Assembly (NCBI GenBank): GCA_951800365.1 | Contig: CATOJW010000019.1 | Coordinates: 1-63,128 of the forward strand | DNA length: 63,128 nucleotides | Reading direction: 5' to 3' | Source: an uncultured Lachnospiraceae bacterium | Lineage (GTDB): Bacteria; Bacillota; Clostridia; Lachnospirales; Lachnospiraceae | In this document: positions 1 to 63,128 of the stretch, piece by piece | How the letters are laid out: each line of letters opens with the position of its first letter | Numbering within the stretch: position 1 is the stretch's first letter | Program-made: the position numbers and the translations under genes | Notes under the pieces: model-generated | What the model was told of the DNA's origin: nothing | Databases searched by the model: none | Seen by the model: the letters and a program-made list of their open reading frames with translations, nothing else

Positions 1-160
1 GAGCGGTTTATGCATTATTTACAAAAACACAGTGAAAAGGTATCTTGTTTTTTTCAACATAGAAAGTTGAAATATATTCAAGACTACGGCTATTAAAACA
101 TTGACTTTTAATAGCCGTAGTAATATAATCAATCATAAGAAAAAATTTTTTTCGCTCGAA

Positions 161-319
161 ATACACAGCCAAAGCCCCAAGGAAGGTCTGCGCAGGGTCA
201 TCTCGGCACTTAGACGTTGTGTTGCTGTGTTTTAGCGCCTTAGTGTCCGCTATGAGGAAATAAGAAATGCTAAGCACAAGCGAGCCCGGAACAGACCTTC
301 CTTGGAGCTTTGGCGTCCC
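161..319 (+). repeat. Type C structured repeat, copy C1 (about 160 bp, terminal inverted arms, ends in TGGCGTCC)
   Basis: Near-identical to copies at 3597, 10871 and 50613; arms ccaaggaaggtctgc / gaacagaccttccttgg are self-complementary, with internal hairpins. Confidence 0.8.
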
Positions 320-369
320 TTCTTCAACAAAATCAATCACTAACAACAACTACAAAAAGGAGTTTCCCA

Positions 370-1304
370 TGAAAAACAAAAACTACAATCAAATCGCCGG
401 TGGATTATACGGTCTTCTAATCGGTGATGCATTAGGCGTCCCCTACGAATTTCACCCCGCCGAAGAAATCCCGCCCTATTCTGAAATTGAAATGACACCG
501 CCCCCTTATTTCCCCCGTTCCCATGCATCCGTCCCCGCCGGAACATGGTCAGACGATGGCTCTCAAGCACTCTGCCTATTAGACAGCCTTCTTACCTGTT
601 ATAAATTTTGCCTAAAAGACTTTTCTGATCGGCTTTCTGCTTGGTATGAAAACGGCTATTTAGCAATAGAAGGAATCGTATTTGACGTTGGCATCCAAAC
701 CAGTGAAGCACTTCATGCGTACCATACAGGCACACCTTGCGAAAAATGCGGTCTTCTGCGTCCAAACGGCAAAGGAAACGGCGCACTTATGAGAGTCCTT
801 CCTCTCGCCCTCTATCACACTGGAACAGATCTGCAGCTAGTAACCGATGCTCACAACCAATGTCTTATCACCCACGGACATCCCTGCAATCAAGTCTGCT
901 GTGCCCTCTACTGCCTGACCGCACGCTATTTACTAAAAAACCTCGACTTTCCCACAGCCCTTGCCACGGCTCTTTCTTCCCTGCGCTCTATTTACCAATC
1001 TATGCCCAAATACGACCAAGAACTAGAATGGAGTATTCGCCCAGACGAACCTTGGCAAGGCAGCGGATCAGGTTATGTAGTAGACTGTCTGCGCAGTGCA
1101 TTTATGATTCTAAACCATACTTCCAGCTATGAATCTGCTGTAAAACAAGCCATTCTATTAGGCAATGACACCGACACCACAGCTTGTGTAACAGGCGGAC
1201 TTGCCGGAATTTTATATGGCTTTGAAACCATTCCCAAAAGATGGCTTGATTTATTAAAAGGAAAATCCCAAGTCGAACAATTTCTTCAAAGACTTATTAT
1301 TTAA
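370..1304 (+). CDS. ADP-ribosylglycohydrolase family protein
   Basis: The N-terminal GGLYGLLIGDALGVPYEFH motif is typical of the DraG-like family. The ATG at 370 is preceded by aaaaagga. The ORF-track start at 267 lies inside repeat C1. Confidence 0.7.
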
Positions 1305-2281
1305 TATTCCCATCCAAGCCGTTTTTCCTCAAAATAGCGCAAAATCCAATAAGGATTTACACTCTGTTCCACATAATGTTCCGTCTGAATATAAATACCC
1401 AGATGCAGATGCACGGCAAAATTCCCTACCGTTCCCTCCACCTTACTATACCCGCTGTCCCCCATAAATCCAATCAATTCCCCTGCCTTTACACTATCTC
1501 CCTCTTTCCAATCCTTTGCGTATCGATAAAGATGCGCATAATAGAAATATCCTCCACTCGGACTGCGAATCCCAATTCGATACCCGCCCTTCTCTAACCA
1601 TCCAATCCGTTCCACTACTCCGTCCGTCATACTGACAATCGGAAAATACCCCCGTTCATTATTTCCCGCCATAATGTCACAGCCCTCATGCACATGAGAA
1701 GCATCTTTATAGACCCGTTCACTCCCCCAGCCATTACTATAATAAATATCCGCTGCCTTTCTATTACTGCTCTTTGGAACAGGAAAATACAAAATATCAG
1801 AAATCACTGCCCGATAAGCCTCTACCAGCTTCTGATAAGCCTCCTCCTGCCGTTCTAAATACCATTCCTTACTATCCTGAAAATACTCGATCTCCCGCAC
1901 AGAATCTGGCATAGCAGCAAACCGATCCAAACGAAATTCACTCACTCCCATCCATACAGCAAGCACCTCCTCCAAAGGAACATCATAGTTTTCCTGAAAT
2001 TCCTTTAAATCCAAAATTGCCTCCTCACTCATCCACATTTCCCGAAATCTCTCCGTTTCTTCTGCATAGGAAGGAAGTCTGCGCACCGTACCCTGAAAAA
2101 CTAATTGTTCTATTAAAACCACATTAAAAAAAGCAAAAAACAAACAAAGCCCTATCAGCCAATAAAAAGCCTTTCGATTCTTACGCTGCTTCTCTTTCTG
2201 TACAATCCGATATTCCAACCCCATCCCCCCTATCTTAAAATATTTATCCCCCAAACAATTCCTTACATCATATTCTCTCAA
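1301..2281 (-). CDS. M23 family metallopeptidase (LytM-like), membrane anchored
   Basis: N-terminal TM helix; C-terminal M23 motifs (GYFYYAHL, HLHLGIY). Confidence 0.7.
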   Translation of the reverse strand: MREYDVRNCLGDKYFKIGGMGLEYRIVQKEKQRKNRKAFYWLIGLCLFFAFFNVVLIEQLVFQGTVRRLPSYAEETERFREMWMSEEAILDLKEFQENYDVPLEEVLAVWMGVSEFRLDRFAAMPDSVREIEYFQDSKEWYLERQEEAYQKLVEAYRAVISDILYFPVPKSSNRKAADIYYSNGWGSERVYKDASHVHEGCDIMAGNNERGYFPIVSMTDGVVERIGWLEKGGYRIGIRSPSGGYFYYAHLYRYAKDWKEGDSVKAGELIGFMGDSGYSKVEGTVGNFAVHLHLGIYIQTEHYVEQSVNPYWILRYFEEKRLGWEY

Positions 2282-2339
2282 ACAAAAGAGTATACCAAAA
2301 ATGACATAGCCTAAGCTATGTCATTTCTAGAATCTTCTT

Positions 2340-3419
2340 CTATTTTTCGTCTTTGTCCTCTTCCTCTTCTCCAAAAATAAATCGATGCAGTTCCTCAATA
2401 TTTTTCTCAAAATCCACATCCAGCACCAGCATTGCATTATACCAGCTATCCGTATAACTTCCATCTACAGGAATCCGAAACTGTTCCATCTCAGCAGAAA
2501 GCACTCCAGCATCAAACACCTTGGTAGCAAGTGAAGTCATCTCCATCAAATCCAAATCCGTAGTCACATATGGCAGCACCGTTTCCATCAAGGAAAGTAA
2601 CTCCGGCAAACTCTGATCCTTAAATTTTTCATAAATCGCATTCAATACAACCCGCTGCTTCTGTGTCCGTCCAAAATCACTTGTCTTTAAACTAACTCGA
2701 TTTCTGCAATATCCAACTACCTGACAGCCATTTAACGTCTGTGTTGCCCCCGGTATTAAATTTCGATAAGCCGGATTTGAAATAAAATTCGATGTGTTCT
2801 GGAAATTCGCTTCATCCGCATCAATATAAAGCGAAATTCCTCCCAGCTTATCAATTACCTTCTCCAGCATATTATAATTAATCGCCACATAACCATCCAA
2901 ATCCAAATCAAAATTATGAGAAAATACATCATACACCAGTTGAATTCCTCCCTTTTGATAAGGTGTATTCAATTTATTATTCGAATACCCCGGAATCTGC
3001 ACCAGCATATCTCTCATAAAAGAAGTCAGCATAATTTTTTTATGATTCGTATCTAACGTCACTACAATCAAAGCATCCGAAAGATTCCCGGACTCCTGAT
3101 CCAATCCCAACAATAAAATATTCGTAATTCCCTCTTTCGAACGTCCATCCGTATCCTTATCTGCAACCGTTTCCAATGTAGCCTCTGGTAAATGCGTATA
3201 CTCTTCCACTGGTACAGTTTCAAAATAGTCCTCCTGCACAACATGATCCGAACCATCATCATAATTTGCCAGCGACATCAGATAATACACATAAAATATC
3301 ATTCCTACCAAACACAAAATAATCACCAGTGCCGTAATCATAAAAACCTTATACCACAACGGCTTCCTTGCAAAAGCTCCCTTTTGTCTTCCTACACTTC
3401 TTTCGTTTGTCTTAGCCAT
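2340..3419 (-). CDS. LCP family (LytR-CpsA-Psr) cell-envelope phosphotransferase
   Basis: N-terminal TM helix; ILLLGLDQ...SDALIVVTLD...KIMLTSFMRD LCP core. Confidence 0.75.
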   Translation of the reverse strand: MAKTNERSVGRQKGAFARKPLWYKVFMITALVIILCLVGMIFYVYYLMSLANYDDGSDHVVQEDYFETVPVEEYTHLPEATLETVADKDTDGRSKEGITNILLLGLDQESGNLSDALIVVTLDTNHKKIMLTSFMRDMLVQIPGYSNNKLNTPYQKGGIQLVYDVFSHNFDLDLDGYVAINYNMLEKVIDKLGGISLYIDADEANFQNTSNFISNPAYRNLIPGATQTLNGCQVVGYCRNRVSLKTSDFGRTQKQRVVLNAIYEKFKDQSLPELLSLMETVLPYVTTDLDLMEMTSLATKVFDAGVLSAEMEQFRIPVDGSYTDSWYNAMLVLDVDFEKNIEELHRFIFGEEEEDKDEK

Positions 3420-3596
3420 ACTGTCTCCTTTTTCTTCTCATCATAAATCCACTTCATTTTCTCTCAGCTATCACAACATCATAACTCCCGTCCTCTAAAT
3501 CAAAATACTCCAAATATAAAAAACTTTCCCTAATCTAACAACACACAATCAAAAATCTGCACAAATCAGGTGCTAAAAAATTATGTCAATCAGGTA

Positions 3597-3763
3597 CACA
3601 CAGCCGAAAGCCAAATGGGGTTCTATGCAGGGTCATCATTTCCCGTCGGCACTTAAGCACTGTGTTGCTGTATTTTAGTGCCTTATGTGTCCGCTATGAA
3701 AATAGGAAATGCTAAGCGCAAGCGAGCCCGGAGCAGACCCCCTTTTGGATTTCAGCGTTTCCC
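3597..3763 (+). repeat. Type C structured repeat, copy C2
   Basis: Same family as 161-319; ends 4 bp downstream of the pepD stop. Confidence 0.8.
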
Positions 3764-3766
3764 TTA

Positions 3767-5248
3767 TCATAATTTTTCCAGTACCTCCACCAAATACTCC
3801 CAAACCCGTGCCACAGAAGAAATACTCAACCGCTCCCGTGTAGTATGAATATCCTTTATATCTGGTCCAAAAGAAATCGCATCCAGCCTTGGGCATTTCT
3901 CTAAAAGAATCCCACACTCCAACCCAGCATGAATTGCCTGTACCAACGGTTCTTTTTTATACTTTTCTCTATAAATCTCTACTGCCGTTTCCCGCAGTTT
4001 TGAATCCGCCCGATACTCCCAAGCCGGATACTCTCCACGTGTCGTATATTCTCCCCCTAAAAACTCTGTCATCGAACGAAGCTGATTGCTCAGTGCCTCT
4101 TTTCGGCTTCCTACACTGCTTCGAACTGAAGCCGTAACCGTAAGTTTCTCCTGATCCAGCAATACAATCCCAAGATTTAAAGAAGTTTCCACCAATCCCG
4201 GAATGATTCTGCTCCAATTCTGCACCCCATTCGGCAGATTTGCCAGCAGATAAACAACATTCTTCTGACAAGACAAGTCAATCCTCTTTTCTATCCTACT
4301 ATCCCTTTTTCTCCACTCTATCCTAAGATTCGGATCAGAACATGCATACTCTGCCTGATAAACCGCCATCCGCTCCTGTAAAAGCTGCTCAAACTGCCCA
4401 GCATCTTCTGCCTTTACCAACAAAGAAAACGCACACTCCGCCGCAATCGCATTATCTTTTTCTCCGCCCTGCAGTTTACAAATTCCATAGGAAATCTTTT
4501 GCTCTAACTCCAAAAGCAAACGTCCCGTTAATTTTATCGCATTAGCACGCTCCTTGTCAATCTCAGAACCAGAATGTCCTCCTGTTAGTCCCGTCACCTT
4601 TATCTGATATAAAATCCCCTCTTCTTCCAGATAACGAACCGGAATAACCATATCCCCTCTTAAACCTCCTGCACAACTTGTTAAAAAAACACCCTCTTCT
4701 TCGGAATCCAAATTAATCAGATACTGTCCCTTTAGCATCGATAAATCAATGCCCGCTGCTCCTAAAAGTCCAATCTCTTCATCCACCGTCAGCACCACTT
4801 CCAAATGCGGATGAGAAAGGCTGTCATCTTCTAAAACTGCCAGTGCATAAGCAACCGCAATTCCGTCATCTCCTCCAAGACTTGTACCCTCCGCATAAAT
4901 TTCATCTCCATCCACTTTTAAACGCAGAGCATCCTTCGAAAAATCAATATCACAATCCTCATCCTTTACTGTTACCATATCCAAATGCCCCTGCAGAATA
5001 ATTCCATCATCCTGCTCTCTTCCTTTTGAAGCCTCTTTCATCAAAATAATATTATTCCAACTATCCTGTATATAAGAAAGTCCATGCTCTTTTGCAAATG
5101 CAACACAATAATCACTAATCGCTTTGGTATTTCCCGAACCATGCGGGATTTTTGAAATTTCTTCAAAATAATAAAATACTCGTTCCGGTTTTAATAATTC
5201 CAACAAAACAATACCTCCTTCAAAACATACTATATGTAATATTGACAC
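3767..5248 (-). CDS. pepD: Aminoacyl-histidine dipeptidase (PepD, M20C family)
   Basis: ERVFYYFEEISKIPHGSGN N-terminus, GHLDMV metal-binding region, about 490 aa. Confidence 0.75.
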   Translation of the reverse strand: MSILHIVCFEGGIVLLELLKPERVFYYFEEISKIPHGSGNTKAISDYCVAFAKEHGLSYIQDSWNNIILMKEASKGREQDDGIILQGHLDMVTVKDEDCDIDFSKDALRLKVDGDEIYAEGTSLGGDDGIAVAYALAVLEDDSLSHPHLEVVLTVDEEIGLLGAAGIDLSMLKGQYLINLDSEEEGVFLTSCAGGLRGDMVIPVRYLEEEGILYQIKVTGLTGGHSGSEIDKERANAIKLTGRLLLELEQKISYGICKLQGGEKDNAIAAECAFSLLVKAEDAGQFEQLLQERMAVYQAEYACSDPNLRIEWRKRDSRIEKRIDLSCQKNVVYLLANLPNGVQNWSRIIPGLVETSLNLGIVLLDQEKLTVTASVRSSVGSRKEALSNQLRSMTEFLGGEYTTRGEYPAWEYRADSKLRETAVEIYREKYKKEPLVQAIHAGLECGILLEKCPRLDAISFGPDIKDIHTTRERLSISSVARVWEYLVEVLEKL

Positions 5249-5347
5249 AAAATCAAAAAAAAATCAACCTGTTTTCTTGGCAGCCTGTTCTATTTACTTC
5301 ACTTTTGAATACATTAGCAATAAATAAAGAAAAAAGGCAGATCTTTT

Positions 5348-6259
5348 ATGGCAATTTTCCTGATTCTGGCATTTCTTATGCTGCTTTCTAATCCGGAAAT
5401 TACAGTTCTTGGTGCAAAAACAGGGTTAAACCTATGGTTAAACTCTGTTGTACCTTCCCTGCTTCCCTTTTTAATTTTTTCCAATCTGTTATTTGAAGCA
5501 GATGCAGTTTCCTATCTTACCGCTTTGCTTTCTCCTCTGTGCCATCTGCTGTTTGGCACTTCAAAAGACGGCAGTTTTGCTGTAATATCTGGCTTTCTAT
5601 GTGGATTTCCGATGGGCAGCAAAAGCTGTTTAGAATTAGTAAAGCACCAAAAAATAAAAAAAGAGGAAGCTGCTTATCTTGTCAGCTTCTGTAACAACGC
5701 AAGCCCTGCTTTTGTAATCAGCTTTATCTGTCATGGTATTTTCTCCGGCAAAAACGGACTTTTGCTGCCTGTCCTGTTTTCGTTTTACTCTGCCCCCCTT
5801 ATTACTGGTATTTTATTTCGCTTTCTTTTTCAAAAACAGACAAATGAACCTGACCTTTCTTTGCAAAGCAGTTCCCCGCCTGCTGCTTTTCAATTTCAAT
5901 ATCTAGATCACGCTATTATGAACGCTTTTCAAACGATTGTCCGTCTTGGAGGCTATATCACTTTTTTTGCCGTACTTTCCGCTTTTCTTCAGTCAGCAGT
6001 ATTTCTTCCTATACCGCTTCGCCTGTTTTTAACAGCCGTTATTGAACTGACAACCGGGGCAAGCCTGCTTGGAAAACTCCCTGTTTCTCTTAAACTTCGG
6101 GTCATTGCTGTCTGTGCCTGTGTTTCTTTCGGCAGCTTATCCGGCTTTGCCCAATCCTATACCCTGTTAAAAGAAGGAGAAATTCCGGCTCGTTATTATT
6201 TGGTTGGCAAACTGCTTACCTGCTTTCTTTGTACGGTTTTCCTTTTTATCTTTCTATAA
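5348..6259 (+). CDS. Polytopic membrane protein, YlbJ-like (sporulation integral membrane protein family)
   Basis: Multi-TM protein; Bacillus-like synteny next to coaD and rsmD (ylbH-ylbI-ylbJ). Confidence 0.5.
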   Translation: MAIFLILAFLMLLSNPEITVLGAKTGLNLWLNSVVPSLLPFLIFSNLLFEADAVSYLTALLSPLCHLLFGTSKDGSFAVISGFLCGFPMGSKSCLELVKHQKIKKEEAAYLVSFCNNASPAFVISFICHGIFSGKNGLLLPVLFSFYSAPLITGILFRFLFQKQTNEPDLSLQSSSPPAAFQFQYLDHAIMNAFQTIVRLGGYITFFAVLSAFLQSAVFLPIPLRLFLTAVIELTTGASLLGKLPVSLKLRVIAVCACVSFGSLSGFAQSYTLLKEGEIPARYYLVGKLLTCFLCTVFLFIFL

Positions 6260-6317
6260 ATAATCAAAAATGCAGTACATAAATTAACCACTATGTAGAC
6301 TACTTTTTTCCTGTCTT

Positions 6318-6947
6318 TTATTCATATTCATTTCCATTATAGTTTTCTGCTGCCTGTGTCTGATCTGAGTCCGAACTGGTATCCTGTTTGTTTTCTTCCG
6401 GCGGCAGCAGTTCTGCCCGATTAGTGCGAATCTGTTCATAAGTGGAAATCAATAATTTTTGAAAACTATCATATTTCATAGCGGCACTTTCCAATGTGTC
6501 CGCTATAATATTCTGTGTATCTGCAAGTATATCATCCGTATACTGAATTGCACCCATACGAATACTATTGGCATCCATTGCTGCAGCATCAATAATCTCC
6601 TGCGCCTGCTGTGTTGCCATCTGTAAAATCTCATTTGCTCTTAAATAAGCCTGCTGTACTACTTCACTTTCATTTACCAATTCATTGGTCTGTGTCTTGG
6701 CATCCTGTAGGAGCTTCGCTGCATCTGCCTGTGCTTTTGCTAGGATCTCATCCCGGTTTCGTATAATGCTCTGGTATTTTTTTATTTCATCCGGTGTGCG
6801 CAGTTTCAGTTCTGTAATTAACTCTAAAAACTGATCCTTATTCACAATAATCTTTGTGTTTGATAAGGGCTGCGGTTTACAGCCATCGATAAAATCCTCA
6901 ATCTCTTCGATTAGCTGCTCGATCTTACTGGTATTATTTGCACTCAT
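6318..6947 (-). CDS. Hypothetical coiled-coil protein (V-ATPase subunit H-like composition)
   Basis: Long ORF with good codon usage; coiled-coil, acidic C-terminus; no confident family assignment. Confidence 0.45.
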   Translation of the reverse strand: MSANNTSKIEQLIEEIEDFIDGCKPQPLSNTKIIVNKDQFLELITELKLRTPDEIKKYQSIIRNRDEILAKAQADAAKLLQDAKTQTNELVNESEVVQQAYLRANEILQMATQQAQEIIDAAAMDANSIRMGAIQYTDDILADTQNIIADTLESAAMKYDSFQKLLISTYEQIRTNRAELLPPEENKQDTSSDSDQTQAAENYNGNEYE

Positions 6948-6962
6948 TTACGATTTCTCCTT

Positions 6963-7448
6963 CTATCCACTCACTCCATACTTCTCATAGAGCTTCCTCA
7001 CAACCAACTCCGGCACAAATTTATAAATCGCTCCGCCCATTGCAGCTACTTCTTTTACTGTACTTGAACTAAGATAGGCATATTCTAAACGTGTTGTAAG
7101 AAAAACGGTTTCTATATTTGAATTTAATGCATGATTAATCTGTGACATCTGAAGCTCATACTCAAAATCAGTAATCGCACGCAGACCTCTGACAATCATA
7201 TTTGCCTGTGACTGTACAGCAAACTCTACTAACAAACCATCAAAAGACTGAATCGTTACATGTTTTAGGTGTCTTGTCACTTCTTTTAACATATTAACAC
7301 GTTCTTCTACGGAAAACAACGGACTTTTTGATTTATTATTTAAGACACCTACAATCAGCTCATCTGTAATGGCAAGGGAACGCTCAATAATATCTAAATG
7401 TCCCAATGTCACCGGATCAAAACTGCCGGGATAAATTGCTCGATTCAT
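6963..7448 (-). CDS. coaD: Phosphopantetheine adenylyltransferase
   Basis: [21 protein letters not shown] signature (HxGH nucleotidyltransferase). Confidence 0.95.
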
Positions 7449-7478
7449 AACAACTTTTTCTCCTTATATTTCTTTTGC

Positions 7479-8045
7479 CTATATTCTATTCTGGTTTCTT
7501 TTTAAAAAAATATGCTTATTCGTCTTATACTTTTTTTCTTTCTCTATTGCAAATCCCAGTATCTGTACATCCTCTAACTCCGTAGAAAGAGATGCTTCTA
7601 TCACAATGAAAGTATCCTCCCCTGCTAATTTCGAATCTCTTAAATACTGTAAAACCTGCCTCTCATACCCCTTTCGATAAGGAGGGTCTAAAAAAATAAC
7701 ATCAAATAAAATTTCCTCTCCTTCCAGCCTATTAAGTGCTGTCAAATAATCACATTCCATTACAACTGCATCTTCTTTTAATTTCGTAAATTCCAAATTG
7801 GCACGAATACATGCAGCCGCCTTTTTATTATTTTCTACAAAATAAGCTTTTTTTGCCCCACGACTCAATGCTTCAATTCCAATTCCTCCGCTGCCGGAAA
7901 AAAGATCCAAAACCAAACTATCTGGTATCTCTTGCTGCAGCATATTAAATAGCGTTTCTTTAATCCGATCGGTCGTTGGTCTGGTATCCTTTCCATCGAT
8001 TGTCTGAAGCGGAAGCCTCCTTGCCTTTCCTGCTATTACTCGCAT
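7479..8045 (-). CDS. rsmD: 16S rRNA (guanine966-N2)-methyltransferase RsmD
   Basis: DLFSGSGGIGIEALSRGA and FLDPPY motifs; adjacent to coaD as in Bacillus. Confidence 0.9.
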   Translation of the reverse strand: MRVIAGKARRLPLQTIDGKDTRPTTDRIKETLFNMLQQEIPDSLVLDLFSGSGGIGIEALSRGAKKAYFVENNKKAAACIRANLEFTKLKEDAVVMECDYLTALNRLEGEEILFDVIFLDPPYRKGYERQVLQYLRDSKLAGEDTFIVIEASLSTELEDVQILGFAIEKEKKYKTNKHIFLKRNQNRI

Positions 8046-8287
8046 TATACTCTCCTATCTTTTCTCTTTCTCCCTTTTCTTATCGTACACAGATTCTGCC
8101 AAAAATACCAGTATCTGTGTACGATAATGATTATAACAGAAAAATGACCGCTTACAAGTACTTTTTTCAGCGATCTACGACTTTTCTTTTTTTGGAATAT
8201 GATTTATACTAATTTTATCACAAGCTGCATATAAGATTTCCTATTATTTATAATTTATTCTATCCAAAAAAGGCAGGTGCAATTACT

Positions 8288-10051
8288 ATGAAAAAACATA
8301 CGCTAGAAACCTACTGGACCAAACATATTACAGAAACAAATGTCTGGCAGGAATACCCCCGTCCTACTATGGTTCGCTCCTCTTATATCAATTTAAATGG
8401 CTATTGGGACTATACCATCAGCCGAAACGCCAAATTTCCCTCCGCCTATAAGGGAAAAATTTTAGTTCCATTTTCTCCTGAATCCCAATTATCAGGAGTA
8501 AAACGCCAATTAAAACCAAATGAATTTCTTTGGTATCACAGAACGATTTCTTTTTTACAACTCCAACCTACCGAACGACTCTATCTGCATTTTGGTGCAG
8601 TCGATCAATCCTGCACCGTTTATATCAATCAAAAAGAAGTCGGATCACACAGCGGAGGTTATCTCCCTTTTTCTATAAATATTACAGAAGCAGTTCAAGA
8701 CACCTTCCAATCTCAAGAGATCTGTGATCTCTTTGTTCGAGTTACCGATCCCAGCGATACCTCCTATCACAGCCGTGGAAAACAAAAACTGCATAACAGT
8801 GGTATGTTTTATACGGCACAAAGCGGTATCTGGCAGACGGTTTGGATGGAAATTGTACCGGATAATTTTATACGCTATATAAAATTCACTCCCAACTATG
8901 ATAAAAAAGAAATAACTGTCAAGATTTCTACTAAAGAAACTTGTCCTGCTTCCATCAAGCTGCTTCTTCCGTCCGGCACATGTTCTTACTCCATTACCAG
9001 CAATCAAAGCTTCCTGATTCCAATTAAAGAATTTTATCCATGGAGCCCGGAACATCCCTATCTATATCAAGTAACCATTACAACTGCCACCGATCAAGTA
9101 TCTAGTTACTTTGCTCTTCGAAAATGTGATATACAAACGGATTCTAATGGGATTCGGCGAATTTTTCTCAACAACCGTCCTTATCCTCAAGTCGGAATCC
9201 TCGATCAGGGATACTGGCCGGACGGTCTTTACACCCCGCCATGCGAAGAAGCCATGATCTTTGATATCCTTTCTGTAAAAAAACTAGGCTTTAATATGAT
9301 ACGAAAACATCTGAAAATCGAATCCGAACGCTGGTATTATACCTGTGATCGGCTTGGTATTTTAGTCTGGCAGGATATGGTAAACGGCGGAAGTCATTAT
9401 CATCACTGGTTTGTTACTTATATGGCAACCCTTTTTAACTATTCCGGCAAAAGAGTTTTCGATCACCCTCATGCACTGCTTTCACGTCAAAATAAAGAAG
9501 GCAGAAAAGAATGGGCAAAAGAAATGGTTTCCAGCATCCGCTTTCTCTCTTCCCACCCCTGCATTATATGCTGGGTTCCATTTAACGAAGGCTGGGGACA
9601 ATTTCGGGCACTCTTTGCAGCAGAACTGATTCGCAGTCTGGATCCAGAACGACTGATCGATCATGCCAGCGGCTGGTTCGATCAAGGCGGAGGAGATATC
9701 AAAAGTATTCACTACTACTTTTTCTCACTGATTCTCCACCCGGAAAGACGTGCACTTGCTCTGACTGAGTTTGGCGGCTACGCTTGGCATGTACCAAAAC
9801 ATAGCTATTCCTCAAAAACATTTGGCTACCGCACCTTTCCTAACCGAAAATCTTTGACAAACGGCTATCATAAATTAATGGAAACACTGATTTTTCCAGC
9901 ATTTCAAAACGGACTTTCCGCTTCCGTTTATACACAGCTTTCCGACGTAGAAGAAGAAATCAACGGAATCTTTACCTATGACAGAAAAATTTTAAAAATC
10001 GATGCTCAAACCCTGATTGAATGGAATCAAAAAATTCGAGGGGGACGCTGA
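8288..10051 (+). CDS. Glycoside hydrolase family 2 protein
   Basis: GH2 sugar-binding/catalytic-like motifs (WSPEHPYLYQV, NEGWGQF), 587 aa. Confidence 0.65.
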   Translation: MKKHTLETYWTKHITETNVWQEYPRPTMVRSSYINLNGYWDYTISRNAKFPSAYKGKILVPFSPESQLSGVKRQLKPNEFLWYHRTISFLQLQPTERLYLHFGAVDQSCTVYINQKEVGSHSGGYLPFSINITEAVQDTFQSQEICDLFVRVTDPSDTSYHSRGKQKLHNSGMFYTAQSGIWQTVWMEIVPDNFIRYIKFTPNYDKKEITVKISTKETCPASIKLLLPSGTCSYSITSNQSFLIPIKEFYPWSPEHPYLYQVTITTATDQVSSYFALRKCDIQTDSNGIRRIFLNNRPYPQVGILDQGYWPDGLYTPPCEEAMIFDILSVKKLGFNMIRKHLKIESERWYYTCDRLGILVWQDMVNGGSHYHHWFVTYMATLFNYSGKRVFDHPHALLSRQNKEGRKEWAKEMVSSIRFLSSHPCIICWVPFNEGWGQFRALFAAELIRSLDPERLIDHASGWFDQGGGDIKSIHYYFFSLILHPERRALALTEFGGYAWHVPKHSYSSKTFGYRTFPNRKSLTNGYHKLMETLIFPAFQNGLSASVYTQLSDVEEEINGIFTYDRKILKIDAQTLIEWNQKIRGGR

Positions 10052-10052
10052 A

Positions 10053-10195
10053 ATGGGAAGAAAGGTCTATTCCGGGTCCGCTCTCGCTTAGCATTTCCTC
10101 GTAGCGGACACTAAGGTGCTAAAATACAGCACCTAAGTGCCGACGGGAAATGATGACCCTGCATAGACCTTTCTTCCCATTTCAGCTGTTTCTAC
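10053..10195 (-). repeat. Type C structured repeat, copy C3 (variant arms gggaagaaaggtctat / atagacctttcttccc)
   Basis: Reverse-complement homolog of the type C core; starts 2 bp after the GH2 stop. Confidence 0.75.
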
Positions 10196-10434
10196 CAGCC
10201 AGAATTTTCACTTTTTTACTCATAGCAAGTAATCTCTGATTCCATTTCTGGCTCAAGACAAAATACCAACGAAACATGTCGGTTTTTTACAGCATATCCA
10301 CTTGGATTTCTTGCTTGAAAAGTTGTAGTATGTTGTACAACATCAATCACTGTCCGATTATACATCCTTCCTTTTCTCCCTTTCTTCCAATCCAAACAAC
10401 TTTTGAATCAAAAGATAGAAAAAAACTGCAACTT

Positions 10435-10815
10435 TTATAATATCATACCCTTTTTTACTCTTGAAACAATATCCGTCCATTTCTTTCCTAGCCTAATACA
10501 TTCCTCATACAACAATTCTGGTTGATGTTCATACCTTGAAGGCGTTTCAAACGTACTAATCAAATCCACTTCATATACATTCTCTGACACCTTTTTACCA
10601 TACAACTCAGCATATGCACAAGTATATGGTAAATATTCTCTTATTTCATCTGTAATCGTCCATCTCTCCATCTTAATCAAATACCTCCTTATAAGTTTGC
10701 TCCAACGTTTCATACATTCCCAAACTATGTCTTTTAATACAGACAACATATTTTTATTCTTACTAAAATTCCCTTTATCAGCAGTTAAACCAACATATTT
10801 TGCAATACTTTCCAT
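10435..10815 (-). CDS. Hypothetical protein
   Basis: ORF with typical composition. The track start at 10938 runs into repeat C4, so I chose the internal ATG that gives MESIAKYVG. Confidence 0.35.
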   Translation of the reverse strand: MESIAKYVGLTADKGNFSKNKNMLSVLKDIVWECMKRWSKLIRRYLIKMERWTITDEIREYLPYTCAYAELYGKKVSENVYEVDLISTFETPSRYEHQPELLYEECIRLGKKWTDIVSRVKKGMIL

Positions 10816-10870
10816 ATCACTATCTATATAAGTTTTACTTAATTCCTGAACATTTATAATTATTCTGTTC

Positions 10871-11033
10871 TTCTGCCAGAAATACACAGCCAAAATCCGA
10901 AGGAAGGTCTGCACAGGGTCATCATTTCCCGTCGGCACTTAGGCGCTGTGTTTTAGCGCCTTATGTGTCCGCTACGAGGAAATGCTAAGCGCAAGCGGAC
11001 CCGGAGCAGACCTTCCTTCGGATTTTAGCGTCC
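10871..11033 (+). repeat. Type C structured repeat, copy C4 (canonical)
   Basis: aaaatccgaaggaaggtctgc ... gcagaccttccttcggatttt arms; ggcgctgtgttttagcgcc hairpin; ends in TAGCGTCC. Confidence 0.85.
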
Positions 11034-11037
11034 TCTT

Positions 11038-11514
11038 CTATAGAATTACTTCCATTCCTATTTTTTGTGGCTTTAGACCACACGCTTCATAAAATTTTAT
11101 TGCCGATTCATTTAAACTCCATACATTTAAAGTTACATTATAACAGTAATTTTGTTTTGCAAATGCATAGACTGCCTGATATAGACTGCTGCCGATATGC
11201 TGTCCTCTTTGGTTTTCTTCTACACATAAATCATCAATATACAGTGTTTTAATATCAGTTAAAATATTATCGTTCTTATGCTGCTGAAAGATACAAAATG
11301 CATATCCTAAAATATTCTGATTCTCATCTGCTGCCACAAAAATTGGTCGCTGAGCATCACGGATAATCTCTTTTAACTGTTCATCTGTATATTTTTTTGC
11401 TCCATATCGGAATAAATCCGGTCTGCCTTTATGATGAACCAAACAAACCTGCATTAACAAACGATTAATTCCTTCCAAATCTCTTTCTTCTGCTCTTCTG
11501 ATTTCCATTATCAT
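11038..11514 (-). CDS. GNAT family N-acetyltransferase
   Basis: Acetyl-CoA binding motif region (QRGQHIGSSLY), 158 aa. Confidence 0.7.
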   Translation of the reverse strand: MIMEIRRAEERDLEGINRLLMQVCLVHHKGRPDLFRYGAKKYTDEQLKEIIRDAQRPIFVAADENQNILGYAFCIFQQHKNDNILTDIKTLYIDDLCVEENQRGQHIGSSLYQAVYAFAKQNYCYNVTLNVWSLNESAIKFYEACGLKPQKIGMEVIL

Positions 11515-12173
11515 TATTCTCCGTCTATTACTGAAATTGATTCAATCACCGGCTGATTTTCTGTCGGCAGTACTCCATTAAAATCTTGCCCGGTAGCTGT
11601 TGCACAGATATCATCTACTACTTCCATTCCCTCTGTTACATATCCGAATACGGCATATTTTCCGTCTAAATCCGGGCTGTCCTGATGTACAATAAAAAAT
11701 TGACAACTTGCACTGTCCGGCATCATAGAACGTGCCATAGAGATTGCTCCTCTTGTATGCTTTAATGGATTTTCTATTCCATTTTCCGAAAATTCTCCGG
11801 TAATTTTGGTTTCCAATCCGCCATATCCATCTCCCTGCGGATCACCTCCCTGTATCATAAATCCATCTACTACCCGATGAAATGTAAGTCCATTATAAAA
11901 ACCAGACTCCACAAGATTAATAAAATTCGTAACGGTAATCGGTGCACTGTCCGCATCTAACTCCAAACGAATCGTTCCTTTTTCTTTTACAGAAATCTCT
12001 ACATAATGTTTTCCCGTCAAATATACTTCTGTACTTTGCTCTACCTGCAGTTCAGAAGTAGTATTTTCTGCATTTCCTGCTCCACATCCTGTCATCCCTA
12101 TACTAATTACCAAAACAGAAATAAAAAGGAGTCCTATCCCTTTCTTCCTTTTTAATTTTCTTTTTATTCTCAT
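11514..12173 (-). CDS. Cyclophilin-type peptidyl-prolyl cis-trans isomerase, lipoprotein
   Basis: Lipobox ISIGMTGC; HRVVDGFMIQGGDPQGDGYGG cyclophilin signature. Confidence 0.85.
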   Translation of the reverse strand: MRIKRKLKRKKGIGLLFISVLVISIGMTGCGAGNAENTTSELQVEQSTEVYLTGKHYVEISVKEKGTIRLELDADSAPITVTNFINLVESGFYNGLTFHRVVDGFMIQGGDPQGDGYGGLETKITGEFSENGIENPLKHTRGAISMARSMMPDSASCQFFIVHQDSPDLDGKYAVFGYVTEGMEVVDDICATATGQDFNGVLPTENQPVIESISVIDGE

Positions 12174-12210
12174 TACAAATTCTCCTTAACCATTTCATTT
12201 CATTAAGCAT

Positions 12211-12879
12211 TTAATCAAAACATTCTATTTTATCTGTATCCGCTTCCTTTTCATAAATTTGAATCATAGCATCAATTGAATCCACCACACTTACAATATG
12301 ATATTTTAACACAAACAAAGCATCTGCTTCATCTGGATACCTCTGCTTTATCTTTCGAAGAAGCGGAAGTACATACTGTCTGGTTTCTTCAATATATGCC
12401 TTTAACTTTTCCTTCGAAAAAGTTCCCGCCATACAAGAAACATTATGGCAGCGGTCAACCAATTTTGTAATAGCAGCCTCTCTGCTTTCCAAAATCCCAT
12501 TATAATAACGATTCTTGGCAATCTCTTTGGTTTCTCCTTCCATAACCCGAAATGTCATCAATGCTACACTGCGCCGCACAACATCATCCACCGGAAGTTC
12601 TTCTAAACTAATACCGCAATCCTCACAAACATCATGAAGCAGAATCGTTGCAATAATATTATCCTCCCGAATCCCGATACTTAATGCATTGCACGCCATA
12701 GTAAGCGGATGCACAATATAAGGTTCTCCTCCTTTCCGAGTCTGTCCCTCATGCTTGTCCCTTGCAAATGACAATGCCTTTAATGTCTGTGTCATCCCCG
12801 CCCCGGAAGCATAACCACGAATATAAGTATACATCTTCTCTGGATAAAACACGGTTCTTTCCATTTTTATCTCCTCCAT
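12211..12879 (-). CDS. HD domain phosphohydrolase
   Basis: H...HD motif (HPLTMACN...LLHDVCED). Confidence 0.65.
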
Positions 12880-13085
12880 TTTATTGTATCAACTGGTTCC
12901 TTCTCTACTCTTCCTGTTTAAAACTCTTCCCTTAACCCATACATAAGTCAAAGTTAAGACGAAAACTGCACGCTTCCCTCTCCATGCCAATACCAGTATA
13001 CACCTAAATAAGAAAAATGTCTTGTATTTATTTCTATAACTTTAATAAATTGGATAATGGAAGGAGAACACCAGAGGACGTCAGA

Positions 13086-13631
13086 GGACGCCAAATTCGA
13101 AAACAGTGAGCAGCCTGCTGTTCCAGTTTCCAAAAAGCAAGAAGTTCTAACTTTTTTCCAAAGTCACTGCAGGCTGCCCACTGTTTTCGAATCTGACTGT
13201 TTCTTGACTCCGAAACAAAAAAGAATGATGTCTAAACTTTACGGAAAACTTGCTCTGTAATAAAATATAACTTCTACTGTTATTCAGCCAACAGCGAGAG
13301 GCGGTTTGCTCCTGTCCTTTGCCAGCGACTTCGGAGAACGGTTAGAAAGTTTTGGGCTTCTGTTCGAAAACTTAGAATTTTTTGCATATCCTGCTTCCAT
13401 GCAGGGTATGCAAAAAAAGGGGCGTGTTTAGCCCGGAGAATAGAGAAGAGGCTGTTTTGTAGCTGGAAAAATTCTTCCTTACACCAATTATGTTTCGGCT
13501 GAAATGAGGGCGAATTGCGCCCCGGTTCGTCCGGTTGGATGAACCGAAATCAGAAGCCCTAGACTTTCTTACCGTTTGGAGCGGAGCAGGCAAAGGACAG
13601 GAGCAAACCGCCTCTGGCGTCCGGTGAAAGC
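13086..13631. repeat. Composite A/B structured repeat locus: core-less B arms (13086-13216), linker, then full A element (13290-13631)
   Basis: B arms ggacgccaaattcgaaaacagtgagcagcctgc / gcaggctgcccactgttttcgaatctg are joined directly with no core. The A element has 26-bp perfect terminal arms and a core with gcatatcctgc..gcagggtatgc and gggcgaattgcgccc hairpins. Confidence 0.85.
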
Positions 13632-13642
13632 ACCCCCTCATC

Positions 13643-14941
13643 CTATAAAATATCAATATATTCCCCTGCCAAAGCCTTGTTCATACTCCGCACAGCACAA
13701 AATTTTCCGCACATCGAACAAGTATCTTCCTGCTCCGGCTTTCGTTCTGCCCGAATCCTCTTTGCCGTTTCCGGATCAATCGCACATTCCCACTGTTTTT
13801 CCCAATCTAATTCCCTCCTTGCCTTTGCCATAGCATCGTCCTGTTCTCTAGCACCTCGAATCCCTTTTGCAATATCCGCCGCATGTGCTGCAATTCTCGA
13901 AGCAATCACTCCCTGTTTTACATCTTCTAAATTTGGCAGTGCCAAATGTTCTGCCGGTGTAACATAACAAAGAAAAGAAGCCCCGCAAGCCGCCGCCATC
14001 GCTCCGCCTATCGCCGCCGTAATATGATCATATCCCGGAGCAATATCCGTTACCAAAGGTCCTAATACATAAAAAGGCGCACCCATACAAATCGTCTGCT
14101 GAATTTTCATATTTGCAGCAATCTGATCCATTGGCATATGTCCCGGTCCTTCTACCATAACCTGTACATCCCTCTCCCACGCCCGTTTTGTCAATTCCCC
14201 CAACTTTACCAATTCTTCTATCTGGCAGACATCCGAAGCATCCGCAAGGCATCCCGGTCGGCAGGCATCACCAAGGGAAATCGTTACATCATATTCCCGG
14301 CAAATCTCTAAAATTTCATCATAATACTGATAAAACGGATTCTCCTCTCCTGTCATGCACATCCATGCAAAAACCAAAGAACCTCCCCGTGAAACCAAAT
14401 TCATCTTTCGTTTATGATTTCGAATCTGCTCTATTGTTTTTCTGGTAATTCCACAGTGCAAAGTGACAAAATCTACTCCGTTTTCCGCATGAAGCCGAAT
14501 CACATCTAAAAAATCTTTTGCACTTAATTCTGCCAAATCTCTTTGATAATGAATTACTGCATCATAAACCGGAACCGTACCTATCATAATCGGACACTCC
14601 GCCGTCAATTTTTTTCGAAACGGCTGTGTATCTCCATGAGAAGACAAATCCATAATCGAATGTGCCCCCATAGAAACCGCTTCCAATACTTTTTTCATCT
14701 CTGTATCATAATCTTTACAATCTCTTGACACACCAAGATTTACATTGATTTTTGTACGAAGCATCGAACCGATTCCCTCTGGTTCTAAACAACTATGATT
14801 TTTATTTGCACAAATCACCACTTTTCCCTCTGCTACAAGCGGCATTAACTCTTCTGCTGTCATTCTTTCCTTTTCGGCAACTATTTTCAACTGCTCCGTT
14901 ACGATTCCTTTCCGTGCTGCTTCCATTTGCGTTGTATACAT
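13643..14941 (-). CDS. thiC: Phosphomethylpyrimidine synthase
   Basis: Full-length ThiC with C-terminal [12 protein letters not shown] cluster motif. Confidence 0.95.
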
Positions 14942-14992
14942 CCCTTTTTCCTCCTGACTCTGCTATTTTTTATAATCTCCTTCACTTACTCT

Positions 14993-15793
14993 CTATTTAC
15001 ACCACATATGATTCAGCGGTCCATTTCCAGCTCCCAGATATATTTCATTCTGCAAAGCCCCATTAATATATTCTTTTGCCATTCTCACACTCTCTTCCAA
15101 ATTGCTTCCTTTTGCCAAATTTGCCGCTATTGCGGAACTCAATGTACACCCCGTTCCATGTGTATTTGAAACCAAATATCGCTTCCCGCTAATCCAAATC
15201 TTTCGATTCTCTTTCTGTTCATAAAGAAAATCATCTGCCTGACCTGCCCCATGTCCTCCTTTCAAAAGCACACTGCACCCATATCTCTGTCCAATTTCAA
15301 CCGCTGCCGCTGCGACTTGCTCTCCTGTTTCTATCTTTTTCCCCAAAAAAATCTCCGCCTCTGGTCTATTTGGCGTCACAAGTCTTGCCATCGGAAACAA
15401 CTTCTCTTCTAAATCCTTCCTGCCATCTTTATCCAAAAGTTCTGTCCCACTAGTAGAAGCCAGCACTGGATCAAAAACAATATTCTTTGCCCGATAATAA
15501 AAAAGACGCTCTGCTATTACATCTATAAAAAACTTTGAACCTATCATCCCAATCTTTACCGCATCCGGCACAATATCCGTAAAAATACTATCTATCTGCC
15601 TTTTTAAAAAATCCTCCGTCACAGTATGTACACCATAAATCCCTGTAGTATTTTGTGCAGTCAGTGCTGTAATCACACTCATCCCATAAGCTCCATGCAT
15701 TGTCATTGTCTTTAAATCCGCCTGAATTCCAGCACCACCCGAACAATCACTTCCTGCGATTGTAAGAACTGCTTTTATTTTCTCCCGTTCCAT
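14993..15793 (-). CDS. thiD: Hydroxymethylpyrimidine/phosphomethylpyrimidine kinase
   Basis: ThiD/PfkB-like (TIAGSDCSGGAGIQADLKT, GTGCTLSSAIAA). Confidence 0.9.
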   Translation of the reverse strand: MEREKIKAVLTIAGSDCSGGAGIQADLKTMTMHGAYGMSVITALTAQNTTGIYGVHTVTEDFLKRQIDSIFTDIVPDAVKIGMIGSKFFIDVIAERLFYYRAKNIVFDPVLASTSGTELLDKDGRKDLEEKLFPMARLVTPNRPEAEIFLGKKIETGEQVAAAAVEIGQRYGCSVLLKGGHGAGQADDFLYEQKENRKIWISGKRYLVSNTHGTGCTLSSAIAANLAKGSNLEESVRMAKEYINGALQNEIYLGAGNGPLNHMWCK

Positions 15794-15823
15794 TTTAATT
15801 ACTTTAAACCTCCCTTCGGATTT

Positions 15824-16492
15824 TTATATTCCTTTTTCCTTTTTAAAAAGTTTCCGACACTTTTGTAAAAGCTGACTTACCCCCTGCTCAATCTCCGCTT
15901 GTGCAAAAATCGCACGAATCATTGCAACCCCGCAAATCCCTGTCCCTTCAAGCTGTCCCATATTTTCCTCCGTAATTCCTCCGATTGCTACAACCGGAAC
16001 AGAAACTGCCTGACAAATCCTGCACAAAGTATCTCTATCAACTGCCTGTGCATCTGCTTTCGATCTTGTAGTAAACACTGCTCCCACTCCAAGATAATCC
16101 GCTCCCTGCCGCTCTGCCAAAACCGCCTGCTCCACCGTCTGCACTGATACACCCAAAATCTTTTCTTTCCCAATCTTCTCTCTCACCAAAGAAGCTGCCA
16201 TATCACTCTGCCCTACATGCACCCCGTCTGCATCCATCCGACAGGCAATCTCCACTTGATCATTAATCAAAAAAGGGACTTTATACTGTCTGCACAATCT
16301 CTGAATCTCTAAAGCCTCTTGATAAATCCCCCCTTTAAAAAAATCCTCCTGAGCCTCCATAAGACTTTTTTCCCGAAGCTGCAGTATCGTAATTCCTCCC
16401 TTTAGCGCCTCTTCCACCTGCCAAGCCAGCGTCTTTCCATTTAACCAACTTCGATCCGTTACGGCATACAACAATAAATCATTGCACTTCAT
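15824..16492 (-). CDS. thiE: Thiamine-phosphate synthase
   Basis: LYAVTDR N-terminus; ThiE fold motifs. Confidence 0.9.
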   Translation of the reverse strand: MKCNDLLLYAVTDRSWLNGKTLAWQVEEALKGGITILQLREKSLMEAQEDFFKGGIYQEALEIQRLCRQYKVPFLINDQVEIACRMDADGVHVGQSDMAASLVREKIGKEKILGVSVQTVEQAVLAERQGADYLGVGAVFTTRSKADAQAVDRDTLCRICQAVSVPVVAIGGITEENMGQLEGTGICGVAMIRAIFAQAEIEQGVSQLLQKCRKLFKKEKGI

Positions 16493-17300
16493 AATTTGCC
16501 CCTTTCTCTAATTCCTCTCCGCTAATTACCCCAATCTCATCAATAATTCGATTTCGATAGGAAATATTTCCATCTCTTGCTTCCATTCGCTTCCATGCCA
16601 ATTCTCCGGCAAGCCCCATCAGACATACCGCTGCTGCACAAGCATCTAACTTTCTTTCTGGATTTGCCGCCAAATAAGCAGTAATTAACCCAGAAAGCTG
16701 ACATCCCGTTCCGGTAATCCGTCCCATCTGCGGACGCCCGTTATAAATTACATAACAACGATTCCCATCCGAAACCAAATCAATCGCCCCTGTACAAACA
16801 ATGATACTCTTTTGCTCCTTTGCAAACGCCTTTAAAAACAAAACCATCTCATCCAAATTTTCTTTCGTTACCGTATCCGCCTGATTTGCATCCACTCCCT
16901 GCGTTGTCTTACTTCCCAATGCCAATGTCTTAATCTCTGAACTATTTCCCCGAATACAATCAAACGGAATCTCCTGCATCAACTTCAATGCTGTATTTGT
17001 ACGAAGCGAGCTTGCTCCCGCCCCCACCGGATCAAGCAAAATACAATGCCCCAGCTCAGCAGCCCGTTTTCCTGCCGCAAACATAGCAGGAATCGTATGC
17101 TGATTCAGCGTCCCAATATTAATATTTAACCCATTGCAAATTTCCGTAATCTCCGCTGCCTCCTGCGGATCATCTGCCATAATCGGACTTGCTTTACAAG
17201 CAAGCAGCACATTTGCCACATCATTTACCGTTACATAATTTGTAATATTATGAATCAACGGTTTCTTTTCTCCCACAGCCTCTAAACATTCTTTCAACAT
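16479..17300 (-). CDS. thiM: Hydroxyethylthiazole kinase
   Basis: PLIHNITNYVTVNDVANVLLA ThiM signature. Confidence 0.9.
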   Translation of the reverse strand: MLKECLEAVGEKKPLIHNITNYVTVNDVANVLLACKASPIMADDPQEAAEITEICNGLNINIGTLNQHTIPAMFAAGKRAAELGHCILLDPVGAGASSLRTNTALKLMQEIPFDCIRGNSSEIKTLALGSKTTQGVDANQADTVTKENLDEMVLFLKAFAKEQKSIIVCTGAIDLVSDGNRCYVIYNGRPQMGRITGTGCQLSGLITAYLAANPERKLDACAAAVCLMGLAGELAWKRMEARDGNISYRNRIIDEIGVISGEELEKGANYEVQ

Positions 17301-17404
17301 TTCAGTTCCTCCTTCTTCTCACTTAGAAACATAAATTTGCCAAATTTTATTCTATTTTAACATACACAACAGTACCCCATTTTCTGGCGTCCTTCCTAAT
17401 TACA

Positions 17405-17545
17405 CACAAAAAATGCAGATACGCCAAAAAAGCATATCTGCATCCTATCTTTGCAAACTATGTCCCTACGTTGGCATTATCCAAATCAGGTTTTAAGGGT
17501 AAAAGCCTCACATGCTTACTCTCAGCCTATTCTAATAAGCTCCCC
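17405..17545 (-). promoter_or_regulatory. TPP (THI-box) riboswitch with intrinsic terminator expression platform upstream of thiMEDC
   Basis: The minus strand reads ggctgagag...acccttaaaacctgatttggataatgccaacgtaggga, which contains the CUGAGA motif and the pyrimidine-sensing helix. It is followed by a gcagatatgc/gcgtatctgc hairpin plus a T-run. Confidence 0.9.
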
Positions 17546-17595
17546 ATATCTTACATTATAACTATTTTATAACAAAAAACAACCCTTTTTTTACA

Positions 17596-19101
17596 CTACT
17601 TTTTTTGCTTCTGCACATCATCTAAAAGCCCCATCTTCAGCTCATAATAATCCGGTGTCATATCCAGATAGTGATTATGCGGATTCTCCAACCGCTGCTC
17701 TTCTTCCCAAATCTCATTTTCTAACTGCATATTTACATAAGCAGCAATTTCCTTCAAACTTTCCTTTGGATAAACACAACTCCCCTCCAAAAAGACAGGA
17801 ACTTGCAGTGTCCTTGCCGTACAATTTTCAAAAAACCGATTTTTCCAGGGTTTAATCGGATCGACATACCGCACCGGTTTCGAGAAATCAATCTCTTCCC
17901 CCTTTTTCGCAATCATATCCGCCACAGCCTTTTTACTTTCATCAAAAATCCGATACACTTCTTTTATTCCCGGATTCGTAATCTTTTCTACATTTTCTGA
18001 TACCTTAATTCTAGGCTCAAATACCCCATTTTCTTCTACTGCAGCAATCTTATAAACCGCTCCAAATACCGGATCCGACTTTGAAGTAATCAAACGTTCT
18101 CCTACTCCAAAACTATCTATTTTTGCCCCCTGATTCAGCAAAGAAGTAATGGTATACTCATCTAAGCTATTTGAAGCTACAATTTTGCAGTCTGTCAGTC
18201 CGGCAGCATCCAAAAGTTTCCTTGCTTTTTTTGAAAGATAAGCCAAATCTCCGCTGTCAATCCGCACACCCTTCAGACGTTTTCCAAGCGGCTCTAACAC
18301 TTCTTTTGCCACACGAATGGCATTTGGAATCCCGCTTCGAATGACATCATACGTATCCACCAATAAAACCGTATTATCTGGATAACACTCGGCATACTTT
18401 TGAAATGCCGTAAATTCATCCCGATAAAACATCACCCAGCTATGCGCCATTGTTCCGCTTACCGGAATATCAAACATCTGTCCGGCAAGCACCGTAGCTG
18501 TTGAGCCTACCCCGCCGATATAAGCGGCTCTTGCACCATATACCGCTGCATCCATATTGTGCGCACGTCTAGCACCAAAATCAGAAACCCCTCTTCCCTG
18601 TGCCGTCTTTACAATCCGTTTCGTCTTCGTTGCAATCAAAGACTGATGATTGATTTGAAGCAAAACCGCCGTTTCAATTAACTGTGCATCAATCAAAGGA
18701 GCAACTACCGTAAGAATCGGCTCATTGGGATACATAATTGTCCCTTCCCGAAAAGCATAAATATCCCCTGTAAACTTAAAATTTTTTAGATAATCTAAAA
18801 ATTCCTCTTCAAAAATCTGCTGTTCTCTTAAATAATCAATATCTTCTTCTGAAAAATGCAAATCTTGAATATACTCAATAATCTGCTGAAGTCCCGCAAA
18901 AATAGCATATCCTGCCCGATCCGGATTTCGGCGGTAAAATACGTCAAATACAACTTTTACCTCTCTGTTTTCGTTATGAAAATAACCATTACTCATTGTC
19001 ATTTCATAAAAATCCATTACCATAGATAAATTTCGTTCGCTGCTCTGCTTCCTGCCCATTGTTTTTTCTCCTCGTTTATCGTTATTAAAACCTTTTTTCA
19101 T
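17596..19101 (-). CDS. pncB: Nicotinate phosphoribosyltransferase
   Basis: NAPRTase family (MDFYEMTMSNGYF; phosphoribosyltransferase core). The true start is possibly the internal ATG near 19023. Confidence 0.85.
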   Translation of the reverse strand: MKKGFNNDKRGEKTMGRKQSSERNLSMVMDFYEMTMSNGYFHNENREVKVVFDVFYRRNPDRAGYAIFAGLQQIIEYIQDLHFSEEDIDYLREQQIFEEEFLDYLKNFKFTGDIYAFREGTIMYPNEPILTVVAPLIDAQLIETAVLLQINHQSLIATKTKRIVKTAQGRGVSDFGARRAHNMDAAVYGARAAYIGGVGSTATVLAGQMFDIPVSGTMAHSWVMFYRDEFTAFQKYAECYPDNTVLLVDTYDVIRSGIPNAIRVAKEVLEPLGKRLKGVRIDSGDLAYLSKKARKLLDAAGLTDCKIVASNSLDEYTITSLLNQGAKIDSFGVGERLITSKSDPVFGAVYKIAAVEENGVFEPRIKVSENVEKITNPGIKEVYRIFDESKKAVADMIAKKGEEIDFSKPVRYVDPIKPWKNRFFENCTARTLQVPVFLEGSCVYPKESLKEIAAYVNMQLENEIWEEEQRLENPHNHYLDMTPDYYELKMGLLDDVQKQKK

Positions 19102-19250
19102 AATGAAAAACGATTTCCTTATTTTTTCCCAGTTTACAGTTTATACTTCTTGAAAAATTCAAGAAATTACAGTTTATACATTTGATTGTTCCAAGCTGTT
19201 TTCTCAACTTGTTCTAGTAACATGGTCTTTCGCTCCTTTCCTTAAAAATA

Positions 19251-19964
19251 TTAGAAATCATTCTCTTTTTCCTTCTCCATTTCTTTTTCCAGTTCTATGC
19301 AAATGTCTTCTTTTACTTTTTTTCGTAGTCCATACAATTTTCCAGAGAAAGAACGGATAATCGAGAGGATATCCTCTGCAAGTTCTTCTGACATTGTTTT
19401 ATCTTCTGTTTCTGTACTTACAACTACGATTTCTGTTTTATGGAAATCACAGATTAGCTGCAAGTAATGAAAACCAAACCGAGTCAGCCTGTCTTTGTAA
19501 TTGATAAAAATACGGGCTATTTTATCCTCTTGGACTAACGTAATCAATTTCGTTAATCCTTTACGGGTATCATTTAAACCACTTCCTACTTCCGATATAA
19601 TTTCTAAATCCTTTGGATTTTGCGTGATTGCAAACCGTGCTATATTTTGTATTTGTCTTTCTAAATCGCCTCTGTTTTTTTGTTTATGCGTAGAAACTCT
19701 TGCATAAATAATATCTTTTCGATTAGTTTCTGTTTCCACATAAAGTTGTTTGTTTTTTAAAAAAGCAATCAGAGAATCTTTCGGAATCAAGCGTCTTTTA
19801 TTCACAAAAATTTCTGAAAGTAAACCATGGATACAATAATTCTGTATTGTTCTTGTACTAACTCCAATCATTTTGGCTACTTCCCCACTTTTGTAATATT
19901 CTTTGGTCAAATCTGTATCCTTTACCATATCGTCACACCAACTTTCATAATGGTATGATATCAC
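19251..19964 (-). mobile_element. IS607-family serine recombinase/transposase (MerR-like HTH + resolvase domain), solo orfA
   Basis: N-terminal MerR-type HTH (EVAKMIGVSTRTIQNY) and catalytic YARVSTHKQ serine-recombinase motif; no tnpB adjacent. Confidence 0.7.
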
Positions 19965-20176
19965 AACTATGAAAGAAAATCAAGTGTTAATTTCTTAAAA
20001 TTCTTTATTATCAGTGGATCTTTCTTTGGATTCCTGCGTCCGGCATGGCAATAGATTTTAGAACAAATGCCCCAAACCATGGTATCTTTACTTTGGCAGA
20101 TATTTTACCAAATTTCTTAATACCATACTTTGAGGCATTCATCCTTTATTTCCTTACTCTTATTTGTAACTTTTGA

Positions 20177-37599: not shown

Positions 37600-38051
37600 C
37601 CGGACACCAAAGATAATTTGCTTTCACCGGACGCCAGAAGCGGGGGGCTCCTTTCCTCTGGCTGTTGATTAGCTCAAGGCAGAAAGATAAGATTTTTTTC
37701 GTTCCGGGGTCAGAAAACAGCCAGATTCGAAAACGGTGAACCGCCTGCAGTGACTTTGGAGAAAAGTTAGAAGTTCTTGACTTCTGCTCAAAAACCTAAG
37801 ATTTTTTTCACATACTGCTTTCATGCAGTGTGTGAAAAAAAAGGAGCGTGTTTAGCCCGCATATGTTTAAGGAAGCGATTGTTTTATGGCAGATAGAATC
37901 ATCTGAAACGCCAATTTCGTTCTGGCTGCCATGCGGGCGAATTGCGCTCCGGTCTGTCCGGTCAGAAAAATAGAACGGCAGAAGTCTAGAACTTCTTACT
38001 TTTTGGAAATCGGAACAGCAGGCGGTTCACCGTTTTCGAATCTAGCGTCCT
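37600..38051. repeat. Composite repeat: degenerate A arms, then linker, then full B element (arms ggtgaaccgcctg / caggcggttcacc)
   Basis: The B core hairpin variant cacatactgc..gcagtgtgtg has a compensatory change relative to cacatcctgc..gcagggtgtg. Confidence 0.85.
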
Positions 38052-38058
38052 CCTATTT

Positions 38059-40797
38059 CTATTTCAAAAACTCCCACGCCTCAAATACCTTCTCTGCAAT
38101 CAAAGCCGCCTTATTTCCTCCAGCTCCTCCTTCCTCTACAATTACACTTACCACAATCTCCGGTGCTTCTGCCGGCACAAATCCGACAAACCAAGAATGT
38201 GCCTCCTTTTCTGGATTCCATTCTGCCGTACCTGTTTTTCCTGCTACCTGATAATTATCTAAAGCAGCACGATACCCTGTTCCCTCTGTTACACACAATG
38301 TCATCCATTCTGTTATCTGCTGTGCCTCTTCTTTGGTCATTGGCACACTATAATCCTGCGGCTGATATTTTTTCACCAAATTTCCATGTGCATCCGTAAT
38401 GGCATCTGCCAGATAAGGTTTCCTCATCACTCCGTCATTTGCAACAGCAGATACCACCATAGCCAAATGAAGCGGTGTCATCTCCACTGTACCCTGCCCG
38501 ATTACCGTCTGTAAAATTTCCCATGACGATGACTCCTCTGTCATATGAAACCGACTCGATACATAAGACAAAGGAAACGGCAAATCCTGATTAAATAAAA
38601 AATCTTCACAAAGAGCAGTAAAACGTTCTGGCGAAAGTTCTGAACCAATATCAGCAAACGCTCCATTGCAAGACTTCGCAAATGCCATTTCAAAAGAAAG
38701 TATTCCGTGAGCATTTTGATGATAACATTGGATTGCACCTTTCTGATCTTTTTGATACCAGTAAAAGCCCTTGCAGTCATAAGAAAATTTAGAAATTTCT
38801 TCGGGATACTCCCTTAGATACTCTAATGCTGTTAAAATCTTAAAAGTAGATCCGGGCGGATAGCGTCCCTGTGTCGCACGATTTAACAGATAACTCTGAT
38901 GTTTTTCTTCTTCGTTTGAAAGAGATTCCCAGATTTCCTCGATTTGATTGGGATCATAATCTGGTTTTGAAACCATAGCAAGAATTTTCCCAGTAGCCGG
39001 TTCTATCACCACAACTGCTCCCGTTTCTCCTTCCAACGCCTCAAAAGCCGCTGTCTGAAGTGTATAATTTAAAGTTGTTATCAACCGATTTCCTTCATCC
39101 TTTTCTTCTTTCAGCTTATTGGCAATCTTTTCATAGACAGGAAGATCCGAGGTCAAAAGCTGAAAATTATAAACTTTTTCTAACCCGTCTTTACCACTCT
39201 GAGAATACCCTGCCACATGGGAAAACAAATTTCCAAACGGATATACTCTTATTTCCGTTCCGTCCTCTTTTTTCTGTGTTTCTGCTATTACTCGATTATC
39301 TGCCGTATAGATTGTACCACGAATCACCTTTTTTGCAAAATTTTCCTGTCTTAAATTATAAGGATTGTTAATAATTTCCCTGCTTTCTGTAAAAAGAAAA
39401 TACCCAAGATAACATGGCATTAAAACAAACAGTCCTGTAAACAGATACATTACCAAATACAATTCCCGATTTCCTGCCGCCTTATTTTCTATACTGCTCT
39501 CCTCTTTTTTTTGCATACGAGTATCTGCTTCCGAAATATAAAGCCCCTGTATAATTCCATACATCACCAAGGAACTTAACATCGAACTTCCTCCATAACT
39601 GACAAACGGAATGGTTACTCCGGTAGAAGGAATCAGCTTCATTGCTCCTCCAATCGTTAAAAATACCTGTATTCCATACTCACAGGCAAGCCCAAGTGCC
39701 ATATAGCGGTAAAAATTGCTGTGCATTTGAAGTGCAATATTTAGAATTAAAAGCAGACATCCTAAACAGATTAAAATCACACAGATCGCAGTTAAACCTC
39801 CCAATTCCTCAGAAATCGCCGAAAAAATAAAATCCTCTTCTACTACCGGAATCTGTGAAGGAGATCCCTGATTTAATCCCACTCCCAGCCATCCTCCTGT
39901 TCCGATGGCAAAAAGTGACTGCGCAATCTGATATCCCTTGCTCTCAATCACTGACCAAGGATCTAACCATGCCGTTACCCGAGTCTGGATATGAGAAAAC
40001 ATCTGATAGGCAATATAAGAAGCCCCTGCTCCTGCAAACAATCCTCCAAACAGATAAATTGGTTTTTTTGTAGCTGCATAAACCATAAATACAAACACCA
40101 ACGAAAAGATCAACGCACTTCCCAAATCAGTAGAAGCCACTAAAATCAAAATATGCATCGCTGCCAAAAATCCTGTTTTTATCACCTGTTTTATATCACT
40201 TCTTACTTCAAACATAGCAGCAATAAAAAATACATAGCTGATTTTTACAAACTCGGAAGGCTGAAACGAAATACCCAGCAGTGCAATCGAAAGTTTTGCA
40301 CCATAACTGGTTTCCGCTAAAATCAAAACTACAGAAAGCAAAAGCACTCCGGCAACACCATAAAGCCATGCAAATTTTCTTAATGCTTTCCATTTTTTCA
40401 TAATAAACGGAATTACAAACATAAAAACCGTTCCGACAAAAAGAATAAAAAACTGTTTACTTGCCTTTACACTAGAAAGTCTTGCCAGCATAAGAAACCC
40501 TATCACCATCAGCATACAAACAAGACTTGTAAATAATTTCGAACCCTCTGGATAAATCATAGAAAATAACGTTTCTAATAAAATCAAATAGACGAGTTCT
40601 GCCCCATACAATAAAATCAGGTTTTCATTTCCTGTAGATAAAAATAAAGATAAAAAACCAAGAAAATGTACAGAAAATAAACAAATATTTAAAACTGCTA
40701 TTTTTTTCTTTCTATAATAAGCAAAAGAATAATACGTATATATCATTGTCAGCAGGATGATTAAATATTTTGAAAGTTCCTGTATTAGATTTTCCAT
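38059..40797 (-). CDS. SEDS glycosyltransferase (FtsW/RodA/SpoVE family) fused to class B penicillin-binding protein transpeptidase
   Basis: N-terminal about 420 aa with 10 TM helices and SEDS motifs. C-terminal bPBP with STFK, SCN and KTGT active-site motifs. Confidence 0.8.
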   Translation of the reverse strand: MENLIQELSKYLIILLTMIYTYYSFAYYRKKKIAVLNICLFSVHFLGFLSLFLSTGNENLILLYGAELVYLILLETLFSMIYPEGSKLFTSLVCMLMVIGFLMLARLSSVKASKQFFILFVGTVFMFVIPFIMKKWKALRKFAWLYGVAGVLLLSVVLILAETSYGAKLSIALLGISFQPSEFVKISYVFFIAAMFEVRSDIKQVIKTGFLAAMHILILVASTDLGSALIFSLVFVFMVYAATKKPIYLFGGLFAGAGASYIAYQMFSHIQTRVTAWLDPWSVIESKGYQIAQSLFAIGTGGWLGVGLNQGSPSQIPVVEEDFIFSAISEELGGLTAICVILICLGCLLLILNIALQMHSNFYRYMALGLACEYGIQVFLTIGGAMKLIPSTGVTIPFVSYGGSSMLSSLVMYGIIQGLYISEADTRMQKKEESSIENKAAGNRELYLVMYLFTGLFVLMPCYLGYFLFTESREIINNPYNLRQENFAKKVIRGTIYTADNRVIAETQKKEDGTEIRVYPFGNLFSHVAGYSQSGKDGLEKVYNFQLLTSDLPVYEKIANKLKEEKDEGNRLITTLNYTLQTAAFEALEGETGAVVVIEPATGKILAMVSKPDYDPNQIEEIWESLSNEEEKHQSYLLNRATQGRYPPGSTFKILTALEYLREYPEEISKFSYDCKGFYWYQKDQKGAIQCYHQNAHGILSFEMAFAKSCNGAFADIGSELSPERFTALCEDFLFNQDLPFPLSYVSSRFHMTEESSSWEILQTVIGQGTVEMTPLHLAMVVSAVANDGVMRKPYLADAITDAHGNLVKKYQPQDYSVPMTKEEAQQITEWMTLCVTEGTGYRAALDNYQVAGKTGTAEWNPEKEAHSWFVGFVPAEAPEIVVSVIVEEGGAGGNKAALIAEKVFEAWEFLK

Positions 40798-40817
40798 ACT
40801 CCACTACCTCCCTTTTG

Positions 40818-43076
40818 TTACTCAATCCCCCGTCGAAAATGTCCTCTGGTAAATAAAAAAGGCTCTTCTGTAAATAATAATTCCTCCCGATATGCCTGAA
40901 TAAATTTAGAAAGAATCTCTGTTACTTCTTTTACCGATTCGATTGTAAAATCTAACCGTACCGCATAAGGTGCAATCAAATCCACTTCCTGCTTTGCACT
41001 TAAAAGAGAAAGCGGTTTACAATTATAGATTCGATTGAAGCAAAACTTACATCTGTTTTTTATAATAAACTCATTGTGATAGCGATCCGTTAGTGTCAAT
41101 TCTCCTGATTTATAACTGCATCCTTGAAAACTTTTCCTTGTACACTGTGCCGATACCATCATCGGCAAATATCCGTAAACCACCAATTCACTTTTCCGAT
41201 CGGCTATCTGCACCAATTCCCTTTTATTTAACTCCAAAGGAAGTGTAACAAGCTCTGCTTTCCACTCTTTTTCAAAAAACCTCATACTTTCCAAATTAAA
41301 TCCATATAAAGTGGAATCGAACCGAATCGGAATTGAAAATGCATCCTGTTTTTCTAAAAGAAAAGAAACCTCCTCTAAATTTCTAACTCCAAATCCATCC
41401 ACTCCTGCCTGCAAAAGCTGATTATATTCCTGTTCAAGCCAATTCTGTGCTGTATCACGAAAAATATGCGGCAGCATATAATAAAACTGCTTATCTGGAA
41501 ACTGTTCCTTATAGTTTTGAATATCCTCTGCTGAAAACTCACTGGCATCTAAATAAATACAAGAAACCTCTGAAAATGCTGCTGCAGCTTTAACATACTC
41601 TTTCTTTTCTGCATAAACATGAATCCTATAAAATGATTTCTTTCCCCTAGCTTTTTTCACGCTATCTTCTTTTAACTGTTCTCTAACATCATCCTTTATT
41701 TTTCCCTCTTCTTTTCGAAAAAATGACTGCAGACAGACCATTTTTAATTGTTCTAATGCTTTTCTCCGCAATTCATTTAATTCCGTTATACTAATAAAGC
41801 TGTTTCCGTCTGTTTGAACCAAAAGTTCAGAAAAGAAAAACGGCGTTTCTCCCGTTTTTTCGATTTGTTTTCGAATCCTTTCCTGCGTCATTGGCTGCTT
41901 TTGTGCAGCATCCACTTCCTTTCCTTCCACAGTAACCTGCTGCCCTTTTCTTGAAACGGTAAGATATGCCTTTTCTTTGCAGCGCACAACAACCATTCCA
42001 GTAACTGCTTCTTTTGGTTCTTCCGACAAAAAACAGTTTCGAACCTCTTTAAAAAGTTCTATATTTTTTGCTTCGTTTTCTGCCTCTCCCTCTCTTCCCT
42101 GAAAAAACATCATATCTCTGCCGTTTTTCTGCCTATAATATCCTTTCGTAAATCCACCTCGATGATACAGATCCCGTAAAATCCTTTTATCCTCTTCGGA
42201 CACCAAAAAACCTTCTCTTCCATATTCCATATAGTAATCTAAATACTTTCGATATACACTTACCACACCTGCAGTATATTCTGGTTTTTTCATTCTGCCC
42301 TCAATTTTTAAAGAAAAAACTCCAGATTCTAAAATATCCGGCAAAAGTTCAATACTGCACAAATCCTTTGGACTTAATAAATAAGGCTCTTCTTTTGTAT
42401 TCCATCTCTTTTGATTTTCACTTACCTGATAAGGAAGCCTGCAAGGCTGTGCACACCGCCCTCTATTTCCGCTTCTTCCTCCTGCTATACTGCTAAACAA
42501 ACACTGCCCGGAATAACAATAACACAATGCTCCATGAACAAAACTCTCTATCTCTAATCCTTCTAACCCTTTTTGACCATGAATCCTTCGGATCTCATCC
42601 AAAGAAAGCTCCCGTGCCGTTACAATCCGCACCGCTCCCATTTCTTTTAATAGTTTCGCACCATAAACTCCTGTCAAAGTCATCTGTGTACTGGCATGAA
42701 TCGGAAGTTTTGGAAAATGTTTTTTTATAAAAGAAAATACACCAATATCTTGTACAATCACAGCATCCAATCCCTGACAATAAAAAGGCAGCAGATAAGA
42801 ATACAGCTTTTCCTGCATCTCTTGTTCTTTTACCAATGTATTTACTGTCAAATACAATTTTCTTTCATGCAGATGCACAAAATCGATTGCTGATTTCAAC
42901 GCTTCTGTATCTAGATTGTTGGCATAGGCTCTTGCACCAAATAAATTTCCGCCCAAATAAACCGCATCTGCTCCTGCCGAAACTGCAGCCGTCATCGCCT
43001 CATAAGAACCAGCAGGTGCAAGCAGTTCTGCTTTCTTTGCATACGATGCATGATATTGACTTTTATATAAATTCAT
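40818..43076 (-). CDS. Peptidase U32 family protein (with C-terminal DUF3656-like extension)
   Basis: N-terminal U32 signature (ELLAPAGSYEAMTAAVSAGADAVYLGG), 752 aa. Confidence 0.8.
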   Translation of the reverse strand: MNLYKSQYHASYAKKAELLAPAGSYEAMTAAVSAGADAVYLGGNLFGARAYANNLDTEALKSAIDFVHLHERKLYLTVNTLVKEQEMQEKLYSYLLPFYCQGLDAVIVQDIGVFSFIKKHFPKLPIHASTQMTLTGVYGAKLLKEMGAVRIVTARELSLDEIRRIHGQKGLEGLEIESFVHGALCYCYSGQCLFSSIAGGRSGNRGRCAQPCRLPYQVSENQKRWNTKEEPYLLSPKDLCSIELLPDILESGVFSLKIEGRMKKPEYTAGVVSVYRKYLDYYMEYGREGFLVSEEDKRILRDLYHRGGFTKGYYRQKNGRDMMFFQGREGEAENEAKNIELFKEVRNCFLSEEPKEAVTGMVVVRCKEKAYLTVSRKGQQVTVEGKEVDAAQKQPMTQERIRKQIEKTGETPFFFSELLVQTDGNSFISITELNELRRKALEQLKMVCLQSFFRKEEGKIKDDVREQLKEDSVKKARGKKSFYRIHVYAEKKEYVKAAAAFSEVSCIYLDASEFSAEDIQNYKEQFPDKQFYYMLPHIFRDTAQNWLEQEYNQLLQAGVDGFGVRNLEEVSFLLEKQDAFSIPIRFDSTLYGFNLESMRFFEKEWKAELVTLPLELNKRELVQIADRKSELVVYGYLPMMVSAQCTRKSFQGCSYKSGELTLTDRYHNEFIIKNRCKFCFNRIYNCKPLSLLSAKQEVDLIAPYAVRLDFTIESVKEVTEILSKFIQAYREELLFTEEPFLFTRGHFRRGIE

Positions 43077-43141
43077 AAGGTTTCCCTCCTTACAAATAAT
43101 GTCATGTCTTCTTTTTTAGAATGACATGACATGTTCTATCT

Positions 43142-43606
43142 TTATTTATCCTGATTTTCATTCTTATCCTGCCCGTCTTTCTTAATTTCTTCACTTTGCG
43201 CCGTTCTAGTAAGTGTCATCTCCGCTTCTAAACGAATAATTGTCTTTTCCTGATCACTGACCGTCTTTCGAAGCATTTCTAATTCTTTTTCTTCTTCCTC
43301 CATTCGAAGTTTTAATCCTACCAATTCATGTTTTAAATTAGAAACCTCCTTATTGCGATCTTCTAATTCTAAACTTGCTGCATCTGCATTTTTTTTCGCC
43401 TTGTAGTAATCATCTGCTACATTCAGGTACATCAGGATATTTTGTACTTCACGGCTCTGACGTTTATACCCCTCTGCCATACGTACCTCCGAAAGCTTTG
43501 CATTGATATATGCAGCCACTTTATTCAGATACTCCGGATCTTCATATCCACTTAATGTATATACCTTTCCGTCAATCACCACTTGTACATTATTCTTCAG
43601 TGCCAT
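43142..43606 (-). CDS. zapA: Cell division protein ZapA
   Basis: ZapA N-terminal domain (VQVVIDGKVYTLSGYEDPEYLNKVAAYIN) plus C-terminal coiled coil. Confidence 0.75.
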   Translation of the reverse strand: MALKNNVQVVIDGKVYTLSGYEDPEYLNKVAAYINAKLSEVRMAEGYKRQSREVQNILMYLNVADDYYKAKKNADAASLELEDRNKEVSNLKHELVGLKLRMEEEEKELEMLRKTVSDQEKTIIRLEAEMTLTRTAQSEEIKKDGQDKNENQDK

Positions 43607-43724
43607 CCAATATCCTCTCCCTGCATTATTCTTCCTCTGTTCTCGTTAAGTTTTATTATAATCAATTTCAGAAAAAAGCACAAGCACTTTATAAGAGGAT
43701 CTTCATAAGTCTTTTAAAATTTGA

Positions 43725-44510
43725 TGATAGAGGACGTCAGATTCGAAAACGGTGGGCAGCCTGCTGTTCCGGTTTCCAAAAAGCAAGAAGTTCTAAGACT
43801 TCTGCCGTTTTATGCATCCAACCGGACAGACCGGGGCGCAATTCGCCCTCATTACAACCAAAACAAAACGGGTGTAAGGAAGGATTTTACCAACCATAAG
43901 ACGACTTCTTTCCTATCATCCGGGCTAAACACGCCCCTTTTTTTTCACACCCTGCATAGAAGCAGGATGTGAAAAAAATCTTAGGTTTTCGAGCAGAAGT
44001 CCAAGAACTTCTAACTTTTTTCCAAAGTCACTGCAGGCTGCCCACCATTTTCGAATCTGACTGTTTCTTGACTCCGAAACAAAAAAAGATACTCATCCAA
44101 GTTTTTCTTAAACCTATCCTGATGCAAAACTAACCAAAGTAATGAAATAGATTTCTGCCGCTATCCAACTAACAGCGAGAGGCGGTGGGCTCGTTTCCTT
44201 TGTCTGTGACTTCGGAGAACGGTTAGAAAGTCTTAGGCTTCTGCGGAAACACCTAGAATTTTTTGCATATCCTGCTTCCATGCAGGGTATGCAAAAAAAG
44301 GGGCGTGTTTAGCCCGGATAATAGGGAAGAGGATGTTTTATGGCTGATAAAATCTTTCCTTACACTCATTGTGTTTCGGCTTTAATGAGGGCGAATTGCG
44401 CCCCGGTTCGTCCGGTTAGATGCACATAGACAGAAGCCATAGACTTTCTTACCGTTTGGAGCGGAACAGACAAAGGAAACGAGCCCACCGCCTCTTGCGT
44501 CCGGTGACAT
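43725..44510. repeat. Composite repeat in reversed arrangement: B element (minus, 43725-44095), linker, A element (plus, 44180-44510)
   Basis: A arms gaggcggtgggctcgtttcctttgtct / agacaaaggaaacgagcccaccgcctc covary relative to other copies. The B arm contains a T·G-compatible pair. Confidence 0.9.
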
Positions 44511-44541
44511 CCAATAAATAAAATCCAGCAAAACCCCCTCC

Positions 44542-45531
44542 TTATTTTAACCCCAAATGCCGATAAGCCAATTCCATTGCCACCCTCCCCCGAGGAGTCC
44601 GCTGAATCAATCCATTTTGAATCAAATAAGGCTCAATCACTTCCTCTAACGTTCCAGCATCCTCTCCCAAAGCCGCTGCTAAAGTATCTAATCCACAAGG
44701 TCCTCCTGCAAATTTTTGAATCAAAGTCGTTAAAAACACCCGATCACTATTATCCAATCCAAATTTATCCACTTCCAGCAAATCCAACGCAAAATTTGCT
44801 ACTGCCTCTGTAATCACTCCATTATATTTTACCTGAGCAAAATCCCTTACCCTTTTTAAAAGCCGATTTGCAAGCCGTGGCGTCCCTCTGCTTCTCCTTG
44901 CCATCTCCATTGCACCAGCAGCCTCTATCTCTACTTTTAATACTTTTGCCGAACGAAGTAAAATCATCTGCAATTCCTGCGGCGTATAAAATTCCAGCCG
45001 ATGAATTACTCCAAACCGATCCCGCAAAGGAGCAGTCAAAAGTCCTGCCCGTGTCGTTGCTCCTACTAACGTAAATTTTGGTAAATCCAGACGAATGGAT
45101 CGTGCCGTAGCTCCCTTTCCAATTACAATATCAATCGCAAAATCTTCCATAGCCGGATAAAGAACTTCTTCCACCTGCCGATTTAAACGATGAATTTCAT
45201 CAATAAACAGCACATCCCCTTCCTGCAGATTATTTAAAATCGCCGCAATTTCCCCCGGTTTTTCAATCGCAGGTCCAGAAGTAATCTTTAAATTTGTTCC
45301 CATTTCATTTGCAATAATTCCGGCAAGCGTAGTCTTTCCAAGACCGGGCGGACCATAAAATAAGACATGATCCAACGGTTCTTTCCGGCTCTTTGCTGCC
45401 TCAATATAAACCTTTAAATTTTCCTTTGCCTTTGCCTGACCAATATAATCCTCTAAAAGCTGCGGTCTAAGATGATTTTCTACGCTGTTATCTTCTTCTG
45501 TCAGCTCTGTTGTTATCATTCTCTTTGCCAT
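44542..45531 (-). CDS. ruvB: Holliday junction branch migration helicase RuvB
   Basis: AAA+ Walker [10 protein letters not shown], RuvB C-terminal winged helix. Confidence 0.95.
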
Positions 45532-45556
45532 AATATAAACCTTTCCGTTCTATTGG

Positions 45557-46168
45557 CTACCGACCAATATTTTTTAAAGAAGCTTTTAATAAAGCTTCTA
45601 CCGTCATTCCCTCCGTTATCGGAACTGCACGAACCGCACGAAGTGCATCAGTAGGACGATATCCCAAAGCTGCCAGTGCCTGTACGGCATCATTTTGAAT
45701 CTCTGCTGTCTGTCCGAAAGAAACATTTTCTCTTTCCGATATCATCGCCTGTTCAAATGCTTCCTCCAATTTTAATTTATCTTTTAATTCTATCACCATC
45801 TTCTGTGCCGTTTTATTGCCAATTCCCGGAGCTTTTGCAATCGTTTTTGCATCTCCCGACAATACGGCAAAACGCAGATCGTCCACAGAAATCGTAGAAA
45901 GAATCGCCAATGCTCCTTTTGGTCCAATCCCGCTTACTCCCAAAAGAAGCTGAAACATATTTCGCTCTTCTCTATTTAAAAAACCATATAAGTTCAAAAT
46001 ATCCTCTTTTTTATAAAAATAAGTAAACAGCAAAACCTCACTGCCTAACGCCGGAAGTGCAGATACGACAGAAGCAGAAACTGAAATCAAATAACCAATT
46101 CCCTGATTTTCCACTACAACAAAATCTGTTCCGGTTTCTTGCAGTTCCCCTCTTATATAAGAAATCAT
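45557..46168 (-). CDS. ruvA: Holliday junction DNA-binding protein RuvA
   Basis: RuvA domains I-III, HhH motifs (GIGPKGALAIL). Confidence 0.95.
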   Translation of the reverse strand: MISYIRGELQETGTDFVVVENQGIGYLISVSASVVSALPALGSEVLLFTYFYKKEDILNLYGFLNREERNMFQLLLGVSGIGPKGALAILSTISVDDLRFAVLSGDAKTIAKAPGIGNKTAQKMVIELKDKLKLEEAFEQAMISERENVSFGQTAEIQNDAVQALAALGYRPTDALRAVRAVPITEGMTVEALLKASLKNIGR

Positions 46169-46273
46169 TTTATTTTTCCTTCCTTTTTTTATAACGTTTT
46201 CGATTTCTAATCGAACATATATACGATTGTAGCAGATCTTTTTTTATATGACAAGTACCTCTGACCAGAAAAC

Positions 46274-46309
46274 ACATCCGTTTCATAAATTTTTAAGCAC
46301 TTCTAAAAA
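46274..46309 (+). repeat. 36-bp direct repeat, left copy (acatccgtttcataaatttttaagcacttctaaaaa)
   Basis: 33/36 identity with 47172-47207; the pair flanks an AT-rich 0.86-kb insert. Confidence 0.8.
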
Positions 46310-46534
46310 GAGCTGTCGCACTAAACGAAAATAATACAAAATATAGCAATTTAAAACTTTAATATATACTATATTTTGTATGTATTCCTCTTAATGCGAC
46401 AGCCCCAATCAAACATACTGGTTTTTATAATCTTTCATCTAATACCCCATACATATTTTCTATTTTTTTGACATCATAGAAAAAATAACAATAAATTTAA
46501 TTTAAATACTAAACATGAAAATTTTTAATCATAA

Positions 46535-46897
46535 TTATTTATTTTCTGCCTCTAATGGTACAATCGCTAAAGTTTTTCCTAAAGGAGCTAAAACTTTTAA
46601 AATTGTATCTAACTGTGGATCAGTATTACCTTTTTCCATTCTTGCAATAATAGGCTGTTTTACTCCACTTAATTCTTCCAATTTTTTCTGACTTATTCCT
46701 TTTTCTTGTCTTGCCTTTATTAATTCACCTATAAGAGCTACTCTCAAGTTACTTTTTGTTTTTTCTTCCGGTGTAAGAATACTGTCCATAAATTCCAAAA
46801 CATTTCCACCAACAGCATCCGATCCACGTTCATTCAGATCCCTAAGTTTTTTTTGTGTTTGTGCTATAGCTTGTAAATATTCTTTATCTGTTCTCAT
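46535..46897 (-). CDS. XRE-family HTH protein (HigA-like antitoxin candidate)
   Basis: C-terminal HTH_XRE (ISQKKLEELSGVKQPIIARMEKG). Confidence 0.65.
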   Translation of the reverse strand: MRTDKEYLQAIAQTQKKLRDLNERGSDAVGGNVLEFMDSILTPEEKTKSNLRVALIGELIKARQEKGISQKKLEELSGVKQPIIARMEKGNTDPQLDTILKVLAPLGKTLAIVPLEAENK

Positions 46898-47008
46898 TAC
46901 GTTTCTTTCTTCCTCTCCTGATAATCAATTAAATTTCATTTTGCTTGTTTTATTTCTCGTTGTGGGGTTTTTCGTGTTTACTTTATAAAAACATGTAACA
47001 GAACAAAA

Positions 47009-47098
47009 CTATTTATCTTTTTTATTCACTAACTTTGTTATATATTCCTTTACTGGTTCTTTGCCATTTTTATCTTTATAAAAGCGTATTTCGTACAA
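47009..47098 (-). pseudogene. Truncated HigB/Gp49-family toxin gene (29 codons, TTG start, premature stop)
   Basis: Encodes (L)YEIRFYKDKNGKEPVKEYITKLVNKKDK*. The N-terminal signature of Gp49/HigB (DUF891) toxins is present and preceded by an aggaggg RBS. The reading frame does not continue past the stop. Confidence 0.5.
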
Positions 47099-47171
47099 AA
47101 CTATTATCCCTCCTGTTAAAATATATTATACTTTAACACTATTGGAATGTCAATAACTTTAAAGTTATTAT

Positions 47172-47207
47172 CACGTCCATTTCATAAATTTTTAAACACT
47201 TCTAAAA
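47172..47207 (+). repeat. 36-bp direct repeat, right copy
   Basis: acgtccatttcataaatttttaaacacttctaaaaa. Confidence 0.8.
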
Positions 47208-47263
47208 ACCTGTTTCCTATTCCAATTTAAAATAAACGCTGACACATCTGCTGTTATCCAATC

Positions 47264-47497
47264 AACAGCCAGAGGCGGTTTGCCCAATTCCTTTGACTGC
47301 AACTTCGGAGAATGGCTAGAAAGTCTTTGGCTTCTGTGGAGATACCTAGAATTTTTTGTACATCCTGCTTCCATGCAGGGTGTGCAAAAAAAGGGGCGTG
47401 TTTAATTGCGCCCCGGTTCGTCTGGTTGGATGTACGCAGATACAGAAGCTGTAGACTTTCTTACCATTCAGAGCAAAGCAAGCAGAGGGACGCCCAG
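47264..47497 (+). repeat. A element with internal deletion of the middle of the core
   Basis: Has the arms and the gtacatcctgcttccatgcagggtgtgc hairpin, but about 110 bp of core between gcgtgttta and attgcgcccc is missing. Confidence 0.8.
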
Positions 47498-47668
47498 ACT
47501 TTTCGTAAATTTTTGTTACTTCTTTTGCTTCTAATAGTGTACTCATAATACAATCTCCTTTTTTATTTTTCTGTTATATAATACTGCTATAAACAAAAAA
47601 ATAAATGAGTAATTCCAGCATATTTTTTACATAATTTACTCAATTAAAAATACTGGTAAACTTAATTT

Positions 47669-47775
47669 AGGGGGACGCTGGAATTGAAAAGAAGATCTAT
47701 TTAGGATCTGCTTTCGCTTAGCATTTCTGATGACCCTTCATAGACCTTCTTTCCAATTCCAGCTATTTCTATCAG
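47669..47775 (-). repeat. Truncated type C repeat, copy C5 (arms only)
   Basis: gggggacgctggaattgaaaagaagatctat ... atagaccttctttccaattccagc; lies 33 bp downstream of the oxidoreductase stop. Confidence 0.65.
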
Positions 47776-47807
47776 CCTCAAATAATAACGTCCTTTCTGA
47801 AAAATAT

Positions 47808-48959
47808 TTAATATCCAAATATTTGTGCTGCCTGTTTCATTTTCTGAATAATTTCTACTCCAAAAGGACAATTTTTTTCACAATTTCCGCAAGCAATACA
47901 CTCAGAAGCATGATGTTCCAATAGTTGATAGTGATCCGCTACAGTTTCCGGTACTGCTCCCTGTGCCAACGATAAATTTAAATATTTATTGACATCTGCT
48001 ACAGAAATTCCAACTGTACAAGGCGCACAATGTCCACAATACATACAGTTTCCTTTCAAATGAAACTTTTCCACCTGTGTCAAAATTTTAGTATAATCCC
48101 GCTCCTCTTTTGAAACTTCATAATAACGTACCAATTTTTCCATCTCTTCTATCGAATGACATCCTGCCATTACCGCTGCAACTGCAGGTCTGGTCAGACA
48201 ATATTCTATACACTGATATTCATTAAAAGCCACCCCAAATGGAGAAAGTTCTGCTTTCAGCATATCCCCGCCGCCAAATACTTTCATAACATCAATCGCT
48301 ACACCCTCTCGCTCACATAACTCATATAATTCCTTTCGTTCCGGGTGAATCCCGTCCGTTCCATTTTTATAATTTTCCAGATTCCAAAGATCCTCACAAT
48401 TCTCAGAAGACGGCTGCATATCATAAGCAGCATTTACAGAAAACATCAGTACATCCAAAACCCCGGTTTGCACCGCTTTTTTTGCAATAAAAGGATTATG
48501 AGAACTCATACCAATTCCCCGAATCTGTCCTTTTTCCTTTAATTCTTTACAATAATCAATCAATTCCCCCTGAAATATGGTCTTAAAATCCTCTTCTCCA
48601 TCTACATAATGAATCATTCCAATATCCAAATAATCTGTTCCTAATCTATGTAACTGATCTTCAAAAGCTACCTTTACCTTTTTCATCTCTCGTGTTCGAA
48701 GATACTGTCCGTTTTCCCATGCTGAACCCAAATGCCCCTGAAGCACCACATGATCTCGCCGTCCCTTTATTGCTTTCCCCATAAAATCTCGAAAAACAGG
48801 ATTTGGCGTATACATATCAATAAAATTAATTCCAAGCTGCACTGCCCTGTCAAACATAGCTAAAAATTCTTCCTCAGATTTTCCTATAAATCCCTCACAT
48901 CCTAATGCAATTTCACTTACTCTTATCCCATTACAGCGTTGAAGTTCCCGATATCTCAT
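47808..48959 (-). CDS. Aldo/keto reductase fused to a 2x[4Fe-4S] ferredoxin-like domain
   Basis: AKR core plus C-terminal CMYCGHCAPC / CIACGNCEKNCP cysteine clusters. Confidence 0.75.
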   Translation of the reverse strand: MRYRELQRCNGIRVSEIALGCEGFIGKSEEEFLAMFDRAVQLGINFIDMYTPNPVFRDFMGKAIKGRRDHVVLQGHLGSAWENGQYLRTREMKKVKVAFEDQLHRLGTDYLDIGMIHYVDGEEDFKTIFQGELIDYCKELKEKGQIRGIGMSSHNPFIAKKAVQTGVLDVLMFSVNAAYDMQPSSENCEDLWNLENYKNGTDGIHPERKELYELCEREGVAIDVMKVFGGGDMLKAELSPFGVAFNEYQCIEYCLTRPAVAAVMAGCHSIEEMEKLVRYYEVSKEERDYTKILTQVEKFHLKGNCMYCGHCAPCTVGISVADVNKYLNLSLAQGAVPETVADHYQLLEHHASECIACGNCEKNCPFGVEIIQKMKQAAQIFGY

Positions 48960-49077
48960 AAAAACCTCCTTTTAATTTTTATATCTGAAAATAAATTTAC
49001 CTTTCTTTCAAGTTCAAAATCAATTTTCTCTAAAATCAATTTTTATTTCTATATGATTCTCCGATAAACAAATATTT

Positions 49078-49662
49078 TTATTTTGCAATATATCTTTCCC
49101 ATACTTGTGGTAATTTTAACTTTATAAAAGAAGCATAGGAACAATCAGGGGTTTCCATCATATGCTTTTCCTTTAAATATTCGACACAGCGTGAATACCA
49201 CCATTCCAACTGCTGCTCCGATTTATCCTCAAAATGACCTACTGCCAGTTTACCCTGCTTCACATATTCCATAAACAGATCATATGCATTTTCTACCCAG
49301 ACACACTTCGTTACTTCAATAGGTTTTGTTGCCAATCTCGCACATGGAATATTTTTGAATGAAATGACTTGATTTTCTTCCGCAAAAACTTCATAGATAT
49401 ATCCACTGACCCCTTCAGATACTTCTTCCAATGCATTCGGATACAATTCATGGTAAATTGGTATATTACTGCCACTTTCAAAGCCATAAGGAAACCAATA
49501 ATATGGTCTTTCTACGGCGTTACATAAATAAAATGCGGCAACCACATCTATTGTGGTCATATATACATATGGTCGGTCATGGTCAGCTTGATTGGGTTTT
49601 AATACTTTAATATTTCCAGTATTACTTCCATGATATAATATCATAGAGGCATCTCCTTTCAA
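49078..49662 (-). CDS. Hypothetical protein
   Basis: 194-aa ORF with no recognisable family. Confidence 0.4.
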   Translation of the reverse strand: MKGDASMILYHGSNTGNIKVLKPNQADHDRPYVYMTTIDVVAAFYLCNAVERPYYWFPYGFESGSNIPIYHELYPNALEEVSEGVSGYIYEVFAEENQVISFKNIPCARLATKPIEVTKCVWVENAYDLFMEYVKQGKLAVGHFEDKSEQQLEWWYSRCVEYLKEKHMMETPDCSYASFIKLKLPQVWERYIAK

Positions 49663-49692
49663 TTATCTCCAAAAATAATTATAGTTTATTTC

Positions 49693-49956
49693 CTACCAAG
49701 TTGTCTTTTGATCTTTGTGTGTATAGTTTTTCATCTGTTCTGTTAAAATAGATAATTTTTCCATATAATAAGCTTTTTGCTTTTCATTTAATTTGTTCTC
49801 ACTTAAACATTGATTCAGTATACTCTGAAATTCCTTTAGATTCTCTTGTGCAGCATCTTTATAATTATTTGACATATTCATTTGAATTTTCTGCAAAACC
49901 GCTTCTAACTGTGCATTTTTTTTAAAATTTTTTAAACATGGAACAATTCCAAACAC
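49693..49956 (-). CDS. Hypothetical small protein
   Basis: 87-aa ORF, helical, co-oriented with its neighbour. Confidence 0.3.
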   Translation of the reverse strand: MFGIVPCLKNFKKNAQLEAVLQKIQMNMSNNYKDAAQENLKEFQSILNQCLSENKLNEKQKAYYMEKLSILTEQMKNYTHKDQKTTW

Positions 49957-50089
49957 CTAATCCATTCACCTCTCAATCCGATATAAAATAAAAACTTATT
50001 TTTTATTATAACATAAATCACCTTTATATTCTATACCTATCTTATTATACTTTAATTAAGCTTTTGGAGATAGGATGTTGCCGGAAAGG

Positions 50090-50465
50090 ATTGGATTTCA
50101 CCGGACGCAAGAGGCGGTTGAATAGCGGTAGAAATCATGTTTTATTACAGAGTAGATTTTTAGAAAAATTTAGATACAATTCTTTTTTTGTTTCGGCATC
50201 AAAAAACAGCCTGATTCGAAAACAATAGACAGCCTGCAGTGACTTTGAAAAAAAGTTAGAAGTTCTTGACTTCTGCTCGAAAGCCTAAGATTTTTTTCAC
50301 ATCCTGCTTCCATGCAGGGTGTGAAAAAAAAGGGTTGTGTTTAGCCCATGTAATAAAAAAGAGGTTGTCTTATGGTTGGTAAAATCTCCCCTTACACCAA
50401 CTTCGTTTCGACTGCAGTGAGGGCGAATTGCACCCCGGTCTGTCGGCTGTCTATTGTTTTCGAAT
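50090..50465. repeat. Composite repeat: A stub, then linker, then B element with shortened right arm
   Basis: B arms cgaaaacaatagacagcctg / ctgtctattgttttcg are a unique but complementary variant. Confidence 0.85.
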
Positions 50466-50612
50466 CTGGCGTCCTCTTAAATTCCAAAAGCCTAATCAAA
50501 GTTATTATTATTATAATTTTTCAAAAAATTTCCACTTTAAATTAAAAATTTAGTATTAAGTTTTTATTATAAATATTTACAACAAATTTCACCCCTGCTC
50601 TATTTTCCGGCA

Positions 50613-50782
50613 AAAATACACAGCCAAAATCCGAAGGAAGGTCTGCAAAGGGTCATCATTTCCCGTCAGCACTTAGGCACGGTCTTGCTGTGTTTTCGTG
50701 CCTTATGTGTCCGCTATGAAAATAGGAAATGCTAAGCCCAAACGGGCTCGGTGCAAACCTTCCTTCGGATTTTGGCGTCCCC
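50613..50782 (+). repeat. Type C structured repeat, copy C6
   Basis: Inner hairpin variant ggcacg..cgtgcc; ends 3 bp from the GerKA stop. Confidence 0.8.
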
Positions 50783-50784
50783 TA

Positions 50785-52212
50785 CTATTTATTTTCAGTT
50801 TTAGGCAAACTAATCCGTACAAATCGCCGCAAAAACTCCCGTCCATTAAAAGGGAAAAGAGGATAAAGATAACTTTTTCCAGAAAGTGTCCGATTCTGAC
50901 AAACGCAAAAAATCGTAAACAACACTCCAAAGATATACCCCCAAACATTAAATATCTGCGTAAGCAACAAAGTAATCAACCGCATAAATTTCAATGCAAA
51001 ACCCAATTCAAAGCTCGGCTGCGAATAATTTGCCAATACCACAAATGCCATATAAAGCATCGCTTCCGAATTAAACCATCCAGACTGCACAGCATAATCT
51101 CCCAGCACCAATCCGGCAATTACGCTTAAAGGAGTACTAAGCATATTCGGTGTATTTACTGCTGCAAGACGAAGCCCATCAATCGCAAATTCCAAAATAA
51201 TCAACTGCCAGATCAAAGGAACTTGTATCTCCTCAGCCGGAAAGATAAAAGCCAGCCATTCGGGAACCCACTCTGGATTCCTCATCAAAAGCAGCCACGT
51301 AGGCGTCAATATCCATGTCAACAGCGTAATCATAAACCGTGCCAATCGAAGATAAGTCCCAGTCACAGGAGGAAAATAATAATCATCCGCTTCTTCCAAA
51401 ATATCAAACACCGAACAAGGCAAAATCATAGCAGAAGGCGAATTATCCACCAAAATAGCAATTCCGCCCTCTAATATAGAAGCCGCTGCTGTATCCGGGC
51501 GTTCCGTATATTTATATTTCGGAAACGGATTCCACCACCCTCTTTTATAAAGACACTCTGCCAAACTCTCCTGATTCATTGTCAGTGCATCAATATCAAT
51601 CTCATTAATTCGCCGAATCAAGTCTTTTAAAAACTGCTGATCGACTCGATCTCTCATATAACAAACCGCAATATCCGTTTTTGAAGCACGCCCCACAGTA
51701 TACATCTCATTCGTAAGCTCTGTACTGCGAATCCGTCTGCGAATCAATGCCGTATTAAACACCACCGTTTCTACAAAACCGTCCCGAGACCCCCGCATTA
51801 CTCTGTCCTTTTCCGGTTCTTCTACTCCCCTTGCCGGATAATCCCTGCAATCAATTAAATAAGCCTCTGGATACCCTTCTATAAACATAGCTACCACACC
51901 AGAAAGCACATTTTTTACAATAGTATCCTCTTCTTTATTCATTTCCACTTGCAGATAAGACAAATATTTCTCAGAAAACTTATTTGCATCCTGCGGCATA
52001 TCCTCTTCCTTAATACTAACAAAAGAAGAAGTTATCTTCTGCATAATATCATCTTTCACAAAACCATTCAGAAAAAAATACGCCGCTTCCCGACCACCAA
52101 CCAAAAATTTCCAATACAATACATCAAAACTATCCTCTGTACGTAAAAGCTGCTTCATCCGCTCAAAGGTATTTTGAAAATCCGTTTGGTTTGTTCTATC
52201 CATTTTTCTCAC
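50785..52212 (-). CDS. Spore germination protein, GerA/GerKA family
   Basis: RVMRGSRDGFVETVVFNTALIRRRIR signature plus C-terminal multi-TM domain. Confidence 0.8.
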   Translation of the reverse strand: MRKMDRTNQTDFQNTFERMKQLLRTEDSFDVLYWKFLVGGREAAYFFLNGFVKDDIMQKITSSFVSIKEEDMPQDANKFSEKYLSYLQVEMNKEEDTIVKNVLSGVVAMFIEGYPEAYLIDCRDYPARGVEEPEKDRVMRGSRDGFVETVVFNTALIRRRIRSTELTNEMYTVGRASKTDIAVCYMRDRVDQQFLKDLIRRINEIDIDALTMNQESLAECLYKRGWWNPFPKYKYTERPDTAAASILEGGIAILVDNSPSAMILPCSVFDILEEADDYYFPPVTGTYLRLARFMITLLTWILTPTWLLLMRNPEWVPEWLAFIFPAEEIQVPLIWQLIILEFAIDGLRLAAVNTPNMLSTPLSVIAGLVLGDYAVQSGWFNSEAMLYMAFVVLANYSQPSFELGFALKFMRLITLLLTQIFNVWGYIFGVLFTIFCVCQNRTLSGKSYLYPLFPFNGREFLRRFVRISLPKTENK

Positions 52213-52353
52213 CCTCTCCTTATATTTCTTCTATCGAAAACACAATTAATCCGATTCCATTCCGATAAAAAATAGTATCTTCTAAATCAAAAAAAATATA
52301 CATTCAAGAGAAACAAGAAAAAGAACAGCCAAATCTAAGCAAAATCTATCTCT

Positions 52354-53070
52354 TTACTCCGTCCCATAAGAATAAGTATTACTTTCTTCATCCCCTTTTA
52401 CAGTCAAACTAAGCCCCGTAATATCCCCCTCATATTTTTCTGGAATCTGAAAAATCAAAACAGCCTGCTTGGTTTCTTTTGCAGAAAATGTTTCTTTAAA
52501 AGTAGACAAATCATCCAAAAGCATTGTCATCTGCGATCCAAACCGTTCCGTATCATTCACTCTGCACCGATAACTTCTCTTTTTTGACAAAATATCACAT
52601 TCTTTTTCTTCCTCTGACTGATTCGTAATCTGAAACTTTAAAACCAGATACCTCTGATTACTATCTTTCACCTGTATCGACAACTGAGGCGGTCTTGCAT
52701 CCGTATACTTTTGAACCACTTCATATCCTGCATATTCTATCCCAAAACCATCCTGTGCAATTCCTAAAGCCTCTGGCAGACTCTTTGCAGGTGCTTCTGT
52801 AGAAACAGATGCATTTGGTTTATTTTGCCCTGTCTGTCCGCTCTGTGTTTCAGATAAATCCGGCGAAGGCAAAGTAGAACTAATCGTTGTTGTTTCCACT
52901 TCCACTACATAATCCTGAAGTTTCGGCTGATAAGTAGCAGAATGTTTTAACAAAACAGTAGCTGCATACTCTGCTATCAAATCACTTTCCCTATCCGTCA
53001 ATTCCACTGCTCCACAACCTGTCAAAAGCACAGTAGCTGCGCACAATGCTACACATAATCTCTTTCTCAT
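52354..53070 (-). CDS. Lipoprotein of unknown function (DUF4352-like)
   Basis: Lipobox LLTGC; Thr/Ser-rich linker; beta-rich C-terminal domain. Confidence 0.5.
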   Translation of the reverse strand: MRKRLCVALCAATVLLTGCGAVELTDRESDLIAEYAATVLLKHSATYQPKLQDYVVEVETTTISSTLPSPDLSETQSGQTGQNKPNASVSTEAPAKSLPEALGIAQDGFGIEYAGYEVVQKYTDARPPQLSIQVKDSNQRYLVLKFQITNQSEEEKECDILSKKRSYRCRVNDTERFGSQMTMLLDDLSTFKETFSAKETKQAVLIFQIPEKYEGDITGLSLTVKGDEESNTYSYGTE

Positions 53071-53274
53071 AATTAATTTTACCTCTCACCTTCCATTTTT
53101 TAAACTGCCACAAAAACAATTTTCCCGGATTCCCCTTCTATTTTTTGTTTAACAATTTCCCCGATCTCTCTTTCTTCCTCTTAATAGTTTATCACCAATT
53201 CCCGTTTTCCACAACCTTATTTTTACATTTTCCTTAATTAGGCTTTTAAAAATAGGTTGACGGAAAAGAAATTG

Positions 53275-54212
53275 CTTTCACCGGACGCAAGAGGCGGTTT
53301 GCTCCTTTTCTTTGCTTGCTCCGCTCTCCGAACGGTAAGAAAGTCTAAGGCTTCTGTATCTAAGCACATCCAACCGGACGAACCGGGGCGCAATTCGCCC
53401 TCACCACAGCCGAAACCCAACAAATGTAAGGAAAGATTTTATCAGCCATAAAACATTCCCTTCCCCATCATCCGGGCTAAACACGCCCCTTTTTTTGCAT
53501 ACCCTGCATGGAAGCAGGATATGCAAAAAATTCTAGGTGTTCCCACAGAAGCCAGACTTTCTAACCATTCTCCGAAGTCGCCGACAAAGAAAAGGAGCAA
53601 ACCGCCTCTCGCTGTTAATCGGATCACGGAAAAAATTATAAAAAATTATATTTTGTCACTTTATTCTATAAGTCAAAATTAATTTTATCTTCCAGTAAAA
53701 TAAGTACAAATTTTGCAGTAATCTTTTATTAGATGACAATAATTTTCCTGAATCATATAAAATAAAAGATTTCTAAATCCATATCCTTTCTCTGCTATAT
53801 TTAAAAATTTTTAAAACTCTTATGAAATACAAAAGTTTGGAATAAAATTCTTCTTTGTTTCGGAGTCAAGAAACAGCCAGATTCGAAAACCGTGAACCGC
53901 CTGCAGTGACTTTGGAGAAAAGTTAGAAGTTCTTGACTTCTGCTTAAAAACATAAGATTTTTTTCACATACTGCTTCCATGCAGTGTGTGAAAAAAAAGG
54001 AGCGTGTTTAGCTCGCATATGTTTTGGAAAGCGATTGTTTTGTGGCAGATAAAACCTTTTGGTATATCAATTTCGTTTTGGCTGCCATGCGAGCGAATTG
54101 CGCTCCGGTCTGTCCGGTTGGATGTAGCCTCAATGCAGAAGTCTTAGAACTTCTTACTTTTTGGAAACGTGGAACAGCAGGCGGTTCACGGTTTTCGAAT
54201 CTGGCGTCCCCC
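53275..54212. repeat. Composite repeat: A element (minus, 53275-53612), expanded 250-bp AT-rich linker, B element (plus, 53862-54212)
   Basis: A arms gctccttttctttg / caaagaaaaggagc are a variant. B arms aaaaccgtgaaccgcctg / caggcggttcacggtttt. Confidence 0.85.
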
Positions 54213-54225
54213 TCCCCCAAAAATT

Positions 54226-55737
54226 TTAAACCCCTATATCACTATCTGCCTCAAACCAAAATTCTACCCCATTTTCCAAATTCCGCACCCCATACTCCTT
54301 ATGATGTGCCTCCATAATTGCCTTTACAATCGAAAGCCCTATCCCGCTCCCTCCATATTCTCTTGTCCTTGCCTTATCCACCTTATAAAATTTAATCCAC
54401 ACTTTATCCAAATCCTCTTCTGGAATCCGATTCCCCGTATTAAAAACACAAACCCGCACCGTATGCTCATTTTTTACCAAAGAAACCACTATCTTTTTTT
54501 CATTTGCTGCATAATGAATGGCATTACTGATATAATTCGTAATCACTTCCTCTATCTGATACTCATCTCCCCATACAAAAACTGGCTCTTTCTGCTTTAA
54601 TTCCACCGTAATCTGATTCTGCCGACACAAAATCTCAACTGACTGTATTACTCCGGCAAGCAAAGCCGTTATATCAAATCGCTCCATTGCAATCTGATCC
54701 TGTCCAAACTCAAGCTGATTTAAAGTCAAAAGTTTTTTTACCATCTTATTCATCTTATTTGCTTCATCCATAATCACTTCACAATAAAACTCCCTGCTCT
54801 GTGCATCCTCATTAATCTCCTCCGCAAGTCCCTCTGCATACCCTTGAATCAATGCAATCGGTGTCTTTAATTCATGTGACACATTTGATAAAAATTCCTT
54901 CCGCATTTCATCTACCTGAATCTTTTGTTCTATATCTTTTTGAAGCTCATTATTTGCCGATTTTAGCTCGGAAATCGTACTCTCCAATTTCTTAGAAAGT
55001 TCATTCATACTCTGTCCAAGAACCCCAATCTCATCCTTATCATGCCTCTCATACTTTGCCTCAAAATCCAAATTAGACATTTTACGGGATAACTCTGCCA
55101 ATTCCATCAAAGGCTGAACCAAACGCCGAGTCATCGCTGTAGAAATCAAAATCGCAAGCACACTTACCACTACTCCCACATATGCCACAAAACGATTTGA
55201 AATATCTACACTTTCCCGAATACTCTCCAAAGGAATCCGAAGTAGCATATATTCCCGCATATTCGGCTCTACCCCATAAAGTTCCAAAAAAGCAGTAGAA
55301 AACCGATTATCTTCATTCCGAAAAATACTATAATTCTCCTCCTGCTTCAAAGTAACTGCATTATTATCAATCCCAAACAAATAAGGCATAACCAAATCCT
55401 GCAGTGTCTGTGCCTTATTTACATTATAATAAATCGGCTTTAACACCCCCGTATTCGCATCCAAAATAATATAAGTAATATTTGACTTTTGACACAGCCC
55501 CTCCAATTCCAGCGCCACCTCATCCGTCCTTTTATTACTCTGCACCAATTCACACATACTAAAATACACATTCTCCAACTTTGTCTGCTTACTAATCAAA
55601 TAATACCCCTCCAAAAACCGATTATTAATAAACAAAAGCAAACAAATTGTCCCAGTTGTCGCAAACAAAAGCAGCACAATAATCTTCATCCGAATCGAGT
55701 GCTGCGTCCTCTCTGCAATTTCCCTTATTCTCTTCAT
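54226..55737 (-). CDS. Sensor histidine kinase (TM-HAMP-HisKA-HATPase)
   Basis: SNVSHELKTPIALIQGY H-box; N, G1 and G2 boxes (GGSGIGLSIV). Confidence 0.85.
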   Translation of the reverse strand: MKRIREIAERTQHSIRMKIIVLLLFATTGTICLLLFINNRFLEGYYLISKQTKLENVYFSMCELVQSNKRTDEVALELEGLCQKSNITYIILDANTGVLKPIYYNVNKAQTLQDLVMPYLFGIDNNAVTLKQEENYSIFRNEDNRFSTAFLELYGVEPNMREYMLLRIPLESIRESVDISNRFVAYVGVVVSVLAILISTAMTRRLVQPLMELAELSRKMSNLDFEAKYERHDKDEIGVLGQSMNELSKKLESTISELKSANNELQKDIEQKIQVDEMRKEFLSNVSHELKTPIALIQGYAEGLAEEINEDAQSREFYCEVIMDEANKMNKMVKKLLTLNQLEFGQDQIAMERFDITALLAGVIQSVEILCRQNQITVELKQKEPVFVWGDEYQIEEVITNYISNAIHYAANEKKIVVSLVKNEHTVRVCVFNTGNRIPEEDLDKVWIKFYKVDKARTREYGGSGIGLSIVKAIMEAHHKEYGVRNLENGVEFWFEADSDIGV

Positions 55738-55829
55738 TCCTTCACCTTATATCCTTCTTTAAACACAAAAAGACAAAAAAACACTTATTAACCATCACCC
55801 TTTCCCACTTTTGAAGATAGGATAGTGGC

Positions 55830-56290
55830 TTTCACCGGATGCGAAAAGCGGTTTGCTCCTCGCTGTTGGTTAAATAGCAGTAGAAATAATATTTTATTAC
55901 AGAACAAATTTTCCGCAAAATTTGGATCCCATTCTTTTTTTATTCCGGTGTCAAAAAACAGCCAGATTCGAAAACGGTAGGCAGCCTGCAGTAACTTTGG
56001 AAAAAAGTTAGAAGTTCTTAGACTTCTGCTCGAAAACCTAAGATTTTTTTCACATCCTGCTTCCATGCAGGGTGTGAAAAAAAAGGGGTGTGTTTAGCCC
56101 GGATAATAGGGAAGAAGATGTTTTACGACTGGTAACATCCTTCTTTACACCAATTCCGCTTCGGCTGAAAGGAGGGCGAATTGCACCCCGGTCTGTCTGG
56201 TTGGGTGCACAAAGATACAGAAGTCTTAGAACTTCTTACTTTTTGGAAACCGGAACAGCAGGCTGCCTACCGTTTTCGAATCTGGCGTCC
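55830..56290. repeat. Composite repeat (A stub, linker, full B) inserted between the response-regulator and histidine-kinase genes
   Basis: B arms ggtaggcagcctg / caggctgcctacc; fills the 578-bp RR-HK spacer. Confidence 0.85.
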
Positions 56291-56315
56291 CCCTTCGAAC
56301 TTCTAGTATCCCACT

Positions 56316-56990
56316 TCACACCTCAAATTTATACCCCATCCCCCAAATCGTCTTAATATACTCCCCCTTCTCCCCCATCTTACTCCGAAGTTTCTTTACA
56401 TGTGTATCTATCGTCCGGGCATCCCCAAAATAATCATAATTCCAAACATGATTCAAAATCTTCTCCCGTGATAAAGCCAGCCCCTGATTCTCAATAAAAT
56501 AAGTAAGCAGCTCAAACTCCTTAAAACTTAACTCCACATCTTCTCCATCAATCGTAACCTTATGAGCTGCCTTATCTAAACAAATCCCCCCTACCTCAAT
56601 TACCTCATCCATATTCAGTTTATTTGCCCGCCGCAAAATCGCTTCCACTCTAGCCACTAAAATCTTTGGACTAAACGGCTTTGAAATATATTCATCCACC
56701 CCCAGTTCAAATCCCAGCAGTTCGTCCCGTTCATCTCCCTTTGCCGTCAGCATAATAATCGGCACTTTTGAATATTTCCGAACTTCCCGGCAGACCTGCC
56801 AGCCATCCATTTTTGGCATCATTACATCCAAAATCAACAAAGCAATTTCCTTTTCCTGAAAAAAAATATCAATCGCTTCTTCTCCGTTTTCTGCCTCTAA
56901 TACCTCAAAATTCTTTTTTACCAAAAAATCCCGCACCAATTTTCTCATTCTGCTTTCATCATCAATTACCAGAACTTTTAATTTATCCAT
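56316..56990 (-). CDS. OmpR-family response regulator
   Basis: Receiver domain (VLVIDDE...D...K) plus winged-helix domain (WGMGYKF). Confidence 0.9.
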   Translation of the reverse strand: MDKLKVLVIDDESRMRKLVRDFLVKKNFEVLEAENGEEAIDIFFQEKEIALLILDVMMPKMDGWQVCREVRKYSKVPIIMLTAKGDERDELLGFELGVDEYISKPFSPKILVARVEAILRRANKLNMDEVIEVGGICLDKAAHKVTIDGEDVELSFKEFELLTYFIENQGLALSREKILNHVWNYDYFGDARTIDTHVKKLRSKMGEKGEYIKTIWGMGYKFEV

Positions 56991-57041
56991 TCTCTGCCTC
57001 CCTGCCTTTTTTTCTACAATTCCTTATAGCATGAAGTTATG

Positions 57042-57620
57042 TCAATTCTGTGAACTGGATCGTTCTAATTCCTGCTCCCTTTCCTTTAATTCTGCCTCTT
57101 TTTGCTGCAAAGACTGCTCCCAAGATACATATTTATTGATCAAAGCATTTTCATAATTCAAAATATTTACATGATTACTATTCAACGTAATATAAGCCAT
57201 AATCAAAATAGCAATCACCAATAAAACATTTAAAGTCAAAGAAAAATAATATTTTTGCCGATAATACGAATCCCCACTTTTTCTATTTTTTTGTTCCAAT
57301 AATTCCTCTTTTTTTGCCTTATCCCGTTCTCTTACTCTTAACCACTGTTCATCTTCTTTTGAAAACCCATTAATTCTCTTATTTTCAATCTCTTCTGCTT
57401 CTAATAAACGTTCCTTTAACTCTCTTAAAAACTTTTCTCCAACTTTTGTTTTTAAAATATTTCGCTCCACCAATTTATTATAAACAGAAAGTGCAGTTTC
57501 TATATCATCCATATTGTTTTGTGATAAAATATACTGAATCCCTTCCCATTCCTTTTTTGCCTTTTTCGCTTCTTGGGGATCACGATATGTAATTCCATAA
57601 ATTGTTTCTCCGTTCGCCAT
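57042..57620 (-). CDS. Hypothetical membrane-anchored coiled-coil protein
   Basis: One TM helix; charged coiled-coil flanks. Confidence 0.4.
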   Translation of the reverse strand: MANGETIYGITYRDPQEAKKAKKEWEGIQYILSQNNMDDIETALSVYNKLVERNILKTKVGEKFLRELKERLLEAEEIENKRINGFSKEDEQWLRVRERDKAKKEELLEQKNRKSGDSYYRQKYYFSLTLNVLLVIAILIMAYITLNSNHVNILNYENALINKYVSWEQSLQQKEAELKEREQELERSSSQN

Positions 57621-57750
57621 AAGCTACACTCCTTTCACCAGTTACCCAAAAAAGCAGACAATCTGAAAGAAAAAGCCCCGGCTTTTTCTCCGGGACTTTA
57701 TCACCTATTTTAACCATTAGGATCTGTATCACTTATTTTCCTACAGTTCC

Positions 57751-58221
57751 TTAAAAATCAACACGTCCTGCATTTTTCCCATTAATTACATAGTAAACAG
57801 CAGCTTCTTCTGGTTTAATATAAATATCCAATTTCTTAATTGAACTTGCTCTGTGACCTTCTGCTTCCCAAGCCTTTTTTACCCGCTCTTCAATCGTTGC
57901 CACAGTCACTTCTTTTCCCGCATATTGAATAAATATCTGCTTTTCTTCGTCTTTTTTTGCTGCTTCTTTCTTTACAGAACTTCCTTTTACTGTCATATCT
58001 TTTACTTCTTCTTTCTTTCCTGTATTTCTTTTTACTCTTGGTTTTTTCTGTTTTTCCGTATTCTGTTCTTCTACTTCTTCTGTTTTTCCTAAGCCAGCAA
58101 ATGAAGCCTCTTCCAACTTTTCTTCTGCCTGTTTGTTCTCAGCAGATTCCGATACTACTACCGTTTCTGCCTGTTCTGATACTACGGTTTCTGTTACATT
58201 TTTCTTTTTTGGTCTTGGCAT
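57751..58221 (-). CDS. Hypothetical Lys/Glu-rich protein
   Basis: 156-aa ORF with a low-complexity N-terminus and a conserved-looking C-terminal domain. Confidence 0.4.
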   Translation of the reverse strand: MPRPKKKNVTETVVSEQAETVVVSESAENKQAEEKLEEASFAGLGKTEEVEEQNTEKQKKPRVKRNTGKKEEVKDMTVKGSSVKKEAAKKDEEKQIFIQYAGKEVTVATIEERVKKAWEAEGHRASSIKKLDIYIKPEEAAVYYVINGKNAGRVDF

Positions 58222-58239
58222 ATAATCCCTCCTTTATTC

Positions 58240-58491
58240 TTAACAACCTAAGTATGCTTCCATACTCTTTACAGCAGCGTCTTCGTCTGCTCCATCTGCA
58301 TATATCGTAACACTCATACCTTTATGGAGTGTCAGTGCCATCATTCCCATAATACTTTTGGCATTTACCTTACGTGTTCCATTTTCCAGATAAATTGAGC
58401 TTTCATACTGACAAGCTATCTGAACCAACTTTGCCACTGGGTTTAATTCTTCCTCTGCAGGCGCACCAACTAAAACCGTCTTGCTTTCCAT
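58240..58491 (-). CDS. HPr-family protein lacking the catalytic His15
   Basis: KSIMGMMALTLHKGMSVTIYADGADEDAAVKSMEAYL matches HPr. The N-terminal region reads GAPAEEELNPVAK instead of GxHARPA. Confidence 0.6.
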   Translation of the reverse strand: MESKTVLVGAPAEEELNPVAKLVQIACQYESSIYLENGTRKVNAKSIMGMMALTLHKGMSVTIYADGADEDAAVKSMEAYLGC

Positions 58492-58657
58492 TTCTATAAT
58501 CCTCCTCTAAACGCATATCCAATTACTTTACTTTTCTCTTTCTAGTTTCTCTATGCACAAATAGCTTTTCGAATATACTATATACCACAAACAACCCTTT
58601 TGGCAAGCACTTTTGAAAAAAAAATCAGCAGACGCTTTCCGCATCTGCCAAAATTCA

Positions 58658-58731
58658 ATCGAGGTGACGTGATTCGAACACGCGACTTCTACGTCCCGAA
58701 CGTAGCGCTCTACCAAACTGAGCCACACCTC
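58658..58731 (-). tRNA. tRNA-Pro (anticodon CGG)
   Basis: CGAGGTGTGGCTCAGTTTGGTAGAGCGCTACGTTCGGGACGTAGAAGTCGCGTGTTCGAATCACGTCACCTCGA forms a canonical cloverleaf with G37. Confidence 0.85.
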
Positions 58732-58756
58732 GAACATAACACGGCTACGTTTCACC

Positions 58757-63128: not shown

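Follow-up and report, generated by a model that had tools for sequence, protein, structure and literature searches.

A highly abundant, hairpin-forming repeat of about 185 bases lies just 3' of stop codons in a few Lachnospiraceae genomes

The window, that is, the whole 63,128-nt stretch of DNA analysed here, carries six copies of a repeat designated type C, together with several smaller or larger relatives. The six copies had been reported in the initial annotation, and a family profile built from them (alignment A1) was used to search the window with nhmmer, which recovered all six and one related mini-element. Pfam identifies M20 peptidase, GH2, GNAT, aldo/keto reductase with Fer4 domains and GerA genes as neighbours of the type C copies, in agreement with the earlier naming of these genes as pepD, GH2, GNAT, oxidoreductase and gerKA. 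We define the sense strand of the element as the strand that starts with GGRGGACGC. The copies, the parts of the copy designated c4 and the related elements are as follows.

156..320, minus strand: c1, type C (nhmmer E = 2.2e-49)
3590..3762, minus strand: c2, type C, 4 nt past the TGA stop of the M20 peptidase gene pepD (nhmmer E = 7.6e-55)
10040..10200, plus strand: c3, type C, overlapping the 3' end of the GH2 gene (nhmmer E = 1.8e-49)
10871..11037, minus strand: c4, type C, starting 2-4 nt past the TAG stop of the GNAT gene (11038-11040); nhmmer match 10875-11035, E = 8.7e-53
11028..11037, minus strand: 5' leader of c4, AAGAGGACGC, the conserved family terminus GGRGGACGC
11006..11029, minus strand: P1 5' arm of c4, GCTAAAATCCGAAGGAAGGTCTGC, whose partner is 10889-10912
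10913..11005, minus strand: core of c4, a three-way junction with GCTTAGCATTTCC and GGGAAATGATGACCC, recognised by its conservation
10942..10960, minus strand: apical hairpin of c4, GGCGCT / loop / AGCGCC, recognised by helix 5 covariation
10889..10912, minus strand: P1 3' arm of c4, recognised by fold and covariation
10871..10888, minus strand: 3' tail of c4, (GGC)TGTGTATTTCTGGCAGAA, the conserved second family terminus, recognised by the information profile
27740..27812, minus strand: minimal hairpin with leader GGGGGACGC, 13-bp stem and tail GCTGTTTCTTGGC, 20 nt past the stop of 27831..29624
30278..30350, minus strand: mini-element with type C leader and 5' arm and a symmetric closing end, GGGGACGCCGAAAG...TTCCGGCGTCC (nhmmer fragment 30308-30347, model positions 2-41)
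37720..38054, minus strand: type B element with leader GGAGGACGC and tail GGCTGTTTTCTGACC..GAAAAAAAT, 4 nt past the stop of 38059..40797
47671..47777, plus strand: c5, type C with the core deleted, about 107 nt, with leader, P1 and tail left (two nhmmer matches, model positions 2-59 and 125-174)
50609..50782, minus strand: c6, type C, 2-4 nt past the TAG stop of the GerA gene (nhmmer E = 5.1e-56)

The short distances to stop codons given in the initial annotation are correct: 4 nt for c2, 2 nt for c4 and c6, 30 nt for c5 (whose 3' end faces the stop of the converging aldo/keto reductase gene), and an overlap with the GH2 stop for c3. This last copy contributes the final GH2 codons and the TGA stop itself (GGACGC-TGA; ..KIRGGR*). 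No gene ends at c1, the first copy, which occupies a divergent promoter region between the start of a minus-strand gene (about 146) and that of a plus-strand gene (about 370). The copy c6 is followed in tandem by a type B unit, and the mini-element at 30278..30350 abuts the TAG stop of 30352..33012. Two descriptions had to be changed. Every copy was said to end in GGCGTCC, which is true of c1 and c6 only, since c3, c4 and c5 end in AGCGTCC and c2 in AGCGTTTCC. The copies were also described as mostly antisense relative to the gene upstream; when the gene is read on its sense strand, c2, c3, c4 and c6 begin with GGRGGACGC at the stop, and c5 alone among the window copies has its non-leader end facing a stop. 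The polarity of the element follows the gene, and "antisense" was a choice of strand for labelling.

To describe the anatomy of the element we aligned 173 full type C copies with their flanks, and set the boundaries by per-column information content alone. The order of the parts is a purine-rich leader ending in GGACGC, the 24-bp 5' arm of P1, a core of about 95 nt in which short helices surround a three-way junction and an apical hairpin, the 3' arm of P1, and the tail GGCTGTGTAYTCCAGACSGAAAA. The leader consensus is GGRGGACGC, and information content climbs at position -5 relative to GGACGC (169 copies). Both termini are conserved. The upstream flanks are unique and weakly T-rich, and the downstream flanks often hold further repeats, including degenerate 3' half copies.

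The fold of the element is strongly supported. The copy c4 reaches a folding energy of -90.6 kcal/mol on the minus strand and -84.9 kcal/mol on the plus strand, with shuffled sequences averaging about -50 (z = -10.4). For the leader motif GGACGCYRRA, 0.52 occurrences would be expected in the window and 22 are present; together with the z score of c4, this excludes chance. Among 77 diverse copies (alignment A2), 93.2% of the cells at paired positions hold standard pairs compared with 83.0% in shuffled alignments, none of 500 shuffles reached the observed pairing, and 40 of the 55 pairs show changes on both sides; when the partner column was slid by one to three positions as a control, pairing dropped to 34-44%. 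Both sides have changed in 26 of the 30 pairs of helix 1 (P1), and in helix 5, the apical hairpin, the covarying pairs are GC/AU, CG/UA and GC/AU. The terminal arms of about 20 bp and the covarying inner hairpin noticed in the initial annotation are therefore found again in both the fold and the alignment.

We also compared each copy with the consensus of its five nearest relatives, counting the differences as private changes. At paired positions there were 188 single changes and 73 double ones, and each of the 73 leaves a Watson-Crick pair in place, with no pair broken. Core sequences are on average 87% identical between pairs of copies and arm sequences 67%, although the arms remain complementary, and the private substitution rate is 2-3% in the core (2% at its paired positions) compared with 5% in the arms. 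A core more conserved than the arms is odd for a MITE and could mean a function at the level of the host. Over the whole element, the median pairwise identity between copies is 79%, the median to the nearest neighbour is 90% and the maximum is 98%, suggesting that the copies are moderately old.

The leader and the tail are not exclusive to type C. The GGACGCYRRA leader also heads the larger type A and type B repeats of the window, a stub 3' of the stop of 23984..25096, and a collapsed copy directly past a TPP-riboswitch terminator. The type B element at 37720-38054 has the same kind of leader and tail as type C, with different arms and interior, and a tail of this kind is also present on mini elements; mini forms with symmetric ends exist as well. 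As the leader and tail are common to type C, type B and the minimal hairpins, the conserved parts are two unlike termini joined by a stem, and the interior is interchangeable. From these sequence comparisons, the best explanation appears to be a superfamily, comprising type C, types A and B and the minimal hairpins, defined by 5' GGRGGACGC and 3' GCTGTNT..GAAAA termini. The idea that types A and B carry inverted repeats like those of Tn3/Tn4430 was dropped when type B proved to have the asymmetric leader and tail of type C.

Analysis of species-representative genomes with a two-block pattern returned at least 118 blocks of 8 kb (0.98 Mb), nearly all of them from the MAG CBFFYP01, an uncultured Lachnospiraceae; the other blocks among the matches listed were a few from the mouse-gut MAG MGBC128194 and one chance match. 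In the 0.98 Mb sampled, of which about 0.9 Mb belongs to one MAG, nhmmer found at least 228 non-overlapping type C matches, at least 188 of them full length. The host range is narrow: among the matches listed, the element was present in two Lachnospiraceae MAGs and in relatives of the window. Similarity searches of plasmid collections, phage collections and IMG/VR returned no type C. The JGI metagenomes gave 10 matches, none recognised by the family HMM, and we treated them as chance since about 8 would be expected by our own estimate. An exact-protein look-up of the window genes matched only strains with the same insertions, or nothing. These data show that type C is a real, highly abundant, hairpin-forming repeat just 3' of stop codons in a few Lachnospiraceae genomes.

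No Rfam model matched type C at gathering thresholds over the whole window, and a search of 10800-11100 at E <= 10 gave only noise (miRNA, lncRNA and Staphylococcus sRNA models, 14-19 bits). Group II intron domains, omega-RNA/HEARO and ribozymes were set aside, as no Rfam covariance model matched; hammerhead-like motifs had no Rfam support either, and a K-turn or box C/D reading of the UGAUGA in the core was abandoned when, by eye, the matching CUGA strand was missing. We found no description of the family in literature on Lachnospiraceae MITEs, on REPIN/RAYT in Firmicutes and on EFAR. Type C is thus a family described in none of the libraries searched here, and the earlier impression of a distinct family is upheld for a high-copy, structured repeat of gene 3' ends with no Rfam match.

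The position of the copies relative to genes was analysed in the related MAG with genes called crudely, by greedy selection of non-overlapping ORFs of 100 aa or more. In 124 of 164 copies the neighbour on the leader side is a same-sense gene that presents its stop, at a median distance of 27 nt; on the tail side the median gap is about 200 nt. Within 60 nt, the leader end lies near a same-sense stop in 85 of 149 copies and the tail end near the stop of a converging gene in 20 of 149, so that the 3'-end bias on which the initial annotation depended is present in the MAG sampled. In regions of tandem genes there are 73 sense and 26 antisense copies (p = 2.5e-6), or 56 and 13 when members of close pairs are removed (p = 1.7e-7). 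A sense copy within 100 nt of the stop follows 15% of majority-strand genes and 15% of minority-strand genes, which ties polarity to the gene and not to the replication strand; an orientation by replication strand in the manner of IS200/IS605 was rejected on these figures.

The junction with the gene end was also examined. Among 106 sense-adjacent copies, 25 start no more than 10 nt from the stop, and in 17 of these 25 the stop is TAG, against a background of 33% (p = 3.5e-4); in two copies the element supplies the stop (GGACGC-TGA). The TAG junctions prompted the idea of a TA target, as in mariner-like elements, which was rejected as TA frequency is flat across the junction. Neither TA nor another fixed dinucleotide was found there, the leader is not preceded by a conserved 4-5-nt target, and the longest substrings common to the two flanks, taken as a measure of target-site duplication, were equal to those of a shuffled-partner control. 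Of 169 copies, just 6 have a canonical terminator in the 60 nt upstream, which means that terminators are not what the element generally targets, whether in a manner like group IIC introns or another, and that most copies should be within the transcript. The repeat was earlier likened to elements that stabilise mRNAs or terminate transcription, and termination is not borne out by its sequence: no T-run follows the hairpin on either strand, the consensus past the stem being GGCTGTGTATTCCAGACGGAAAA on the sense strand and GCGTCCTCC on the other, indicating that type C is not an intrinsic terminator.

Neighbouring copies form 42 tail-to-tail, 9 tandem and 3 head-to-head pairs, and no gene lies between the partners in 24 of the 42 tail-to-tail pairs. 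Tail-to-tail pairs were also found between tandem genes, and the similarity between partners does not exceed that of randomly chosen copies. Each partner is therefore a copy in its own right, and we rejected the possibility that such pairs are the long inverted ends of one composite element.

Comparison with relatives revealed differences in presence and turnover of the elements. Window positions 1-17300 have a syntenic counterpart in the Logan contig L128 (GH2 identity 80%). None of c1, c2, c3, c4 or the type A/B element at 13083-13632 is present there, and its 17.4 kb are free of GGACGC motifs. The convergent gap between GH2 and GNAT is 26 nt in this contig and 986 nt in the window, where it holds c3, two small ORFs and c4; between pepD and LytR, an element-free gap of 56 nt in L128 corresponds to one of 347 nt in the window. 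At the 3' end of GH2, four lineages display four states (overlap, mini copy, full copy, none), as follows.

Window: c3 overlaps the last codons, ..KIRGGR* against ..RIRNC and ..KIKEI in homologues
L125: mini copy 17 nt past the stop
L124: full copy 33 nt past the stop
L126 and L127: no copy

In addition, in two MAGs of different species with flanking genes 91% identical, the same gene is followed by copies of different subfamilies. In the inner part of P1 about 6 of 10 positions differ between these two copies (by eye), each compensated in the opposite arm; the apical hairpins differ, an 8-nt insert is present in one copy only, and only one MAG has a 65-nt spacer between stop and element. At the empty site of L126 and L128, the terminator (AAGGCGCTAAAAACAGCGCCTT) matches the apical hairpin of the family consensus over 23 aligned bases with one 1-nt gap (by eye).

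We interpret type C, with a probability of about 0.6, as a small, parasitic, non-autonomous mobile DNA element of the REP/REPIN/MITE kind, whose copies gather past stop codons with the leader towards the gene. A structure-specific enzyme acting in trans would recognise the folded single strand, presumably through the foot of the stem and, in type C, the conserved junction core, and would move or copy the element with no target duplication. Lineages that have lost the hairpin would cease to propagate, leaving the arms free to differ yet complementary. New copies would land or survive mainly just past stops, with the leader towards the gene, and tail-to-tail beside existing copies. An inserted element would be co-transcribed as a very stable 3'-UTR hairpin, which may secondarily block 3' exonucleases or insulate translation. 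Mobilisation as a single strand, the class of the enzyme and any effect at the RNA level are what this scheme proposes. Gene-sense polarity, the TAG excess, the high conservation of the core and the match between apical hairpin and terminator remain unexplained by it, and we know of no means by which a DNA transposon would sense gene polarity. With canonical terminators upstream of 6 of 169 copies only, a preference for terminators does not account for that polarity either.

The sampled ORFs contained no multi-copy transposase, and no mobilising gene with type C ends was found in the approximately 0.9 Mb sampled from one MAG. The 126-aa ORF between c3 and c4, considered as a RAYT or transposase, has no Pfam match. 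Local phmmer searches with IS200 and IS608 TnpA queries, followed by Pfam confirmation, identified three Y1 transposase (Y1_Tnp) genes in the sampled loci.

L051:7564-7965: intact Y1 gene, 570 nt downstream of a type C copy that has the same orientation
L042:6352-6693: Y1 gene with a degenerate HUH motif, followed by tnpB, directly past a type C copy and a 3' half copy
L046:1103-1507: solitary Y1 gene with no flanking type C copies

The IS605-like element of L042 and L051 was rejected as the partner of type C, since its end hairpins CCCAnTGGCTTTAGACnnTGGG bear no relation to the termini of type C. Enzymes of this class are therefore encoded in the genome, but no link to type C was found.

Among known systems, the REP/BIME type to which the initial annotation likened the repeat is a partial match. 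Type C has in common with REP, BIME and REPIN, which are mobilised by RAYT (Y1 HUH) transposases (PMC3337134), the hundreds of extragenic copies at gene 3' ends, a hairpin with compensated evolution of the arms, inverted doublets and the absence of target duplication; a few bases are conserved at the foot of the stem, and the minimal hairpin at 27740-27812 resembles a REP with conserved flanks. A REP or REPIN is an imperfect palindrome of 20-40 nt with a conserved 5' GTAG tetranucleotide, whereas type C is about 185 nt long with an asymmetric three-way-junction core and a foot of GGAC..GC/GC..TGT, and its minimal forms of about 70 nt also lack GTAG. Further differences are that the type C termini are unlike each other, that polarity to the upstream gene is strong, that the host is a Firmicute, and that the single-copy RAYT flanked by repeats has no counterpart in the approximately 0.9 Mb of one MAG. 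The resemblance thus stands for copy number, extragenic site, inverted pairs and absence of target duplication, and type C fails the features that define REP sequences.

Bacterial MITEs and structured repeats such as ERIC/IRU, Correia/NEMIS, RUP and BOX (PMC2229807) are similarly small, non-coding and high-copy, with ends that pair into a long stem-loop, co-transcription with neighbours, possible effects on mRNA stability, and deleted and composite variants. Type C differs from classical MITEs in having no target-site duplication and in that its interior is better conserved than its arms. The 24-bp P1 arms are inverted as terminal inverted repeats are, but the extreme ends differ (GGRGGACGC and GCTGTGTAYTCC) and pair at 6 of 7 positions past a 3-nt bulge in one subfamily only; the related IS expected of a MITE was not found with type C ends in the sampled ORFs, plasmids, phages or IMG/VR. 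PATEs, palindrome-associated elements derived from IS200/IS605, have asymmetric ends, hairpin dependence, no target duplication and strand-specific insertion in common with type C, and Y1 transposase genes occur in the MAG that carries it. Against this likeness, besides the unrelated IS605-like ends, type C has no 4-5-nt target and is oriented by the gene.

The main alternative explanation, which we regard as rather unlikely, is that type C is primarily a host-functional cis-acting RNA. The 3'-UTR hairpin and core would bind a protein or block 3'-5' exonucleases, stabilising the mRNA or stopping re-initiation by ribosomes, and transposition would serve for delivery only; mRNA stabilisation by REPs and the ribosome termination structure would be comparable cases. 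REP elements within 15 nt of stop codons affect translation. The RNA explanation is favoured by the sense-oriented, stop-adjacent placement of type C regardless of replication strand, by the 25 copies, out of 106 that are sense-adjacent, whose distance to the stop is no more than 10 nt, by the rarity of interposed canonical terminators (6 of 169), which places most copies within the transcript, and by a core conserved above the arms with 2% private change at its paired positions. A very stable mRNA structure immediately 3' of the stop has a described role in translation insulation (PMC7518266); such functional descriptions concern generic local structures or REPs, and type C is a repeat family known from sequence alone.

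The strand signal does not favour this RNA function. Within stems, G.U and A.C mismatches on the sense strand number 165 and 378, figures dominated by four subfamily-marker columns, and among private single changes there are 64 G.U and 97 A.C. As G.U does not exceed A.C, the counts argue weakly against selection on a sense RNA hairpin at each locus, and they would be compatible with a requirement at the DNA level or on the opposite strand. Moreover, antisense copies make up 19-26% of those in tandem regions, some copies (c1 among them) are located at promoters, close relatives have no element at the same genes, and other subfamilies replace copies at one site. A mobile element and a function in the 3' UTR are not exclusive of each other.

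A bolder proposal, to which we assign only a small chance, is that elements with this leader and tail form a new class of single-strand mobile element, one that integrates at gene ends by sensing transcription or translation termination and not a DNA sequence. Such coupling would explain the gene-sense polarity on both replication strands, the abutment to stops, among which TAG is in excess, the repeated use of given gene ends in different lineages, and the identical termini on a bare hairpin, the type C core and the type B body of 300 nt. In that case the conserved junction core of type C would bind a protein and serve a separate role.

It is very unlikely that the copies are folded-DNA recombination sites with a logic like that of attC, at which a site-specific recombinase would exchange elements or the segments between tail-to-tail pairs. 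This would suit the retention of structure under varying arm sequence, the copies directly 3' of ORFs, the other subfamily at the same site in two MAGs, the tail-to-tail pairs that sometimes enclose small ORFs missing in relatives (window 10201-10870), and the two paralogous small tyrosine recombinases in the MAG sample. However, neither recombinase gene lies next to a copy, the genes on either side of copies are housekeeping genes in conserved order and not cassettes, and pair partners are no closer to each other than random copies. Integron attC sites have R''/R' core sites and lie in cassette arrays near an integrase, and the corresponding RYYYAAC/GTTRRRY core sites are absent from the ends of type C, which is not an attC site and belongs to no Rfam family. 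That type C copies are independently transcribed small RNA genes, for instance guide-type RNAs for TnpB or a similar nuclease, can practically be dismissed despite the stable conserved structure and the TnpB and Y1 transposase genes in the same MAG (once beside a copy), for no promoter or terminator signals bracket the copies, Rfam gives no match, including omega-RNA and HEARO-type models, the end hairpins of the TnpB locus are its own and unrelated, and hundreds of copies lie within 3' UTRs.

If type C is a mobile element of the REP/REPIN/MITE kind, a few gut Lachnospiraceae would carry several hundred copies, right past the stop of about one gene in seven in the sampled blocks. The elements would rewrite stop codons and C-termini, as in GH2 of the window, would enlarge intergenic gaps of 26-120 nt to about 1 kb, and would add a hairpin of -90 kcal/mol to many 3' UTRs. 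For annotation, the copies yield spurious ORFs and break metagenome assemblies, and the contig L124 ends within a copy. Conserved asymmetric termini, no target duplication and a polarity independent of the replication strand fit, in combination, no well-characterised mode of transposition, and the type C enzyme, if found, might bring to light a new principle of targeting. At many genes of these bacteria, the elements may also influence how stable transcripts are and how translation terminates.

The larger types A and B repeats in the window have the same GGRGGACGC leader as type C, the hairpin repeat of about 185 nt found after stop codons, and type B also carries the GCTGT..GAAAA tail of type C. 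Like type C, they begin a few nucleotides 3' of stop codons. Their units are 330–570 nt long, are frequently arranged tail-to-tail (tail ends facing) and contain the terminator-like hairpin TTTTTTGCATATCCTGC..GCAGGGTATGCAAAAAAA. Copies at 80–90% identity are present in CBFFYP01, the Lachnospiraceae MAG that supplied nearly all the sampled 8-kb loci.

Types A/B repeats in the window
13083–13632
33452–34268
37600–38054
43725–44534
47247–47495
50074–50474
53254–54213
55808–56294
59315–60307
62786–63113

Beside one of these repeats, an ORF at 47495–47546 (-), with the start MSTLLEAKEVTKIYEK, reads straight into the element end. By eye, this start resembles the N-terminus of an ABC-transporter ATPase, and the ORF appears to be a gene cut off by insertion.

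At the GH2/GNAT site, the element-free contigs carry a bidirectional terminator, TAAGGCGCTAAAAACAGCGCCT (L126 4765–4786, equivalent to L128 11765–11786 and L127 2092–2113). Aligned by eye, it matches the apical hairpin of the type C copy c4 (window 10934–10962) over 23 bases with one 1-nt gap, and the family-consensus apical hairpin is likewise matched over 23 bases with a 1-nt gap. No further solitary copies of this hairpin were found in the 1 Mb searched. The terminator could be a remnant of a lost element, or the progenitor of the type C core. In the window, the tail-to-tail copies c3 and c4 at this site enclose two small ORFs of 126 and 49 aa (10201–10870, -), the former with no Pfam match. 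Both ORFs were found in the same-species contigs L119–L123, are missing from the syntenic contig L128, and could represent cargo or a separate insertion.

The MAG loci also encode transposases and recombinases. The IS200/IS605-family content comprises three Y1_Tnp genes plus a single TnpB gene, whose TNB domain is Cas12f1-like; two genes of this family lie directly 3' of type C copies, and the end hairpins of these elements are CCCAnTGGCTTTAGACnnTGGG. The two small tyrosine recombinases are paralogous and consist of the PF00589 catalytic domain only.

Transposase and recombinase genes in MAG loci
L042 5099–6693 (-), IS200/IS605 family
L051 7564–7965 (+), IS200/IS605 family
L046 1103–1507 (-), IS200/IS605 family
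L047 419–997 (-), tyrosine recombinase, 192 aa
L055 6635–7288 (-), tyrosine recombinase, 217 aa

Among the RNAs of the window, the TPP riboswitch precedes the thiamine operon, and a collapsed leader/tail element lies about 10 nt past the T-run (17383–17392) of its terminator. Tandem 66-nt units at 20230–20757 (at least six overlapping 198-nt copies) fall within a 1086-aa ORF (20177..23437, -), which suggests a repetitive protein.

RNAs in the window
58756–59116 (-), tmRNA
58659–58732 (-), tRNA
34455–34537 (-), tRNA
17446–17556 (-), TPP riboswitch

Contig L124 terminates within a type C copy (4798–4868), as does the examined stretch of L123 (4754–4844), and these repeats probably break up metagenome assemblies of their host organisms. 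Of the stop codons that end ORFs longer than 150 aa in all sampled loci, 33% are TAG, which we take to be unusually high for an A+T-rich Firmicute; this share may be a side effect of the G-rich leaders adjoining TA(A) stops.

Follow-up and report, generated by a model that had tools for sequence, protein, structure and literature searches.

A family of large self-folding intergenic repeats with compensated stems and a polar fold in Lachnospiraceae genomes

The window analysed here, a 63,128-nt stretch of contig CATOJW010000019.1 from an uncultured Lachnospiraceae bacterium, carries 15 modules and fragments of an interspersed repeat, which together occupy about 8% of its 63 kb. The roughly 340 bases to which the initial annotation drew attention are one copy of this highly abundant family of large self-folding DNA repeats, found between genes in head-to-head pairs. 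Each module of approximately 350 nt is a long imperfect hairpin ending in unpaired conserved tags, 5'-(A)ACAGCC and GCGTCC-3'. The outer stem, P1, is 28 bp in length and free in sequence while retaining its pairing; the second stem, P2, is a conserved, imperfect helix of 27 bp, and the tip is branched. Only about 10 nt at each end of the module are conserved, with the neighbouring 20 bp varying freely. The better-folding strand, referred to as sense, reads 5'-ACAGCC...GGCGTCC-3'.

The copy in question, module A1 of doublet 1, spans 13281..13625 on the + strand. Its 5' tag, ACAGCGAGA (13291-13299), is associated with the variable outer stem P1 (13294-13326 with 13586-13618), inside which lie P2 (13337-13362 with 13551-13576) and the P3 hairpin (13378-13394 with 13401-13417), where a T·G pair is kept. 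P4 (13419-13426/13431-13434 with 13508-13511/13516-13523) surrounds a variable insert of about 75 nt, and a small hairpin, CCGGTTCGTCCGG, is found at 13522-13534; the 3' tag TCTGGCGTCC (13613-13622) is followed by the tail GGTGAAAGC, extending to about 13631. Across a linker at 13227-13280 is the partner module B1 (13084..13226, - strand), the core of which has been deleted such that the P1/P2 arms remain as a 30-bp hairpin, and the terminal 10-mer of which forms part of a tandem repeat at 13070-13092.

Doublet 2 consists of two full-length modules, A2 (33486..33862, - strand), with a tail ...ATCTCCAAAAGCCTAATGAAAG reaching to about 33455, and B2 (33875..34270, + strand). B4 (43729..44112, - strand) is paired in doublet 4 with A3 (44139..44507, + strand), which adjoins the RuvB stop codon, while doublet 6 comprises A5 (53273..53624, - strand) and B6 (53828..54215, + strand), separated by an AT-rich linker of about 200 nt, the tag of B6 lying 17 nt from a histidine-kinase stop codon. 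In doublet 8, a linker of about 340 nt separates the divergent copy A6 (59268..59602, - strand) from B8 (59945..60309, + strand), the P1 arm of which is strongly diverged yet fully complementary. Elsewhere, the A module has collapsed: a hairpin-deleted remnant at 37619..37664 (- strand) is the partner of B3 (37691..38053, + strand), which has a tag beginning 8 nt past the RodA-PBP stop codon; another at 50096..50150 (- strand) is the partner of B5 (50157..50476, + strand), itself lacking the 3' half of P2 and the junction; and a third at 55828..55902 (- strand), between response-regulator and histidine-kinase genes, is the partner of B7 (55931..56299, + strand). Module A7 (62805..63128, - strand) is cut by the end of the window. 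The solitary module A4 (47244..47495, + strand) has lost P4 and the distal insert; the start of a truncated ABC-ATPase-like ORF extends into its 3' tag.

Smaller derivatives are also present. A mini hairpin with the same tags (GGACGCCAGA...TCTGGCTGTT; 27770..27822, - strand) is an internal-deletion derivative of a B module, and at 23930..23990 (- strand) a fully collapsed doublet consists of the solo tag GGGGGGACGCCAGA fused to ACAGAAAAAG, followed by the A tail ATCTCCAAAAGCCTAATTAAAG. A further type of element, here termed C-type, is about 190 nt in length and has the tags 5'-ACAGCC...GCGTCC-3' around a different hairpin body. The copy at 10864..11047 (+ strand) has a tag abutting the stop codon of a convergent ORF; others are found at 142-331, 3577-3774 and 50598-50794 on the + strand and at 47672-47790 on the - strand. 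Hence the tags are common to A, B, C-type and mini elements despite their unrelated hairpin bodies, and the motif GGACGCC occurs 21 times against an expected 2.05.

Searching the window and 117 loci of two Lachnospiraceae MAGs, in all about 0.85 Mb of DNA representing three related Lachnospiraceae genomes, gave 265 nhmmer matches, which were merged into 233 elements. No ORF is found in the repeat modules. At the gathering threshold of Rfam 15, only a tmRNA, a TPP riboswitch and two tRNAs were detected in the window and none of the repeat modules matched a family; the permissive mode added just hairpin-like microRNA noise. Comparison with phages and plasmids returned no match to the repeat, and such an origin was therefore rejected.

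The initial annotation had listed arms that differ between copies while being complementary within each copy. All of these arm pairs were recovered by alignment of 14 copies from the window and by a repeat scan, and are perfect complements as described save for one, ggtgggcagcctg/caggatgcccacc, which contains a G·A mismatch. The span to which they had been ascribed, 13290-13631, holds copy A1 only; the remaining pairs are at 33486-34270, 37691-38053, 43729-44507, 50157-50476, 53273-54215, 55931-56299 and 59945-60309. The change of the core hairpin from gcatatcctgc/gcagggtatgc to cacatactgc/gcagtgtgtg does occur through three paired substitutions with the T·G position retained, and across 124 distinct full copies, the alignment used for all the pairing and covariation statistics, this position is U·G in 115, C-G in six and U-A in three. 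The fold of A1 has an energy of -184 kcal/mol (z = -13.7).

On these 124 copies, standard pairs occupy 98.7% of the predicted-pair cells, as against 84.3% in shuffled alignments (none of 500 reaching the observed value) and 44-52% when the partners are slid relative to one another. Double, compensatory changes are seen in 51 of the 84 pairs (32 in shuffles, 22-25 when slid), including 26 of the 28 pairs of P1, and the covariation score is 0.401, compared with 0.139 for shuffles and at most 0.114 for slid partners. A long-range pair in the core, 159/273, also covaries, being GC in 102 copies, AU in 14 and UA in eight. Covariation thus holds over the larger sample, exceeding every shuffle and slide control, which supports the earlier proposal that base pairing itself is under selection and bears out the description of a foldback structure. 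A resemblance of the internal loop between P1 and P2 to a kink-turn or UUCG tetraloop, noted by eye, was discarded, as the loop is non-canonical and is not conserved between A and B.

The asymmetry between strands that had been deduced from a single wobble proves to be real and general, with the sense strand folding better in 122 of the 124 copies. Sporadic G·U pairs outnumber A·C mismatches by 164:42 on the strand reading 5'-ACAGCC...GGCGTCC-3'; with each module type taken in its own sense, the ratio is 65:16 for A and 99:26 for B, so the structure belongs to one strand, which in either half of the doublet is the one reading away from the linker. The polarity of the G·U pairs is independent of the direction of the neighbouring genes, the ratio being 57:4 in modules co-oriented with the flanking genes and 48:16 in those that are anti-oriented.

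Neighbouring modules are arranged head to head with their tags outward in 64 of 65 pairs, mostly as A with B. Such a doublet, of about 800 bp, joins two modules of differing arm type and is frequently copied as a unit, and partner modules co-diverge (Mantel r = 0.40, reached in none of 2000 permutations). Owing to the difference between the outer arms, the two halves fold separately. The proposal that A and B are transcribed divergently from the linker is not borne out. No sigma-70-like site was scored in the linker of doublet 2. An AT-rich block recurs in many linkers, with readable but weak hexamers (TTGCGG-N16-TAAAAT toward A, TTGGTT-N16-TATATT toward B). The linker has been lost from about one third of doublets, and those of a sister lineage with short-form elements are unrelated, ranging from 70 to 580 nt with no conservation. 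A terminator scan of the modules called none in either direction, and no terminator or defined 3' end was found beyond the module tag; hence neither a conserved promoter nor a defined end, as would mark an independent RNA gene, accompanies the repeats. The P3 core hairpin has the form T6-stem-A7 on both strands, the T and A runs pairing together, and was rejected as an intrinsic or bidirectional terminator since on either strand the T run precedes the stem and the A run follows it, and the scan was negative.

The modules are intergenic and lie between housekeeping genes, one even being situated inside a response-regulator/kinase pair. The tagged end is within 40 nt of a stop codon at 41 of 92 stop-facing termini, and is never within 40 nt of a start codon. 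Among C-type copies, 15 of 51 have a tag no more than 10 nt from a stop codon, and 41 of 51 (about 80%) have the stop of a convergent ORF just past the tag, the element being in the anti orientation. Full modules are co-oriented with genes in 30 cases and anti-oriented in 45, a difference estimated not to be significant. A guide-like role for the variable arms was also considered and rejected, as the longest matches between P1 arms and the outside flanks had a mean of 4.6, against 4.8 with permuted flanks.

Occupancy varies between lineages. The PBP-NUDIX and M32-QueH spacers are occupied in different lineages, the site of B3 is empty in related ones, and a site in locus L110 is occupied where the window is empty. 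Module B7 is absent from the same-species strain L130, with the junction falling within the 9-nt direct repeats GACGCCAGA/GACACCGGA at the base of the hairpin, and the hairpins of A7 and of its B partner have been deleted in strain L156. In both strains the losses are precise and lie at short direct repeats of the hairpin base, and these two aligned polymorphisms within the species are better read as deletions than as insertions. Slippage between short direct repeats of the hairpin base thus repeatedly removes long hairpins; individual copies are not protected, and collapse leaves solo tags and fragments. None of the sites compared showed a recent insertion matched by a clearly empty site, and no target-site duplications were found, the direct repeats at the hairpin base being imperfect and intrinsic to the element.

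No cognate RAYT gene was found in about 1 Mb of loci. A tblastn search of the same loci with an approximate IS200 TnpA query returned a single match (locus L107, 1103-1507; E = 3e-10), a Y1-transposase-like ORF in which the first His of the HUH motif is replaced by Tyr and the catalytic Tyr by Phe. Within the 0.85 Mb, multi-copy ORFs were limited to spurious ones inside the repeats and two TnpB-like genes with only a Cas12f-like TNB domain; these are 240 nt from divergent doublets, have their own upstream region, and their proximity was judged coincidental. An autonomous parent was sought as split matches enclosing an ORF, and no ORF-bearing relative was present among the 265 nhmmer matches; the only such case, at 5340-6680 of locus L007, proved to be an unrelated ORF-less insert of 1.3 kb bounded by 16-bp inverted ends of its own. 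A similarity to a Tn3-type end (GGGG...ACGAAAAC), seen by eye, was dropped because its CGAAAAC part lies in the variable arm.

MITEs and foldback elements, among them the bcr repeats of the Bacillus cereus group, are likewise non-coding, intergenic and multi-copy; they have long inverted repeats, give rise to deletion derivatives and differ in occupancy between strains, and for the bcr repeats stable structures with compensatory changes are predicted. The terminal repeats of MITEs are conserved because the transposase reads their sequence, whereas here only about 10 nt per end are conserved next to 20 variable bp, and the DNA searched yielded no target-site duplication and no cognate IS sharing these ends. 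The ends of IS200/IS605 elements and the attC sites of integrons provide examples of recognition through structure, being imperfect hairpins in which mismatches set strand choice and activity is strand-specific. However, in the former tnpA/tnpB is flanked by two small hairpins, separate from each other but on the same strand, the latter are of 60-150 nt, in one orientation and flank cassettes, and neither forms head-to-head doublets of 350-nt modules.

The closest parallels are with REP-type sequences. REPINs, of about 70-150 nt, are RAYT-mobilised doublets of 20-40-nt REPs; they show compensatory changes and can form hairpins in single-stranded DNA or mRNA (Bertels & Rainey 2011, PMC3116915). 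In common with the present family, they are palindromes interspersed outside genes and arranged as inverted pairs able to fold into hairpins; their ends are invariant, whereas the middle varies freely with compensation; their singlets are decayed remnants of doublets, and a single-stranded intermediate of defined polarity has been proposed (PMC3116915). Size apart, the repeat therefore has the inverted doublets, conserved ends and compensated middle of a REPIN. It differs in that each half is a branched hairpin of about 350 nt with a stem of 55 bp or more, making the doublet of about 800 nt some ten times larger, in that the halves fold separately, in its Firmicutes rather than proteobacterial host, and in the lack of a RAYT in the DNA searched; the 5' GTAG tetranucleotide of REP-RAYT systems is also not found, the tags here being 5'-ACAGCC and GCGTCC-3'. 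Tagged REPs, as described by Di Nocera et al. (2013, PMC3733652), likewise have an unpaired conserved tag (CGTC or GTAG) at one end of the palindrome, a stem varying by complementary changes, G·T pairs and alternative complementary stems. They also form head-to-head dimers with the tags outside, often heterodimers with conserved spacers, placed downstream of ORFs where the neighbouring genes are co-directional or convergent, an arrangement matched here. The CGTC-tagged REPs have no known dedicated transposase, and the tag of the present family itself contains CGTC (GGCGTCC), although their stems of 8-9 bp start with A-T and have loops of 4-5 nt and a short CCA-like tail (PMC3733652). By contrast, stems here are of 28 and 27 bp around a structured interior of about 250 nt, and the CGTC-containing tag is at the 3' end of the better-folding strand, with a second tag, ACAGCC, at its 5' end. 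In classical CGTC-tagged REPs, to judge from the dRS3 repeat of Neisseria, the tag would lie at the 5' end. No Firmicutes families are described in the tagged-REP survey (PMC3733652).

The combination of near-uninterrupted helices of 28 and about 27 bp, hundreds of copies, deletions and lineage-specific occupancy favours mobile DNA over a classical RNA gene. The chances seem evenly balanced that the family is a giant, non-autonomous REP/REPIN-like mobile foldback element that can spread only if one strand folds, probably as single-stranded DNA rather than RNA, and such an element fits the data better than a conventional RNA gene. Propagation would require the outward-reading strand of each module to self-fold, and the hairpin base and tags would be recognised by a putative trans-acting, structure-specific enzyme, at best guess of the HUH/Y1 or recombinase type acting on single-stranded DNA. 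Selection would operate during mobilisation: lineages keeping their pairing would keep multiplying, which would give compensatory changes, with G·T but not A·C tolerated on that strand. The premise of the initial annotation that transposition of a master copy could not generate compensatory pairs fails, as mobile hairpin repeats such as REPINs and tagged REPs commonly show them. Against the mobile element, an IS200/IS605-like mechanism predicts that the active strand is on the lagging-strand template, and hence co-oriented, which neither the counts of full modules nor those of C-type copies follow; no mobilising enzyme was found in the DNA searched, the sole Y1-like ORF having both key catalytic residues substituted; no site compared showed an unambiguous recent insertion; and the G·U excess and branched conserved core suit RNA equally. 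Furthermore, a whole doublet moving as one DNA strand would have only one module in the favoured polarity, yet both are G·U-biased, which would call for independent mobility of modules, 3'-terminal folding on each strand, or RNA. In a more doubtful alternative, each module would encode a structured RNA of about 350 nt, or be a mobile copy of one, transcribed outward from weak divergent promoters in the linker. The RNA would act in trans or in cis, whether as a leader of the downstream gene, as an antisense RNA against the upstream gene's 3' end or as a step in RNA-mediated copying. Outward transcription would directly explain the G·U excess in both halves, the sense RNA fold of A1 is the stronger (-184 against -158 kcal/mol for antisense), the core has conserved internal loops besides its long-range pair, many linkers offer an AT-rich block and weak hexamers, and read-through is possible given the lack of terminators inside the modules. 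The functional RNA envisaged by the initial annotation is nonetheless less likely than mobile DNA, in view of the lack of a scored sigma-70-like site in the linker of doublet 2, the frequent loss and divergence of linkers, the undefined 3' end and the lack of an Rfam match; in addition, near-perfect duplexes of 28 and 27 bp would be RNase III substrates, and are atypical of functional bacterial RNAs, many of the hundreds of copies are deletion derivatives, losses occur at strain level, and no reverse transcriptase was noticed near the copies.

More tentatively still, the repeats may be the visible part of an undescribed Firmicutes mobility system, whether a mobile structured RNA, which would be transcribed outward from the centre of the doublet and then copied into DNA or used as a guide or scaffold, or a single-strand hairpin transposon of a new class, with an enzyme that would read only the two short tags (ACAGCC / GCGTCC) and helix geometry and could thereby drive the unrelated A, B and C-type bodies to about 8% of the genome. 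It is improbable that the hairpins are instead cis-acting host elements in mRNA, stabilising or terminating the upstream transcript or insulating genes as proposed for REP sequences. The proximity of tags to stop codons, in C-type elements as in modules, their avoidance of start codons, and sites between housekeeping genes and within the two-component pair are all as this would predict; but a stop-adjacent module is antisense in read-through mRNA while still being G·U-rich on its own sense strand (48:16), which argues that the mRNA fold is not the selected one. There is also no U tract behind any stem, strains of the species can do without single hairpins, relatives have empty orthologous sites, and the density of singletons is only mildly lower in stems (0.29 per column) than at unpaired positions (0.36-0.45). 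Least probable is a purely DNA-level palindrome whose arms stay complementary without any selection on structure, through hairpin-templated correction that transfers changes between them, either by gene conversion inside the element or by template switching at quasipalindromes. In bacteria, the correction of quasipalindromes by template switching is an established mutational process (PMC7202029), half of the stem singletons (24 of 48) are already compensated in the same copy, as one-step conversion predicts, many double changes are transversion pairs without a wobble intermediate, and the hairpin-stimulated deletions show that DNA hairpins form in vivo. Such correction would, however, be blind to strand, whereas G·T exceeds A·C by about 4:1 on one strand in both orientations; it should also remove imperfections, yet particular wobbles, mismatches and bulges persist in 115-123 of the 124 copies, which argues that simple palindrome correction is not operating. 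Nor would it explain the shared unpaired tags, the strict head-to-head order of A and B, or spread to hundreds of sites.

Were the family a REP/REPIN-like mobile element, it would extend to Firmicutes the principle of mobile hairpins read by structure and free in sequence, and would add to that kind a tenfold larger, branched palindrome of two levels. The more than 200 natural variants of one polar fold constitute a data set in which to look for the enzyme or process that recognises it. They also give cause for caution, in that strong covariation alone does not identify an RNA gene when the sequences compared are copies of a replicating element. Filling about 8% of the window, the repeats interrupt metagenome assembly in this gut clade, with many MAG contigs stopping inside a repeat and contigs changing neighbours at repeats.

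Module A1, one copy of a hairpin repeat of about 350 nt, occupies window positions 13281-13625 (+ strand). The surrounding region (13255-13640) lies inside the 760 nt that separate two genes on the minus strand, encoding an HD-domain protein (12211-12879) and ThiC (13643-14941), and contains nested inverted repeats: 13294-13326 with 13586-13618 (33 nt, 94% complementarity), 13337-13362 with 13551-13576, and a 17-bp hairpin formed by 13378-13394 and 13401-13417. Folded as RNA, the + strand reaches -184.3 kcal/mol (z = -13.7) and the - strand -158.3; DNA parameters give -96.6 and -87.6, respectively. An Rfam scan of the window passed threshold nowhere in the element, the sole matches being tmRNA, a TPP riboswitch and two tRNAs, and its permissive mode added nothing beyond microRNA-hairpin noise.

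The RNAalifold consensus from 124 copies comprises 84 pairs in six helices. The outer stem, P1 (28 bp), is followed by an internal loop; P2 is an imperfect, conserved helix of about 23 pairs across 27 positions; P3 sits on the junction; P4 pairs GGGGCGUG..GCCC with GGGC..UGCG-CCCC and encloses a variable insert of about 85 nt; and P5 is small. Standard pairs fill 98.7% of cells, a count that overstates the number of independent events since the copies are mutually related, as against 84.3% in shuffles (none of 500 reaching the observed value) and 44-52% when the partners are slid. Double changes are found at 51 of the 84 pairs (32 in 500 shuffles, 22-25 with slid partners), and the covariation score is 0.401 (0.139 and at most 0.114 in the same controls). 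The compensatory covariation of the arms proposed in the initial annotation is therefore borne out across the family. P1 is hypervariable yet hardly ever unpaired in the 124 copies: pair 27/360 is UA in 52, GC in 45, CG in 14, AU in 10 and GU in 3, and broken in none. The 'core hairpin' of the annotation, said to change by paired substitutions while keeping a wobble, corresponds to P3 and does so family-wide, with GC 73 / UA 47 at 115/148, UA 62 / CG 57 at 118/144, CG 99 / AU 18 / GU 6 at 121/141, and U·G retained at 120/142 in 115 of 124 copies. The core pair 159/273, whose partners are 110 nt apart, also covaries (GC 102, AU 14, UA 8). An intrinsic-terminator reading of P3 was ruled out in either direction, as T6-stem-A7 is present on both strands.

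Over the 63 kb of the window, searches with blastn and nhmmer identified 15 modules or module fragments, which amount to approximately 5.3 kb, or about 8%. These are of two types, A and B, with cores about 80% identical and unrelated outer arms. Scanning one genome per species for the core motif gave at least 117 loci, nearly all, among the matches listed, from two uncultured Lachnospiraceae MAGs; the window, which is identical to ENA metagenome contigs, comes from a third, related genome, and only one of the 117 (L110) is syntenic with the window among the matches listed. Applying nhmmer to the window and these loci, a sample biased to 8-kb blocks that contain elements, yielded at least 265 hits, at least 233 merged elements and at least 124 distinct near-full copies. 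A short form of about 260 nt, without the distal part of P4, is the sole form in one MAG lineage among the matches listed. Metagenome contigs contributed seven more genuine matches, and the viral, plasmid and phage collections searched contributed none.

The modules are typically arranged as doublets. In 64 of 65 neighbouring pairs less than 700 nt apart, the elements lie head to head with their GCGTCC tags outside; by type, head-to-head pairs include 43 A/B, 4 B/B and 2 A/A. Two modules of like type (A/A or B/B) would together make a near-perfect palindrome of about 750 bp, which plausibly explains the heterotypic arms; REP heterodimers have been explained by a similar argument (PMC3733652). 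Linker type, A subtype and B subtype are associated, and A-A and B-B distances are correlated over 30 doublets (Mantel r = 0.40, 0/2000 permutations), implying that doublets are often copied as units. An AT-rich block whose hexamers are all weak is common to many linkers but has been lost from about one third of doublets; linkers of the short-form lineage bear no relation to these and measure 70-580 nt. A scan of the element and linker detected no terminators and no sigma-70 sites. Outer termini facing a stop codon are a median of 54 nt away (41/92 within 40 nt), and those facing a start codon 163 nt (none within 40 nt), A and B occupying either side equally often. The flanking genes are ordinary (ThiC, QueH, NUDIX, RodA-PBP, ZapA, RuvAB, GerA, SufCB). 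One doublet splits a response regulator gene from its kinase gene (window 54226-56990); the spacer between the two genes is 578 nt with the doublet and 241 nt in strain L130, and as no obvious promoter precedes the histidine kinase gene, it is presumably expressed via read-through across the hairpin. At 47530-47600 (-), an ABC-ATPase-like ORF begins (MSTLLEAKEVTKIYEKSGRP...), preceded by its ribosome-binding site, and continues directly into the 3' tag of module A4; this gene has been truncated at the element end.

The tags extend beyond these modules. Where 2.05 copies of GGACGCC would be expected, the window contains 21, nearly always at element ends. A separate C-type family of hairpins (about 190 nt, 77 hits in 49 loci) has a body unlike A/B, a covarying outer stem and the same ACAGCC...GCGTCC tags; window copies are at 142-331, 3577-3774, 10864-11047 and 50598-50794 (+) and 47672-47790 (-). 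Of 51 C-type copies, 41 direct the tag at the stop codon of a convergent ORF, 15 of them from no more than 10 nt away, and there is a strong tendency for the tag to lie 2-30 nt from that codon. Mini hairpins and 'solo' tags also occur. That unrelated hairpins share only around 10 unpaired or basal nt suggests a single trans-acting reader, which would recognise the tag plus a helix. Many modules end in 2-4 tandem copies of the terminal 10-mer TCTGGCGTCC or of a longer C-rich unit (window 13070-13092; B-module ends in L066, L026, L014 and L016; L137 versus L144 4040-4190; L012), and the number varies by strain, L137 having one unit of about 38 nt more than L144; slippage at the base of the hairpin may be responsible, or the mobility reaction may have left these copies as a footprint. 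The motif TTTATAAGTTTATCCTG, possibly the end of yet another repeat, recurs just outside module tails at unrelated loci (L090, L057, L016, L076, L006, L036, L104).

Occupancy varies with lineage. Between PBP and NUDIX the window lineage has a 591-nt spacer that holds a doublet, where relatives have 98-111 nt and no doublet; the M32-QueH spacer holds a short-form element in one lineage and is empty in the window and a third; and a site 3' of a conserved gene is filled in L110 and empty in the window. Within the window species, one strain is missing exactly the B7 hairpin, with the junction inside imperfect 9-nt direct repeats (GACGCCAGA / GACACCGGA) flanking the hairpin base, and another is missing both hairpins of the last doublet, where GACGCCAGA/GACGCCGGA hold one junction and an AGG microhomology marks the second. 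As the crossover point varies and the repeats are imperfect, these are read as deletions rather than fresh insertions, probably arising through slippage or recombination across DNA hairpins. The window has A fragments and solo tags of this same form (37619-37664, 50096-50150, 55828-55902, 23930-23990, 17383-17392), implying that intact hairpins are continually lost and hence replenished. No unambiguous recent insertion was seen in the window, loci or strains compared. Contigs from other samples (L127, L128, L129) carry an identical RuvB gene but pass into different neighbouring genes within doublet 4 (window 43729-44507) or exactly where it ends; either repeat copies have recombined or the metagenomes are misassembled at the repeats; modules also hold the ends of many MAG contigs. 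Between L137/L138 and L142 (around window 37016-38059), identity is about 96% over the NUDIX gene with its promoter and only about 74% over the adjacent PBP gene, suggesting that a recombined or transferred segment ends close to the element site. One A module is interrupted by a 1.3-kb insert (L007 5340-6680) that is bounded by 16-bp inverted repeats (CATACGCACCAACTT...) and contains no intact ORF; the many 1-nt deletions in the surrounding copy are perhaps assembly errors.

The fold has a strand polarity. The sense strand, 5'-ACAGCC...GGCGTCC-3', is the better folder in 122 of 124 copies and, once conserved wobble columns are set aside, sporadic G·U is commoner than A·C, at 164 cells to 42 (A, 65:16; B, 99:26; each read in its own sense). 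As the orientations of A and B are always opposite, a chromosomal mutational strand bias cannot account for this excess. Relative to co-directional flanking genes the ratio is 57:4 in co-oriented and 48:16 in anti-oriented modules (Fisher p = 0.0065), which is read here as an intrinsic bias in both orientation classes plus a context-dependent mutational component; in the C-type family the asymmetry is weak. Self-correction of palindromes, maintaining pairing without selection, would explain the one-step compensated singletons (24/48) but neither the strand bias nor the conserved imperfections, and is very improbable. It is also improbable that the modules act as elements of the host mRNA, because those adjoining an upstream gene's stop codon are antisense in the read-through mRNA and still show the bias on their own sense strand, so the selected fold is not that of the host mRNA. 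An RNA of the modules' own is a more tangible, if still rather unlikely, alternative: the branched core is conserved, and the outward polarity is alike in both doublet halves, for which divergent transcription is the simplest explanation. G·T is also the best-tolerated mismatch in DNA, and the wobble bias is hence indecisive between DNA and RNA.

There is perhaps an even chance that these are REP/REPIN-like mobile foldback elements with a single-strand intermediate, DNA being favoured. That the elements behave as mobile DNA, that their hairpins stimulate deletions, that the helices are very long and near-perfect, and that no promoter or terminator is consistently present all favour ssDNA; an IS200/IS605-type model is strained by the orientation data (30 full modules co- versus 45 anti-oriented; about 80% of C-type copies anti-oriented). 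A REPIN is a doublet of inverted REPs whose ends are invariant and whose variable middle is compensated, and a hairpin intermediate in ssDNA or mRNA has been proposed for it (PMC3116915). In tagged REPs one end carries a tag that stays unpaired; they dimerise with the tags outside, often as heterodimers whose spacers are conserved, are located 3' of ORFs and contain G·T pairs, and no transposase is known for their CGTC class (PMC3733652). By contrast, the present elements are larger (branched 350-nt modules, doublets of about 800 nt), are tagged at both ends, with the CGTC-containing tag at the 3' end of the folding strand, and inhabit another host phylum; furthermore, no RAYT gene was found in about 1 Mb of loci. 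Given these differences the family is not filed with REPINs or tagged REPs, though we think that it may work as they do, as a replicator whose success would be set by intramolecular pairing of one strand plus short conserved tags.

Several nearby genes and repeats were also recorded. A 134-aa IS200/IS605 TnpA-like (Y1) protein (L107 1103-1507, -), whose gene overlaps an alpha/beta-hydrolase-like gene by 4 nt, has Tyr for the first His of HUH and Phe for the catalytic Tyr, and is possibly a domesticated, inactive transposase. Two paralogous TnpB-like genes (L004 3437-4798, L105 3197-4519), in which only the Cas12f1-like TNB domain scores, lie about 240 nt 3' of the family's most divergent doublets and 5' of a glycosyltransferase-like gene. 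Approximately eight tandem 66-bp units (window 20230-20757) fall within a 1086-aa ORF (20177-23437), and the gene block at about 19250-25100 is missing between the orthologous flanking genes in L110. Three tandem units of about 66 nt separate a short-form module from a TPP riboswitch promoter in L110 (4760-4960), and are missing from the orthologous spacer of the window.

Follow-up and report, generated by a model that had tools for sequence, protein, structure and literature searches.

Correia repeat-enclosed elements of Neisseria occur as full copies of ~150 bp and as internal-deletion forms of ~105 bp (PMC2649163), and in the pneumococcal BOX element boxA pairs with boxC across a variable number of boxB modules, from 0 to n (PMC3049150). 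Palindromic units of the REP, REPIN and BIME type are present as hundreds of intergenic hairpin copies, among which decayed partial copies are common (PMC3116915, PMC3337134, PMC2817692). MITEs are defined as non-coding, multi-copy sequences of 50-800 bp that have inverted ends and show presence/absence differences (PMC11602168), and the IS200/IS605-derived PATEs likewise differ in presence or absence between related genomes (PMC3119063, PMC10055086). Slippage on a hairpin flanked by direct repeats has been established experimentally, as summarised in PMC4134008 for the work of Canceill and Ehrlich and of Viguera et al.; in the model given there the polymerase pauses at the hairpin base, the nascent end unpairs and anneals again at the second repeat, and one repeat is lost together with the stem-loop.

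We analyzed a hairpin at 13083-13222 of contig CATOJW010000019.1, from an uncultured Lachnospiraceae bacterium; the whole 63,128-nt stretch of DNA that was analysed is referred to below as the window. The original prediction held that the left and right arms of a repeat module, B, are joined here directly, with no core, beside a linker and a full A element. Our results showed that the core-less B module is real, that its ~218-nt middle is missing, and that the linker and a full A module do follow it (Table 1). The hairpin is very probably a derivative of a high-copy, ~790-nt B-linker-A palindromic repeat, produced by hairpin-stimulated, microhomology-mediated deletion. It is an ordinary decay product and not evidence of a cargo-carrying module.

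Table 1. Features of the hairpin locus and of the repeat copies compared with it, in window coordinates; a slash within a sequence marks a junction.
Feature	Position	Strand	Remarks
HD-domain protein gene (PF13328), flanking	12211-12879	-	start called at 12864 in other assemblies
Two tandem 10-mers, CAGAGGACGT CAGAGGACGC	13072-13091	+	outer left end of the B module
B left arm	13083-13150	+	92.6% identity to 43729-43796, the left arm of a full B copy (blastn, E 6e-24)
Main imperfect hairpin of both arms	13092-13195		40 pairs
B right arm, small terminal hairpin 13199-13216 included	13138-13222	+	96.5% identity to 44002-44086 (blastn, E 7e-36)
Deletion junction TTCTAA	13145-13150	+	sole retained copy of a 6-nt direct repeat
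Linker between B and A modules	13217-13289	+	conserved in the composite repeat
Full A module, long branched hairpin with intact core	13290-13631	+	terminal TCTGGCGTCC at 13613-13622, then GGTGAAAGC
thiC (PF01964), flanking	13643-14941	-	stop ~12 nt from the end of the A module
Second full composite, inverted orientation	33484-34257	-	doublet 34257-33484
Reference full composite	43729-44514	+	B 43729-44086, linker, A 44153-44514; undeleted comparison
B copy with asymmetric left-arm deletion, plus A remnant	50096-50477	-	A junction CAACC/GCCTCT
B with core (56290-55930) plus A remnant (55897-55828)	55828-56290	-	A junction CAGCGAG/GAGCAAACCGC (also CAGCGAG/GAGCAAACC)

The matches of the two arms to the full B copy overlap at 13138-13150, so nothing lies between the arms. 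Following the tandem 10-mers (13072-13091), a unit present in ~1-4 copies at the left end of B and differing in number among element copies, the + strand of the hairpin region reads GCCAAATTCGAAAACAGTGAGCAGCCTGCTGTTCCAGTTTCCAAAAAGCAAGAAGTTCTAACTTTTTTCCAAAGTCACTGCAGGCTGCCCACTGTTTTCGAATCTGACTGTTTCTTGACTCCGAAACAAAAAAG. Relative to the full copy at 43729-44086, the missing sequence runs from after the TTCTAA at 43791-43796 through the TTCTAA at 44009-44014, and in full copies this 6-mer thus flanks the 218-nt segment on both sides. The arms of the full copy read ...GCAAGAAGTTCTAA/GACTTCTGCC... on the left and ...GTCCAAGAACTTCTAA/CTTTTTTCC... on the right, and the hairpin copy reads ...GCAAGAAGTTCTAACTTTTTTCC... 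across its junction, with AAGAAGTTCTAACTTTTTTCC as the junction string. Arm homology, the linker and an oppositely oriented A module all place 13083-13222 among the B modules; the core of ~205-220 nt found between the arms of B is the one component that it does not have (218 nt absent).

The hairpin had also been described as perfect and ~130 nt long, which overstates it. The arm-only stretch folds at -56.6 kcal/mol (z -6.09), and none of 200 shuffled sequences was as stable. However, the minimum-energy fold of 13086-13216 contains 45 pairs and 41 unpaired bases; the main hairpin (~13092-13195) is ~104 nt long with several mismatches and bulges among its 40 pairs, and 13199-13216 forms a separate 5-bp hairpin. 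The outer 30-nt arms of the hairpin are 90% complementary, and the outer 33-nt arms of the adjoining A module (13294-13326 and 13586-13618) are 94% complementary.

The recurring unit of the family is the ~790-nt doublet B-linker-A. Its A and B modules are variants of a single branched palindrome of ~360 nt. When the two are aligned in opposite orientation, the core is homologous, as are the inner ~30 nt of both arms; the differences are confined to the outermost ~30-45 nt of the arms, and the terminal TCTGrCGTCC is common to both. Fold energies are -150.6 (z -11.7) for the full B module and -185.9 (z -14.5) for the A module. Besides the hairpin copy, the window has seven copies in which ~260 nt separate the same arms (34257-33897, 38052-37695, 43729-44086, 50477-50179, 54209-53847, 56290-55930 and 60274-59945). 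The family is found at no fewer than 10 intergenic sites of the window and takes up ~6 kb of it in total, about a tenth of its length. Elements often begin 20-30 nt past a stop codon, and one of them sits between a response-regulator (RR) gene and its histidine-kinase (HK) gene. The window itself is a bacterial chromosome segment of 39% G+C, in which Rfam gave only a tmRNA, two tRNAs and a TPP riboswitch.

A scan of a genome collection with a B-left-arm pattern gave matches in at least 115 8-kb blocks, and the matches listed all came from MAG CBFFYP01, which is named "uncultured Lachnospiraceae bacterium". No gene-level DNA similarity was found between this MAG and the window; only the repeats are common to both, at 76-90% identity. 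The full doublets of the window and the MAG (n=39) have the ends GAGGACGCCAGA...TCTGGCGTCCGG, with a variable count of 10-mers before the left end. The composite ends carry GGACGCCAGA ... TCTGGCGTCC, an inverted pair as long as the terminal inverted repeats of MITEs (at least 10-15 bp), and a weaker outer inverted pair, CTTTTGGAG and CTCCAAAAG, was observed in most full doublets.

The mean identity of 72 full B copies was 87%, their consensus stems were 97% Watson-Crick, and double compensatory changes were found at 11 pairs. Main-stem mismatches in the same 72 copies were symmetric (G:U 28 vs A:C 39), and no bias was found in the orientation of the elements relative to neighbouring genes. Because of this symmetry and the lack of orientation bias, it is as DNA, or on both strands, that the palindrome appears to be maintained, rather than as an RNA of one strand; the mismatch counts, which give no strand asymmetry, led us to reject an RNA-level signature.

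Searches of Rfam 15 at gathering and permissive thresholds returned no family for the hairpin, A or B, and the permissive matches in the hairpin region were sub-threshold microRNA-precursor matches, i.e., generic hairpin matches. The composite gave no blastn match in plasmid and phage collections, a scan of viral contigs with the B left arm gave 0 matches, and the literature searches found no description of such a Lachnospiraceae repeat. With no Rfam match and none in the literature searched, the repeat family itself is apparently undescribed. Scans of JGI metagenomes gave 0 matches to the same junction with consensus arms, and 43 matches, 0 of them B-like, to a gapped arm-only pattern; this collection appears to be without the family, which makes the zero for the junction uninformative.

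The closest described systems resemble this family in different respects. Like Correia elements, it is intergenic and high-copy with inverted-repeat ends, and some copies keep the ends without the internal segment; however, the Correia short form is a recurrent size class, whereas each deleted copy here has its own breakpoints, and Correia elements are ~5 times smaller and insert at TA, whereas no target duplication could be shown here (PMC2649163). The likeness to BOX lies in the composite structure, in outer parts that fold without the middle and in size variation among strains by slippage-type events, but boxB is a discrete tandem module with fixed edges, whereas the part missing here is the tip of a continuous stem and its edges are not fixed (PMC3049150). 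Hundreds of intergenic hairpin copies with common decayed partials are shared with REP, REPIN and BIME sequences. In addition, B-linker-A resembles a BIME or REPIN doublet in having two related palindromic units in opposite orientation with a conserved linker, and it has a conserved motif at the stem foot, here the inverted pair GGACGCCAGA and TCTGGCGTCC. In size the two are far apart: REP units measure ~20-40 nt and REPINs ~100 nt, whereas the modules here are ~360 nt (~10 times the ~35 nt of REP) with a branched core, and the doublet is ~790 nt. All the MITE features named above are also seen here, as are the presence/absence differences between related genomes that are known for PATEs; neither a target-site duplication, which measures 2-10 bp in MITEs, nor an autonomous parent with the same ends was found, and the whole unit is palindromic, not just its termini.

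Same-species assemblies were found by exact-protein look-ups of the genes that flank the hairpin. The identical arm-only junction, at 98-100% identity, was present in every same-species contig that reaches the site (L001, L003-L006, L008 and L009), which shows that the arm-only state is common in the species. Two further samples (L199 and L200) have the hairpin at the same locus without another 63 nt, which leaves a 67-nt remnant. They were reached via a protein search, in which a spurious 67-aa ORF called over the hairpin led to a 46-aa variant, P0122. The junction in these two samples is GCCTGCTGTT/TTCGAATC (...GCAGCCTGCTGTT/TTCGAATCTGG...), and CTGTT is found on both sides of the lost segment in the window allele. 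This additional loss at the same locus indicates that erosion of the tip is progressive. The thiC/HD locus of strains L003, L004 and L006 differs in its neighbours or contains chimeric A/B modules, a sign that repeat copies may have recombined with one another.

Two sister lineages are marked out by homologues of the HD-domain protein that share 89% identity with it. In one of them (L195-L197), the thiC-HD spacer is 119 nt and contains no repeat, i.e., it is an empty site. The other (L187-L190) has a different subfamily pair at thiC-HD, with other outer arms, a shorter core and a linker containing 2-3 copies of a 62-nt tandem repeat; this pair lies in the opposite orientation and therefore represents an independent insertion. 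The original prediction had proposed that arm-only and core-containing versions be sought at orthologous positions. The arm-only version was found, in the same-species assemblies; the core-containing version was not, the sister lineages being either empty or occupied by the other subfamily. Since no full B module was found at the thiC/HD site in the sister lineages or in the same-species assemblies reached, the undeleted ancestor is one that we infer and did not observe.

At other loci, the family was found to be similarly unstable. Strain L137 has no B module between its RR and HK genes (the element at 55828-56290 of the window): all 337 nt are gone, and the linker and the A remnant stay. The junction in this strain reads ...GGGGGACGCCAGA/ATAAAAAAAG..., and in filled strains the module is bounded by the similar 9-mers GACGCCAGA and GACACCGGA. 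The absent segment is bounded by ..CCAGA/ and ..CCGGA/, which fits IS200/IS605-type mobilisation, where insertion is 3' of a fixed 4-5-nt target, makes no duplication and is strand-specific in orientation, and also fits slippage. On the same contig of the same strain (L202), the B copy at 50179-50477 lacks a further 202 nt at an ATT repeat. Finally, the PBP-NUDIX spacer is 590 nt in the window and 97-110 nt, without the element, in relatives that encode an identical NUDIX protein.

To compare the deletions across copies, we classified 126 B left arms from the window and the MAG; 44 of these run off the end of a block or contig, which leaves 82 evaluable copies. Seventy-five of the 82 were full length (72 with the right arm 254-271 nt away and 3 degenerate), and the remaining 7 were internally deleted, each with different breakpoints. 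The distances between the arm motifs in the deleted copies, and the sequences at their junctions, were 43 nt and TTCTAA in the window, 51 nt and AAGA in L036, 52 nt and ACTTCT in L080, 93 nt and ~CTT in L120, 101 nt and none in L089, and 17 nt and AAAG in L057; the deletion in L097 is deeper, with TTTC at its junction. The junction of the hairpin was not found again at any other locus, either in the window or in the ~750 kb of MAG sequence. A-module remnants were found in the window, at 55897-55828 and 50119-50096, and at MAG loci. The junction CAACC/GCCTCT, with its 4-nt AACC repeat, is common to window 50119-50096 and MAG locus L120; this A-module junction is the only recurrent one in the family, there is no recurrent B junction, and the A-module junctions in L099 and L086 differ from the others. 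Thus, of a unique occurrence with ragged breakpoints, which the original prediction would have read as simple random deletion, the raggedness was observed, with seven junctions in seven copies, and the uniqueness was not, as deletions are common and each is different.

Microhomology was scored at 11 junctions: those of the seven B copies that lost the tip, that of L137, where all of B is gone, two from A modules and that of L199/L200. Scored by eye against the family consensus, and not against the true progenitor of each copy, the lengths were 6, 4, 6, 0, 2, 4, 4, 2, 2, 4 and 5 nt, with a mean of 3.5. In random deletions simulated on five full B copies, microhomology averaged 0.71 nt, with P(>=4 nt) = 0.027, whereas 7 of the 11 observed junctions had at least 4 nt (binomial p~3e-9). 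Furthermore, the homology between A and B continues for ~30 nt outward past the hairpin junction on both sides, so there is no module or arm/core boundary at that point. The A module has no TTCTAA repeat at the equivalent place, and the direct repeat in B arises in part from a stretch of the stem that is itself palindromic locally (AGAAsTTCT). The arm homology, the 218 absent nucleotides and the scattered, microhomology-rich junctions strongly support a deletion derivative, which was one of the two options originally put forward. The accompanying proposal, that the arms are an independent and self-sufficient module, was not upheld: the arms do fold alone, but this is trivial for any palindrome that has lost its tip.

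The other option treats the core as cargo that can be separated from the arms: a site-specific recombinase or transposase would have cut it out and left the arms as an empty carrier. The short direct repeat TTCTAA on either side of the missing segment, the loss of the whole B module between GACGCCAGA and GACACCGGA in one strain (L137) and the presence of IS200-type Y1 transposase genes in the related MAG would be in keeping with such excision. However, we consider it very improbable, given seven deleted B copies with seven junctions, of which that of the hairpin is unrepeated in the window or the ~750 kb of the MAG, the absence of a module edge where A/B homology runs on for ~30 nt, the lack of any isolated core among the copies seen, and a second, differently placed deletion at the same locus. 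It is hardly credible that the arm-only hairpin is ancestral and that the core is a smaller element inserted into it, with TTCTAA as its target-site duplication. A 6-bp direct repeat does flank the core, which starts and ends with the inverted 9-mers GACTTCTGC and GCAGAAGTC, but these 9-mers are simply part of the long stem; the core is present in 75 of the 82 evaluable copies, the stem is continuous from the arms into the core in the A, B and L187 subfamilies, A has no equivalent of TTCTAA, and the other arm-only copies do not have the junction of the hairpin and so do not look like uninterrupted targets. As for an assembly artefact, by repeat collapse or as a fold-back chimera, contigs of the species often break inside these repeats, but the same junction in independent assemblies from different samples and assemblers, on contigs that reach unique flanks (L003, L004, L005, L006, L008 and L009), leaves practically no room for this explanation.

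We also considered whether the shortened hairpin might be kept for a function, either regulating the downstream HD-domain gene as an RNA or DNA structure or acting at the 3' end of thiC as a stabiliser or terminator. Its fold is stable, it is 98-100% identical in most sampled strains, and the family is found in transcribed spacers, even within the RR-HK operon. However, the identity of the hairpin among strains is no higher than that of its flanks, and two samples have lost a further 63 nt of it; no intrinsic terminator (GC-rich stem plus T run) was found at 12800-13700 on either strand (0 sites), there is no Rfam match, and the 72 copies show neither an excess of G:U over A:C (28 vs 39) nor an orientation bias to genes. 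A regulatory role is therefore quite improbable, and the remnant is presumably without function. A different route to the same deletion would be cleavage of the hairpin in its extruded or folded state, e.g., by an SbcCD-type nuclease, followed by microhomology-mediated end joining instead of polymerase slippage. Inverted repeats are known to provoke breaks (PMC3519483), the deletions are centred on the dyad and the microhomology at the junctions fits both routes. Nothing in the sequence separates cleavage and joining from slippage, and the deletions that are asymmetric (the 50455 region of the window; L202) fit either one; we regard cleavage as possible but unlikely.

Under the deletion model with slippage, which we favor, the composite element would have entered the spacer of thiC and the HD-domain gene in this lineage, as we infer because one sister lineage has the empty 119-nt spacer. 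The tip of the B hairpin (inner stem and core, 218 nt) would then have been lost in one step between the two TTCTAA repeats, which in the folded module would sit at the base of the lost sub-hairpin. Replication slippage is the most likely mechanism: on reaching the foot of the hairpin folded in the template, the polymerase would stall, and the end of the new strand would come off the first TTCTAA and pair with the second before synthesis resumed. With the dyad at the centre of the deleted segment, what remains of the arms can still pair, in a shorter hairpin. This deletion state may then have become fixed in most sampled strains, some of which would have eroded by 63 nt more at CTGTT. The geometry is that of the slippage substrate as summarised in PMC4134008, with direct repeats at the foot of a stem-loop; the repeats of the test plasmid described there were 27 bp, compared with 2-6 nt here, where the process is deduced from natural variants.

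For the mobility of the family, a tblastn search of the MAG blocks was made with an IS608 TnpA sequence, which served as a lead only. It gave three Y1-transposase matches, two of them confirmed as PF01797 (E 2e-34 and 1e-37). All are IS200-like, and in 2 of the 3 cases the gene lies beside an element. One full IS200/IS605-like copy, carrying a tnpB remnant, and one tnpA fragment were located 70-110 nt beyond A-module ends (L100 and L110); one of the PF01797 genes is ~110 nt past an A end and has the look of an ordinary IS200/IS605 with a tnpB remnant, and the other is not flanked. These Y1 genes were rejected as parents, as the ends of the two copies are unrelated to each other, and they were read as IS insertions near repeats. 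No multi-copy or conserved ORF and no autonomous IS with the ends of the repeat were found in ~750 kb of the MAG, and no flanked single-copy RAYT, the Y1 transposase of REP and REPIN repeats, was identified in the MAG blocks. A target-site duplication was not evident at PBP-NUDIX or thiC-HD, where filled and empty sites cannot be aligned to the base.

On a more speculative note, the repeat could be an undescribed, giant REPIN/BIME-like class of gut Lachnospiraceae, built from 360-nt modules into a 790-nt doublet, in which a Y1 enzyme of the IS200/RAYT type that recognises GGACGCCAGA at the stem foot helps to move folded single strands. The precise loss of the whole B module between GACGCCAGA and GACACCGGA in L137 would then be an enzymatic excision, and in arm-only hairpins, of which 13092-13195 is one, the enzyme would still have all that it needs, in a substrate of minimal size. 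We rate this proposal as improbable. A dedicated mobilising enzyme, if found, would bring units of ten times the size under the REPIN/BIME idea.

By itself, the hairpin matters little, being one of many decay products with no evidence of a new mechanism. What it exposes is its context, an abundant repeat family that fills about a tenth of the window, breaks metagenome assemblies and has spurious ORFs called in it. The family differs among strains by deletions and rearrangements, and could therefore be of use for tracing how hairpins drive deletion in nature, in gut Firmicutes, and for marking strains. A separate 66-nt tandem array in the window (20296-20689) was considered as a CRISPR array and rejected, as it lies inside a 1086-aa ORF and so encodes a protein repeat.

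The ~790-nt palindromic composite B-linker-A, in which a linker joins two palindromic modules of ~360 nt each, was found at no fewer than ten intergenic sites in the window, where it accounts for ~6 kb, or one tenth of the sequence. It also occurs in more than 115 8-kb blocks of MAG CBFFYP01, a different Lachnospiraceae genome whose DNA similarity to the window is confined to the repeats. The composite had no match in Rfam or in plasmid, phage or viral sequences, and searches of the literature yielded no account of such a repeat. The window also contains copies of another interspersed repeat family, whose units are shorter.

Positions of repeat families and terminal repeats
Feature	Window positions	Other loci
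B-linker-A family sites	13072-13631, 33484-34257, 37600-38054, 43729-44514, 47244-47488, 50074-50482, 53254-54220, 55808-56301, 59268-60314, 62786-63127	
Tandem 10-mer	13072-13091	Left composite ends in L021, L064, L111, L086 (MAG CBFFYP01) and others
Second repeat family	150-326, 3585-3768, 10871-11041, 27739-27821, 30289-30353, 50605-50788	

The outer end of B carries ~1-4 tandem copies of the 10-mer CAGAGGACGC (GGACGCCAGA in another register), and the A module ends in the inverted form of the same 10-mer. Copies of the second repeat family terminate in ...GGCGTCCyC, which is the terminal motif of the A/B family. Based on this common motif, the two families may share a mobilising or targeting system. 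Two A modules of MAG CBFFYP01 have transposase sequence 70-110 nt past their ends and oriented the same way: at L100 5982-6383 an IS200-like Y1 gene (PF01797) accompanied by a tnpB remnant, and at L110 1704-1766 a tnpA fragment. A further Y1 gene of this genome (L044 1106-1505) is divergent and has no adjoining element.

The spacer between the PBP and NUDIX genes is 590 nt long in the window, where it holds the element at 37600-38054, whereas it is empty and only 97-110 nt long in relatives encoding a NUDIX protein identical to that of the window (L210-L219, ~2890-3001). The outermost motif of the element resembles the empty-site sequence (CAAAAGTCTAAT vs GAAAATTTCTAT), a likeness that may reflect a preferred target.

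Loss of sequence from B copies was observed among strains. Compared with window 55930-56290, one strain (L137, 3150-3440) shows an exact absence of the entire 337-nt B module that sits between a response-regulator gene and its histidine-kinase gene; the junction reads ...GACGCCAGA/ATAAAAAAAG..., and the module edges in filled strains are GACGCCAGA and GACACCGGA. On the same contig of this strain (L202, 5270-5930), a B copy that is already truncated in the window (50179-50477) lacks 202 nt more, with the junction at an ATT repeat. The hairpin in the thiC/HD-gene spacer, a B copy whose arms are joined without the middle, is 63 nt shorter in two other samples (L199 2068-2236 and L200 1827-2007, orthologous to window 13040-13290), and this further loss lies at a CTGTT repeat. 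Gene callers have annotated a spurious 67-aa ORF across the hairpin in public assemblies (window 13057-13260, plus strand). It is 46 aa long in the shortened allele, and searching with it readily recovers allelic variants of the hairpin.

In a sister lineage (L187-L190, ~2150-3000), the thiC/HD spacer holds a different subfamily in the opposite orientation, with other outer arms, a core without its central ~90 nt, and a 62-nt tandem repeat present three times in L187 and twice in L190. The sequence past the hairpin or A module varies by strain relative to window 13200-13650: L003 has a serine recombinase gene, L004 a chimeric module of A core and B arm, and L006 another linker together with the second repeat family. 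Because these strains differ at this point, their sequences suggest that the chromosome has been rearranged through recombination between repeat copies. In public assemblies of this species, contigs often terminate within the repeats.

Elsewhere in the window, all long ORFs of the 36 kb from 27000 to 63128 are on the minus strand. A 66-nt tandem repeat in six copies (20296-20689) has CRISPR-like spacing. A CRISPR reading was ruled out, as all copies lie inside a 1086-aa ORF (20177-23437, minus strand); the units are therefore 22-residue protein repeats.

Follow-up and report, generated by a model that had tools for sequence, protein, structure and literature searches.

Insertion sequences (IS) of the ISAs1 family (an ISfinder family) are 1.2 to 1.5 kb long, with short terminal inverted repeats and a target duplication of about 8 to 10 bp. 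In composite transposons and IS cointegrates, two IS of the same family lie in direct orientation around passenger DNA, and the outer IS tip is where the unit joins the host DNA. A frequent kind of cassette on Lachnospiraceae mobile elements is the toxin-first toxin-antitoxin (TA) module that joins a Gp49/HigB-like toxin to an XRE antitoxin. In these Gp49 (PF05973)-XRE or HigBA-like modules, the two genes overlap or abut, and they are preceded by a consensus promoter with palindromic operators. Degraded TA loci and orphan antitoxins have been catalogued in Klebsiella (PMC7192599) and in E. coli (PMC10790755). The genome surveys show orphan antitoxins beside toxin remnants in abundance, with anti-addiction as a proposed role (PMC7192599); the roles discussed in the literature for orphan antitoxins include this one, or none at all.

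Here, we analyzed a locus of an uncultured Lachnospiraceae bacterium in which these components occur together. In the window (the whole stretch of DNA analyzed, 63,128 nucleotides), the segment in question lies between an aldo-keto reductase (AKR) gene and ruvA, with ruvB beyond ruvA, and the list of open reading frames (ORFs) places all genes of the neighborhood on the minus strand. Our main reading, to which we assign a probability of roughly 0.85, is that the segment is decayed mobile DNA between AKR and ruvA, in which scars of ISAs1 ends bracket a degraded TA cassette that arrived by IS-driven movement. Every component is of a known kind (ISAs1 scars, a HigBA-like Gp49-XRE module, and an orphan antitoxin), and the whole is ordinary mobile-DNA debris.

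An initial annotation of the segment had described a low-GC islet bounded by 36-bp direct repeats matching at 33 of 36 positions, and both observations held. The 36-mers at 46274-46309 and 47173-47208 are identical at 33/36 positions (34/37 when the preceding C is included) and lie 899 bp apart; the coordinate originally given for the first copy was correct, and that for the second was off by one. The GC content of 46274-47207 is 27.4%, compared with 39.2% for the window, 39.9% for ruvA, and 38.1% for the AKR gene. At up to three mismatches, the 36-mer has only two copies in the 63-kb window and had no occurrence in 100 dinucleotide shuffles. The features of the locus are as follows.

44542-45531, minus strand: ruvB
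45557-46168, minus strand: ruvA
46226-46254, minus strand: native promoter of ruvA (TTGTCA-17-TACAAT, extended by TG), intact; the tip of IS copy A lies 18 nt away
46273-46309, minus strand: repeat A, the outer tip of IS copy A, consisting of the inverted repeat CACATCCGTTTCATAAA and the codons …LEVLKNL*
46273-46500, minus strand: remnant of IS copy A, ~230 nt, corresponding to roughly the final 140 nt of the IS
46310-46405, minus strand: long hairpin downstream of the XRE gene, with 35-nt arms and UUUUU after it on the minus strand
46535-46897, minus strand: intact XRE-family helix-turn-helix (HTH) gene, 120 aa, with Pfam matches to HTH_3 and HTH_37
46898-47098, minus strand: Gp49/HigB-type toxin pseudogene, codons 1-29 and ~82-118 in different frames
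47125-47153, minus strand: TA promoter, TTGACA-17-TATAAT, 12/12 consensus positions
47152-47169, no strand: perfect palindrome AATAACTTTAAAGTTATT, presumed operator, overlapping the -35 hexamer
47172-47214, minus strand: repeat B (47172-47208) and the rest of IS copy B, in the same orientation as copy A
47247-47515, plus strand: copy, with internal deletions, of a structured repeat family of ~350 nt, adjoining IS copy B
47497-47546, minus strand: putative start of an ABC-ATPase-like gene, ~17 codons (MSTLLEAKEVTKIYEKS) with a ribosome-binding site, cut by the structured repeat
47808-48959, minus strand: AKR gene

On the minus strand, the 36-mer reads TTT TTA GAA GTG CTT AAA AAT TTA TGA (FLEVLKNL*) and then AACGGATGTG. 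It comprises the end of a transposase gene (the stop and the 8 codons before it, LEVLKNL*) and a 17-bp terminal inverted repeat. Because the final transposase codons run into the inverted repeat, the repeats are IS ends. When metagenome contigs were scanned for exact matches to the core of the repeat, three loci came up (L044, L045, and L046). In all three, the 36-mer opens a conserved element whose left flank differs from locus to locus, so that together with copies A and B of the window there are five different outer flanks. The element in L046 (positions 792-1983) is 1,192 bp long and encodes a 367-aa protein; the one in L045 is 1,198 bp long, and its transposase gene is frameshifted. Both have 17-bp terminal inverted repeats (CACGTCCGTTTCATAAA) at their two ends. 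A perfect 10-bp target duplication (TCTTTTTTAT) flanks the L045 element, and no target duplication was found around the L046 element. The L046 transposase (802-1905) matches the NCBIfam model NF033564, "ISAs1 family transposase," with 305 bits (E = 5e-91; cutoff, 70), and it also matches Pfam DDE_Tnp_1 and DDE_Tnp_1_assoc. The intact relatives of the 36-mer combine a family transposase, inverted repeats at both ends, a target duplication, and varied insertion sites. The 36-mers of the window are the same end, the one bearing the 3' end of the transposase gene, of two truncated ISAs1-family copies in the same orientation. A near match of the intact IS among plasmid records was not found, and the element may be an unnamed ISAs1-family member from uncultured Lachnospiraceae.

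This identity bears directly on the proposal that the 36-bp repeats are att-like sites or a duplicated target. The 0.86-kb segment would then be a discrete integrated module, and the repeats would be a target duplication or the attL and attR sites of an integrase acting in trans. In its favor, a pair of direct repeats at a distance of 899 bp is far beyond chance, the enclosed DNA is AT rich and foreign in content, and TA modules often ride on integrative elements. These points notwithstanding, the 36-mer forms the end of an IS that encodes a transposase and sits at unrelated sites, the only full-length elements bounded by the 36-mer are such IS copies, and the ISAs1 target duplication is 10 bp rather than 36 bp. 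No recombinase ORF lies between AKR and ruvB, and a scan of viral contigs for the 36-mer core gave no match. An empty site holding a single 36-mer, which the module reading predicts, did not turn up either: a metagenome scan for the junction of ruvA-side flank, 37-mer, and far-side flank found nothing, and the corresponding spacer of a sister species (L047, below) is empty and lacks the 36-mer. Since the far border of the inserted DNA also lies at ~47800 and not at repeat B, we regard the att or target-duplication reading as highly improbable. As the case illustrates, a small AT-rich cassette may be flanked by short direct repeats that are solo IS ends and not att sites, a lesson whose significance is mostly at the level of annotation and extends little beyond it.

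Compared with L045 and L046, which have the DDE transposase, the length of ~1.2 kb, the 17-bp inverted repeats, and (in L045) the 10-bp duplication of the family, the window keeps only truncated single ends of ~230 nt and ~45 to 75 nt, without a transposase or an opposite end. Copy A begins with repeat A, which is 97% identical to nt 2-37 of the intact IS (L046:792-1983) and whose translation corresponds to transposase residues 360-367. Further in, IS nt 58-86 match 46406-46435 at 90%. The translation of 46500-46408, LNLLLFFL*CQKNRKYVWGIR*KIIKTSMFD, is identical to transposase residues 322-352 at 15/32 positions and contains in-frame stops; this match is weak by itself (E of about 9), and its position and order are as expected. 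Copy B (47171-47214) is 93% identical to IS nt 1-44, and the translation of repeat B (NRFLEVFKNL) corresponds to residues 358-367. Decayed sequence of this copy possibly continues to ~47246, so that copy B would measure ~45 to 75 nt. Each of the two copies has one mismatch to the 17-bp inverted repeat, and in both, the IS interior points toward higher coordinates. They differ from each other at 3/37 positions, each with private G-to-A changes relative to the intact IS, which fits two copies decaying separately.

What survives of the transposase in the window is the last 8 to 10 codons per copy and some 31 decayed codons at copy A. We found no opposite IS end and no full-length IS copy in the 63-kb window, nor any full-length ISAs1 copy tied to the genome of the window's species. 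Neither another copy of the 10 bp that copy A presumably targeted (GACCAGAAAA) nor any trace of the ancestral spacer between AKR and ruvA came to light when we looked for them. The IS-flanked unit is presumably immobile, because two identical ends in direct orientation without a transposase cannot transpose, and the repeats would have no present function. Three Logan contigs (L053, L054, and L056) begin at 46306-46308, the inner edge of a 32-nt k-mer common to copy A and the intact IS. The presence of further IS copies in those samples would be expected to produce such a break, which is a circumstantial hint of them.

In both copies, the distance from the IS tip to a -35 hexamer is exactly 18 nt; the hexamers are those of the TA and ruvA promoters. 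This spacing would suit a cis-regulatory 36-mer, an upstream activator or UP-like site held at a fixed promoter distance, whose likeness to an IS is secondary. In L020, L047, and L048, the ruvA promoter and the CGTATATATGTTCG motif that follows it are conserved, and the 36-mer is absent; the intact TA modules in L037 and L038 have the same promoter as the window, again without it. In the intact IS, moreover, the 36-mer is coding sequence plus inverted repeat. A regulatory origin is therefore barely credible, and the 18-nt spacing of the IS tips may reflect coincidence, a preference for targets upstream of promoters, or survivorship.

To place the borders of the foreign DNA, we compared the locus with relatives found through RuvA homologues (L047, 91% identical; L048, 81%; L049, 78%). 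AKR and ruvA are separated by 233 nt in L047 and by 110 nt in L049, and an FtsX-like gene lies between them in L048. The homology of L047 to the window stops at 46272/46273 on the ruvA side, which is the tip of IS copy A to the base, and resumes at 47800 on the AKR side, 600 nt past repeat B. The foreign block is consequently 46273-47800 and not the 0.9-kb islet. On this comparison, it is a lineage-specific 1.53-kb mosaic absent from the sister species; none of L047, L048, and L049 contains the segment. The picture of a small integrated module was correct in that the DNA is foreign to the locus and mistaken in that the repeats do not delimit the insert. A RuvA scan of species-representative genomes, a set that lacked the window's species, gave L020 (77%) as the best match; with only 263 nt upstream of ruvA, that sequence is uninformative about the site itself, although it does preserve the ruvA promoter. 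The AKR-ruvA spacer is a variable hot spot in this Lachnospiraceae lineage.

The inner junctions place the TA cassette relative to the two IS remnants. The stretch of the cassette that is homologous to the intact modules L037 and L038 starts at 47171, just outside the tip of IS copy B, so that copy B adjoins the cassette on the upstream side of the operator and promoter. At the other side, homology to relatives ends ~24 nt past the XRE stop codon. There, a GC-rich terminator of their own follows in L037, L042, and L043; in the window, IS remnant A follows instead.

Two independent insertions of the same IS, one on either side of a TA cassette that was already resident upstream of ruvA, followed by decay, could in principle give a similar arrangement without a role for the IS copies in the arrival of the cassette. 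IS families often strike the same AT-rich intergenic region repeatedly, the 3/37 differences between A and B are as expected for separate old copies, and the AKR-ruvA spacer does vary among relatives, as the FtsX-like gene of L048 attests. Had the cassette come first, however, non-IS foreign DNA would be expected between the copy A tip and the native ruvA promoter, and the border of nonhomology with the sister species falls on that tip to the base. The downstream junction of the cassette lies inside IS copy A and not outside it, and the shared orientation of the copies is that of a directly repeated composite or a cointegrate. We consider a resident cassette unlikely.

The TA cassette most likely came by IS-driven DNA movement, because it is an IS tip that meets the host DNA, with the cassette toward the interior of that IS. 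One route would be a composite-transposon-like IS-TA-IS unit that moved by using its outer ends, a step that we infer from the present arrangement. Alternatively, the cassette may have sat beside an IS on a plasmid or another element, and that IS may have recombined with one already at ruvA. Later deletions would have taken most of both IS copies, the terminator of the cassette, and the original AKR-ruvA spacer. The locus resembles composite transposons and IS cointegrates in that two IS of one family, in direct orientation, flank passenger DNA and in that an outer IS tip joins host DNA; it differs in that both IS are truncated and the far outer end is missing, so that here the architecture itself is deduced. 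As neither the opposite IS end nor the target duplication of copy A nor the original spacer survives, any order of events is conjectural.

The HTH gene at 46535-46897 was confirmed by its Pfam matches (HTH_3, E = 7e-12; HTH_37). Its product has 6,873 homologues and is 72 to 85% identical to many of those in Lachnospiraceae. Among the four closest homologues that we looked up, P0005 and P0008 are encoded directly downstream of an intact Gp49 toxin of 121 to 129 aa; P0003 (in L043) has only a 5'-deleted toxin remnant, and P0004 (in L042) is cut by the end of its contig. Close XRE homologues led to two intact modules, L037 (Gp49 of 129 aa as called, plus XRE) and L038 (Gp49 of 121 aa, plus XRE). 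Judged by homology and gene order, the XRE protein of the window is the predicted antitoxin of a Gp49/HigB-XRE type II module and is now an orphan.

The toxin start noticed in the initial annotation is present as a 29-codon ORF with a TTG start (47009-47098, MYEIRFYKDKNGKEPVKEYITKLVNKKDK*), and it aligns to residues 1-29 of intact 121- to 129-aa Gp49 toxins. The remnant is not limited to this start: the overlooked C-terminal part persists in another frame at ~46898-47005 (SFVLLHVFIK*TRKTPQREIKQAK*NLIDYQERKKET*) and ends at the XRE start codon. Aligned to L037 and L038, the toxin shows a 158-nt internal deletion that removed residues 30-81 and left 1-29 and ~82-118 of 121, and the remnant carries two in-frame stops. 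A peptide joined from the two pieces matches Pfam Gp49 (PF05973; E = 6e-6). Where a single frameshift or nonsense change had been expected, the lesion is thus a deletion accompanied by nonsense codons. These codons differ between strains. A 99.3% identical strain (L008) has the same deletion, with CAA at the window's TAA at 46980 and TAA at the window's CAA at 46947, and the 158-nt deletion is common to all strains examined. The toxin is therefore dead and drifting neutrally, and strain-specific nonsense codons beside one shared deletion mark a true pseudogene and not an assembly error. A sequencing error, raised at the outset as a possible cause of the short toxin, was rejected, as independent assemblies covering the region have the same 158-nt deletion.

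The proposal that the toxin was inactivated while the antitoxin persisted stood: opposite the deleted and interrupted toxin, the XRE ORF, its promoter, and its operator remain. The XRE ORF was intact in every copy examined in full (19 contigs and L008 translated). The TA promoter is kept in the intact modules L037 and L038, and the palindrome is conserved in both, twice in each; in the window, a second, degenerate copy lies between the -35 and -10 hexamers. The antitoxin presumably binds the palindrome at -35 as its operator, and its gene is probably still transcribed from the consensus promoter and still self-repressing through the palindrome, as far as can be read from these conserved motifs. 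The window shares with Gp49-XRE modules the toxin-first order, the overlapping or abutting genes, and the consensus promoter with presumed palindromic operators. Unlike them, its toxin lacks residues 30-81, contains stops, and cannot poison the cell; without an intact toxin, the locus is a former member of the type II class and not a working module. It also resembles the catalogued orphan antitoxins, since the antitoxin has been kept beside a toxin remnant in its original toxin context; it differs from them in nothing substantive and comes from another phylum. The cassette offers a clean example of TA decay after capture, with the toxin lost first and the antitoxin and operator persisting. The 5'-deleted toxin in L043, which belongs to the same family and accompanies an XRE protein 85% identical to that of the window, is an independent second orphan.

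Between two diverged strains, the XRE gene has 3 nonsynonymous and 2 synonymous changes, so that selection on it is not demonstrated. It is doubtful that the orphan has been kept as an anti-addiction or immunity factor against incoming Gp49-type toxins or for a promoter that feeds read-through into ruvAB. The incoming toxins of the immunity reading would be those of the many Lachnospiraceae plasmids and mobile elements with homologous modules. Plasmid and phage collections held no near match to the islet; the only matches there were of the XRE gene, at ~70% nucleotide identity, in Streptococcus satellite phages.

At the population level, the segment appeared to be uniform. Through identical or near-identical RuvA and XRE proteins, we retrieved 26 contigs of the same species from at least 15 samples. 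All had the same filled structure at 98.9 to 100% identity, and presence/absence polymorphism of the segment was not observed among them.

Remnant A also contains the long hairpin at 46310-46405. As RNA, it folds with -53.3 kcal/mol (z = -9.9). The 97-nt segment replaces IS nt 38-57, which are 20 nt in the intact IS, and no counterpart of the hairpin was found in the intact IS or elsewhere in the window. An Rfam search over 43500-47800 gave only chance miRNA-like matches to hairpins. Together with its U-run, the hairpin is probably the intrinsic terminator of the XRE transcript. Transcripts of the cassette would then stop within remnant A, and ruvAB probably keeps its own conserved promoter.

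Beyond IS copy B, the foreign block holds two further pieces, the copy of the structured repeat and a gene start. The stretch from 47497 to 47800 consists of the start of the ABC-ATPase-like gene and its upstream region; the ABC-ATPase assignment is tentative and draws on an N-terminal motif only. The gene start is cut by the structured repeat that adjoins copy B. We considered the 36-mer as a part of this adjacent family and ruled this out, as other copies of the family do not contain it. With at least 14 copies in the window, the ~350-nt structured repeat family is the more unusual object nearby.

A family of highly structured repeats with a unit of about 350 nt looks more unusual than the IS-flanked toxin-antitoxin (TA) segment. 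The 63-kb window holds at least 14 copies, which fall into two subfamilies and are frequently arranged as divergent pairs.

Copies of the structured repeat in the window
13273-13628, plus strand, structured repeat copy
33489-33844, minus strand, structured repeat copy
33905-34248, plus strand, structured repeat copy
37699-38043, plus strand, structured repeat copy
43739-44082, minus strand, structured repeat copy
44154-44508, plus strand, structured repeat copy
47247-47515, plus strand, structured repeat copy
50188-50522, plus strand, structured repeat copy
53277-53633, minus strand, structured repeat copy
53855-54202, plus strand, structured repeat copy
55940-56283, plus strand, structured repeat copy
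59265-59618, minus strand, structured repeat copy
59952-60296, plus strand, structured repeat copy
62809-63128, minus strand, structured repeat copy

The consensus fold of 11 copies (RNAalifold) has 84 pairs, and compensatory double changes occur at 26 of these. It also contains invariant G-U pairs, which render the fold strand specific. An Rfam search with the repeat matched no family. The repeat is missing from the ruvB-zapA spacer of the sister-species contigs L048 and L049, where only 126 to 156 nt separate the called genes, and is therefore insertional. We also compared the region downstream of ruvB (equivalent to window positions 43700-44540) in the metagenome contigs with identical ruvAB (L001 to L009). 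Directly past two structured repeats 3' of ruvB, these contigs have at least five differing gene contexts (ZapA, EF-G, a histidine kinase, a pseudouridine synthase, and a 503-aa ORF). Either the repeat gave rise to chimeric joins during assembly, or it mediated genuine rearrangements.

A structured repeat also truncates a minus-strand ORF that starts within 47497-47800 behind a good ribosome-binding site. Its product, MSTLLEAKEVTKIYEKS, resembles the N terminus of an ABC ATPase. Upstream of the ORF lies an inverted repeat with 32-nt arms (47677-47708 and 47732-47763). Region 47497-47800 has no counterpart in the sister species represented by contig L047.

Each of the two IS tips (46273 and 47172), the ends of truncated ISAs1-family copies, is separated by exactly 18 nt from the -35 hexamer downstream of it, that of the ruvA promoter (46254) and that of the TA promoter (47153), respectively. 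The two 18-nt spacers have no sequence relationship, and the equal spacing may reflect chance, target preference, or selection. Directly at and 3' of the ruvA -10 hexamer, the sequence TACAATCGTATATATGTTCGATT (46205-46226, minus strand) is unchanged in the related contigs L020, L047, and L048, although RuvA is only 77 to 91% identical there. It includes a Cheo-box-like half-palindrome, CGAACATATATACG (plus strand), a candidate LexA operator that would place ruvAB under SOS control.

Elsewhere, in contig L046, an intact ISAs1 copy (792-1983) and a tmRNA gene (309-648) are some 140 nt apart, and the IS copy is next to DNA that looks like an island or prophage. No target duplication was found around this copy, which suggests that IS copies recombined at the locus. 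The same TA family has a further, independent orphan antitoxin (85% identical) in contig L043 (786-1335). The 5' two-thirds of its toxin gene are gone, and a divergent GntR-family gene adjoins the remnant. Toxin loss appears to have occurred repeatedly within this Gp49/HigB-XRE family.

Follow-up and report, generated by a model that had tools for sequence, protein, structure and literature searches.

A palindromic repeat element between the response regulator and histidine kinase genes of a Lachnospiraceae two-component operon and its probable effect on the transcript

The two-component locus and its spacer

The window (the whole stretch of 63,128 nt analysed here, from an uncultured Lachnospiraceae bacterium) carries an OmpR-family response regulator (RR) gene and a sensor histidine kinase (HK) gene, which lie in the same orientation and are separated by a 578-bp spacer, as the earlier note had described (Table 1). 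The note had also recognised an A stub, a linker, and a B element in this spacer, an anatomy that was borne out by self-comparison of the window and alignment of the window copies. The same 578-bp spacer was present, identical, in four independent metagenome assemblies (L004, L006, L007, and L009) and is therefore not an assembly artefact; identical copies of the HK protein were found in 10 metagenome contigs. On both strands, the spacer folds far beyond shuffled sequences (z = -10.3 on the - strand and -11.6 on the + strand; 0/100 shuffles as good). At the gathering score, Rfam returned a tmRNA, a TPP riboswitch, and two tRNAs across the whole window and nothing in the repeat, and at E <= 10, the best E-value in the spacer was 0.13, with a top score of 21.8 bits vs. 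a gathering score of 86.

Table 1. Coordinates of the RR-HK locus, its repeat copy, and other features of the window (strand given where it applies).
Feature	Position	Strand	Basis or remark
RR gene, OmpR-family response regulator, 224 a.a	56316..56990	-	ORF; Pfam Response_reg 4e-28, Trans_reg_C 1.4e-26
RR stop codon	56316-56318	-	ORF
RR-HK spacer, 578 bp	55738..56315		Gap between two co-oriented ORFs
HK gene, sensor histidine kinase, 503 a.a	54226..55737	-	ORF; Pfam HAMP, HisKA, HATPase_c
HK ATG	55737-55735	-	AAGGTGAAGGA precedes ATG
A stub, outer end of A unit, CTTTTGAAGATAGGATAGTGGCTTTCACCGGATGCGAAAAGCGGTTTGCTCCT	55808..55860	+	Family D14; 87% identity to 33466-33518, start of full A unit
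AT-rich linker between A and B	55861..55952		Alignment; contains conserved ..TTTTATTAC..
U-rich tail UGUUUUUU, directly 3' of B hairpin on operon sense strand	55953..55960	-	Fold and alignment
B unit, complete 326-nt rod-like hairpin (predicted)	55961..56286		MFE and centroid structures
Central hairpin T7-CACATCCTGC-TTCCAT-GCAGGGTGTG-A8, conserved T.G wobble	56044..56084		Family D4, 12 copies; helix 3 of covariation set
Conserved outer-end motif GGGGGACGCCAGA, begins 22 nt past RR stop codon	56281..56294	-	Alignment; motif count
Segment absent in sister strain L001, B hairpin and tail, 337 bp	55944..56280		Alignment
Reference full composite: A 33466-33862, linker, B 33882-34266	33466..34266	+	Self-comparison, alignment
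Full composite, opposite orientation	43725..44480	-	Self-comparison, alignment
Full A, long linker, and B composite, directly downstream of HK stop	53254..54220	+	Self-comparison, alignment
Near-empty remnant GGACGCCAGA|AAATGGGG..CTGTTGT, just after TPP riboswitch terminator	17383-17392	-	Sequence
Collapsed composite GGGGGGACGCCAGAACAGAAAAAGTATCTCCAAAAGCCTAATTAA, B outer end joined to A outer end	~23900-23956	-	Sequence
Copies of a second repeat family	10038-10204 (+), 10871-11041, 3585-3768, 50605-50788, 150-326, ~47673-47780		
tmRNA	58756-59116	-	Rfam
Two tRNAs	58659-58732, 34455-34537	-	Rfam
TPP riboswitch	17446-17556	-	Rfam

Read along the operon sense (-) strand, the RR stop codon is followed by 22 nt, the outer-end motif GGGGGACGCCAGA, the 326-nt hairpin of the B unit, and then UGUUUUUUG (55960-55952); in this sense-strand form of B, GGACGCC precedes the hairpin. 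In the predicted fold, the basal stem pairs 55961-55989 with 56258-56286 as 29 perfect base pairs, from which more helices lead to a branched tip. The B unit matches window positions 33830-34264 with 85% identity over 436 nt (E = 3e-141) and positions 43732-44105, on the other strand, with 87% identity. By alignment, the A unit of this copy has been reduced to its outer 53 nt, the A hairpin itself being deleted. Two direct repeats accompany the element. The linker sequence TCCGGTGTC (55944-55952) is an imperfect direct repeat of TCTGGCGTC (56281-56289), and an 8-bp perfect direct repeat, AAGTGGGA (- strand; 55800-55807 and 56310-56317), flanks the whole element from the A stub to B. The latter is probably due to chance, given that a family-wide test lent target-site duplications no support: the best direct repeats in the flanks of 27 composites had the same length distribution as those in mismatched flank pairs.

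Elsewhere in the window, positions 20230-20757 hold a tandem array of six 66-bp repeats (identity of 69-93% in 198-nt frames) inside an ORF of 1086 a.a (20177..23437, - strand), which would therefore encode a 22-residue repeat protein; a similar repeat also occurs in L100. Nearly every gene in the window, the RNA genes included, lies on the - strand.

A family of paired hairpin units

The repeat in the RR-HK spacer recurs at ~10 other intergenic sites in a self-comparison of the 63-kb window, about a tenth of which is covered by the family. In the full element, as aligned, the A unit opens with CTTTTGGAGATAGGAT..GGCTTTCACCGGACGCCAGAGG, an AT-rich linker containing ..TTTTATTAC.. follows, and the B unit closes with ..CGAATCTGGCGTCC. 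Units are ~330 nt and composites ~800 nt in size. A and B have a common 254-nt core in opposite orientations, and each unit is laid out as GGACGCC, a long stem, a conserved branched tip, a long stem, and GC-TGTTTYTT. The outer ends of A and B carry a common GGACGCCAGA in inverted orientation, and the end motif GGACGCYRRR has 22 matches in the window vs. 0.67 expected. At the tip, the motifs GGGGCGTGTTTAGCCC and GGGCGAATTGCGCCCCGGTCTGTCCGG hardly vary among units. The tmRNA gene has a long-linker composite (59315-60314) ~200 nt away from its 5' end.

Sampling of ~0.9 Mb of DNA yielded 200 cores, nearly all from one Lachnospiraceae MAG. These included 50 adjacent A/B pairs, all of them divergent (50/50) with gaps of 103-671 nt, while close convergent or tandem unit pairs were not seen among the 200 cores. 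The core pattern, searched against one genome per species, matched more than 116 8-kb blocks; among the matches listed, nearly all blocks belonged to one 'uncultured Lachnospiraceae' MAG, CBFFYP01, with one block in another Lachnospiraceae MAG and one at a contig end binned as Erysipelotrichaceae. Three CBFFYP01 contigs start with 78-79 nt identical to window positions 47-125, which makes this organism, or one very closely related to it, the probable source of the window. Viral contigs gave 0 matches to the repeat core, and a phage origin of the repeat was rejected. A small protein encoded within the unit was also considered and rejected, as in most copies the recurrent ORF (MEAGCEKNL...) has no ATG, is frameshifted, or is truncated. 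Judged from its sequence, the family is non-coding. We found no description of a repeat like the A/B family in the searched literature on Lachnospiraceae and Clostridia, nor is there one in Rfam 15; to our knowledge, REP-like repeats are little described in Clostridia.

Alignment of 83 B units gave clear evidence of selection for base pairing. Across 70 proposed pairs, 99.2% of cells were standard pairs vs. 92.5% with shuffled partners (0/500 as high), and sliding the partners by 1-3 columns lowered the standard pairs to 43-50%. Changes on both sides were seen at 36 pairs vs. 17 in shuffles (24/29 in the basal helix), and the A units showed the same covariation behaviour. The high pairing together with the both-side changes therefore indicates that pairing as such is maintained.

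The basal stems of both A and B show a further asymmetry, with G.T pairs outnumbering A.C pairs ~2:1 on the linker-outward ('core') strand, which hints at a strand-specific single-stranded form, either RNA or DNA. As this excess runs opposite to the terminator-like reading, the better-pairing strand of the RR-HK B copy is antisense to the operon. One could picture the unit as an independent structured RNA gene, in which a ~330-nt rod RNA would be transcribed outward from the linker, here as a B RNA antisense and convergent to RR. The outward orientation of the G.T excess in both A and B and the near invariance of tip motifs such as GGGCGAATTGCGCCCCGGTCTGTCCGG speak for such a gene; however, we consider it very unlikely, given that there is no conserved linker promoter, no outer-end terminator, and no Rfam match, and that a single-stranded DNA intermediate would give the same asymmetry.

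An autonomous element between A and B was not found. Two A-B pairs lie >1 kb apart and enclose ordinary housekeeping genes, and the hypothesis of an autonomous element was rejected. A tblastn search of the ~1 Mb of sampled DNA with approximate IS200 TnpA and YafM query sequences revealed a lone Y1 transposase, an IS200/IS605 TnpA of 134 a.a (L097 1103-1507, CBFFYP010000119.1; NF033573, E = 8e-38), and these queries turned up no repeat-flanked RAYT gene in the part of the genome that this DNA covers. The TnpA gene has no units upstream and a B unit only past the next gene, an esterase-like gene whose start it overlaps by 4 nt and whose stop abuts that B unit.

Hairpins of the family have been lost repeatedly. 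The A-hairpin deletions are independent and have different end points (50074-50126, 37600-37652, and the spacer stub at 55808-55860), and in addition to A stubs with these three deletion end points, the window holds a near-empty site and a collapsed composite (Table 1). Of the solo B units, 20 are turned towards a stop codon and 13 towards a start codon; with the orientation of units to genes thus mixed, the placement of the family overall is not that of a dedicated terminator.

The window also contains a second repeat family of ~165-190 nt (Table 1), which follows the same plan as B, with GGGGACGC, a covarying hairpin, and a GCTGTKT tail. Its copies often begin at or inside a stop codon (e.g., the TGA of ORF 8288..10051 lies within the motif), and dozens of copies occur in CBFFYP01 blocks.

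A derived insertion with natural alleles

The earlier note had reasoned that the RR and HK genes would normally overlap or abut, and homologous loci agree with this expectation. A related species (L131; 95% identity in RR and 83% in HK) provides a syntenic ortholog in which the gene order HPr, DUF6465, hypothetical, RR, HK, and 240-a.a gene is kept, and here the RR-HK spacer is 41 bp and lacks the element. Spacers estimated for 67 homologous RR-HK pairs of other species range from -39 to +150 nt, and all 67 loci lack the repeat. Given the 41-bp spacer of the syntenic ortholog and the range in these pairs, the comparison identifies the RR-HK insertion as derived. Directly past its HK stop, L131 carries a shorter (~260 nt) homolog of the B unit (4520-4795), colinear and in the same orientation as window positions 53851-54220. 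Since this homolog is positional, the repeat family would be older than the split between the two species, or the post-HK site would be a hot spot.

Orthologs of HK with 63-86% identity (L127-L130, L133, and L134) are not always beside RR. A DUF697 gene precedes HK in one species, a RidA-like gene does so in another, and in L134 an MCP-signal gene lies between RR and HK (~1.46 kb). Within the clade, the RR-HK junction has undergone repeated rearrangement.

The natural experiment that the note had foreseen does exist. A sister strain, L001, with ~99.5% identity in the flanking genes, has a 241-bp RR-HK spacer without the B hairpin. The junction, GACGCCAGA|ATAAAAAAAG, lies at an imperfect 9-bp direct repeat (GACGCCAGA/GACACCGGA), and the retained outer motif, linker, and A stub indicate that the L001 allele arose by deletion from a window-type allele. 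The two alleles differ at seven nucleotides in HK and three in RR, and all 10/10 differences are synonymous third-position changes, which shows that both genes are under purifying selection and that HK, although it lies downstream of the element, remains functional. An allele with an empty RR-HK site was not found in a collection of metagenome contigs in which the only RR relatives have <=83% identity and belong to other species.

Repeats of this family do break and mis-join assemblies, and several contigs switch genes at repeat ends, raising the prospect that the spacer or the L001 deletion is itself a mis-assembly at a repeat. We consider this extremely improbable, because the 578-bp spacer recurs unchanged in the four independent assemblies, the 9-bp imperfect repeat at the L001 junction is too short to mislead an assembler, and the L001 contig has 69x coverage and comes from a strain that has scattered SNPs besides. 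The contigs in question, which pass into unrelated genes precisely where a repeat ends (e.g., window 56293/56294), are the metagenome contigs L002, L003, L008, L137-L140, L147, and L148 of this species, and are either repeat-induced chimeric assemblies or products of real recombination between copies; L148 also carries an IS66-type transposase gene after QueH. At four more repeat loci, we found no strain polymorphism, just breaks and mis-joins at repeats.

Predicted effects on the transcript and known relatives

Of the ways in which the earlier note had supposed the element to act, an internal promoter supplied by the linker found no support. Under a 9-of-12 sigma-70 rule, no sigma-70-like site was present in the spacer or in full composites, and over 142 units promoter-like sites were no commoner than in shuffles and held no fixed position. 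A promoter donated by the linker or the A stub, from which HK would be transcribed independently of RR, is therefore quite unlikely, although the linker is AT-rich, weak -10-like hexamers can be picked out by eye on the - strand (TATTAT at ~55885), and Correia-type repeats are known to create promoters (PMC2649163).

The note's other proposal, that the long stem serves as a terminator or processing site, has support in silico. The 29-bp stem of the sense strand closes at 55961 and is followed by UGUUUUUUG, but a consensus scanner found 0 compact terminators in the spacer. At least five T occur in the 8 nt after the stem in 79/82 B units (consensus TGTTTCTTGA), and the tail of the RR-HK copy has one of the best T runs in the family. 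The commonest family tail, UGUUUCUU, is interrupted and weaker than a classical U-run, and the opposite strand of the B unit has no U-rich tail. The central T7-stem-A8 hairpin was considered as a (bidirectional) terminator and rejected: on both strands its T-run lies 5' and its A-run 3', so that the U-run would come before the stem and termination is precluded either way, and the scanner called no terminator there.

Taken together, the sense-strand hairpin with its conserved U tail, and the lack of a compact terminator or promoter, favour partial termination or processing. With moderate confidence, we interpret the spacer as a partly decayed palindromic repeat of REP/BIME- or MITE-like character, which probably causes attenuation or processing of the operon transcript at the junction of the two genes. 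In this lineage, a copy of the high-copy, non-coding composite repeat was inserted between RR and HK; it has lost its A hairpin but kept B whole. The sense transcript would then form the 326-nt hairpin, with its 29-bp perfect basal stem, followed by UGUUUUUUG. Hairpin and tail may bring about leaky intrinsic termination and/or serve in dsRNA processing and 3' stabilisation, such that RR message would build up over HK message and HK would be made by read-through. From the predicted fold and from known analogues, we infer that the sense-strand hairpin and U tail affect expression, and how the element spreads is likewise something we infer. Against termination as such stands the predicted 'loop' of ~270 structured nt, which is not that of a canonical terminator. 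The mixed orientation of units across the family, the weaker tail of most copies, and the antisense position of the better-pairing strand in this copy also speak against it.

It is possible, though on the unlikely side, that the element is a neutral passenger, i.e., selfish or junk DNA that is read through with no meaningful effect on RR:HK, the L001 deletion being ordinary palindrome instability. The roughly random orientation of units to genes, the repeated loss of hairpins through deletions with varied end points, the purifying selection that still acts on HK, and the fact that the tail of most copies is not a strong U-run are all in keeping with such a passenger. Nevertheless, RNA polymerase, RNase III, or 3' exonucleases are unlikely to overlook a 29-bp perfect stem in a hairpin of ~-200 kcal/mol with U6 directly after it, and known analogues do change expression (PMC2649163).

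In function and architecture, the closest known systems to the attenuating or processing repeat that we favour are the REP/BIME/REPIN elements and the Correia/ERIC-type repeats. Like the REP, BIME, and REPIN elements of E. coli and Pseudomonas, the A/B family consists of high-copy, non-coding extragenic hairpins in which a conserved linear motif stands 5' to a palindrome with compensatory changes in its arms. Its two subtypes are inverted around a linker, as are the Y and Z REPs in BIMEs and the REP doublets in REPINs; its copies are often found immediately past stop codons, and there is no detected target-site duplication, again as in REP/BIME. An intercistronic REP copy is also known to skew operon expression. 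In malEFG, such a copy reportedly stabilises the upstream malE mRNA and lowers downstream expression (Newbury et al. 1987), and BIMEs are reported to attenuate transcription (Espeli et al. 2001). The differences lie chiefly in size, with A/B units of ~330 nt compared with ~20-40 nt for a REP and ~70-110 nt for a REPIN, and the pair resembles a BIME or REPIN at about ten times the size. Furthermore, the host is a Firmicute, the A/B units possess a branched tip and a U-rich tail, both of them conserved, and no RAYT flanked by the repeat was found in the ~1 Mb, the Y1 transposase of L097 being an ordinary IS200-type enzyme.

The family is also comparable to the abundant intergenic inverted-repeat elements of the MITE-like type, including Correia (Neisseria), ERIC/IRU, BOX, and RUP. 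Correia-type repeats are described (PMC2649163) as co-transcribed with their neighbours, with hairpins that can be RNase substrates and are bound and cleaved by RNase III, and with altered expression of adjacent genes. Correia elements are 100-155 bp in length, with 26-bp terminal inverted repeats and a TA duplication, whereas the A/B element comprises paired long rods of ~800 bp in total and, unlike Correia, has no detectable target-site duplication and shows no promoter signal. Its outer ends share GGACGCCAGA in inverted orientation, and no autonomous IS partner was found; the 27 composites differ from a classical MITE in having no detectable target-site duplication. The likeness to an intrinsic terminator is that one strand has a stable GC-closed stem followed by 6-7 U in 8, here just 3' of a stop codon; unlike in such a terminator, the 'loop' is ~270 structured nt, units face starts about as often as stops, and the tail is interrupted (UGUUUCUU) in most copies. 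Finally, like the palindrome-associated elements derived from IS200/IS605 (PATEs), the family lacks classical terminal inverted repeats and a duplication, and its hairpins are strand-asymmetric. CBFFYP01 does encode an IS200/IS605 TnpA, but a link of this TnpA to the repeat ends was not found, and the A/B hairpins are far longer than the subterminal palindromes of IS200/IS605.

A wider and rather doubtful reading would make the A/B rods undescribed, giant REPIN-like replicators in Clostridia that spread via a strand-specific single-stranded intermediate and that the host has co-opted as modular, direction-specific transcription insulators, with the RR-HK copy as a recent re-wiring of the operon. 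The 2:1 asymmetry of G.T over A.C and the nearly invariant tip hairpins, which could be protein-binding sites, point in this direction. As an insulator, a composite would present a hairpin and U tail to transcription arriving from the B side, and a hairpin with a weaker, U-poor tail to transcription from the A side.

Two-component signalling hinges on the RR:HK ratio, which a structured repeat placed between RR and HK could change in a single step. The insertion at this locus is an ordinary type of event, made useful by its paired alleles: since the hairpin is present in one and missing from another of two nearly identical strains, the effect of the hairpin is directly measurable. The family itself is unusually large in its elements (~330-nt rods and ~800-nt composites), unusually dense, and clearly structured, and its repeats visibly break and mis-join metagenome assemblies of the source organism. 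As such, the A/B family would be well suited to studying the spread of such repeats and their possible recruitment by hosts for termination or insulation.
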